Shown here: piece after piece, positions 1 through 32,000 of the stretch
Numbering within the stretch: position 1 is the first letter of the stretch
Layout: each line of letters starts with the position of its first letter
Assembly (NCBI RefSeq): GCF_041929135.1
Contig: NZ_JBHFNS010000031.1
Coordinates: forward strand, 1 to 32,000
DNA length: 32,000 nt
Direction: 5' to 3'
DNA from: Floridaenema fluviatile BLCC-F154
Lineage (GTDB): Bacteria > Cyanobacteriota > Cyanobacteriia > Cyanobacteriales > Aerosakkonemataceae
Notes under the pieces: generated by a model
What the model was told of the DNA's origin: nothing
What the model saw: only the letters and a program-made list of their open reading frames with translations
Database searches by the model: none
Program-made: the position numbers and the translations under genes

Positions 1-135
1 AATTAGTAATAGTATAGCTTGGGAAAATGTCAGCGTCAAATTATATTGATTCGCTACGCTCAGTCTGAGTCCTTGGTCGCAATTCATCTCCCGCTAACCC
101 TGTCGGGTGTAACGGGAGTCTTCTTGCGACATTGA

Positions 136-267
136 GATAAAGGTGTAACGTCAATCGAAAAAGCCGAGCAATTTCGTAAATGGGTCGCTCAATTTCCTAA
201 AAGTAATGTTAATCTATCTGATGAAGCTCTACGCCGAGAAAAGATTTATGACGATCGAGGCAGATGA
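136..267 (+). pseudogene. C-terminal remnant of a type II antitoxin (partner of the following PIN fragment)
   Basis: Own frame-1 translation gives ...EKAEQFRKWVAQFPKSNVNLSDEALRREKIYDDRGR*. Its stop overlaps the next ATG as ATGA (264-267). There is no in-frame start after the stop at 133-135. A possible N-terminal piece (MSASNYIDSLRSV*, 27-68) lies in another frame. Confidence 0.35.
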
Positions 268-374
268 CCAACTATTTGCTAGATACAAATATTATTCTCA
301 GATTTACTGATACTGACTCTGCCTCGAAGGATATCGTAATGTCTTTGTCATTACATAATGTTAAAATAATTTAA
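264..374 (+). pseudogene. N-terminal fragment (36 aa) of a PIN-domain (VapC-like) toxin
   Basis: Own translation gives MTNYLLDTNIILRFTDTDSASKDIVMSLSLHNVKII*. The YLLDTNI start is the usual PIN N-terminus with the first acidic residue. The ORF stops after 36 codons, whereas PIN toxins are about 130 aa. Confidence 0.45.
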
Positions 375-402
375 TCAGGAATTACACACCCATCAAGCAA
401 CC

Positions 403-693
403 ATGACCAGTAAAACAAAAAGTACGACTCCGCGTAACACACTAAATTTGCGGATTAAGCCAGAAGAACGCAATTTAATCGATATGGCAGCGAAAGTGCA
501 AGGCAAGAATAGGACTGATTTTATTTTGGAAGCGGCGCGGAATGCGGCAGAGGAAACCTTGCTAGAACGGAGTATTTTGGGGGCTAGTCCCGAAGCTTAT
601 GCAGAATTTATCGCGCTTCTAGATGCCCCACCTCAACCGAATGAACGTTTACGCAAAACCATGCAGACGACCCCACCTTGGGACAAAGAATGA
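403..693 (+). CDS. DUF1778/TacA-type ribbon-helix-helix antitoxin
   Basis: 96-aa ORF. It contains LNLRIKPEERNLIDMAAKVQGKNRTDFILEAAR, which is typical of DUF1778 antitoxins that pair with GNAT toxins. It has an ATGA overlap with the next ORF. Confidence 0.75.
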   Translation: MTSKTKSTTPRNTLNLRIKPEERNLIDMAAKVQGKNRTDFILEAARNAAEETLLERSILGASPEAYAEFIALLDAPPQPNERLRKTMQTTPPWDKE

Positions 694-863
694 GTTTAAG
701 ACCACCTGAACCTCTGGCTAGTCATCACGAAATCACTGATTTTTCCTGCGGAATTGTATCACTTGATGATTGGTTGAAGCGTCGGGCATTAGCTAATCAA
801 ACCAGTGGTGCTACTAGAACTTTTGTTACCTGCGTTGACAATAGGGTGATAAACCCCACCTGA
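690..863 (+). pseudogene. Truncated GNAT (TacT-like) acetyltransferase toxin, N-terminal ~57 aa only
   Basis: MSLRPPEPLASHHEITDFSCGIVSLDDWLKRRALANQ... matches the N-terminal region of DUF1778-associated GNAT toxins. The ORF ends 15 bp before the stop of the convergent hydrolase gene. The acetyl-CoA-binding part is missing. Confidence 0.6.
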
Positions 864-877
864 AAGCTTTTTAGTTT

Positions 878-1879
878 TCATTTGCGCTCAAAAGCAGCGA
901 TTAAAGGATTTGAATCAGGTTGCATTTTCTCAAGTATTGCTAATGCTTCTGATTTTTGGCGAACATGAGCATCAATAAACAAAGAAATTGATTCTTCAAT
1001 TAAAGAACGGATATTTTCTTCTGGTTGGGTAGAGGGAAAATCTAAAAATGCCCTATCAGTAGTTGGGTCTTGGGGATGAACCATTGAATAATGATTCGCT
1101 CCTTCTATAATTATTAAATAGGTATCATTTCGATTTCCGGTAATTGCTTCCCGAAAAGTTCGCATCATTGACCTAGTTGGACTATCTTCTTTAATACCAT
1201 AAATATATCTGCTATTAGTAATTACACCATCACAAGTGCCACCGATTAACAACATTGGTAATGTCGAAGGTAGGGGGAGAAAAGTATCTGCTGGATAACC
1301 TAACATCATGGGGGCGGCACTATGAACAGCGTAGCCAAAAGCAGCAGCAACTTGGGGGAAAAATTCCGGGTTAGCACTTTCTAAAGCGACTCTTCCACCA
1401 GCAGAATGTCCACCTAAAATTACCTGTTGTAAGTTTAGCATTCCTGCTAGTAACCCTTCGGTTTGTAAGCTTTCTAATTCAGCTAATAAGGCGGGTAAAG
1501 CGGAGGCAGTGGGCGCAGTTCCATAAGTGTTAGGTGCTAACATTTGGGTATCGACTCCCGGAGTTAAAGCAACTATTCCGGGGAAGTTTTCCGCTACCCA
1601 AGCAAAGGTGACAACTACTATTCCTTTTTCTGCTAGTTTAACTGCTAACCATTGGTAATTTTCGGGGCCGCAGTTGACTCCGCCAAAGAAAATAACTACG
1701 GGGAAAGGTGCTTTTTCTGACTCGGCTGGAATGATACCCTGAGTCTTTTCTAATTCACTCCCGGACATCTGGGCGGGATAGAATATTTTGAGATGAATTG
1801 TGTCGTAAGGTGCGGTAGCATTTTTGACTTTTGTAGACCGGAAAAAAGCACGAACAGTCATAAGCAATTCACCATTCAA
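878..1879 (-). CDS. alpha/beta hydrolase (chlorophyllase / PAF-acetylhydrolase / dienelactone-hydrolase-like)
   Basis: 333-aa ORF with a GHSAGG nucleophile elbow (GxSxG) and a PVVIFFGG oxyanion-region-like strand. Confidence 0.75.
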   Translation of the reverse strand: MNGELLMTVRAFFRSTKVKNATAPYDTIHLKIFYPAQMSGSELEKTQGIIPAESEKAPFPVVIFFGGVNCGPENYQWLAVKLAEKGIVVVTFAWVAENFPGIVALTPGVDTQMLAPNTYGTAPTASALPALLAELESLQTEGLLAGMLNLQQVILGGHSAGGRVALESANPEFFPQVAAAFGYAVHSAAPMMLGYPADTFLPLPSTLPMLLIGGTCDGVITNSRYIYGIKEDSPTRSMMRTFREAITGNRNDTYLIIIEGANHYSMVHPQDPTTDRAFLDFPSTQPEENIRSLIEESISLFIDAHVRQKSEALAILEKMQPDSNPLIAAFERK

Positions 1880-1928
1880 CTGTTCATATTATGCAAGTTA
1901 GAAAGGGAAGATTTAGGGAAGTTACTGT

Positions 1929-2816
1929 TTAACGAAATAATTGTTTTAGTTCTCTGATTATCGATGATTGTCCCAAGTTTAATTGTTTCTGGGTGAAGAT
2001 GCCGTAATTGGGGCTAAAGAGTAATGCTAAGATAAAAAATCCCGATGCGACTAAGACAATGGCGGGGCCGGAAGGTAAGTTATAAAAGTAGCTGAGATAC
2101 ATTCCTGAAATACTGGAAATAATTCCTATTCCTGCCCCTAAAATCATCATTTTATGCAGACGTTTTACTAATAAATATGCTGTGGCTCCGGGAGTAATTA
2201 ATAATGCTAAAACTAAGATTACTCCGACTGCTTTCATGCTGGCAACTATGGTTAAGGCGATGAGTAGCATTAAGCCAAAGTTGAGGAGATTTACTGGTAA
2301 ACCTGCGGCTTGTGCGCCTAGTGGATCGAAGGTGTAAAAGAGTAGTTCTTTGTAAAGTAATCCTACCACAAATAAGATGATGGCGGCAATAATTGCGGTG
2401 TCCCAAACTTCGTCAAAGGTAACTCCTAAGATGTTGCCAAATAGGAAGTGATTGAGGTCGATTTTGTTGCTTTTTTGGATGATGGTAATTAAGGTTATGC
2501 CAAGGGCGAAAAATGCGGAGAATACTATGCCCATTGCGGCATCTTCTTTGATGGGCGATCGAGTTTTGATAAATGCGATCGCGATCGTACTAATCACCCC
2601 CGCAATAAAAGCGCCAATGAAAATATTAGCACCTAACATGAAGGCGATCGCTAACCCAGGTAACACCGAATGACTAATAGCATCTCCTAGCAAAGCTAGT
2701 CTTTGTACCATTAAATAACTGCCCACAACCGCACAAATTAAACCAACTAATATGGCGATAATTAGCGATCGCTGCATGAAACTATATTGTAATGGTTCGA
2801 TTAAGGCTTCGAGCAT
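1929..2816 (-). CDS. metal (Mn/Zn) ABC transporter permease (MntB/ZnuB/TroC family)
   Basis: 295-aa polytopic membrane ORF. It lies directly downstream of the ATPase and is typical of ABC-3 family permeases. Confidence 0.85.
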   Translation of the reverse strand: MLEALIEPLQYSFMQRSLIIAILVGLICAVVGSYLMVQRLALLGDAISHSVLPGLAIAFMLGANIFIGAFIAGVISTIAIAFIKTRSPIKEDAAMGIVFSAFFALGITLITIIQKSNKIDLNHFLFGNILGVTFDEVWDTAIIAAIILFVVGLLYKELLFYTFDPLGAQAAGLPVNLLNFGLMLLIALTIVASMKAVGVILVLALLITPGATAYLLVKRLHKMMILGAGIGIISSISGMYLSYFYNLPSGPAIVLVASGFFILALLFSPNYGIFTQKQLNLGQSSIIRELKQLFR

Positions 2817-2860
2817 AGATTATAAACCGCAAAGGACGCAAAGAACGCAAAGAAAAGAGC

Positions 2861-3658
2861 TTAAGCTGCTTTTCCTTGGAAGAAAATCACTTGTCCACCA
2901 TAAGCACGATAAAGGTTTTCTTGGGTAAATACTTTTTCTCTAGAACCTGCGGCAATTAATCCTTGATTTAATAAGATTAAATCATCAAAATTAGCGATCG
3001 ATTCGCCTAAATCATGATTCACAACTAAAACAATTTTGCCTTCATTAGCTAGTTCGCGGAAAATTTCAAATATTACCGCTTCAGTTTTTTGATCTATGCC
3101 AGCAAAGGGTTCATCAAAACAGAAAATTTCCGCTTCTTGTGCTAACGCCCTAGCTAAGAATACCCTTTGTTGTTGTCCCCCGGAAAGTTGTCCAATAGGT
3201 CGATCGCGAAATGCACTCATTCCCACTCTTTCTAACGCTGTTTCGCTAATTTTACGACTCACATTAGAAAAGCGGCGAAACCATCCCGTTTTTTTCACTC
3301 TCCCCATCATGACTACATCCCAAACTGTCGCCGGATAAGTCCAGTCTATTTGCGATCGTTGCGGTACATAAGCAACTTTTGCCAACTGATCCATCAAAGG
3401 TTGATTTTGATAAATTGTCGTACCACTACTAACCGGAATTAACCCTAACATTCCTTTTAACAGCGTACTCTTTCCTGCACCATTAGGGCCAATAATTCCG
3501 GTAACTTTACCAGAATTTAGCGTAAAACTAACATCCTGCAACGCTTCTACCGTGCGGTACTTGACCCCCAAGTGATTAACCGTAATCCTGGGAATATCCC
3601 TAACATGGCAAATTTGCTGCGTCCAGTGTTCGTCGGTGGGTAAGCTGATAGTTCTCAT
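2861..3658 (-). CDS. metal ABC transporter ATP-binding protein (MntA/ZnuC family)
   Basis: Walker A GPNGAGKST, signature LSGGQQQRV and Walker B IFCFDEP are present. I place the start at MRTISL (ATG 3658) rather than the ORF-track start at 3754, which would overlap the divergent binding-protein gene. Confidence 0.85.
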   Translation of the reverse strand: MRTISLPTDEHWTQQICHVRDIPRITVNHLGVKYRTVEALQDVSFTLNSGKVTGIIGPNGAGKSTLLKGMLGLIPVSSGTTIYQNQPLMDQLAKVAYVPQRSQIDWTYPATVWDVVMMGRVKKTGWFRRFSNVSRKISETALERVGMSAFRDRPIGQLSGGQQQRVFLARALAQEAEIFCFDEPFAGIDQKTEAVIFEIFRELANEGKIVLVVNHDLGESIANFDDLILLNQGLIAAGSREKVFTQENLYRAYGGQVIFFQGKAA

Positions 3659-3747
3659 AATCTTGATTCGATCGTACTTCCTTGAGCATACTATAAATAT
3701 GAGACAATTATGAAAACATCTATAAAAGGAATGAATAGCAAAGATAA

Positions 3748-4758
3748 ATGGCACTAATTATTCAGACCCCTAACCGGACGCAATCTAAGTTTTCCGCCAA
3801 AGCATTAGCCGTTACCTTGTCCTTCCTAGCTTTTGGCTTACTTAGTTGTAACCCCCAAACCGCTAACCGTTCCCAAACGCAGACAAACGGAAAACCCAAC
3901 GTTGTCGCCACTAGCACCATCCTCGCCGACTTGACAGAGGAAGTGGGAGGAGACGAAATAGAGTTAAAGGGAATTTTGCAACCTGGTGCAGATCCTCACG
4001 TTTACGAACCAGTTCCCGCCGACAGCGTAGCATTTGAAAAAGCCGAATTAATAGTTTATAACGGCTACAACTTAGAACCGGGACTAATTAAATTAATGAA
4101 TGCTACAGGTATTCAGGCGCGAAAAATAGCGGCGGGGGAAGTAGTCAAACCTTTACAGTTAGATAAAGGTAAAGGGGAAGTAGTCCCAGATCCTCACGTT
4201 TGGGGGAATGTAAAAAATGTAATTTTGATGGTGAATGAAATTCGCGATGCTTTAATTGCGTTATCACCAGAAGACCAACCAGAATTTACAGAAAATGCCC
4301 AAAAACTGAGCCAAGAATTGCAACAATTGGATGTTTGGATTACTCAACAAATTAAGACGATTCCACCAGATAAGCGTAAGTTAGTTACCAGTCATGATGC
4401 TTTTCAATATTATGGTCGTGGGTATGGATTAGAGATTTTTGGGACTTTAATTGGCATTAGTACCGAAGAACAACCCAGCGCCCAAACTGTCAAACAATTA
4501 GTGGATTCTTTGAAAAAGTCAAATGTACCAGCGATTTTTGCCGAAACCACAATTAATCCAGCTTTAATTAAAACTGTGGCACAGGAAGCGGGAGTTAAGT
4601 TAGCACCAAATCAACTTTATTCTGATTCTATCGGTGCAGTTGGTAGCGATGGAGACACCTACATTAAAATGATGGTTGCTAATACTAAGGCGATCGTCGA
4701 AGCTTTAGGCGGCAAGTATACACCATTTCAACCAAATCAAAAAACTCAGTCTAACTAA
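3748..4758 (+). CDS. metal ABC transporter substrate-binding lipoprotein (cluster A-I; MntC/ZnuA/TroA family)
   Basis: Signal peptide with lipobox LLSC. Motifs DPHVYEP, DPHVWGN and SHDAFQYY are present. It is divergent from the ATPase-permease pair. Confidence 0.85.
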   Translation: MALIIQTPNRTQSKFSAKALAVTLSFLAFGLLSCNPQTANRSQTQTNGKPNVVATSTILADLTEEVGGDEIELKGILQPGADPHVYEPVPADSVAFEKAELIVYNGYNLEPGLIKLMNATGIQARKIAAGEVVKPLQLDKGKGEVVPDPHVWGNVKNVILMVNEIRDALIALSPEDQPEFTENAQKLSQELQQLDVWITQQIKTIPPDKRKLVTSHDAFQYYGRGYGLEIFGTLIGISTEEQPSAQTVKQLVDSLKKSNVPAIFAETTINPALIKTVAQEAGVKLAPNQLYSDSIGAVGSDGDTYIKMMVANTKAIVEALGGKYTPFQPNQKTQSN

Positions 4759-5099
4759 GCGATCGCCTAGTATGGCTTAGTCGTATTGCTACAGGTACAA
4801 TGTTCTAAGTTATTTCTAATTTCAAATCATCCCCGCTGAAAATTCCTCCTACTTCCCGCATCCCCGCCTCCAAAGTACCAACCTTTATGAAGAAAATTGC
4901 TTAGTTTAAGTAACAAAATTTCCTGAATAGATTACAGAAAGTTCCTTGAAAGTATACCTGTTGTAACTTGCGAGGAAAGATTCAACCATAGCCGGAATTT
5001 TTGCTGTATTATTTCTAATAATTGGGTTAACTGTACAAAGAATCAGTTGGTAAACAGCTGATTCTTAAACTAATATTAAAAAAATCAACAGAATATCTC

Positions 5100-6416
5100 A
5101 TGGAAAGCAGAAAACGGCCTATTGGTGTAGATTTATTTGCTGGTGCGGGTGGGATGACACTTGGTTTTGAACAAGCAGGATTCGACGTACTAGCTGCTGT
5201 AGAGATAGATCCAATTCATTGCGCCACCCACGAATATAACTTTCCGCTTTGGACTACTTTATGTCGTGATATTAACAAAACATCTGGCAGAGAAATTAGA
5301 GAACGATCGCAAATAGGCGATCGAGAAATTGACGTAGTATTTGGTGGTTCTCCTTGCCAAGGATTTTCGTTAATTGGCAAACGAGAATTAGGAGATCCGC
5401 GCAATACTTTGTTAAAACAATTTGTCAGAATAGTATTAGAACTAAAACCGAAATATTTCGTCCTCGAAAATGTCCGGGGATTGACCATTGGAAAACATCA
5501 AGAATTCCTGGGAGAAATTATTCAAGAATTTCAAGCAAACGGCTATAAATTAACAGAAGATTACCAAATTCTTAATGCGGCTCATTATGGAGTACCACAA
5601 GCGCGATCGCGAATATTTTTGTTAGGCTGTCGCCAAGATTTACCCTTACCAAAATATCCCGAACCCATCACCGCGACTAACTCCAAACGAGCCGGAAAAA
5701 CTAAACAAACTACCACTTCAACATTACCTTTAGTTCCTACAGTTTGGCAAGCGATCGGAGATTTACCCGAAGTCCAAAATCACCAAGAATTATTCACAAA
5801 AGATTGGGTAATTGCCAAATACGGAATTCCCAGCGAATACGCAGCTAAACTTCGCAACTTAACAGAAGAAGAAAATAATTACAGCTATCCAAGAGAACTG
5901 GATTACACAATTATTACTGCTAGTTTGCGTACCAAACATTCCGAAGCAGCAATGCAAAGATTTGAACAAACAAGTCATGGCAAAATTGAACCAGTAAGCC
6001 GTTTTTATAAACTGCATCCCGAAGGAATTTGTAACACATTAAGAGCCGGAACAGCGAGTAATCAAGGTGCTTTTACATCCCCCCGACCGATTCACCCATT
6101 TACTCCGAGATGTATTACAGTCAGAGAAGCAGCAAGATTACATTCTTATCCCGATTGGTTCCGATTTCACTCCACAAAATGGCATGGTTTCCGACAAGTA
6201 GGGAATTCCGTACCACCTTTATTAGCAAAAGCGATCGCATCTGAAGTTATAAAAGCTTTAGGAGTACAACCAATTAAACCCATAGAAATCATCCCATTAG
6301 GAGATGAAAAATTACTAGAATTAACCATGACCCAAGCTGCCGGAAAATATCTAGTTGACCCCCAAATTATCGAACCCAGAAAACGAGATTACAAAAAACT
6401 ACAAACCGCCGTCTAA
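5100..6416 (+). CDS. dcm: DNA (cytosine-5)-methyltransferase, apparently solitary
   Basis: Motif I DLFAGAGG, motif IV GGSPCQGFS, motif VI ENV, motif VIII QARSRIFL and motif X GNSVPP are present. No restriction-enzyme-like ORF is adjacent. Confidence 0.9.
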   Translation: MESRKRPIGVDLFAGAGGMTLGFEQAGFDVLAAVEIDPIHCATHEYNFPLWTTLCRDINKTSGREIRERSQIGDREIDVVFGGSPCQGFSLIGKRELGDPRNTLLKQFVRIVLELKPKYFVLENVRGLTIGKHQEFLGEIIQEFQANGYKLTEDYQILNAAHYGVPQARSRIFLLGCRQDLPLPKYPEPITATNSKRAGKTKQTTTSTLPLVPTVWQAIGDLPEVQNHQELFTKDWVIAKYGIPSEYAAKLRNLTEEENNYSYPRELDYTIITASLRTKHSEAAMQRFEQTSHGKIEPVSRFYKLHPEGICNTLRAGTASNQGAFTSPRPIHPFTPRCITVREAARLHSYPDWFRFHSTKWHGFRQVGNSVPPLLAKAIASEVIKALGVQPIKPIEIIPLGDEKLLELTMTQAAGKYLVDPQIIEPRKRDYKKLQTAV

Positions 6417-6419
6417 GTC

Positions 6420-6465
6420 CGTTGTCGGCACTTCAGTACCCATCGCGAACAGAGCGCCGACAACG
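6420..6465 (+). terminator. hairpin downstream of the methyltransferase gene (possible terminator)
   Basis: cgttgtcggc (6420-6429) pairs with gccgacaacg (6456-6465). A T-rich run (attattttt) follows a few nt later. The 26-nt loop is long for an intrinsic terminator. Confidence 0.3.
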
Positions 6466-6538
6466 AACAGATTATTTTTCCCTGTTCCCTGATTTTGTGA
6501 TATTAAAATAACGAAAGATAGTTAGGGAAAAAACCGAG

Positions 6539-7225
6539 ATGGCGAGAGTTGAACCAGAAATTGACATTGCGCCATTTATTGACCATGCACTGCTAAATCC
6601 CACCGCTACCCCAGAACAAGTACAACAGTGGTGTGAAGAAGCAGAAAGATATCACTTCGCAGCAGTTTGCGTTTATCCTACTCATGTAAGATTAGCAGCG
6701 GAATTACTCCAGAACAAAGCGCCCAAAGTTTGTACAGTCATTGGATTTCCTTCAGGTGCTACCACCTCTGCCGTCAAACTTTATGAAGCCCAAGAAGCAG
6801 TAGAAAATGGATGCACCGAGTTAGATGTAGTAATTAATCTTGGCTGGCTAAAAAGTGGAAAAACCGAGGCAGTACACCGAGAAATTGCCGAAATTTGCGA
6901 AGAGACAGGTCAAGCAGTCAAAGTAATTTTAGAAACCGCCCTATTGACAGATGCCGAAAAACGACTATCGGCAGAGGTATGTATGGATGCAGGGGCAGCA
7001 TACTTAAAAACAAGTACAGGATGGTACACTGGTGCCACAGTTGCCGATGTCAGACTGCTAAAAGAAATCACTAAAGGTAGTGTCGGCATTAAAGCATCAG
7101 GGGGCATTCGGACTTTAGAACAAGCAGTTGACCTAATTATTGCCGGAGCAACTCGCTTGGGTACTTCTCGCGGTGTCGATTTGCTTCGACAACGCGATAA
7201 CCTGGAAGAAGAGACAGAGGAGTAG
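6539..7225 (+). CDS. deoC: deoxyribose-phosphate aldolase
   Basis: 228-aa ORF with [25 protein letters not shown], the Schiff-base-region LKTSTG and KASGGIR. Confidence 0.9.
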
Positions 7226-7410
7226 GGCAGAGGGGCAGGGGAGCAGGGGGGCAGGGGAGCAGGGGGGCAGGGGAGCAGGGGAGCAGAGGAGAGAAAAACT
7301 CAAAACTCCCCCCACCTTCCCACCTTCCCACCTTCCCACCTCCCCAATCCCCAGTCCCCAATCCCCAGTCCCCAATCCCCAGTCCCCAATCCCCAATCCC
7401 TAGTCCCTAG
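7226..7410. repeat. STRR-like tandem short-repeat block: G-rich arm (CAGGGG[A/G]G units) followed by a C-rich arm (CCACCTTC x3, then CCCCA[A/G]T heptamers)
   Basis: Read directly. It starts 1 nt after the deoC stop and ends 3 nt before the recO ATG. The ORF-track entries at 7133-7551 are artefacts of this repeat. Confidence 0.85.
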
Positions 7411-7412
7411 CA

Positions 7413-8324
7413 ATGAGTAGAACCTATAAAGCAACTGGTATAAATCTGAAAAGTATGCCTTTGGGTGAGACGGACCGCTTGTTAACGATTTTGACAAGGG
7501 AGTTTGGCTTAATTCAGGCAGTAGCACCTGGGGCGCGGAAGCATCACTCAAAGTTAGGTGGGCGGAGTGAGTTATTTGTGGTGAATGAACTACTGATTGC
7601 TTCGGGGCGATCGCTAGATAAAATAACTCAAGCTGAAACTGTGCAAACCTATCCTAAACTAGGTGATAATCTGCTCAAACTTACAGCTAGTCAATACCTA
7701 GCAGAACTAATCCTTTGTCACGCCTTGAGCGAACAACCCCAGGAAGAACTGTTTTGTTTATTGACAGAACACCTGAGACGGATTGAGCAAATTCCCAAAC
7801 TGACTGTAAATCGGTCTTTAGTGGTTTTAGCTTATCTGACTCATGCGGTGTTTCACACTTTAGCTCTCGCCGGAATTGCCCCTCAACTACGCCTTTGTTG
7901 TCTGACTCAACAACCGCTGACACCAGACTGGCAAACTCCAGAATGGCGAGTTGGTTTTAGTAACGCAGCTGGAGGTGTTGTCAACTTACTAGCATTAGCT
8001 CAGTTAAGAACAGAAGGCAGAGGGACTAACAAAGTAGGGGAACAGCGGGGAAATTACCGAATATCTAAAACTGTGATTCAACAAAAGGAGATTCCTAAAT
8101 TAGATGCTCAACTTTCAGCTACCGAATTGTCACTATTTCAGCAATTAGCAAATCCTGAATTACCGCTAGTTGCCGAAAATGCAGGTGACGGTTTTTTTCA
8201 ACAACCTAACTGGCTATCTATAGAAAAAGTTTTACGCCAGTACAGCCAATATCATTTTGGACGGCTGATTCGCTCAGCTGTTTTAATGGATACTTATTTA
8301 ACTTCCCTGTCCACTTCCTCTTGA
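7413..8324 (+). CDS. recO: DNA repair protein RecO
   Basis: The N-terminus MSRTYKATGINLKSMPLGETDRLLTILTREFGLIQAVAPGARK is the typical RecO OB-fold region. At 303 aa it is longer than most RecO proteins. Confidence 0.8.
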   Translation: MSRTYKATGINLKSMPLGETDRLLTILTREFGLIQAVAPGARKHHSKLGGRSELFVVNELLIASGRSLDKITQAETVQTYPKLGDNLLKLTASQYLAELILCHALSEQPQEELFCLLTEHLRRIEQIPKLTVNRSLVVLAYLTHAVFHTLALAGIAPQLRLCCLTQQPLTPDWQTPEWRVGFSNAAGGVVNLLALAQLRTEGRGTNKVGEQRGNYRISKTVIQQKEIPKLDAQLSATELSLFQQLANPELPLVAENAGDGFFQQPNWLSIEKVLRQYSQYHFGRLIRSAVLMDTYLTSLSTSS

Positions 8325-8330
8325 TAAATC

Positions 8331-9983
8331 ATGGAATGGTCTGATTCTGATAACAAAACAATAATAATGTCAACTCACGCTACTTTGTCCCAGGCTAAAC
8401 CGAAACAGGTAAAGGTGGAACCGCAGAATGGAAACGGGAAACCCAAGAATGGGAAAGAAGAAACACAGATGCAAACTAAGGGAGACTTAAAAAACTTCTT
8501 AGCGTCGGAAAGTTTTATTCCCGCTTCTGGGAAATCCTTAAATTCTCAGCAGCAAAATGTGGTTCCGGGAAATAATGGCTTGATTCCGTCAACTTCTCCG
8601 AGTAATGGTTCGGCGGTGACTGAGGCTAAAGTTGCGCCAAAAACTAACGAAATAGAGCAAGAGGAAGAATCATCTGTTGGTTTTATTCCAGTTCTGAAAA
8701 ATCGGAATTTTCTGGCGCTTTGGAGTGGTCAAGTTTTTTCCCAACTGGCGGATAAGGTTTATTTGGTGCTGATGATTGCGCTGATAGATACTCAATTTCA
8801 AGTTGGGAGTCAGACAATCAGTACTTGGGTATCAGCGATTATGATGGCGTTTACGATTCCCGCGATGTTGTTTGGTTCTTTTGCGGGTGTGTTTGTCGAT
8901 CGCTGGTCGAAGCGTACAGTATTAGTATGGACGAATCTGTTTCGCGGTTTCTTGGTGCTGAGTATACCGACTTTGCTGTGGTTCTCTCAAGATTGGATAT
9001 CATTGGCTAGTTTGCCAGCAGGTTTTTGTATTTTATTAGTAGTAACTTTCCTGGTTTCGACGCTGACGCAGTTTTTTGCTCCCGCAGAACAAGCGGCGAT
9101 TCCGATGATTGTCGAACGTCGCCATTTGCTATCAGCGAACTCGCTTTACACAACGACAATGATGGCGCTGGTGGTAATTGGTTTTGCGGTGGGGGAACCA
9201 CTGTTAGCTTTGGCTGATAGTTTGTGGTTAAACTTGGGCGGCGAGGGAAATATTGGTAAAGAGTTTTTGGTTGGTGGGTCTTATGCGATCGCAGGTTTAC
9301 TGCTAATCTTGCTAAAAACCCACGAAAAAGTCAACCCGCAAGACCACGAAGCACCCCACGTTCTGGCGGATTTACGAGAAGCATGGCGTTATCTGAGTCA
9401 TGAAAAGCGGGTGCGGAGTGCGCTTTTACAATTAATTATCTTATTTTCTGTCTTTGCTGCTCTTTCAGTTTTAGCAGTGCGCCTTGCAGAATTAATTCCC
9501 GGTTTAAAACCTTCTCAGTTTGGCTTTTTAATGTCGGCTGGCGGAGTTGGGATTGGAATAGGCTCGGCATTTTTAGGGAATTTCGGTCAACGATTATCCC
9601 ACACTTGGTTGAGTTTATGCGGTTCTTTAGGAGTTGCAGCGGCTTTAATTGGTTTAGCTTTACTGCCCCATCATTTGTGGCTGGTGCTATTACTAGTGAT
9701 GATACTGGGAACCTTTGGCTCTTTAGTAGCTGTACCAATGCAAACTACGATTCAACGGGAAACTCCCTCAGAAATGCGTGGTAAGGTGTTTGGGTTGCAG
9801 AATAATGCGATTAATATTGCCATGAGTTTACCTTTGGCTTTGGCTGGTGTGGCAGAAACGTTTTTTGGCTTAAACGCAGTTTTTCTAACTTTAGCTGCCG
9901 CTGCGATCGCAGGAGGGCTATTTACCTGGTATAGTTGCAACACTAGCTCTCACACAAACACACAATTTAACCAAGACTGCTAA
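8331..9983 (+). CDS. MFS transporter with a ~130-aa hydrophilic N-terminal extension
   Basis: Multiple TM segments follow RNFLALWSGQVFSQLADKVY, including an FAGVFVDRWSKR loop motif. The start codon is uncertain (alternative Met codons lie downstream). Confidence 0.8.
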   Translation: MEWSDSDNKTIIMSTHATLSQAKPKQVKVEPQNGNGKPKNGKEETQMQTKGDLKNFLASESFIPASGKSLNSQQQNVVPGNNGLIPSTSPSNGSAVTEAKVAPKTNEIEQEEESSVGFIPVLKNRNFLALWSGQVFSQLADKVYLVLMIALIDTQFQVGSQTISTWVSAIMMAFTIPAMLFGSFAGVFVDRWSKRTVLVWTNLFRGFLVLSIPTLLWFSQDWISLASLPAGFCILLVVTFLVSTLTQFFAPAEQAAIPMIVERRHLLSANSLYTTTMMALVVIGFAVGEPLLALADSLWLNLGGEGNIGKEFLVGGSYAIAGLLLILLKTHEKVNPQDHEAPHVLADLREAWRYLSHEKRVRSALLQLIILFSVFAALSVLAVRLAELIPGLKPSQFGFLMSAGGVGIGIGSAFLGNFGQRLSHTWLSLCGSLGVAAALIGLALLPHHLWLVLLLVMILGTFGSLVAVPMQTTIQRETPSEMRGKVFGLQNNAINIAMSLPLALAGVAETFFGLNAVFLTLAAAAIAGGLFTWYSCNTSSHTNTQFNQDC

Positions 9984-9996
9984 CAAAGTCTTATGG

Positions 9997-10104
9997 TAAT
10001 CGGTAATTGGTTTTTCCAACTACCAACCATTGGTGTTAGGTGTTAGGTGTTAGGTGTTAGGGAAAAAGAAGTTCCCCAACTCCCAGCCCCCAGCCCCTAT
10101 CCCC
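9997..10104. repeat. STRR-like heptamer arrays (GGTAATN, GGTGTTA x4 at 10032-10059, then a C-rich arm at 10074-10104)
   Basis: Read directly. It lies in the spacer after the MFS gene. Confidence 0.7.
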
Positions 10105-10154
10105 TTAAATAAGGCGTAGTTAGCTACTGGCAATTAGCAGTTGGCAAAACCTGA

Positions 10155-11312
10155 ATGAGTCAGCTTCACATCGCTTGGCTGGGAAAAAAAACCCCTTTTT
10201 GCGGCAATGTCACCTACAGTCGGGAAATTACTAATGCTTTAATGGGTAGACATAAGATTAGTTTTCTCCACTTTGCAGGAGAAGAATCCGACTCAGACAA
10301 ATGGCCTCAATATAAAGAAGTTTCCCTGCCCTTTTTATACAAGTCCCAGGTTTACACTATCCCCACATTACAATCAAGAAAAATTTTGATTGAATCGCTG
10401 CGGGATTTGCGACCAGACATCGTACACGCATCTCTTACCCTGTCTCCTTTAGATTTTGTACTTCCAGAAATCTGTCAGGAGCTAAATCTGCCCCTAGTGG
10501 CAACTTTCCATACTCCTTATGCTCGCAAAGGAGCCAAACTTAAATCGGGAACGCAATATCTGGCTTATCAACTATATTCACCTTTTTTAGCAAATTACGA
10601 TCGGGTAATTGTCTTTTCCGAGATCCAACGGGAGCTACTCGCCCGAATGGGTGTTTCCCCCTTACAGGTAGCTGTAATTCCCAACGGTGTAGATGAGCAG
10701 AAGTATTGTCCCGGAACTTCTAACCTGAAATCTCAGTTTAATGCTAAACGTATTTTTGTTTATCAAGGTCGAATTGCCCCAGAAAAAAATGTCGAAGCTT
10801 TACTTAGGGCTTGGCAAAAAGCCAACATGGGGCCAGATTGCAAATTACTGATTGTCGGCGATGGGCCTTTAAAAACATCTTTAGAGCCATTTTATGATTC
10901 TGAATCTGGGATTATTTGGTTAGGATTTGTGGCTGATGAACAGCGGCGAATTGAGATTTTGCGAGGCTCAGATGTATTTATTCTCCCTTCTTTAGCTGAA
11001 GGTCTTTCTTTGTCTTTGTTGGAAGCAATGGCTTGTGGTGTAGCTTGTATCGCTACTGATGTCGGCGCAGATGGCGAAGTTTTAGAAGGTGGCGCTGGCA
11101 TTGTTGTTAACCCTCAACGAGTGAAAACAGAGTTACAAACTTTGTTACCTCTGTTGCGCGACCACAAAGATTTCACTTCTACTTTAGGTCGCAATGCCAG
11201 GGCCAGAATTGTCGAAAGATACACTCTCAGCCGCAACATCGTTCAATTGGAAGAACTTTATCAGGAAGTCCTAGAAAAACCAATTTTTCCGCCGATGAAG
11301 CGCCGTGCTTGA
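10155..11312 (+). CDS. glycosyltransferase family 4 (GT-B, group 1)
   Basis: The C-terminal motif region is EGLSLSLLEAMACGVACIATDVGADGEVL. 385 aa. Confidence 0.85.
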   Translation: MSQLHIAWLGKKTPFCGNVTYSREITNALMGRHKISFLHFAGEESDSDKWPQYKEVSLPFLYKSQVYTIPTLQSRKILIESLRDLRPDIVHASLTLSPLDFVLPEICQELNLPLVATFHTPYARKGAKLKSGTQYLAYQLYSPFLANYDRVIVFSEIQRELLARMGVSPLQVAVIPNGVDEQKYCPGTSNLKSQFNAKRIFVYQGRIAPEKNVEALLRAWQKANMGPDCKLLIVGDGPLKTSLEPFYDSESGIIWLGFVADEQRRIEILRGSDVFILPSLAEGLSLSLLEAMACGVACIATDVGADGEVLEGGAGIVVNPQRVKTELQTLLPLLRDHKDFTSTLGRNARARIVERYTLSRNIVQLEELYQEVLEKPIFPPMKRRA

Positions 11313-11402
11313 GGGAATGGAGAGGTGGGGAGATGGGGAGATGGGGGGATGGGGAGATGGAAACAAATACTCCCCCTACCTCCCTACCTCCCTACCTCCC
11401 TA
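11313..11402. repeat. STRR-like block: GGGGAGAT units, then CCCTACCT units
   Basis: It fills the whole gap between the GT4 stop (11310-11312) and the convergent hpf stop (11400-11402). ORF-track entries 11309-11582 are repeat artefacts. Confidence 0.75.
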
Positions 11403-12041
11403 CTTGGCTTGGGTTTTTTCAGCAACGGGGGTATTTTGGGCAGTTTTGCCGTTTTTGTGTCCGGTGTGACCGTTGTTACGGCGGGGTTGAATTACGCCGT
11501 AGCCGCCGTGATTGCGTTCGTAGATGACGTTGATTTCGCCTGTTTCGGCGTTGCAGAACATATAGAAGTCGTGATCTACTAGCTGCAATTGTTCTAAGGC
11601 TTCGTCAATGGTCATGGGAGGCATGGCGAAATATTTGGTTCGCACTACTTCGCCTGGTAGTTCGGGTGTGCGATCGCCAATTAAATCTGGTGTGACTGGC
11701 TGTTGTTCTACAACTTCAACAGTTTTAGATTGAACTTTCTTATCTAGGCGTTTCTCTTTGTATTTCCGTAGTTTACGGGCTATTTTATCTGCGACTAAAT
11801 CAATGCTTGCATATAAGCTTTCACTACCTTCTTCTGCACGAATTACTGTACCGTTGGCATAAACTGTAACTTCAGCAATCTGCCTTTCGTTAATCCGAGG
11901 ATTGCGGGCTACTGAAAGATGTACGTCAATCTCATTTGTTACGTTTAGATAATGACTTGTGGCTTTTTCCAATTTTTGATGTACATACTCACGAATTGCA
12001 TCTGTGATTTCAATGTTTTTGCCGTGAATAACAAGCTTCAT
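11400..12041 (-). CDS. hpf: ribosome hibernation promoting factor, long form (light-repressed protein A type)
   Basis: [27 protein letters not shown]... is followed by a C-terminal dimerisation domain ([47 protein letters not shown]). Confidence 0.9.
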
Positions 12042-12519
12042 ATCACATTCTCCCGCTTAATTCTTAATGCTGTACAGGCTTACCTTTCGCCTGCATCTAT
12101 CTGTGGTTAGAAGGAAAGTTGGTCAGAGATTCCTACTTTCCCAATGGAAACTTTTTATCTGTTTTTAGGTGCGGAAATGCTGATATCTGTTAATTAGTTA
12201 TCAGCTGAATAAATTTCCGAATTTTTCGGACTGACTCTCCTAAAAATCTACTTTTGGTATATAAAGCGCCTAAAATCTCTGCTACACGGCGCTATCTTAC
12301 CTCGCCCACTTTGAGACTCAAACTTTAGCGTACCAACTTTTCAACTTAGCCGATCTCTTCTCTATGGGCATTTTTCCTTTAAATAGGCTTCCTCCTATTT
12401 CCTAAAAGTCCTTATATATAAAACAGTAGCATTTTGTATTCTGGAGTACATCTGTATTTGCCTAGTCTTTAAAATCTTTTGCATCTGTTGACAATTCTTG
12501 ATTTAATTGTCAGACTTTT

Positions 12520-13266
12520 TTGGAAATTTGGTTCAATTTAGTCTTGATTTTGGTGATGATTTTGAGTAATAATGATATACCACTTTTGGGTATTGAGGCA
12601 AAACCGCGGCTCTGTTGGCTGTGGAATCAGGGAGTAGTGGACTACCAGGTAGCCTGGGAGTGGCAGCGATCGCTAGTTGCAGAACGGCGGGAAAAAGCCA
12701 ATTTAGAAGATTTATTGATTTTGTTGGAGCATTCCTCAGTTTATACTTTGGGGACGGGGGCAAATCCAGAGTTTGTTAAATTTAACCTTGACAAGAGCGA
12801 TTATTCAGTGTACCGCACTGAGCGTGGCGGTGAGGTAACGTATCATTGTCCAGGTCAGTTGGTGGGTTATCCGATTTTGAATTTGCGACATTATCGCCAA
12901 GATTTACATTGGTATTTGCGCCAGTTGGAGGAAGTGTTAATTCGGGTGTTGGCGAGTTATGATTTGCCAGGGGAAAGAGTTCCGGGTTATACAGGAGTTT
13001 GGTTGTCTGGGCGGAAGGTGGGGGCGATCGGTGTTAAAGTAAGTCGTTGGATTACAATGCACGGTTTTGCTTTGAATGTTTGTCCTGATTTGAGTGGTTT
13101 TAAACGGATTGTTCCTTGTGGAATTGCGGATAAACCTGTGGGCAGTTTAGCGGAATTTATTCCTGATATTACTGTAGAAGAGGTGCGGGGAAAAGTGGCG
13201 ATCGCTTTTGCAGAAGTTTTTGGAGTTAAGCTAGTGGAAGCGAAAGTTAACTCTCTTTTCTTATGA
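12520..13266 (+). CDS. lipB: lipoyl(octanoyl) transferase
   Basis: [20 protein letters not shown] and [22 protein letters not shown] are present. The ORF-track start is a TTG. The true start may be ATG 12556 or another site nearby. Confidence 0.85.
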
Positions 13267-14219
13267 TTGGTAAATCCAAATTTAAGGATTTAATTTCCGG
13301 TAGTTTTATTCTGGTAACTATTCTGATTACCTTACTTACCATTACCGGGCATTTGGGCAAGTTTAATTATATTTTAGATATGACTGCTCATTTTAAGGTG
13401 CAATATCTAATCGTCGGATTTTGCCCATTTTTCTTTTTTTTGTTAACGCGGAACAAACTTTGGTGGATTATTAGCCTGAGTTGTATTTTCCTGAATTTAA
13501 TGGAAGTTGTTCCTTGGTATTTGCCGCCAGCTGCGATCGCCCAAGAAACCAAAAGTGGACAATTAAGAGTCTTAATATCCAATGTCTTATTTAAGAATAA
13601 GAATTACGCAGCAGTCATCTCTTTAGTTAGAAAAGAAAACCCGGATGTTGCTGTTTTTGTGGAAGTTGGTAAAGTTTGGAATCAGGAATTAACAGTTTTA
13701 AAAGATCTACTTCCTTATCATGTAGTTTCTCAAGATTCTCCGAGGTTTGGTATTACTCTTTATAGTAAATTACCTTTGGAAAATGTGTCAATAGAAGAGT
13801 TTCAAGGTTCGAGAAAAACTATAGTTGCTGCTATTAAATTTCAGGGTAAAGAGATAACAGTTATCGGAACTCATCCAAGTTACCCGATTAGAAAATCGGG
13901 TTTTTTGCAAAGGAATTTACAATTAGAGGCAATGGCTGATTACTTGAAAAAAAATAAAAATCCCGTGATATTAATGGGCGATTTTAATATTACTATGTGG
14001 TCGCCAATTTATCAGCGATTTATTCAGGAAACGCAGTTAGAAAATGCCCGGTTTGGTTTTGGTGTACAACCGACATGGCCTAGTTCTTTGCCTTTATTAG
14101 CTATTCCTATAGATCATTGTTTAGTGAGTGGAAATATTCAAGTAATTAAATCTCGAATTGGTAGAGATGTAGGTTCGGATCATTTGCCAATTATTACTGA
14201 TTTGGCGATCGGGGATTAG
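13263..14219 (+). CDS. endonuclease/exonuclease/phosphatase (EEP) family protein with N-terminal TM segments
   Basis: It has the C-terminal catalytic motif [11 protein letters not shown] and MGDFNIT. It shares a 4-bp ATGA overlap with lipB. Confidence 0.75.
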
Positions 14220-14317
14220 GGACTGGGGACTGGGGGACTGGGGGACAAGGGGACAAGGGGACAAGGGGACAAGGGGAAATTAATTAACTCGAAACTTTCC
14301 CAGTTCCTAGTCCCTAT
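14211..14317. repeat. STRR-like block: GGGGACT/GGGGACAA units, a spacer, then a short complementary C-arm (cccagttcctagtccctat)
   Basis: Read directly. The EEP stop TAG (14217-14219) lies inside the first repeat unit. The block abuts the stop of the convergent reductase remnant. Confidence 0.75.
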
Positions 14318-14535
14318 TAACTCCAATCCCACATTAAAGCTTCATTTTCTAAGGGATCGGTGACTGTGCGACCGATCGCATCAATTTCGGCTAAATCTTC
14401 GGGGGAAAGTTTGACTTGGGCGGCGATCGCATTTTCTTCGATTTGTTTAGCGTGACGTGCTCCAGTGATGGCATTTGTTTGGGTAATTTCTATGTCAGAT
14501 GAACCTAGCTTTCTTTTTTCCATGATTATCTCCAA
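14317..14535 (-). pseudogene. aldo/keto reductase remnant (N-terminus fused in frame to the C-terminus)
   Basis: MEKRKLGSSDIEI is a typical AKR N-terminus. It runs directly into ...ITGARHAKQIEENAIAAQVKLSPEDLAEID..., a typical AKR C-terminal region. About 250 aa of the barrel are absent. Confidence 0.6.
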
Positions 14536-14636
14536 TTTTATCTAATTATGCCTAATTTTATTATTTAATGTTCTTGCTGTCTGACAAATAACTAAAAAGC
14601 GTAGAATAGCCTTAGCTGCAATGGTAAAAAATCTCA

Positions 14637-15245
14637 ATGGAATTAACAAGAATTAATTATGCCTTGAAAGAATGGGCGGTTGCTGTTGATGCTTTGTCAG
14701 CGGGAAAAACTATTTTATTGCTTCGCAAAGGTGGAATTCGGGAAGAGGGAAATCATTTTAAAGTTGCTCATAATGAGGTGTTGCTTTACCCGACTTTTGA
14801 ACACCAAAAACCTGATTTATTAAAGCCGGAATATGCCGATCGAGTAACACCAGTAACATCAGGTTGGCATCCAGAAACTATTCGGATTGGGGCTTGGGCA
14901 AAAATTACTGATATTTTAATGGTAAGTTTTGAACCGAGTATTAAGGCGTTGTTGCCGTTCCATGTTTGGAATGAGAAATTTGTGAGCGATCGCTTAAAAT
15001 GGAAGCCACTTCAGCCAATTTATCTTTTATTTCTACGTACTTACAAACTCAGTGAACCCCAAGAAATACCTTACCGTGCAGAATACGGTGGTTGCAAATC
15101 TTGGATTGAGCTTCAAGAAGATATTTCTGTTGCAAACACTACACCAGTCTTAACTGATACTGAATACAATAAACTCACCAGTGTAATTCGCAACTCGATC
15201 GCCAATCCGTCAGCATCTAATTTACAGAATCAATCGGAAATTTAA
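14637..15245 (+). CDS. conserved hypothetical protein (DUF1802-like)
   Basis: The N-terminus ALKEWAVAVDALSAGKTILLLRKGGIRE matches my memory of DUF1802. Not verified. Confidence 0.55.
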   Translation: MELTRINYALKEWAVAVDALSAGKTILLLRKGGIREEGNHFKVAHNEVLLYPTFEHQKPDLLKPEYADRVTPVTSGWHPETIRIGAWAKITDILMVSFEPSIKALLPFHVWNEKFVSDRLKWKPLQPIYLLFLRTYKLSEPQEIPYRAEYGGCKSWIELQEDISVANTTPVLTDTEYNKLTSVIRNSIANPSASNLQNQSEI

Positions 15246-15327
15246 TTATTTCTTTCGATGGATATTGGCAGATAAGTAAAGTTACCCTAATGGGTGATGC
15301 TGTACAAAGCAAACTTCTGCCAAGATA

Positions 15328-15356
15328 TTGACAAATTACACAAGATAAGGTAGGTT
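15328..15356 (+). promoter_or_regulatory. candidate sigma70-type promoter
   Basis: TTGACA (15328-15333), a 17-nt spacer, then TAGGTT (15351-15356, TAnnnT). It lies about 85 nt upstream of the small ORF. Confidence 0.25.
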
Positions 15357-15441
15357 AGCTGGAACCAGAAGCTTAGGAGCGCATCCTCACACAGCCTGCT
15401 TACAGCTTCACCTCCCACCCTTGAAAATAAAGGAGATTATT

Positions 15442-15696
15442 ATGGCTGGACAGATGTGCTGGTTGCCTGGTATTGGCACAGGTGGCAATAAAATTTTACA
15501 TTTACGGACATCATCTAACGAAAATTGGCGACCTTACACAGCTTTTCCCCAATTTTCTGTTCCTGACTATCGCGAACCTGGGGGTTCTAAAGGTTGGGCG
15601 ACATATCAGAAATTATTCCGAGCAGGTTGGATTTTGGTACCTACTGCTGAAGCTAAGAAAGTTATGTTTGTCGATCCTAATGCGGAGGTTGCCTAA
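15442..15696 (+). CDS. small hypothetical protein (84 aa)
   Basis: ATG 15442 is preceded by AAGGAG (15430-15435). The ORF-track TTG start at 15421 is less likely. No recognisable domain. Confidence 0.5.
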   Translation: MAGQMCWLPGIGTGGNKILHLRTSSNENWRPYTAFPQFSVPDYREPGGSKGWATYQKLFRAGWILVPTAEAKKVMFVDPNAEVA

Positions 15697-15734
15697 ACCT
15701 GAATTTTTCTCAGAAGATTTCAGAATTTAGGCAG

Positions 15735-15777
15735 AAGGCAAAAGTAATTAAGAGGAGGTTTTTTCTTTTGCCTTTTT
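15735..15777 (+). terminator. candidate intrinsic terminator
   Basis: aaggcaaaag (15735-15744) pairs with cttttgcctt (15765-15774), followed by ttt. The loop is 20 nt. Confidence 0.4.
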
Positions 15778-15852
15778 ACACGGCTTAATTTTGGCAATTA
15801 TTAATGCAGACAAAATTTAGCCACAATTTAAAAGTGATTTGTTTTTAAGCTG

Positions 15853-15965
15853 TTACGCATTTAAAAGTCATATTGTAGGGTGCGTCAGATTTAGATATTT
15901 TCCTTTCTACATAGGCTTTACCGTCTGACGCACCCCATTCGTTAATAAGTGATTTAAATGCGTAA
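15853..15965. repeat. 113-bp nested inverted repeat (MITE-like element or bidirectional terminator structure)
   Basis: Outer arms: ttacgcatttaaa (15853-15865) / tttaaatgcgtaa (15953-15965). Inner arms: gggtgcgtcaga (15878-15889) / tctgacgcaccc (15924-15935). It sits between convergent genes. Confidence 0.5.
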
Positions 15966-15969
15966 TAGC

Positions 15970-16872
15970 TTACTTTTTCTTTAACCCTTTGGATTGAAGA
16001 AATTGTTGTACAACTTGTTTAACATCGCTACCTTCTCCTTCAACTTGAAAGTTTAAACGCCGCATTTCTGCTTCGGAAATTTTGCCACTTAGCTGTTGAA
16101 ATACTTCTCGTAATTCGGGATGTTTTTGTAGAGTTTGTTGGCGAATTATCGGTACAGCTTGGTATGGGGGAAAGAAAAGGCGATCGTCCTGTAAAACAGC
16201 TAAGTCGAAACGTCCAATTTGTCCATCGGTGGAATTCCCAGCAATTAAATCTACTTTTTTGTCTTTTAAAGCGGTATATATTAGACGCGAATCGATAACT
16301 TTTGGTGGTTCAGCAAAACTTAAATTATAAGTTTTTGCTAATCCGGTAAATCCATCTTTGCGATCGAGAAATTCATCAGCGAATCCCGCCCGCCACAGGG
16401 GGGTTTTGGGAGCAATTTGGGAAATAGTTTGCACTCTCATTTTTCTAGCATCTTCGCCACGAATCACCAGAGCGAAAGTGTTACTAAATCCTAAAGGAGG
16501 CATCACTTCTAAGTTAAAGTTCTGGTCATATTTCTGTTTAACTAGCTGGTAAACTTCTTCGGGGTTACTAATCGGTTCATTTTTCAAAATGGCGGAGAAA
16601 GCTGTACCACTGTACTCTACATAAGCGTCAATTTCGCCATTAGTTAAAGCGTTGTGTGCAACGAAAGTATCACCTAGATTTAGTTTCCGTTCAACTTTTA
16701 AATCTGTGTTAGCTTCGATATGTTGAGCAAGAAGTTCTCCCAAAATTAACTGTTCGGTAGAATTTTTCGAGCCAATGGCTATTAAGTTGTCTGGTTTGAC
16801 GCTACAGCTAGCGATTAACATTGCTAAACTAAAGCCCAGCACGCAAAGTAGTATGAAGTCTCGCTTTTTCAT
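15970..16872 (-). CDS. glycine betaine/choline-type ABC transporter substrate-binding lipoprotein (OpuBC/OsmX family)
   Basis: Lipobox LIASC. The sequence IAIGSKNSTEQLILGELLAQHIE...GEIDAYVEYSGTA is typical of the OpuAC-fold family. Confidence 0.8.
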   Translation of the reverse strand: MKKRDFILLCVLGFSLAMLIASCSVKPDNLIAIGSKNSTEQLILGELLAQHIEANTDLKVERKLNLGDTFVAHNALTNGEIDAYVEYSGTAFSAILKNEPISNPEEVYQLVKQKYDQNFNLEVMPPLGFSNTFALVIRGEDARKMRVQTISQIAPKTPLWRAGFADEFLDRKDGFTGLAKTYNLSFAEPPKVIDSRLIYTALKDKKVDLIAGNSTDGQIGRFDLAVLQDDRLFFPPYQAVPIIRQQTLQKHPELREVFQQLSGKISEAEMRRLNFQVEGEGSDVKQVVQQFLQSKGLKKK

Positions 16873-16939
16873 ATCGATTTTTGTGTTTTGACCTTAGATG
16901 GTAGATGGTTTGCGATCGATCCCAAGCTTAAATTTATCA

Positions 16940-17704
16940 CTAATCGGATTTTGATTGATTAAAAAAAGGTAAGCATTGTAAGAATTCCTTAACTTCTTTT
17001 TGTTCAGATTTGGGAAACTCGGAAGGAGTATCTATTAACAACATTTTTCCTGATTCCATTAAGCCAATTCTCGAAGCTAATAAAAAAGCTTCTTGAATGT
17101 CGTGAGTGACAAAAACCACAGTTTTACCTAATTGTTTTTGTAGCTGAAGAAACTCTTTTTGAATTTCAATTCTAGTAATGGGATCGAGTGCGCCGAAAGG
17201 TTCATCCATTAATAATAATGGCGGGTCAGCGGCGAGGGCACGGGCAACCCCAACTCGCTGACGTTGACCACCGGATAATTCGTTAGGGTATCTGTCGGCA
17301 AATTGTTTGGGGTTGAGTCCGACTAGTTGTAAAAGTCGATCTACTCTTTGGGAAATGCGATCGCGTTTCCACCCCTCCAAACTAGGAACTAATCCCACAT
17401 TTTGAGCAATAGTAAAATGAGGAAATAAACCAGTTTCTTGAATTACATAACCAATAGATCGCCGCAATTTAATCGGGTTCCATTCATTAGTAGAAATTCC
17501 TTCTACCCGTACTTCTCCACTACTAGGAGTCAGCAACCGATTAATTAATTTCATAGTTGTAGTTTTCCCACAACCGCTGCGTCCCAGTAATATCAAAATT
17601 TCGCCCCGTTCCACTGTGAAATTGAGATTAGATACTAAAGGTCGATCGTTAAGTAAGTAACTAACGTTGTGAAATTCAACAGCAATTTCGTTATCTTGTA
17701 CCAT
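16940..17704 (-). CDS. ABC transporter ATP-binding protein (OpuCA/OsmV-like core, no CBS tail)
   Basis: Walker A GRSGCGKTT, signature LSGGQRQRV and Walker B LLLMDEP are present. The 254-aa length leaves no room for CBS domains. Confidence 0.85.
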   Translation of the reverse strand: MVQDNEIAVEFHNVSYLLNDRPLVSNLNFTVERGEILILLGRSGCGKTTTMKLINRLLTPSSGEVRVEGISTNEWNPIKLRRSIGYVIQETGLFPHFTIAQNVGLVPSLEGWKRDRISQRVDRLLQLVGLNPKQFADRYPNELSGGQRQRVGVARALAADPPLLLMDEPFGALDPITRIEIQKEFLQLQKQLGKTVVFVTHDIQEAFLLASRIGLMESGKMLLIDTPSEFPKSEQKEVKEFLQCLPFFNQSKSD

Positions 17705-17825
17705 GAGAGATGCTCAATTTAAGGAATAATTTTAGTATATTTGAAATGTCCCGCAGAAGGAACTTTCTTTAAGACGTGAGGATATGTGAAAATTTAAGGT
17801 TGCCACTCAAGGTGAGATTGTTTTG

Positions 17826-17948
17826 CTAATAAATCTGCACGCCTGTTTCCCAATCTACCCATTGTTTACGAAGTAATGCCCGATAAACAATGGCATTATC
17901 TGGTAATGGTTCAAACTCCGATCCCCCATCATAAAATTGTTCGGTCAT
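17826..17948 (-). other. 40-aa ORF immediately after the 134-aa ORF (possible truncated gene)
   Basis: Own translation gives MTEQFYDGGSEFEPLPDNAIVYRALLRKQWVDWETGVQIY*. Its ATG lies 2 nt after the upstream stop (TAAGCATG). It is not in the ORF track. Confidence 0.25.
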
Positions 17949-17950
17949 GC

Positions 17951-18355
17951 TTAGTTAAACCACTGTAGCCAATGAATTAATCTTGCAGAAGACACTTCAT
18001 AATCTACAGCATAATCATCACCTTTTTGATGATAAATATGAGCTTTTTTATCAGAATTTGCGGGACAGAATAAGTGAATAGCACAATCTTTATCTCGGTT
18101 TGACCAATCGAGAGTAATTCCGCCGAATTCATCTGTAGAAACCCAAGCTTTAGGGAAACTATTACCCATAATTTCGTATGTCTCTAAAACTAAGTTCATA
18201 ACTGTCTTAAAAGCGTAGTCTGTTGGCTGCAAAACACCATAATCATCTTCTGCTTCTAAATCTAAAAGTTCCAAAATTCTTTTCACAGTAATAGTAAAGT
18301 TTGAAAAATCACTGTGACTACTGCTATCAGAAAGTATATCCTTGGATAAAGCCAT
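17951..18355 (-). CDS. hypothetical protein (134 aa)
   Basis: Clean ORF divergent from the helicase gene. No recognised motif. Confidence 0.5.
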   Translation of the reverse strand: MALSKDILSDSSSHSDFSNFTITVKRILELLDLEAEDDYGVLQPTDYAFKTVMNLVLETYEIMGNSFPKAWVSTDEFGGITLDWSNRDKDCAIHLFCPANSDKKAHIYHQKGDDYAVDYEVSSARLIHWLQWFN

Positions 18356-18462
18356 AGAAATACCTGAACTATTACAAATAACAGGGTAACACAGACAAAA
18401 CTAGTTACAAATTGCCACTATACACTTAAAATTAACGAGGGGAATCACAGTTTTAGATAATA

Positions 18463-20094
18463 ATGCCTCGTACTCCTACTTTAACTTTCGATCGCGGCAC
18501 CTTAATCCTACATCCACCACCAAGAGGCAAAAGCTGGGTGGAATTTGCTACTTGGGATGACAGAGTAGAAAAATTTCGCATTCCGGCTATTCATTACCGT
18601 CCTTTGGTAGAAGCTTTGCAAGCAGAAGGAATTAACTTTATTGATGAGGCAAAAGAATTTATACCTTTGCAATTAGTTCCGAGTTTAGAAATGGAACCTT
18701 ACCCTCATCAAAGTGAAGCTTTGGAGGCGTGGAAATTAGCAGGAAGAATGGGAGTTGTTGTGCTTCCAACTGCTGCGGGAAAAACTTATTTGGCGCAATT
18801 AGCAATGCAAGCTACGCCTCGGAGCACGTTAATTTTAGTGCCAACTTTGGATTTAATGCACCAATGGTATGCACATTTAGTGGCGGCTTTTCCTGATGCG
18901 GAAGTTGGTTTGTTGGGAGGTGGATCGAGGGATAAAAGTCAAATTCTTGTTGCTACTTATGATAGTGCGGCTATTAATGCGGAAAGTTTAGGAAATCGCT
19001 ATGCTTTGTTAATTTTTGATGAATGCCATCATTTACCTACGGAGTTTTATCGGGTGATTGCGGAATTTGCGATCGCACCCTACCGTTTAGGACTTTCCGC
19101 AACTCCCGAAAGAACCGATGGCAAACATAAGGAATTAGATACTTTAATTGGCACAGAAATTTACCGGAAAACACCCGAAGAATTAGCGGGGAAAGCTTTA
19201 GCCGATCATCAAATTATTCCGATTAAAGTTAAGTTATCTCAACAAGAAAGGGAAAGATATAATGAATTAATGAAAGTTCGCAATGACTTTTTGAAAGCCG
19301 AAAAAATTCAATTGGGAAGTCTGGAAGGTTGGCAAAGATTTGTGATGGTGAGTGCGCGATCGCCAGCCGGAAGACGTGCTATGCTAGCCCATAGAGAAGC
19401 CAGGGAAATTGCTGTGGGAACTGACGGGAAAATTCGCGTTTTAGCTGATTTATTAGCTGAACATTTTCCCGAAAGAACGTTGATATTTACGACAGATAAC
19501 GCCACAGTTTATCGCATTTCTCAAGAGTTTTTAATCCCAGCAATTACTTATCAAACTCCTGTGAAGGAAAGACACGAAATTTTAACTCGGTTTAAGCAGG
19601 GAGAATATAAAAGTTTAGTTGCTTCTCACGTTTTAAATGAGGGGGTTGATGTGCCAGCTGCTAGTATTGCAATTATCCTTTCTGGTACTGCTTCGCCAAG
19701 GGAATATATTCAAAGATTGGGGCGAATTTTGCGTAAGGGTGGTGATAATAATAAGCGGGCAATTTTGTATGAGGTGGTGACGGAAGATACGAGTGAGGAA
19801 AGGGTTTCGCAGCGGAGAAAGGGAGAGGAATTTGAACCGCATAGACGCGAAGGACGCAAAGAAAGAGAAGAAGAGAGTAAGTTTGTTCAGTTGGAACTTT
19901 TGCCTTCTGAACCTGTTTATAAGGTTGCTGAGTCGGCGGAGGTTGGGGTTGATGATTCGGTTAAGAATCAGGGAAAATCAGAGATAAGTTATTCTAAGGA
20001 AAGTCGAAAGTCTAAGAAGAAAAATGTTACCAAGCGAGTTGCTGATTCATCGCCAAAGTGGGGAGTCGATAATCCCGAAACGTCTGAAGATTGA
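18463..20094 (+). CDS. XPB/Rad25-like SF2 DNA helicase
   Basis: Motif I PTAAGKT, motif II FDECHH, motif III LSATPERTDG (the RED-motif position reads RTD) and motif VI QRLGRILR are present. The N-terminal LTFDRGTLIL resembles the XPB damage-recognition domain. The tail beyond about residue 445 is highly charged and low-complexity. Confidence 0.85.
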   Translation: MPRTPTLTFDRGTLILHPPPRGKSWVEFATWDDRVEKFRIPAIHYRPLVEALQAEGINFIDEAKEFIPLQLVPSLEMEPYPHQSEALEAWKLAGRMGVVVLPTAAGKTYLAQLAMQATPRSTLILVPTLDLMHQWYAHLVAAFPDAEVGLLGGGSRDKSQILVATYDSAAINAESLGNRYALLIFDECHHLPTEFYRVIAEFAIAPYRLGLSATPERTDGKHKELDTLIGTEIYRKTPEELAGKALADHQIIPIKVKLSQQERERYNELMKVRNDFLKAEKIQLGSLEGWQRFVMVSARSPAGRRAMLAHREAREIAVGTDGKIRVLADLLAEHFPERTLIFTTDNATVYRISQEFLIPAITYQTPVKERHEILTRFKQGEYKSLVASHVLNEGVDVPAASIAIILSGTASPREYIQRLGRILRKGGDNNKRAILYEVVTEDTSEERVSQRRKGEEFEPHRREGRKEREEESKFVQLELLPSEPVYKVAESAEVGVDDSVKNQGKSEISYSKESRKSKKKNVTKRVADSSPKWGVDNPETSED

Positions 20095-21238
20095 TGACAG
20101 GAATTTGGAGATTGCGACGGATTTAATTAGTTGTTTTGAGGAGAATGTCGGGAAAACTCAAGGAAATTTGGATAAGCAGCTTTTGGAGTTGGAAGGTGAT
20201 AGTCCAGATTATCGTTTAAAGCGGGGTTTTGCTCATTTGTTGAAGAGTAGTTTCGCTACTTTTGAAATTGTTAGTCCTCTGGAACCGCAGGAATTACGTC
20301 AGCGAGTTTTTACTTTATCTGCACAATCAATTCCTAATCCTTTGGCATCTCAAAGGGTGTTGAATAATTTAGCCGATCGACTAACTCAGGAGTTAAATAA
20401 AGAGGTTACTTCTCAACAAATTCGCACTGGTTTATATGCAGATTTACAGGAAAATCGCATTTTGACTCAGTTCGATCCTCCTGCACCAGAAGATATTATC
20501 CATCGTTATAATATTTCGCAAGTTCAAGGAGTTTTTTATCGTGCTAGTCAGATTATAATTAATGCTCATCGTAATGTTCCGGGTGAGTATAAATTGCTGT
20601 TTCGCTATCTGAAATTGTTTCAATTAATGGCTTATATTGAAGGGGATGCCGATCACGGTTTTACTATTACTATTGATGGGCCAACTAGTTTATTTAAAGC
20701 TAGCACGAGATATGGATTGGCGATCGCTAAATTAATCCCCGCACTTTTGCACGTCACTAAATGGAGTCTCAGCGCCACTTTACAAACAAAAGATATCTAC
20801 AGCGGAAAGCAAAAAACTGGCAGATTTACCCTCAATTCTGATTGCGGTTTAGTCACTCATTATCCCCCCGGAAAACCTTACGATAGTATGTTAGAAGCTG
20901 GATTTGCTAATCGTTGGGATTCCCTAAAAACTGATTGGGTTTTAGAACGAGAAGTTGACTTAATTCCGATTCCCGGAAGTGTCATGATTCCCGATTTTCG
21001 CTTAGTTCATCCCGATGGTAGAACTTATTTATTAGAAATAGTTGGTTACTGGCGACCTGAATATTTACAAAAGAAATTTGCTCAAGCAAGAAAAGCAGAA
21101 TGTGACAATTTAATTTTGGCAGTTTCGGAAAGATTGAATTTAGAAAAAGCTGGGGTTAAAGTCAGTAACACTCCTGCCAAAATTGTCTGGTTTAAAGATA
21201 AACTTTCCCCCAAAGCAGTGTTAGAAGTTCTAGAATAA
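20024..21238 (+). CDS. DUF790 / Bax1-like nuclease (XPB partner)
   Basis: The N-terminus MLPSELLIHRQSGESIIPKRL, the ~400-aa size and the position directly after an XPB-like helicase match the archaeal/bacterial XPB-Bax1 pairing. It overlaps the helicase ORF by 71 bp. Confidence 0.7.
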   Translation: MLPSELLIHRQSGESIIPKRLKIDDRNLEIATDLISCFEENVGKTQGNLDKQLLELEGDSPDYRLKRGFAHLLKSSFATFEIVSPLEPQELRQRVFTLSAQSIPNPLASQRVLNNLADRLTQELNKEVTSQQIRTGLYADLQENRILTQFDPPAPEDIIHRYNISQVQGVFYRASQIIINAHRNVPGEYKLLFRYLKLFQLMAYIEGDADHGFTITIDGPTSLFKASTRYGLAIAKLIPALLHVTKWSLSATLQTKDIYSGKQKTGRFTLNSDCGLVTHYPPGKPYDSMLEAGFANRWDSLKTDWVLEREVDLIPIPGSVMIPDFRLVHPDGRTYLLEIVGYWRPEYLQKKFAQARKAECDNLILAVSERLNLEKAGVKVSNTPAKIVWFKDKLSPKAVLEVLE

Positions 21239-21268
21239 ATTGCATAAAGCAAATATTTGGAGGTGGCA

Positions 21269-21826
21269 ATGTCTGTGCAATTATTGAGACGCAAATTTAC
21301 AGTAACGCAGTATCATAAAATGATTGAAGCTGGTATTTTGAAAGAAGATGAACGAATAGAATTGATTAGAGGAGAAATTATCGAAATAAACCCAGTTAGT
21401 AGCAGACACGCTGCTTGTGTTTCTCGTCTTACCCAATTGTTTTTGTTCCGTTTGTCACAATCAGTAATTGTTAGCTGTCAAAATCCAGTAGAATTAGATG
21501 ATTCTGAACTTCTACCAGATATATCATTATTGCGTCGAAAAGCTGATTTTTATGAATCAGGACATCCACAACCACAGGATATCTTGTTATTAGTGGAAGT
21601 GGCAGATACGACGGTGGAAAGCGACAGAGAAATCAAAATCCCTCTCTATGCCGAAAACGGTATTATTGAAGTTTGGTTGATAGATATTAACGAACAATCT
21701 ATTGAAGTTTATCGACAACCTTCACCAAAAGGTTATCAGAATATACAAAAATTTATGCGGGGAGAAAATTTATCTATTCTCGCTTTTTCGGAAATTATTA
21801 TCAGTGTAGATGAAGTGTTGGGATAA
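21269..21826 (+). CDS. Uma2 family (DUF820) PD-(D/E)xK-type endonuclease
   Basis: FTVTQYHKMIEAGILKEDERIELIRGEIIEINPVSSRHA and EVADTTVESDREIKIPLYAENGIIEVWLID are typical Uma2 blocks. I prefer ATG 21269 over the TTG at 21257. Confidence 0.8.
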   Translation: MSVQLLRRKFTVTQYHKMIEAGILKEDERIELIRGEIIEINPVSSRHAACVSRLTQLFLFRLSQSVIVSCQNPVELDDSELLPDISLLRRKADFYESGHPQPQDILLLVEVADTTVESDREIKIPLYAENGIIEVWLIDINEQSIEVYRQPSPKGYQNIQKFMRGENLSILAFSEIIISVDEVLG

Positions 21827-21877
21827 AGTAAATAATGTAGAGACGTTGTATACAACGTCTCTACATTATTTACTTTA
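21824..21877. terminator. 54-bp perfect palindrome (27-bp arms, no loop)
   Basis: taaagtaaataatgtagagacgttgta | tacaacgtctctacattatttacttta. The left arm begins with the Uma2 stop codon TAA. Confidence 0.7.
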
Positions 21878-22149
21878 TTGTGTTCCGAATCAGAGATTAC
21901 AAACCTATTGAAGCCGCAGGGCGACAGGTGGCAGGGTAGAATATAAAAAAAATTTATTCCGTTTCAAAATAAACTAATTTAAGTAGTAACACCGATGCGA
22001 AAAGAAATAAAAAAATCAAATAATAATAAAGTGCAGATAGTAATAAATAACCTTTTTTATTGCTGTTTGTCGGTGGAACTGCCAAACCGATAGAAGAATT
22101 TATTTATAAATATCTGCTAAAAATTATCACTAATACCAAATAGCCAAAT

Positions 22150-22476
22150 ATGGGAAATTTAACTTCAACTTTTGAGGAGTTAATCACAGAAATTGCTGCA
22201 ATTAATCAAGCTTGGAAAGTATCAAAGGAACTTTCTCCTAATTTGGGTAATTCCCTAAAAGACTTAAAAAATCGCTTGCAGGTGCGGCTACTCCGCAAAT
22301 ATGCACCAGAGCGAGTTTATTTGGAATTAGACACAGCAACCGAAAGTGAAGAACCACTTTACAGTTTGCGACTTCGGCAACCTATAGGAAATTGCTGGAA
22401 TGTTGAACATTTGCCTGTGCGGGTAGCTCAAGAAATGCTATCGGATGAAGAGTTAAAGCAGTTGATAAAAGTGTAA
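22150..22476 (+). CDS. hypothetical protein (108 aa), first gene of the Zorya-like operon
   Basis: The ORF ends 20 bp before the SD/GTG start of the ZorA-like gene. No recognised domain. Confidence 0.5.
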   Translation: MGNLTSTFEELITEIAAINQAWKVSKELSPNLGNSLKDLKNRLQVRLLRKYAPERVYLELDTATESEEPLYSLRLRQPIGNCWNVEHLPVRVAQEMLSDEELKQLIKV

Positions 22477-22496
22477 CCAAATAAAGGAGAAAATCA

Positions 22497-24809
22497 GTGA
22501 ACGAATTGTGGAAAGTAGTAAACCTAGTAGTGAACCAATTGTGGAGAGTAGTAAAAACAGTCATTTATGATTTTAATTACTTTTTTGGATTAAATTGGCA
22601 GAACATTATCTTTTATTTGTTAATAGTTGGGTTGTTCGTGTTTGCTGTTAGGAAAGAATGGCGTGCTACCAAGCGGTATCAAAGAAATCAAAAGTCAAAA
22701 ATTAGTATAATAGATGACGCGCTTAAATATTTATCTAAAAACTTAACAAGGGTAAAAGGAATTGGAAGAGAAACAGTCAACTTAGATTTTGAGAACATTC
22801 CTAAACATATCCGCAAAGAAATATTTAACTGGGTAAGCGAACATCTAGCTGGAATTGAAAGAAACGGTACTTTTCAAGCGCAATTACAGTCCGGGCGCTT
22901 TGTGCTTGTACAGTATCCAACAATTCTGGAAAAGCCAGTTCCTCGTAGTTCTTTGCGCTTCATTCAAAGCATATTAATTGCACTTGGAGTTTTGGGAACT
23001 TTTTTCGGAATTCAAGTAGGACTTCGCAGCATTTCTTTAAGCGATATTGGGCAAAATAGTGGTCATTTACTTAAGTCAAGTGTCCAACTACTTGAAGGAA
23101 TGAAAACAGCTTTTTCTACTTCATTAGTTGGATTAGGATTGTCCAGTATTTTTACATTGTTTTTAGCTTTTTGTGAACGGGAAAGACAACAGGATCGCGA
23201 TCGCCTAAAAAGCCAACTAGACTCAATTACCATATTAGAAACACCGATGCGACTGTTTGAAAGAATGAATCCTGAAGCCAATTTGAAAGCTTCTCAAGCA
23301 CTTGCAAATGCAGCGGAAACAATGGGAACGAAATTTGCGGAACTGATAGAAATTCAGCGCCAATTAAGTCCGAAAGCGATCGGACAAGAAGTAGGAAACG
23401 TCATCAAACCTGTGTTGCAAGAAATTCAAGTCGAACTAACAGCATTGAGAGAAATCAAGGCAGATCAAGGTCAAGAAATATTGAAAAATTTAATCGAAGA
23501 ACAGAGAGAACAGTTAATTAAACCAATTATTACCGAACTAAGTAATAGTGCCAAGCTGACAAAACAAGCTTCCGAAGCTGTAATGGATCTAAAAAATGAA
23601 TTAGGCAGTGTTTCTCGTAGTTTATCAGAATCTATTATTACCATTGAGCGATTTCAATCCGAAACTTTGGAGAAACTGCAACAATTTGCTACTAACTTAG
23701 AAGCAATTTTAGGCGAGTTCCGAAATGATACTAAAAACGTCATGCAACAAGTAGCAACCGAAGTTAAAACTGTTGTTAATGAAAGTATTTTAGCGATGCA
23801 AAATCAGCGAACTGCTTTTGAATCTAGCGCCGAAAAAGCAGCTGCTACTTTCGCAGGAATTCGGGAAGAATTGGAAAAATCTCTCAACACTCAGGCGGAA
23901 ATTCAACAGCAGTCGATGCAACAATTTCAAAACTACATTCATGAAATTTTTGCCGAACAAAATAACAACCTGCAACAATTAGGCGAACAAAGCTCTGAAG
24001 CAATGCGCGTGCAACGTGATGCGCTGACTAAAATTGCCAAACAAACAATTAGTACATTCATCGGTATTCGTGAAGAACTAGAACAATCTCTGCAAACTCA
24101 AGCGCAAATAGAACGGGAGTTAATTCAAGAATTTCAAAACCGTTCTTTGGAAATTTTCGATCGTCAAGCTAACAATTTAAGTCAAGTTGGCAACGCCGCT
24201 TCTCAGCAAATGAATGAAGCTAAGGAAAACCTAAATTCTACTCTCAGCAATATCGATTCTGTGTTGCAAAATACCCGCTTAACAGTGCAGGGAGAGTTAG
24301 AGAATTTCCGCATAAACTATCAAGCTGCTTTGCAAGAATTCTTCAGCCAGCAAAATCAATTGTTAGAAGGAACATTAGGCGAACAACGCCAAGGATTAGC
24401 CAATGTAGTGGAAAACTTTAAGGGAGTTTTTGAAGAAGAATATCATCGACGCACAGCTTTTTTCCAAGAAATTCAAGAAACTACTAAAGTTGTCAGCAAT
24501 TTAGCTAACACAATTGGATTGAGTTCAAGTGAGAGACTAGTACAACTTAAAGAGTTAGCTGAAACTATAGGTGATGAAGCGTCTCGCGTAGATAAAGCTT
24601 ATCAGAATTTAACCGACAAGTTTAACCAAGCTTTAGGAAGTTGGAATAAAGAACTAGTCGATTATTTCCAGCGAAAATCTGAATTTGAAATGAATTTTTT
24701 CACCAAAGCAGATGCAGCGACGGAAAAAGTATGCCACCAATTATTACAAGCCGCTAACTATTTAGTAGCTGCTGAAAACACTCGCAAAGTTAACAATGAA
24801 GAACATTAA
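22497..24809 (+). CDS. ZorA-like protein: MotA/ExbB-type membrane module plus a ~540-aa coiled-coil tail
   Basis: The GTG start is preceded by AAGGAG. Three hydrophobic helices are present: IIFYLLIVGLFVFAV, FIQSILIALGVLGTFFGIQVGL and TAFSTSLVGLGLSSIFTLFLAF. The last two resemble the GLLGTVxG and TTxxGL helices of MotA/ExbB/TolQ. The rest is Q/E/L-rich heptad-like sequence with an internal 69-aa duplication. Confidence 0.7.
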   Translation: MNELWKVVNLVVNQLWRVVKTVIYDFNYFFGLNWQNIIFYLLIVGLFVFAVRKEWRATKRYQRNQKSKISIIDDALKYLSKNLTRVKGIGRETVNLDFENIPKHIRKEIFNWVSEHLAGIERNGTFQAQLQSGRFVLVQYPTILEKPVPRSSLRFIQSILIALGVLGTFFGIQVGLRSISLSDIGQNSGHLLKSSVQLLEGMKTAFSTSLVGLGLSSIFTLFLAFCERERQQDRDRLKSQLDSITILETPMRLFERMNPEANLKASQALANAAETMGTKFAELIEIQRQLSPKAIGQEVGNVIKPVLQEIQVELTALREIKADQGQEILKNLIEEQREQLIKPIITELSNSAKLTKQASEAVMDLKNELGSVSRSLSESIITIERFQSETLEKLQQFATNLEAILGEFRNDTKNVMQQVATEVKTVVNESILAMQNQRTAFESSAEKAAATFAGIREELEKSLNTQAEIQQQSMQQFQNYIHEIFAEQNNNLQQLGEQSSEAMRVQRDALTKIAKQTISTFIGIREELEQSLQTQAQIERELIQEFQNRSLEIFDRQANNLSQVGNAASQQMNEAKENLNSTLSNIDSVLQNTRLTVQGELENFRINYQAALQEFFSQQNQLLEGTLGEQRQGLANVVENFKGVFEEEYHRRTAFFQEIQETTKVVSNLANTIGLSSSERLVQLKELAETIGDEASRVDKAYQNLTDKFNQALGSWNKELVDYFQRKSEFEMNFFTKADAATEKVCHQLLQAANYLVAAENTRKVNNEEH

Positions 24810-24811
24810 TT

Positions 24812-25477
24812 ATGTTTAATTTCACTGACTTACAACAACAAGATCTAGAGGAAGAAGAATCGAGCGTTTTCCTATCAATTGGCGATTTAATGTCAGGTTT
24901 ACTGATGATTTTTGCCCTGCTATTCGTGACAGTTCTTGTTCAGCTAAAAGATCGAGAAGAACCACGTCGGGTTGTAATTGGTACTGTAGTTGAACAGATG
25001 AAAGGTAATAACATTAATGTGGAAGTTAACCCGGAAACTGGCGATGTCAGCATTCAGGATAAGATTCTTTTTGATGAGAATAGTGCTGAATTAAAGCCCG
25101 CAGGTAAGTTATTTCTGCAAGAATTTATTCCGGTTTACAGTCGCGTCATTTTTTCTAAAAAAGACTTTGAAAAAGAGATTGCGAGAGTGGTTATTGAAGG
25201 GCATACTAGCTCGAAAGGAGATTATAATAGCAATTTGCAATTGAGCTTATTACGATCGCTCTCTGTAGCTAAATTCATCTTCTCCAATGAACTAGATTTT
25301 TCCACAAAATCAGAATTGAGAACAAAAATTATGGCAGCAGGGCGAGGGGAAATGGAAGCTAAACAAGAACAAGATGATCCTAGCGATCGCAAAGTAATCT
25401 TCCGCTTCCAATTTCGCGGTGAAAACTTCTCAGAATGGTATCAAAAAACTGAATCTTTCCAAAAACAAAAACCATGA
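24812..25477 (+). CDS. ZorB-like protein: MotB-type TM helix plus an OmpA-like peptidoglycan-binding domain
   Basis: It starts 2 nt after the ZorA-like stop. The TM segment FLSIGDLMSGLLMIFALLF carries the conserved Asp. The OmpA-like region has ILFDENSAELKPAG, VVIEGHTSSKGDYNSNLQLSLLRSLSV and DRKVIFRF. Confidence 0.8.
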   Translation: MFNFTDLQQQDLEEEESSVFLSIGDLMSGLLMIFALLFVTVLVQLKDREEPRRVVIGTVVEQMKGNNINVEVNPETGDVSIQDKILFDENSAELKPAGKLFLQEFIPVYSRVIFSKKDFEKEIARVVIEGHTSSKGDYNSNLQLSLLRSLSVAKFIFSNELDFSTKSELRTKIMAAGRGEMEAKQEQDDPSDRKVIFRFQFRGENFSEWYQKTESFQKQKP

Positions 25478-25532
25478 GACTTCATTATAATTATGTTTTA
25501 ATTAACCCTACGAAAATACATTATTTAAAACT

Positions 25533-25910
25533 ATGGAGAACGAAGGAGGACAAGTTAGCCGTAATCAAGTTGATGAAATTAAGGCGATCGCCGAACAATA
25601 CGACATAGGAACTTGCTTGCAATGTGCTGCGGCAATTAAATCATACTTGAAATCTCAGCAAATTAAAGGCAGACATATCAGAGTCGAGACTCTTTCTCCA
25701 AACGGATTACAAGGAATTATTTACGATGATGACACAAACCAGCAGATTGCCACCAATGGATTCCATGAAGGAATTGCGATCGACATCGAAGGAGTGGAAA
25801 AAGTTTTTGATAACCTGTACCATGAAGGAAAGCCGATAAACGAATGGTTACAAGATTTAGTCGTTATCTCTGGCAATCAGCTTAATCTCATAAACAAAGA
25901 ACAATTTTAG
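25533..25910 (+). CDS. small papain-fold toxin-like protein (Tox-PL-2-like), 125 aa
   Basis: The pattern GTCLQCAAAIKSYLKSQQIKGRHIRV ... ATNGFHEGIAI ... VFDNLYHEG ... EWL matches my memory of 'papain fold toxin 2' domains, with Cys at a helix N-terminus, then His, then Asp/Asn. Unverified. Confidence 0.5.
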   Translation: MENEGGQVSRNQVDEIKAIAEQYDIGTCLQCAAAIKSYLKSQQIKGRHIRVETLSPNGLQGIIYDDDTNQQIATNGFHEGIAIDIEGVEKVFDNLYHEGKPINEWLQDLVVISGNQLNLINKEQF

Positions 25911-25936
25911 GAAAAAATTCCAGAAAAAGAGGTAAT

Positions 25937-26293
25937 ATGATTAGTTTTTCGGAACTTTTACCCAACATCAAAAAAAGACCGACACTTTATTTAAGTCGGT
26001 ACTCAATTTTTGATTTTCAATCCTTCTATTATGGGTACGATCTCGCTAGGAATCAAATCGGATTGCCTAAACCAGAACAAGATCGAGAATTTGAAGATTT
26101 TTTGTTATGGTTACGAGAAAGATATAAAATAGAAACTACTCAATCTTGGGCAAGTCTCATCCTGTTTCATTCTGTAGATGAAAGAGATGCTCTAAATCGG
26201 TTGTTTGACTTATGGGAAAAATTTCAGAATCGCGAACAAGCTAACGATCGCCCAAGTCAACACAACGAGGTCAAAAACGAAAAGTCCCGTTAA
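25937..26293 (+). CDS. putative cognate immunity protein (118 aa)
   Basis: Small acidic/aromatic ORF 26 bp downstream of the toxin-like ORF. The call rests on position only. Confidence 0.35.
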   Translation: MISFSELLPNIKKRPTLYLSRYSIFDFQSFYYGYDLARNQIGLPKPEQDREFEDFLLWLRERYKIETTQSWASLILFHSVDERDALNRLFDLWEKFQNREQANDRPSQHNEVKNEKSR

Positions 26294-26359
26294 GTGCTTC
26301 GCGCAGGGAAAAGAAAAGAGGGAAAAGGGCAAAAGGGTAAAAGTATAAAGAGGCTCTAA
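26290..26359. repeat. 70-bp direct repeat, left copy (identical to 28925-28994)
   Basis: ttaagtgcttcgcgcagggaaaagaaaagagggaaaagggcaaaagggtaaaagtataaagaggctctaa is identical at both sites. Weaker similarity (aaaaacgaaaa) extends about 15 bp further left at both sites. Confidence 0.9.
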
Positions 26360-26378
26360 ATCCGCGCAGCAGCACAGA

Positions 26379-26514
26379 CAAAGCAGATGCAGCAACGGAA
26401 AAAGTTTGCCAGCAATTATTATTATAATAGCAATTTGCAATTGAGCTTATTAAGTTCCAATTTCGCGGCGAAAACTTCTCAGAATGGTATCAAAAAACAG
26501 CGCCAAAACCATGA
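26379..26514 (+). pseudogene. collapsed 'ghost' copy of the zorA 3' end and zorB
   Basis: 26379-26421 matches 24704-24746 (40/43). 26421-26452 equals 25221-25252 (32/32). 26455-26498 matches 25406-25449 (43/44). The ghost keeps the zorB reading frame to a TGA (26512-26514) that overlaps the next ATG. Confidence 0.8.
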
Positions 26515-28007
26515 AATTTCAGTTTAAAACCTTACATTTACCAGAATTATTTGAGTACCAGCCGACTAAATTGGCTCAACTTGTTACTCAATTAAATGAG
26601 TCAAGTAATTATTCAGAGTTACATAAGTTGGCGGAGATTTTGCCGATCGCACCCCGCACTATTGGCGAAATTATCAGCGACATTCAAAACAATCAAACTG
26701 ATAGGATTAGCTTGTTAGAATGGGCTTACTGCCTTTATAATAAAGCCGAATGGGATGAACAAAATCCACAGCAAAGTCAAGAAACTTCTCAGAAAATTTG
26801 GCAAGAAGCAACCCACAGTTCTTGGTTAAAACAGATATTATTTTGGCTATTGGCGCTTAATTATGGCGATCGCAATTCTCGGAAAATTGCGCCATCTTTA
26901 GCAGATTGCTTTCCTAAATTTAAGCCTCAATTTGTGATTAGCTATCCCCTAGCCGTACAAATCCTAACTGCACTCAGTAATCAATCTTTTGACAAATTAG
27001 CTCAAATTTGTTGGCAACATTTACTCACACCAGAACAATTATTAAATCGCGCTCAATTACCCCCTAACTTTAGTGGAAATAACACAGCTTTAGACGAAAT
27101 GGTTAAACTCTTTCCGATTGAAACTCCTCATGTTGAGCAACAAAATTTACTCATAAAATGTTTTGAAGAAATGTCAATTGAACAGCAGGTAAAAGCAATA
27201 GAAAATCTGTTAATGAATGTTTCAATTGAAGTCGGTAGCACTCTCTCCAAATTAGTCGAATGGCTGCGGCAAAATTATGGCCCACGCACTGCTAGTTCCC
27301 GGTGGCAGCAACTTTCAGAACAAGCAAAATTAGCTCTCCGCCAATGGATTAAAGCTGCTAGTTATCGGGATTTTGACATATTAGTAGATGTGCTATTGCA
27401 ACAGTTAAATACTCAACCTCGTGAGCACAATCAACTGAAACGGCGCAGAGATTTTTGGTCTAATTATAGCGATCGTTTTGAGCGAATTCGCATCCTCTTG
27501 CCTGAAGAATCAGCTAACATACTTGGTTCTCATTTACAGCGGGATGTAGATATTTTAGTTCCTGACGGCAGCGATGCCACCGAAGTTTGTATTTTTGATT
27601 TTGGCGATTGGTTTGTCGTTGAATTTTTTCGAGGTATTGGCAGCGAAATTCGCCTGTTCGATCGCCATAAACACCCCCAAATTGAACAAATACTTTTTGC
27701 ATCTCCCACCCTATCAATCAAGCAAATTCGCAGATTAGACGGCAACATCCACGATCACGTTTATCTTTGGCAAAATCACTGCGAAAAATGGTTAAGAGAT
27801 TTCGGTATTCGCCCCAACTCTAAAACTAAAACATTCAAAGGTTTATCCGGCAACTGCGCTAAATATGATGAAAATAATGGACTTCCTACACCTTCAAAAG
27901 AAGATTTACAAAACCGAGAAGATCATTTAAGAAAATGGCGGTGGCAAATAAATAAACTAGAAAGCGAAGCAAAACCCGAACCAAAAAAATTCCATTCCCC
28001 CCCTTAA
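26511..28007 (+). CDS. ZorC-like protein (probable EH-signature domain)
   Basis: I prefer the start at ATG 26511 (MKFQFKTLHL), which forms an ATGA overlap with the ghost zorB stop. The ORF-track start at 26484 lies inside ghost sequence. The C-terminal region RRRDFWSNYSDRFERIRILLP...EVCIFDFGDWFVVEFFRGIGSEIRLFD...HDHVYLWQNHCEKWL resembles the EH-signature domain of ZorC, from memory. The size fits ZorC. Confidence 0.55.
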   Translation: MKFQFKTLHLPELFEYQPTKLAQLVTQLNESSNYSELHKLAEILPIAPRTIGEIISDIQNNQTDRISLLEWAYCLYNKAEWDEQNPQQSQETSQKIWQEATHSSWLKQILFWLLALNYGDRNSRKIAPSLADCFPKFKPQFVISYPLAVQILTALSNQSFDKLAQICWQHLLTPEQLLNRAQLPPNFSGNNTALDEMVKLFPIETPHVEQQNLLIKCFEEMSIEQQVKAIENLLMNVSIEVGSTLSKLVEWLRQNYGPRTASSRWQQLSEQAKLALRQWIKAASYRDFDILVDVLLQQLNTQPREHNQLKRRRDFWSNYSDRFERIRILLPEESANILGSHLQRDVDILVPDGSDATEVCIFDFGDWFVVEFFRGIGSEIRLFDRHKHPQIEQILFASPTLSIKQIRRLDGNIHDHVYLWQNHCEKWLRDFGIRPNSKTKTFKGLSGNCAKYDENNGLPTPSKEDLQNREDHLRKWRWQINKLESEAKPEPKKFHSPP

Positions 28008-28312
28008 TAAGGGGGGCTAGGGGGGATCAAATGCCACGATAAAATCAGCAAAACCCGAATCAAAAAAATTCCATTCCCCCCCTTATTAAGGGGGGCTAGG
28101 GGGGATCAAATGCCACGATAAAATCAGCAAAACCTCAACCAAAAAAATTCCTGTCCCCCCCTTATTAAGGGGGGCTAGGGGGGATTAAATACCACGATAA
28201 AATCAGCAAAACCTCAACCAAAAAAATTCCTGTCCCCCCCTTATTAAGGGGGGTTAGGGGGGATCAAATGCCATCATCAAATCACCAAAACCTCAACAAC
28301 ACCGAATTTCAC
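27966..28312. repeat. tandem array, ~4.4 copies of a 79-bp unit, each containing the palindrome cccccccttattaagggggg
   Basis: C-runs start at 27997, 28076, 28155 and 28234 (period 79). Each unit reproduces the region upstream of, and the first codons of, the DUF559 gene (atgccacgataa versus atgccatcatca). Confidence 0.85.
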
Positions 28313-28675
28313 CTACCCTACAACCGTCAACTAGTAGAAAGAGCAAAAGAACTTCGCCAAAACCCAACACCCGCAGAAAAAAAGCTTTGGCAAAACTACC
28401 TCAGAACCTTTAAATTTCGAGTTTTACGTCAACGACCAATTGATAATTTCATAGTTGATTTTTACTGCGCTGCATTGAAATTAGTAATTGAAGTTGATGG
28501 AGAAAGTCATTTTACTGATCAAGGTCAGGAATATGACCGAGAAAGAACACAAATATTAGAAGGATATGGGTTGAAAGTTGTGAGATTTACTAATGAACAA
28601 GTGTTGAATAATTTTGAGGCGGTGTGTGGGGAAATTGAGGGTTTGATCCCCCCTAGCCCCCCTTAATAAGGGGGG
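28234..28675 (+). mobile_element. DUF559 ORF bracketed by 31-bp terminal inverted repeats (candidate selfish mini-element)
   Basis: Left end: cccccccttattaaggggggttaggggggatc (28234-28265). Right end: gatcccccctagccccccttaataagggggg (28645-28675). The right end is the reverse complement of the left apart from one c/t difference and one extra C. Confidence 0.4.
28268..28666 (+). CDS. DUF559 (Vsr/PD-(D/E)xK-like) endonuclease domain protein
   Basis: PTPAEKKLWQNYLR..FKFRVLRQRPIDNFIVDFYCAALKLVIEVDGESH...YDRERTQILEGYGLKVVRFTNEQV is the canonical DUF559 pattern. Confidence 0.85.
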   Translation: MPSSNHQNLNNTEFHLPYNRQLVERAKELRQNPTPAEKKLWQNYLRTFKFRVLRQRPIDNFIVDFYCAALKLVIEVDGESHFTDQGQEYDRERTQILEGYGLKVVRFTNEQVLNNFEAVCGEIEGLIPPSPP

Positions 28676-28876
28676 AACTGGATTCAAATTTTCTGATTTT
28701 TGCTAGAGATTAGATCCCCCCTAACCCCCCTTAATAAGGGGGGAACCGGATTCAAATTTTCTGATTTTTGCTAGAGATTAGATCCCCCCTAACCCCCCTT
28801 AATAAGGGGGGAATCGGATTCAAGATTCAAATCAGCTTCAAAGTCCCCCTTATTAAGGGGGATTTAGGGGGATCGT
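28645..28876. repeat. tandem array, 3 copies of a 68-bp unit (gatcccccctaaccccccttaataagggggg...), plus one inverted 5-mer-tract variant
   Basis: Unit starts are at 28645, 28713 and 28781. The variant cccccttattaagggggatttagggggatc lies at about 28845-28874. The first unit encodes the DUF559 C-terminus (LIPPSPP*). Confidence 0.85.
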
Positions 28877-28924
28877 CAACTTGTGCCTAAAAGGTTTTAT
28901 ATTCAGAAAAAACGAAAAAATTTT

Positions 28925-28994
28925 TTAAGTGCTTCGCGCAGGGAAAAGAAAAGAGGGAAAAGGGCAAAAGGGTAAAAGTATAAAGAGGCTCTAA
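28925..28994. repeat. 70-bp direct repeat, right copy (identical to 26290-26359)
   Basis: See the left copy. Its last bases overlap the stop codon of the FGE-family gene. Confidence 0.9.
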
Positions 28995-29857
28995 GTCCAC
29001 TCCGCACTACATACAATACGAAAACCAATACCGTCGTTACCGTCGTCCGCATTGTAGTCGTAGCGACAGGCGGAACGGCAGTGCTCAGGATTGTTGCCCC
29101 ACGAACCACCGCGCAGCAGCCTTATTAAGCTTTCATCACTAGATAACCATATACTCGCATCGTTAGGTGCGCCTTCATAATTATCATGCCAATGATCAGC
29201 ACACCATTCCCAAACATTGCCGTGCATATCGTAAAGCCCGAAAGCATTCGCGGGAAAACTGCGAACTTCTGTAGTTTGCTGTCGATAAATTCCCTTAGAG
29301 CCAGAAGCGTAGACATAGTTGCCATTGTAATTGGCTAAATCGGTTGTAATCGTTTCGCCAAAATGAAAAGGTGTTGTAGTTCCCGCACGACAGGCATATT
29401 CCCACTCCGCCTCACTCGGCAATCGATAATTTTGCCCGGTTTTCTGGGATAGCCGTTCGCAAAACTCCACCGCCTCATACCAGGAAACTTGCTCTACCGG
29501 ACGATTTGCACCTTTGAAAGAAGATGGCTCAGGATTGAGGCCAATTTTAACAATGGGAAAACCTGCGACTGTTTCCCATTGAGCTTGCGTAACCTGAAAC
29601 TTACCCATGAAAAAGGGTTTTATAGTCACTGAATGCTTTGGCTTTTCATAATCTAACGATTCTCGTTCATCAGTTGGCGAACCCATCAGGAATGTGCCAC
29701 TAGAAATCGCAACCATTTCCAGAATTACCCCATTCCCCAAGTCTTCAGTAAAAAATTCTGCTTGTTTACGACTGCGTTTGATTTCGTAAGTAACTTCTTC
29801 ACCTTTTTTGACAACAGAAATAGTTGCCGTCTCAAAATCAAAGGTCTGTTTTTGCAT
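28991..29857 (-). CDS. formylglycine-generating enzyme (SUMF1/FGE-sulfatase) family protein
   Basis: RLPSEAEWEYACRAGT, GLYDMHGNVWEWCADHW and RLLRGGSW are present. Confidence 0.85.
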   Translation of the reverse strand: MQKQTFDFETATISVVKKGEEVTYEIKRSRKQAEFFTEDLGNGVILEMVAISSGTFLMGSPTDERESLDYEKPKHSVTIKPFFMGKFQVTQAQWETVAGFPIVKIGLNPEPSSFKGANRPVEQVSWYEAVEFCERLSQKTGQNYRLPSEAEWEYACRAGTTTPFHFGETITTDLANYNGNYVYASGSKGIYRQQTTEVRSFPANAFGLYDMHGNVWEWCADHWHDNYEGAPNDASIWLSSDESLIRLLRGGSWGNNPEHCRSACRYDYNADDGNDGIGFRIVCSAEWT

Positions 29858-29944
29858 ATTAAATGTGTTTGATATTTCACTTTATCAGAGTAGCTATGCT
29901 TAATAATATCAAACTTACCGATTAACAACCCACTCCTAATAAAT

Positions 29945-31018
29945 TTACAAAAATCTTCCTAACACCGCCGCCGTAGCTTCTCCCGTTTTCTTCCAACTAA
30001 ATAACTTGCATCTCTCAAAACCAGCTTCCCGCAAACGCATCCGCAAACTTTCATCATTCGCCAAACTTTGCATTGCTTCAGTAATTTCTCCCACATTATA
30101 AGGATTAACTAAAATCGCCGCATCCCCCGCTGCTTCTGGTAAAGAGGAAAGATTGGAAGTAATTACCGGAGTTCCACAAGCCATTGCTTCTAATACCGGA
30201 AGTCCAAAACCTTCCCAAAGACTTGGAAAAACTAAAGCAATTGCTTGATTAATTATTGTCGGTAATTCACTATAAGGAACATATTCTAAAAACTTGACTT
30301 GATTACTGATTCCTAACTGACTTACTGCTGCTTTCAATGTTGGTGTAAAGCGTTCATCAACAGAACCAGCTATCCACAATTCATAGTCATTTTTATTAGG
30401 TAAGTTAGCAAAAGCTGTAATTAATCTGTTAATATTTTTATAAGGATCATGTCTACCAATATATAAAAAGTAATTACGCTTTGGCAAATCTAAAAAACTA
30501 AAGTGTGTTTCATTATATGCTAATAAAATAGGTGTTAGTTTCCGTTCTGGGATTTGGAAAAATTTCATTACATCGTTAGCAGTGGAAACCGAATCACAAA
30601 TAATATGTTGTGCTTGTTTTAATACCAAAGGTAAAAGATAACGACTGTAATTAGTTAAGGGCGAAAATCGTCTGGGAAATCGCAAGGGAATTAAGTCATG
30701 AACTGTCAAAACATATCGACAATCAGCATAAATTGGTGCTTCTGGTAAAGGCGAAAATAACAGTTTAGCTTGCAGTTTTTGATAAATTTTCGGCAGTTGC
30801 AATTGCGTCCATAAAACGCGGGAAAAGTTACCTTTGGTTCCTTGTTCCGGTGTTAAGTTCGACGGTACTGGGTAACAGTTAAAATCTGGGATATTTCGGC
30901 TAGATAACAAAGTTGGATTAAAGGGTTTTAAATGGGGGAAAAGATTAAAGGCGTAGGTACTAATCCCCGTTGGTTTCGCCATTAAAAATGCTAAGTTTAT
31001 TAGTAGTTCGTTTGACAA
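29945..31018 (-). CDS. glycosyltransferase family 4
   Basis: [36 protein letters not shown]. Confidence 0.85.
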
Positions 31019-31019
31019 G

Positions 31020-31865
31020 TTAAAATACTCTCCTTAAATAAAGCGATATTCCCGCAAATTTTCCCCAGGCGATTTTTGGGTTGAATGGAAGTAAGTATAT
31101 CGCATTTAAAAGCAAACGAATCAATCTGAATAATAGGACAGTTTTACTTGCATATCTTTCCATAGTCAGCAAATAGCTGTAAGTACTATGTTTAAATTTT
31201 AAAAAGGCATTTTTACTAGTTATCGCTGACGGTTGATGAACTACACTAATCTGATTAGTAATGGCAATTAAATGTCCTTGTTTAGCGTAGCGTTGGCAAA
31301 AGTCAAAGTCTTCGTAATAGAGAAAGTATTCTGGATCAAATTGCGGACAAACCAGAAATTTTTGGAGATTGATTAGTAAACTACAACCGCTAACCCAATC
31401 GGTTTTTAAATACGCAAAATTGGAATTTTCTAAATCAATTGTTTTAGGAATAATTGCGCCATTTTGGGGGATAAATTCACCGCCAGCAAACCAAATTTCG
31501 CCAGTTGTGCTGTAAATAATTGTCCCCAAAATAGAAAGTTGGGGATGGTTTTGAAAAAGCGTTGTCACTTTTTCTAGTGCTTCGGGTAACAAGTAAGCAT
31601 CGGGATTAATTAACCAAACTATTGCTTGAGGATTTTGCTGGTAAATCCAATTTAATCCTAAGTTACAAGCTTTGCCGAAACCGAGATTTTCCCGTGATTC
31701 CAGAATCACGATTTTGTCGGTTTTTAAAAGCTGAATAGGTTGATCTTCGGGGGAATTGTTGACAATAATAATTTGATATTCGTTAGATTGATTGATAGAA
31801 ATTGAGCTAATTAATTTGGTAATTAACTGGCTGGAATAATAGTTAACTGTTAGGAAGTAAATCAC
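31020..31865 (-). CDS. glycosyltransferase family 2 (rhamnosyltransferase-like)
   Basis: The N-terminal region has IIIVNNSPED and ENLGFGKACN, followed by YYEDFDFC (DxD-like). The start is GTG. The stop lies 1 nt from the next gene's start. Confidence 0.8.
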   Translation of the reverse strand: MIYFLTVNYYSSQLITKLISSISINQSNEYQIIIVNNSPEDQPIQLLKTDKIVILESRENLGFGKACNLGLNWIYQQNPQAIVWLINPDAYLLPEALEKVTTLFQNHPQLSILGTIIYSTTGEIWFAGGEFIPQNGAIIPKTIDLENSNFAYLKTDWVSGCSLLINLQKFLVCPQFDPEYFLYYEDFDFCQRYAKQGHLIAITNQISVVHQPSAITSKNAFLKFKHSTYSYLLTMERYASKTVLLFRLIRLLLNAIYLLPFNPKIAWGKFAGISLYLRRVF

Positions 31866-32000
31866 GTTAACTCAATTTGACTATCATCACCAATCATAAA
31901 TCTTAAGGCTTTTGGGCGTTGGGGTGCAACGATTAATTGGGCACGTTGTCCTATTACGCTATCTACTATTCGCTGATGAATTCCTACTACTTTGGCACTT
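31862..32000 (-). CDS. 3' end of an upstream gene (partial; runs off the window)
   Basis: Own translation of the minus strand gives SAKVVGIHQRIVDSVIGQRAQLIVAPQRPKALRFMIGDDSQIELT*. It is open to the window edge. Its TGA overlaps the GT2 GTG start as GTGA. The product is not identifiable from 45 aa. Confidence 0.4.
   Translation of the reverse strand, partial: SAKVVGIHQRIVDSVIGQRAQLIVAPQRPKALRFMIGDDSQIELT

Follow-up and report, generated by a model that had tools for sequence, protein, structure and literature searches.

The 32,000-nucleotide window of Floridaenema fluviatile BLCC-F154 analysed here carries an operon that resembles the Zorya systems but departs from their usual gene content, and it raises two questions: whether the locus is an undescribed subtype or a type I system that has lost ZorD, and which of its six genes belong to the system. 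The literature consulted on Zorya describes types I–III only. All six ORFs were found on the + strand at the coordinates predicted in the initial annotation, and its reading of them as a Zorya-like operon of ZorA, ZorB, and ZorC whose gene set is non-canonical agrees with both PADLOC and Pfam, whose family matches are much too strong to be due to chance. A terminator-like element, a perfect palindrome with a 20-bp stem and a T-run behind it (21827..21874, + strand), separates the operon from an upstream Uma2 gene and coincides with the edge of a Uma2 insertion, as judged against the Phormidium relative L001; the downstream end of the operon is marked by 4.2 copies of a 79-bp tandem repeat (27968..28297, no strand), which overlap the last 40 nt of zorC. 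The locus is a real and apparently undescribed Zorya variant that lacks ZorD. The full explanation developed below, a four-gene ZorD-less module into which a passenger cassette has been inserted, is the one we consider probable.

The zorA gene (22497..24809, + strand, GTG start) encodes 770 residues that match the PADLOC model ZorA1 PDLC00597 (E=1e-236) and the solved ZorA of Shewanella type I Zorya (8vvn_C, E=1e-6). The MotA_ExbB domain attributed to this protein at the outset reaches 18.3 bits in Pfam, below the gathering score of 22.9, and the identification as ZorA is therefore based on the PADLOC and 8vvn_C matches. The motifs quoted earlier and the three hydrophobic helices (residues 33-51, 158-176, and 208-226) are all present, as is the start of zorB 2 nt past zorA; within the helical tail of 544 residues, a stretch of about 66 residues is repeated. 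The protein is predicted to be a MotA-like channel subunit with three transmembrane helices. ZorB (24812..25477, + strand, 221 aa) matches PADLOC ZorB1 PDLC00609 (E=7e-75) and Pfam OmpA (E=1e-10), and its transmembrane helix bears Asp25, equivalent to Asp26 of EcZorB in an alignment to 8qyd_F (E=9e-10); it is a MotB-like subunit with an OmpA-type peptidoglycan-binding domain. Both proteins are remote from their characterized counterparts: they match the curated NCBIfam ZorA and ZorB models only far under cutoff, and the best scores of ZorA, ZorB, and ZorC on PADLOC models from outside the clade are 68, 89, and 24 bits, as against 786, 250, and 624 bits on the models of the clade itself.

Matches to OmpA and to EH_Signature, which the initial annotation had proposed looking for, were both obtained, the latter in its ZorC-like ORF of 507 aa, which scores 101.7 bits (cutoff 27.5; E=8e-29) and also matches PADLOC ZorC1 PDLC00618 (E=5e-188). 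That ORF was predicted at 26484-28007, but all homologues start as at 26511 (MKFQF...) and the 9 codons from 26484 derive from a leftover fragment of zorB; the true start is therefore most likely 26511, giving a zorC of 498 codons (26511..28007, + strand). Glu371 and His414 are nearly invariant and lie 43 residues apart, a spacing equal to that of E400 and H443 in EcZorC (PMC11946911). EcZorC (8R68) was not recovered with this ZorC, either by searching the PDB with a sequence profile or by Foldseek with a confident AF2 model (pLDDT 87), and the tie to the characterized protein runs through profile models only.

The first gene of the operon (22150..22476, + strand) encodes an acidic protein of 108 residues (pI 5.5) predicted to fold as a helical hairpin, a three-stranded sheet, and two short helices (AF2 pLDDT 84); no match to it was found in Pfam, PADLOC, NCBIfam, PHROGs, PDB, or BFVD. 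Its place in the operon, claimed previously from its position, is borne out by a comparison set of 81 related loci, almost all cyanobacterial: among the 68 with enough upstream DNA, 60 have the small gene together with zorA, zorB, and zorC, one (L013) has it frameshifted, and it is clearly absent only from L018. The small proteins are 52-90% identical among loci whose ZorC proteins are 46-91% identical, and an exhaustive profile search returned a family of only 146 representative clusters. Five distant members were checked for context, and in all four in which the next gene was tested it encodes ZorA, matching the same PADLOC model; in locus L090 the small protein accompanies ZorAB and a third gene that is not zorC. 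A protein of about 110 residues is thus encoded directly upstream of zorA always or nearly always across the clade. Its dN/dS is 0.24-0.27, and those of ZorA, ZorB, and ZorC are 0.10-0.32; none of the four genes is disrupted in this strain, and all evolve under purifying selection.

The four genes form a tight, same-strand, often overlapping operon that recurs across cyanobacteria and is also present on at least one Nostoc plasmid, with median gaps of 25, 0, and 13 nt in the order small gene-zorA-zorB-zorC. The absence of ZorD, ZorE, ZorF, and ZorG from the window, noted at first inspection, is upheld by scans of every ORF of 80 aa or more with Pfam and of the ten genes in and beside the locus with PADLOC, and none of the four was found adjoining the module anywhere in the clade. 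ZorD is encoded in none of the 66 loci that extend 4 kb or more 3' of zorC, a set that extends to 40-46% ZorC identity and includes the plasmid copy, and clustering of the flanks gave no additional clade-wide family. This clade-wide absence favors the undescribed subtype over the loss of ZorD during rearrangement, the two alternatives that had been left standing. Large ORFs downstream of zorC were considered as ZorD candidates and rejected, being housekeeping genes or a DpdE/DrmD-like helicase.

Type I Zorya (ZorABCD of E. coli NCTC 9026 and Shewanella ANA-3; PMC11946911, PMC11890865) shares with the clade a ZorA with MotA-like transmembrane helices and a long helical tail, a ZorB with the transmembrane Asp and an OmpA peptidoglycan-binding domain, a ZorC with the EH signature and its 43-residue E-H spacing, and the A-B-C order with tight or overlapping junctions. 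The clade differs in that no member has ZorD, the SNF2-type helicase/nuclease, in having the conserved gene upstream of zorA, and in the great divergence of all three shared proteins. Type III (ZorF/ZorG with ZorAB; PMC8565338) also has an accessory gene upstream of zorA and also lacks a recognizable nuclease/helicase effector, but the small protein is unmatched by the ZorF (DUF3348) and ZorG (DUF2894) models in Pfam and PADLOC, and the clade retains ZorC, whereas type III has none. The ZorAB core is common to type II (ZorABE) as well, and the ZorB of the window scores 89 bits on a ZorB2 model, slightly above ZorB1 models from outside the clade, but the clade lacks the ZorE HNH endonuclease. 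A downstream DUF559 gene was rejected as its equivalent; the product is not HNH and the gene is common only to the closest relative.

The module might instead be a vertically inherited envelope machine of Zorya ancestry with no anti-phage role, such as a peptidoglycan-anchored stress sensor. This is unlikely, although the module has no nuclease effector, scores under the NCBIfam Zorya cutoffs, and in about 22 species of Nostocaceae occupies one conserved chromosomal site amid housekeeping genes (TerC, arginine decarboxylase, and others). Against it, the module is patchily distributed (154 confirmed matches among the 185,579 species of the genome collection), 13 of the 81 loci are fragmented, the ZorA tail varies widely in length (533-839 aa), ZorC keeps its DNA-binding EH motif, the contexts outside Nostocaceae differ, and one copy is carried by a mobilizable plasmid, where it adjoins DISARM/Dpd-like genes. 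The patchy spread, the fragmented loci, the DISARM/Dpd-like plasmid neighbors, and the Uma2, XPB/DUF790, and DUF559 genes neighboring the operon in the window give the module the flavor of a defense system. The initial expectation that homologues would lie in variable islands held insofar as no motility or Tol/Ton neighborhoods were found, but not for the copies at the Nostocaceae site. Such a conserved site is atypical for a mobile defense island.

It is decidedly unlikely that the clade represents a split type I system in which a ZorD-like helicase-nuclease encoded elsewhere in each genome acts in trans. The essential role of zorD in E. coli, the abundance of SF2 helicases in cyanobacterial genomes, and the XPB-like helicase/DUF790 pair just upstream in the window would fit such an arrangement, but no helicase is consistently linked to the module: outside the window the XPB/DUF790 pair recurs in the near-identical relative alone, and just two loci have a DpdE-like helicase. 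Moreover, the components of defense systems are normally co-located.

The preferred reading, a four-gene module with an inserted cassette, also accounts for the two genes between zorB and zorC. The first (25533..25910, + strand, 125 aa) encodes a full, stand-alone Tox-PL-2 papain-fold toxin domain (PF15643, 108 bits, cutoff 25; E=3e-31), in which the C31, N75xxH78, and D93N94 signature is intact by comparison with that in PMC3482391; the second (25937..26293, + strand, 118 aa) is its presumed immunity or antitoxin partner, a designation based on conservation of the pair, as partners 70-76% identical follow Tox-PL-2 by 22-30 nt in other cyanobacteria. The partner has no match in Pfam, PADLOC, NCBIfam, or PHROGs, is not Imm73, and falls outside all described families. 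The polymorphic-toxin Tox-PL-2/Imm73 cassettes (Zhang et al. 2012, PMC3482391) likewise have a small conserved gene directly after the toxin, but the toxin of the window has no trafficking, RHS, or secretion region, and the pair resembles, in function, an orphan cassette or an intracellular toxin-antitoxin-like one. Elsewhere it is free-standing near unrelated genes (NACHT, PIN, BrnT, CobN), and it is absent from every other related locus surveyed. In the syntenic Phormidium locus L001, about 92% identical in DNA, there is no toxin pair and zorB and zorC overlap; by blastn, synteny with the window is interrupted only by three window-only segments, the Uma2, Tox-PL-2, and FGE-sulfatase insertions. 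The inserted segment (25491..26454, no strand) splits the ancestral zorB/zorC ATGA overlap and is associated with a remnant of a duplicated zorA-3'/zorB segment (26379..26510, + strand), in which three colinear fragments copy 24704-24746 (93%), 25221-25257 (95%), and 25406-25449 (98%) and precede the zorC start context, which has been retained. The two-gene cassette was thus inserted exactly at the zorB/zorC overlap in this strain, and since the junction duplication left the zorB stop on one side and the zorC start on the other, the four Zorya genes remained intact. The pair was at first counted in the Zorya gene set, a view contradicted by its absence elsewhere, L001 included, the scarred junctions, and its free-standing occurrence in unrelated contexts; we propose that it does not belong to the Zorya system but is a selfish passenger of toxin-antitoxin-like character. 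Its co-option as the strain's effector in place of ZorD, a protease toxin being freed on activation, is very improbable: the pair shares the strand of the operon in which it lies, neither of its genes is disrupted, the catalytic C/H/D signature is conserved, and the system has no other recognized enzymatic effector, but every other locus of the clade carries the module without the pair, the cassette is autonomous elsewhere, and the junction is a messy duplication scar, not an evolved fusion. A degraded type I system that recently lost zorD through local rearrangements, as the three insertions relative to the closest relative and the repeat array abutting the 3' end of zorC might suggest, can be set aside as extremely improbable, because ZorD is missing from all 66 loci down to about 40% ZorC identity and from the unrearranged closest relative, and zorC is still under purifying selection.

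If the four-gene module works by analogy with the type I systems of E. coli and Shewanella, ZorA and ZorB probably assemble in a 5:2 ratio as an ion-driven motor in which ZorB would be anchored to peptidoglycan and make use of Asp25, and the long ZorA tail would relay a signal of envelope perturbation from phage entry. ZorC would then probably be recruited and bind incoming DNA via its conserved EH motif. By pure inference, the small protein might be a dedicated ZorAB-associated subunit, serving as an adaptor or as a regulator of which the target would be the tail or ZorC. Type I Zorya of E. coli needs each of its four genes, zorD among them (PMC11946911, PMC11890865), and a ZorD-less system is consequently one without a demonstrated effector. 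The ZorD step may be performed by ZorC with the small protein or by a nuclease encoded elsewhere, or it may be skipped, in which case the system would sequester DNA in place of degrading it.

The six open reading frames of the locus all lie on the + strand, where the initial annotation had placed them, and four of the six can be named from Pfam and PADLOC models, the 108-aa and 118-aa proteins having no match in either database. The 770-aa product of the gene at 22497-24809, which has a GTG start, is recognized by the PADLOC ZorA1 model PDLC00597 (785 bits, E = 1e-236) and by 15 other ZorA models, and it aligns over the channel helices with the type I ZorA of Shewanella (8vvn_C, E = 1e-6); its score with Pfam MotA_ExbB (18.3 bits) lies under the 22.9-bit cutoff. 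Three hydrophobic, transmembrane helices are followed by a 544-aa tail, which is the architecture of ZorA, a channel subunit of the MotA/ExbB type whose cytoplasmic tail is long and helical. The 221-aa product of 24812-25477 matches the ZorB1 model PDLC00609 (E = 7e-75) and Pfam OmpA (41.9 bits, cutoff 27.2 bits, E = 1e-10), and in an alignment with E. coli ZorB (8qyd_F, E = 9e-10) its Asp25 stands opposite the functional Asp26, so that it has both the transmembrane Asp and the OmpA-type peptidoglycan-binding domain of a MotB-like ZorB. The reading of this MotA-like/MotB-like pair as ZorA and ZorB is therefore upheld by PADLOC, Pfam and solved structures. A unit of ∼66 aa is repeated in tandem inside the ZorA tail (window 23826-24233, ZorA residues ∼444-579), and the ZorA length/tail figure ranges over 533-839 aa across the related loci, which suggests that tail length evolves through the gain and loss of repeats.

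The ORF at 26484-28007 (507 aa from the ORF start), described initially as ZorC-like, is matched by the ZorC1 model PDLC00618 (E = 5e-188) and contains an EH_Signature domain (PF15611, 101.7 bits, cutoff 27.5 bits), as does the ZorC of type I systems. Its Glu/His pair, Glu371 and His414, is conserved and has a spacing of 43 residues that is identical to that of Glu400 and His443 in type I E. coli ZorC. Neither phmmer nor a family profile, nor Foldseek with a confident AlphaFold2 model (pLDDT 87), recovered a fold or sequence link to that protein (8R68). The dN/dS values of ZorA, ZorB and ZorC are 0.10-0.32, including those for zorC, which lies downstream of an inserted toxin cassette.

A search for homologues of ZorC gave >300 proteins, those with named sources being cyanobacterial and some carrying UniRef names as Zorya ZorC EH-domain proteins. 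The first three neighborhoods each contained a small ORF, ZorA, ZorB and ZorC, all without ZorD; identities to the window ZorC are 91% in Phormidium sp. R1S1, 62% in Kamptonema and 46% in Stanieria, and the small ORFs of these three organisms are 52-90% identical to that of the window. When one genome per species was scanned with the ZorC alignment, 154 matches were confirmed, and the best 80 loci, nearly all from cyanobacteria, were retained; ORFs were called in all loci and searched with the window proteins. All four genes are present in 60 of the 68 nonredundant loci that have at least 3.6 kb upstream of zorC, and the 108-aa ORF at 22150-22476, which had been proposed as an operon member, is conserved upstream of zorA in these 60. 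The small gene is frameshifted in one locus (L013), the contig begins within zorA in another (L027), 5 of the 68 are degraded, and only L018 clearly lacks the small gene. The median intergenic gaps of the module are 25, 0 and 13 nt. Clustering of all flanking ORFs identified no flank family shared across the clade; the families that recur are housekeeping ones, e.g. TerC and arginine decarboxylase, and occur only in some 22 syntenic loci of Nostocaceae. A tblastn search of plasmids with ZorB located the same four-gene module on plasmid2 of Nostoc sp. HK-01 (AP018320.1), the other plasmid matches examined being type II or other ZorAB-like loci.

Some loci depart from this plan. In four loci of Oscillatoria/Laspinema-type and unclassified cyanobacteria, zorA and zorC are separated by two zorB paralogues in tandem (L016, 8362-9827; L029, 8439-10004; L031, 8401-9857; L066, 1-1523); their N-terminal transmembrane/Asp segments are near-identical and their periplasmic domains have diverged (∼55-59% identity overall), and they may form heteromeric ZorB stators. 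In 13 of 81 loci, mostly from Nostoc metagenome-assembled genomes (L015, L020, L038, L042, L044, L050, L054, L056, L070-L072, L075 and L079), zorA, zorB or zorC is in fragments, representing either pseudogenes or assembly frameshifts.

The small protein belongs to a narrow family. When 1.84 billion representative proteins were searched exhaustively with its profile (E ≤ 1e-3), only 146 clusters were returned, nearly all of ∼105-130 aa. Genomic context was taken for five distant members (profile E 2e-8 to 1e-3): in a contig of P0264 (L084) ZorA, ZorB and ZorC come after the small gene, a second P0264 contig (L085) has, by layout alone, the same arrangement, and in L086, L088 and L090 the gene after the small gene best matches the ZorA model PDLC00597. 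In L088 (171-989) the small-protein domain is fused to an N-terminal zinc ribbon in a 272-aa protein directly upstream of ZorA. In L090 (124-4324) a 126-aa small protein precedes a short-tailed ZorA of 509 aa, a ZorB of 317 aa and a 431-aa third protein that has no similarity to ZorC (hhalign probability 0.1%) or to any Pfam or PADLOC family and may be yet another effector swap. The presence in L090 of the small protein with ZorAB but without ZorC hints that it tracks ZorAB rather than ZorC. The AlphaFold2 model of the small protein (pLDDT 84, pTM 0.76) is a helical hairpin, a three-stranded sheet and two short helices; Foldseek gave nothing significant in the PDB (best E = 0.19) or BFVD (best E = 0.24), and there were no matches in a PDB sequence-profile search, NCBIfam or PHROGs. 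The protein is mildly acidic (pI 5.5), with dN/dS of 0.24-0.27 relative to the L005 locus and Kamptonema; the value of 0.61 relative to L001, the syntenic Phormidium locus, derives from just 16 substitutions.

Type I Zorya is distinguished by ZorD, a SNF2/DEAD-box helicase with nuclease activity encoded beside zorC in the order zorABCD, whereas the present clade lacks it in the surveyed neighborhoods. When window ORFs of 80 aa or more were scanned with Pfam and PADLOC, no ZorD, ZorE, ZorF or ZorG was detected, as the initial annotation had noted, and the same scans of large flanking ORFs gave no ZorD in any of the 66 related loci for which 4 kb or more of sequence was available downstream of zorC. 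The signature genes of types II and III are likewise missing from the window locus: no locus gene has an HNH/ZorE match, which in type II would follow zorB, and the small protein and neighboring genes have no matches to the ZorF (DUF3348) and ZorG (DUF2894) proteins that flank zorAB in type III. Flagellar, Ton or Tol-Pal genes, which would mark a housekeeping MotAB, ExbBD or TolQR pair, occur in none of the surveyed neighborhoods. The large same-strand ORFs after zorC encode Hsp70, IleRS, sacsin-like and similar proteins. One scanned locus (L064) has a SNF2 helicase after zorC, but this scores as DpdE/DrmD (695 bits), and neither it nor its Nostoc HK-01 plasmid counterpart can be taken for ZorD, as no ZorD model is among the 25 best matches. 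Since ZorD is missing from the neighborhoods of all surveyed relatives, its absence is a trait of the whole clade and not of the window alone, and the suggestion that the locus is a type I system that lost ZorD during local rearrangements does not hold. It should be recognized that these searches covered the window and the locus flanks, and that a ZorD encoded elsewhere in the genome may act in trans.

The locus belongs to a ZorD-less Zorya variant that has a small partner gene and is apparently undescribed. In the literature searched, only types I-III are recognized, and neither a ZorABC clade without ZorD, nor a type IV, nor a small partner encoded upstream was found to be described; the large surveys filtered on the canonical orders zorABCD, zorABE and zorFABG, so that noncanonical clades would not have been seen. 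PADLOC-DB already holds clade-specific HMMs labeled ZorA1, ZorB1 and ZorC1, and the homology of the components was therefore known to its curators. After the clade's own models, the highest PADLOC scores are 68 bits for ZorA (a ZorA1 model), 89 bits for ZorB (a ZorB2 model) and 24 bits for ZorC (a ZorC1 model); with the NCBI curated models, ZorA reaches 55 bits against a cutoff of 100 and ZorB1 55 against 400, and ZorC has no match. As these scores and the failure to recover 8R68 show, the clade is very distant from the characterized systems.

In type I Zorya, ZorA5B2 is an ion-driven motor that ZorB anchors to the peptidoglycan upon envelope perturbation; the rotating ZorA tail recruits ZorC, which binds double-stranded DNA via its EH motif, and the nuclease ZorD, and all four genes are required in the E. 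coli system (PMC11946911, PMC11890865). The features of the sensor half, i.e. the channel helices, Asp25 of ZorB, the OmpA domain and the long tail, are conserved here. Together with the Glu/His pair of ZorC and the dN/dS values of 0.10-0.32, they are the grounds for a model in which, by homology, a ZorAB sensor would recruit ZorC onto incoming DNA. For the effector half we can offer a hypothesis, in which the small protein would be a ZorAB-linked adaptor or regulator and the ZorD step would be carried out by ZorC with the small protein, by an unlinked nuclease, or be replaced by sequestration of DNA without degradation. The literature searched contained no anti-phage experiments on the clade, and the module may instead have a non-defense role: in Nostocaceae its place on the chromosome is conserved, which speaks for long vertical inheritance and leaves room for such a role. 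A defense function is favored by the patchy occurrence of the module, the fragmentation of its genes in 13 of the 81 loci, the variability of the ZorA tails, the differing contexts outside Nostocaceae, and the copy on a mobilizable plasmid beside DISARM/Dpd-like genes. On that 312-kb plasmid (HK-01 plasmid2; L093, 6540-18194) the gene for the DpdE/DrmD-like SNF2 helicase comes immediately after the module, together with that for a large DNA-modification enzyme, and the helicase in the second Nostoc strain (L064, 6800-14704) is 99% identical to it.

The initial annotation of a Zorya-like operon with a noncanonical gene set was correct as an observation and is supported in part as an interpretation, the part that fails, besides the loss of ZorD from a type I system, being the inclusion of a toxin/immunity pair in the gene set. 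The papain-fold-toxin-like ORF (25533-25910, 125 aa) was correctly recognized: it matches Tox-PL-2 (PF15643, 108 bits, E = 3e-31), and its residues Cys31, Asn75, His78, Asp93 and Asn94, which are invariant in 10 homologues, correspond to the published C, NxxH and DN signature (PMC3482391), which points to a catalytically competent Tox-PL-2 domain. In polymorphic toxins this domain forms the C terminus of a large protein that is secreted or trafficked (RHS, T2SS, TcdB/TcaC types), whereas here it constitutes the entire protein, as in its 40 cyanobacterial homologues; the homologues are stand-alone proteins of 124-126 aa found in many filamentous cyanobacteria. The 118-aa partner (25937-26293) has no Pfam match at E ≤ 0.1 and for this reason is not the Imm73 immunity protein of polymorphic toxins, but belongs to a different family kept alongside the toxin. 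In three other genomes a gene of 109-118 aa begins 22-30 nt after that of a Tox-PL-2 homologue, and the 2 partner proteins that can be aligned are 70-76% identical to the 118-aa protein; these cassettes are in non-Zorya contexts, with NACHT NTPases, PIN and BrnT toxin genes and CobN, and DNA homology to the free-standing copies extends over window 25513-26235.

The toxin/immunity cassette is a strain-specific interruption of the window module. In blastn comparisons the window and L001 are ∼92% identical across 16951-31996, and three segments are present only in the window: 21303-21836 (Uma2), 25491-26454 (Tox-PL-2 and partner) and 28855-29940 (FGE-sulfatase). In L001 the zorB TGA and zorC ATG overlap as ATGA, whereas in the window the region of this junction is present in two copies, the left containing the zorB stop and a dead zorC start (ATGAGACTTCATTATAA) and the right the live zorC start at 26511, the position equivalent to that at which zorC homologues begin. 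Directly 5' of the right copy are three colinear fragments: 26379-26421, a copy of the zorA 3' region (24704-24746, 93%); 26421-26457, a copy of mid-zorB (25221-25257, 95%); and 26455-26498, a copy of the zorB 3' region (25406-25449, 98%). We infer that these are probably a deletion-riddled remnant of a duplicated zorA'-zorB segment made on entry of the cassette. The ORF start at 26484 derives from the duplicated remnant. It is unlikely that the Tox-PL-2 pair has been co-opted as an effector of the module, because searches with the window proteins found neither protein in any other surveyed member of the clade. The insertion is a clean natural case of a putatively selfish toxin/immunity pair entering an overlapping gene junction with neither gene broken. 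Another operon interruption, at a different junction, is seen in an Oscillatoria metagenome-assembled genome (L027, 2314-5613), where a 3.3-kb insertion with a 691-aa minus-strand ORF lies between zorA and zorB.

The remaining window ORFs of at least 80 aa are housekeeping or unrelated defense-type genes, including ABC transporters, ZnuA, RecO, MFS and glycosyltransferase genes and a C-5 cytosine DNA methyltransferase gene (5100-6416) whose flanking genes have no recognizable restriction-endonuclease domain. No tRNA or Rfam features are present in the window, and promoter-like and terminator-like counts show no excess over the shuffled expectation. At 18463-21238, just upstream of the operon, an XPB-like SF2 helicase gene (XPB_DRD, ResIII and Helicase_C domains; PbeA-like in PADLOC) and a DUF790 gene share a 71-nt overlap; because this pair is shared with the closest relative only, it is a neighbor and not a component, and for the same reason the DUF559 gene was rejected as a hidden component. 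The Uma2 gene was likewise rejected, since none of the other loci has an equivalent next to the module; at the end of its segment (region 21257-21874), shortly before the operon, there is a palindrome with a perfect 20-bp stem and a T-run (21827-21874). Downstream, a 79-bp tandem array of 4.2 copies (27968-28297) covers the last 40 nt of zorC, and a related 68-bp array of 2.6 copies in reverse-complement orientation (28645-28823) lies on the other side of the DUF559 endonuclease-like gene (28268-28666). A C-run/G-run hairpin recurs in every unit, and in the Phormidium relative the 79-bp unit is present in ∼7 copies; the arrays and the DUF559 gene may together be a repeat-flanked mobile unit. 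Further downstream, the FGE-sulfatase-domain gene (28991-29857, minus strand) occupies the position of an RDD-domain gene in L001.

Current models of Zorya rest on the type I systems of E. coli and Shewanella, in which ZorC and ZorD cooperate, ZorD degrades phage DNA and all four genes are essential. The present studies describe a widespread lineage in which ZorABC are under purifying selection, are never accompanied by ZorD in the surveyed flanks and are nearly always accompanied by the small protein. We tentatively propose, as a reading that falls somewhat short of being probable, that the module is a fourth Zorya type providing ZorD-independent defense, in which the small protein, with its unmatched fold, would be a new and obligate subunit linked to the ZorAB motor; on this reading, either ZorC, through its EH domain, would form a self-sufficient effector with this subunit, or Zorya signaling would be able to act without degradation of DNA. 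The lineage makes it questionable whether ZorD is necessary and provides, in the small protein, a new subunit that can be tested; it also raises the questions of whether ZorC has an effector role of its own, what the ZorA tail recruits and how modular the ZorAB sensor is. If the module is a fourth type, it would revise the model in which ZorD is the executioner and would provide a minimal system for the study of ZorC function, and for research on phage defense in cyanobacteria the lineage is a concrete four-gene candidate.

Follow-up and report, generated by a model that had tools for sequence, protein, structure and literature searches.

The window, meaning the whole 32-kb stretch of DNA analysed here, holds a Zorya cluster of four genes into which a toxin/immunity pair has been placed. 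The first gene, orfX (22150-22476, + strand, 108 aa), has no match in Pfam or PADLOC and is 52-73% identical to the small ORF located before zorA in Kamptonema, Nostoc and Stanieria. It opens the cyanobacterial four-gene Zorya cluster and is followed by an intact zorA (22497-24809, + strand, 770 aa; PADLOC ZorA1 PDLC00597, E 1e-236), whose DNA is 92% identical to that of locus L001. The assignment of this gene to type I Zorya comes from PADLOC, the Pfam MotA_ExbB match being weak. The next gene, zorB (24812-25477, + strand, 221 aa), is also intact and matches both PADLOC ZorB1 PDLC00609 (E 7e-75) and Pfam OmpA (E 1e-10). These are the resident zorA and zorB. The last gene, zorC, lies about 1 kb downstream (26511-28007, + strand, 498 aa). 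It is intact, with an EH_Signature domain (PF15611, E 8e-29) and a match to PADLOC ZorC1 PDLC00618 (E 5e-188) that spans positions 1-491 of the 495 in the profile, and its 3' end extends into 79-bp repeats. No match to ZorD was found among the window ORFs of at least 100 aa, of which those at 18.4-28.7 kb were searched with PADLOC and Pfam and the remainder with Pfam only.

The locus was compared with ten others, six of them syntenic and from Phormidium/Floridaenema and four from more distant cyanobacteria. ZorD was found in none of these ten, and in L007, L019, L020 and L021 the position after zorC is taken by unrelated genes, none of them a large helicase ORF. The intact cyanobacterial clusters examined come from five genera and all have zorC after zorB, and in L001, L002, L006, L007 and L019 the start of zorC is coupled to the zorB end by an overlapping ATGA, which bears out an earlier suggestion that zorC was originally coupled to a zorB. 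These comparisons show zorC to be a core component, the last gene of a four-gene ZorD-less variant with the order orfX-zorA-zorB-zorC. It had been described as cargo, a view that does not fit a conserved final gene of the cluster. The DUF559 gene beside it is a neighbour unrelated to Zorya, not present in the Kamptonema, Nostoc and Stanieria clusters.

The region directly behind the resident zorB is disturbed. The last 28 nt of the gene (25450-25477) are unusually divergent, and substitutions private to the window are concentrated at 25450-25497 (15 per 100 nt vs approximately 3 elsewhere). Immediately 3' of zorB there is a decayed remnant of a zorC start (ATGAGACTTCA, 25474-25487, + strand). 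The resemblance of its first nucleotides, atgagacttca, to the zorC start atgaaatttca had been noticed before and amounts to 9 matching positions out of 11. Similar short remnants are found in L003, L004 and L005, all of them devoid of zorC, with distinct junctions, although TTCATTATAAT is common to the resident remnant and L004. An AT-rich spacer (25488-25521, 23% GC) without match in any fetched locus comes next.

The toxin/immunity cassette and the R70 repeat

The cassette (25522-26282, + strand) carries a Tox-PL-2 toxin gene (25533-25910; PF15643, E 3e-31) and a putative immunity gene (25937-26293). The toxin has the residues C31, N75xxH78 and D93N94, invariant or nearly so in 31 homologues, and is a stand-alone ORF of 125 aa, as it is in nearly all of 40 homologues; the flanks examined at the toxin loci showed neither an Rhs nor a secretion domain. 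A small gene homologous to the putative immunity gene follows the toxin in all nine of the other loci with DNA. The putative immunity protein has no Pfam match even at E <= 10, and neither Imm73 nor another family could be assigned to it on this result. Homology to the nine loci is restricted to the cassette and ends within approximately 10 nt of the two ORFs (in L010, for example, identity is 93.6% over 25522-26282). In all nine the cassette sits at unrelated sites, never beside Zor genes. The pair is an autonomous module, judging from its distribution, and not an allele of a Zorya effector as had been supposed.

On its right side the cassette joins the native flank of the repeat R70 at a AAAAACGAAAA microhomology. 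A transposon or integron cassette was considered and rejected, since the repeats on either side are host-gene copies and not element ends, and no transposase or integrase gene is present within 25.4-29 kb. The genes zorA, zorB, toxin, immunity and zorC are all on the same strand; a simple scan detected no terminator-like site between them, nor any site in 25300-29100.

R70 occurs twice, at 26290-26359 (copy 1, + strand) and 28925-28994 (copy 2, + strand), the two copies being identical over 70/70 positions (self-BLAST, E 1e-35). The preliminary description had reported this repeat, as well as the string aaaaacgaaaa that precedes both copies (26273-26283 and 28908-28918). Copy 1 provides the immunity gene with its stop codon. 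Copy 2 is in its native place, below the stop codon (CTA, 28991-28993) of a resident gene of the FGE-sulfatase family (28991-29857, - strand; PF03781, E 4e-56), which is the right boundary of the duplicated interval. Sequence homologous to R70 is found below the FGE stop codon in L003-L006, in the same arrangement as copy 2, and identity among relatives is approximately 95-97%. The number of FGE paralogues at the syntenic locus goes from one to three. R70 is the conserved FGE 3' flank, present as such in all relatives, and the proposal that it acts as a dedicated recombination site has to be abandoned. A structured RNA or a terminator was also ruled out, Rfam giving nothing other than sub-threshold hairpin noise from the adjoining G-rich repeats and the terminator scan being empty.

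Copy 1 does not end with the repeat. Its BLAST alignments to L004 and L003 continue to 26381 and include a remnant of an FGE 3' end (26356-26381, - strand) made of the stop codon and about 22 nt of coding sequence. This remnant comes from a non-resident allele, with 7/22 mismatches to the resident FGE and 3/22 to the FGE of L006 (counted by eye on the alignment). Because copy 1 continues into the coding end of FGE, the novel junction is the one between FGE3' and zorA3', and not R70 itself. In addition, the two copies of R70 are 100% identical and the adjacent 22 nt only 68%, so that strong conservation or gene conversion is needed.

A ghost of zorA and zorB in front of zorC

Beyond the FGE remnant, three short blocks repeat parts of the resident zorAB, confirming an earlier reading. 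Block 1 (26379-26421, + strand) corresponds to the zorA 3' end at 24704-24746 (40/43 identical, self-BLAST E 2e-12) and joins the FGE remnant at a CAA microhomology. Block 2 (26421-26452, + strand) is identical over 32/32 nt to an internal part of zorB at 25221-25252 (E 5e-13) and stretches to 35/37 when extended (26421-26457 with 25221-25257), with a net deletion of 475 nt to its left. Block 3 (26455-26498) reproduces the zorB 3' end at 25406-25449 (43/44, E 8e-18) and, together with a shortened zorB tail, reaches 26514 on the + strand, ending on the ATGA shared with zorC. The blocks are colinear with the order zorA 3' to zorB, and the ghost that they form is 136 nt long. The best unrelated self-match within the 32-kb window had an E value of approximately 0.1, and by this yardstick the blocks and R70 are far beyond chance. 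In the relatives the blocks are confined to zorA and zorB, and a dispersed repeat family was discarded for this reason.

The first junction lies on the microhomology ATTATTA/ATTATAA, as had been stated, and the joints of the ghost are microhomologies of 1-7 nt or a 2-nt filler. Examples of junction k-mers at the locus are GCACAGACAAAGCAGATGCAG, CAATTATTATTATAATAGC and GCTTATTAAGTTCCAATTT. The ghost runs unbroken into zorC as in L001 and L002, save for a net loss of 12 nt. ATGA is indeed found at both 25474-25477 and 26511-26514. The second junction had been read as an in-frame loss of 153 nt; the offsets on its two sides, 1200 and 1049, give a net loss of 151 nt. The net deletions are then 475, 151 and 12 nt, the last being the single multiple of 3, and blocks 1, 2 and 3 are in frames 1, 2 and 1. 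Two stop codons (around 26424-26429) precede the zorB frame of block 3, and there is no ATG, GTG or TTG in this frame ahead of the TGA at 26512. With a second loss of 151 and not 153 nt, the ghost carries a frameshift and cannot be translated in the zorB frame. The claim that it keeps this frame to the TGA holds for the last 85 nt or so, where the frame ends on ATGA, and fails for the rest.

Ghost and resident zorAB differ at 4 of 119 sites, and the four ghost states all occur in relatives. Block 1 is identical to the zorA of L002 at 43/43 positions vs 40/43 for the resident gene, and the ghost has no private substitutions. These data support the idea, already put forward, that the ghost derives from a second zorAB allele, and it carries the allele of another strain. 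L001-like sequence flanks the ghost and block 1 is L002-like, indicating a mosaic history. A clean assignment of donor and recipient by sliding identity to L001, L002 and L006 was dropped, the pattern being mosaic.

The arrangement is supported by independent sequence. Run SRR30638122 provides two Logan unitigs, L008 (25223-26319) and L009 (26423-28011), that agree with the window letter for letter. The unitig breaks fall within the 32-nt block and within R70, which is where true repeats should interrupt a k=31 graph, and an exact-protein look-up of zorB that returned no record is consistent with unitigs breaking within this gene. The order across the exact 70-bp and 32-bp repeats does hinge on repeat resolution, precisely where the unitigs break, and the junctions might in principle be chimeric joins made by the assembler. 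This is scarcely credible, since the internal ghost junctions share 0-7 nt, far under any k-mer size, and an assembler cannot create them. Furthermore, L008 spans zorB, toxin, immunity and R70; L009 is 100% identical from junction 2 through block 3 and the 12-nt loss and on into zorC; and the sole Eulerian path using R70 twice gives the order of the window.

Possible histories of the locus

The preliminary description saw here an exchangeable effector slot, with the toxin/immunity pair and zorC-DUF559 as alternative cargo recombining at R70 or zorAB. Two gene sets are certainly stacked behind a single intact zorAB and separated by a zorAB ghost, the ghost of zorA 3'/zorB directly precedes zorC in the way that a fragment of a conserved upstream gene does in displaced arrays, Zorya types are known to vary in the genes after zorAB (PMC11946911, PMC11890865), and the region after zorB is variable in the relatives. 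The variation among relatives, however, consists of four independent zorC deletions and not of effector exchange or replacement. All ten related loci have zorC or its deletion after zorB, with no other effector, and none of the relatives carries zorAB with the toxin/immunity pair alone. The constancy of zorC behind zorB across the five genera, the 0/9 loci with the toxin/immunity pair beside Zor genes, the clusters of Kamptonema, Nostoc and Stanieria lacking DUF559 and the fact that R70 belongs to FGE all point in the same direction. The model is largely refuted, and in its full form we regard it as very unlikely.

What we favour, with a probability of roughly 0.6, is a recombination scar between two versions of the interval from zorA3' to FGE3' coming from related strains. 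The microhomology junctions, CAA between FGE3' and zorA3' and AAAAACGAAAA between the cassette and the R70 flank, and the L002-like allele of the ghost are what such a scar should contain. In version 1 zorC would have been missing through loss, as it is in four of the six syntenic relatives, and the Tox-PL-2/immunity pair would have lain between zorB and R70. Version 2 would have been the normal zorA-zorB-zorC-DUF559-R70-FGE. The two may have been joined head to tail by an illegitimate junction at the 3-nt CAA, linking zorA position 24704 to codons that lie some 22 nt into FGE, and homologous exchange at another place in the shared sequence would have finished the event. It may have been a homology-facilitated illegitimate recombination, the integration of a fragment that had circularised, or an unequal exchange between copies of the chromosome. 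The join would duplicate zorA3'-zorB and R70. Three microhomology or short deletions would then have left 136 nt of the redundant second zorA3'-zorB (774 nt), a non-coding leader that keeps the native 60 nt or so upstream of zorC. We infer in this way in which order and direction the events took place, and that a parent allele zorAB-toxin-immunity-R70-FGE existed. No such allele appeared among 7 GTDB loci, 6 JGI metagenome loci and the contexts looked up, in a search that covered GTDB representative genomes, JGI metagenomes (by toxin profile) and the contexts of the closest toxin homologues. This tells against the favoured history, as do the mosaic pattern around the ghost and the contrast between the identical R70 copies and the 68% identity of the 22 nt beside them.

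A possible alternative, clearly less probable, is a single complex event in which template switching or multi-fragment end joining put approximately 1.04 kb at the zorB/zorC junction. The cassette would have been stitched with templated patches (R70 together with the FGE end, 43 nt from zorA, 32 + 44 nt from zorB) and the ghost would never have been full-length. Short colinear patches with joints of 1-7 nt microhomology or 2-nt filler are what this would produce, a ghost without private substitutions has to be young, block 3, 44 nt long, lies beside the insert as it would after one crossover with a small circle (offset 1049), and the divergence starts exactly at 25450. Nevertheless, the allelic differences (4/119 in zorAB, 7/22 in FGE) indicate that the present chromosome was not the template, so that a second genome is still required, and the data do not distinguish one event from several.

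It is unlikely that 24704-29016 was duplicated in tandem within one genome, with the cassette then taking the place of zorC-DUF559 in copy 1 and zorA3'-zorB decaying in copy 2. Such a duplication would give the head-to-tail geometry and the one novel FGE3'/zorA3' junction, and relatives with two or three tandem FGE paralogues indicate that duplication is common here. Against this, the copies should have been identical at the start and the ghost differences coincide with the allele of another strain, the FGE remnant differs at 7/22 positions vs 0/70 in R70, and more steps are required.

The scar left by homologous plus illegitimate recombination is genuine, and is not evidence for a swappable effector slot. 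One consequence is that zorC is no longer translationally coupled to zorB. It seems very doubtful that the captured pair serves as an extra ZorAB-linked effector of the abortive-infection type, or that the R70-bounded 2.6 kb with ghost, zorC and DUF559 can be excised and re-inserted as a zorC switch in a polyploid population; if either were true the arrangement would be functional and not a passive scar.

The locus is a base-resolved case of gene gain and loss in a defence operon of filamentous cyanobacteria, where an autonomous toxin/immunity pair seems to have entered between coupled Zorya genes via recombination with the allele of another strain. It is also a caution that genes stacked behind zorAB need not be alternative effectors. 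Actually, the widespread ZorD-less four-gene variant revealed by the comparison, repeatedly decaying in one clade, may merit more attention than the scar.

Comparison with known systems

Type I Zorya is ZorABCD (PMC11946911, PMC11890865). The cluster described here resembles it in the strong PADLOC type I matches of ZorA, ZorB and ZorC and in the ATGA coupling of zorB and zorC in relatives. It differs in that no ZorD was found and a conserved small orfX stands before zorA, and here the toxin/immunity pair interrupts the operon. The pair itself is comparable to the Tox-PL-2/Imm73 polymorphic-toxin cassettes (Zhang et al. 2012, PMC3482391), with a papain-fold domain bearing the C, NxxH, DN signature and a small conserved gene immediately after. 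Unlike these, the 125-aa toxin lacks a trafficking or Rhs part, and Pfam gives neither Imm73 nor any other family for the protein encoded downstream.

Conserved genes followed by displaced 3' fragments and orphan modules are known from Rhs C-terminal displacement and from the T6SS effector-immunity arrays of Vibrio cholerae (PMC5361080). In these arrays too an arriving toxin/immunity module sits directly behind a conserved gene, the older module is pushed downstream with a leftover piece of that gene, and the proposed mechanism pairs a homologous exchange at one end with an illegitimate join at the other. In our case, however, the displaced zorC is a core component instead of an alternative toxin, the pair that arrived has no relation to Zorya, the relatives show neither an array nor recurrent exchange, and the leftover is a triple-deleted non-coding relic of 136 nt.

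Precedents for displaced fragments and for homology-facilitated illegitimate recombination are available (PMC3240628, PMC5361080), the latter process being known in transformable bacteria (de Vries & Wackernagel 2002 and Prudhomme et al. 2002, as cited in PMC3240628). The favoured recombination scar would share with it one homologous anchor and one junction of few-nt microhomology, a related strain as donor and the gain of foreign DNA beside conserved sequence. The classical result is an insertion with a deletion, whereas here the illegitimate junction would fall inside the shared homology and so produce a duplication.

Gene content and repeats of the Zorya region

HIP1-type GCGATCGC sites and the relatives show that the window comes from the Phormidium/Floridaenema group of filamentous cyanobacteria. 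The forward strand carries orfX (a small conserved ORF, 22150-22476), zorA (22497-24809; PADLOC ZorA1, E 1e-236), zorB (24812-25477; ZorB1, E 7e-75), a 125-aa Tox-PL-2 protein (25533-25910; PF15643, E 3e-31), a 118-aa ORF without family match that is the putative immunity gene (25937-26293), zorC (26511-28007; PADLOC ZorC1, E 5e-188) and a DUF559 endonuclease (28268-28666; PF04480, E 2e-30), followed on the reverse strand by an FGE-sulfatase gene (28991-29857; PF03781, E 4e-56). ZorD was not found in the window. A simple scan gave no terminator-like site between zorB and zorC, so that co-transcription of zorB through zorC is plausible.

Several other features were recorded. The tail-encoding part of zorA has a 105-nt internal direct repeat (23829-23933 and 24036-24140, 72% identity, 207-nt spacing) in a region of variable length among relatives. 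DUF559 lies between two tandem arrays, one with a 79-bp unit (27889-28362, ~5 copies), which overlaps the zorC stop codon, and an inverted one with a 68-bp unit (28642-28874, 3 copies). The palindrome CCCCCC(C)TTATTAAGGGGGG plus CTAGGGGGG underlies both. Relatives have these arrays too, though their copy numbers differ, and Rfam gave only sub-threshold matches to miRNA-like hairpins. Directly upstream of the Zorya cluster, here and in 6/6 syntenic relatives, lie overlapping genes (18463-21238 in the window) for a Bax1/DUF790 nuclease and an XPB-like helicase that has the XPB damage-recognition domain; the helicase also matches PADLOC PbeA and Dnd-restriction models, and the two may form a defence module of their own. 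At 5100-6416 a C-5 cytosine DNA methyltransferase gene is solitary among housekeeping genes: Zn ABC transporter genes precede it, DeoC aldolase and RecO genes follow, and its immediate neighbours gave no Pfam restriction-endonuclease match.

Self-BLAST of the 32-kb window recovered, where the preliminary description had placed them, the three blocks of the ghost (a collapsed 136-nt partial copy of the zorA 3' part and zorB, upstream of zorC) and R70, a 70-bp direct repeat. Block 1 (26379-26421) copies 24704-24746 (40/43 identical, E 2e-12), block 2 (26421-26452) 25221-25252 (32/32, E 5e-13), block 3 (26455-26498) 25406-25449 (43/44, E 8e-18), and R70 at 26290-26359 recurs at 28925-28994 (70/70, E 1e-35); the next best match had E ~0.1. 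The ATGA motifs at the resident zorB stop and the zorC start, the zorC-like start after resident zorB (9/11 matches) and the AAAAACGAAAA trace were also as described. The coding interpretation of the ghost did not survive. Block offsets of 1675, 1200 and 1049, and 1037 at the stop codon, give net deletions of 475, 151 and 12 nt, so the second junction, described as an in-frame loss, does not keep the frame; blocks 1 to 3 have reading frames 1, 2 and 1, respectively. In block 3 the zorB frame, supposedly kept, is blocked by two stops near 26424, and up to the TGA at 26512 it offers no ATG, GTG or TTG. Frame shifts, stops and missing start codon mark the ghost as a predicted non-coding relic, its final ~85 nt being by chance in the frame that ends on the ATGA. 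The ghost also creates a 46-codon ORF (26387-26527), which starts at an out-of-frame zorA ATG (26387), follows the true zorB frame through block 2 and terminates 13 nt past the start codon of zorC; in principle, such an ORF could allow ribosomes to re-initiate there.

That an assembler produced this structure is very improbable. In an independent assembly of run SRR30638122, one unitig is 100% identical to 25223-26319 (zorB 3' half, toxin, immunity gene, start of R70) and another to 26423-28011 (block 2, junction 2, block 3, zorC). Their ends fall exactly within the 32-nt and 70-nt repeats, as expected of true repeats in a k=31 graph, and the sequences joined at the ghost's internal junctions have no more than 7 nt in common, too little for any assembler to have created them.

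Zorya cluster and zorC loss in relatives

A ZorB search of GTDB species representatives gave seven loci, six of them syntenic with the order XPB helicase, Bax1 nuclease, Uma2, orfX, zorA, zorB, a variable stretch, DUF559, FGE and two glycosyltransferases. The ATGA ending zorB also starts a full zorC in two of these (L001, L002) and in the more distant, non-syntenic Aliterella locus; L006 has the same junction with zorC cut to its first 52 codons. In L003-L006 zorC was lost by a different deletion in each (distinct junctions, around 10660-10830), leaving from a few bases up to those 52 codons of its start, so that zorC has been deleted four times independently in Floridaenema/Phormidium relatives. 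ZorA tails are shortened by in-frame deletions in L003-L005 (about 510-630 aa vs 770), where nearly all of zorC is gone, and ZorA is full-length in L006. This suggests that the Zorya system is decaying in the clade.

In Kamptonema, Nostoc and Stanieria the cluster is orfX-zorA-zorB-zorC with housekeeping genes on the flanks and neither ZorD nor DUF559 (4881-9488, 4910-9485 and 4466-9509; 22150-28007 in the window, 18-1870 in Aliterella). Across these clusters orfX, without known family, encodes 108-119 aa, with 52-73% identity between the window and the three genera, and more than 300 ZorC homologues were found. These comparisons make zorC the conserved last gene of what looks like a four-gene, ZorD-less variant of type I Zorya, and not cargo as had been proposed.

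Toxin module, R70 and origin of the ghost

The toxin carries the Tox-PL-2 signature described by Zhang et al. 2012 (C31, N75xxH78, D93N94). Its homologues form ~40 clusters; almost all come from filamentous cyanobacteria and are stand-alone proteins of ~125 aa. In each of the nine other loci with DNA available a homologue of the 118-aa ORF comes after the toxin, Zor and FGE genes are absent, and DNA homology to the window is limited to 25522-26282; a tenth context, known from its gene table only, lies among NACHT and toxin-antitoxin genes. Such unrelated sites, with homology limited to the pair, indicate an autonomous two-gene module that has landed here, and not the alternative Zorya cargo previously suggested. 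Terminal repeats, transposase and integrase are all absent from the module. On the right the module joins the native R70 flank at an AAAAACGAAAA microhomology, and that flank supplies the last codons and stop of the immunity ORF.

Alignment of the sequences below every FGE stop codon of the relatives identified R70 as the conserved FGE 3' flank (~95-97% identical in L003-L006). Copy 1 runs ~22 nt past the position of the FGE stop codon (26356-26358), and this extension matches the coding 3' ends of FGE genes in relatives (BLAST against L004 and L003 reaches 26381), with 3/22 mismatches to the L006 FGE vs 7/22 to the resident one. The duplicated unit thus spans everything between zorA 24704 and a point 22 nt into FGE. 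The remnant joins block 1 at a CAA microhomology, and this FGE3'/zorA3' joint is, by the alignments, the sole truly novel junction. R70, earlier put forward as a recombination site, is a passenger rather than a dedicated crossover site. L003, L005 and L006 have two or three FGE-sulfatase paralogues in tandem (11112-14365, 10709-15265 and 10886-14402; 70-83% amino-acid identity to the window FGE), most with an R70-like 3' flank, and the interval from zorB to the glycosyltransferases therefore looks like a rearrangement hotspot.

The ghost differs from resident zorAB at 4 of ~119 aligned sites and all four states occur in relatives: block 1 is 43/43 identical to L002 zorA, and resident zorA equals L001 at the three differing sites. 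From block 3 onward the passage from the ghost into zorC is just the one found in L001 and L002; a decayed zorC start follows resident zorB, where window-private substitutions burst from 25450, right where block-3 homology stops. A tandem duplication in situ is improbable, since random decay would not recreate the allele of another strain, which argues that DNA of a second lineage took part. We favour, with a probability of roughly 0.6, a head-to-tail joining of two interval versions, zorAB-(zorC lost)-toxin-immunity-R70-FGE and zorAB-zorC-DUF559-R70-FGE, through one illegitimate junction plus homologous exchange. Three deletions would then have trimmed the redundant zorA3'-zorB copy to a 136-nt leader for zorC. 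Either a toxin-bearing allele without zorC re-acquired it or a zorC-bearing allele gained the toxin allele. A distinctly weaker candidate for the same structure is one complex event, by template switching or through a small circle.

Comparison with known systems

Genes after zorAB vary among Zorya types in the literature (PMC11946911, PMC11890865). Here nothing shows exchange at that position. The exchangeable effector slot behind zorB that had been postulated is quite unlikely, even more so than duplication in situ, as the relatives show zorC or its deletions and the toxin pair is absent from all seven GTDB zorB loci. As a case study the scar is neat, with a general interest that is moderate to low; possibly more interesting are its by-products, namely the four-gene Zorya of cyanobacteria that lacks ZorD and has a conserved orfX, and the repeated decay of this variant within one clade. 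The mechanism favoured here belongs to homology-facilitated illegitimate recombination (PMC3240628), a class that has also been put forward to explain modules displaced behind conserved genes in Rhs and T6SS loci (PMC5361080), and the scar adds a case from a cyanobacterial Zorya operon to this known kind of recombination product.
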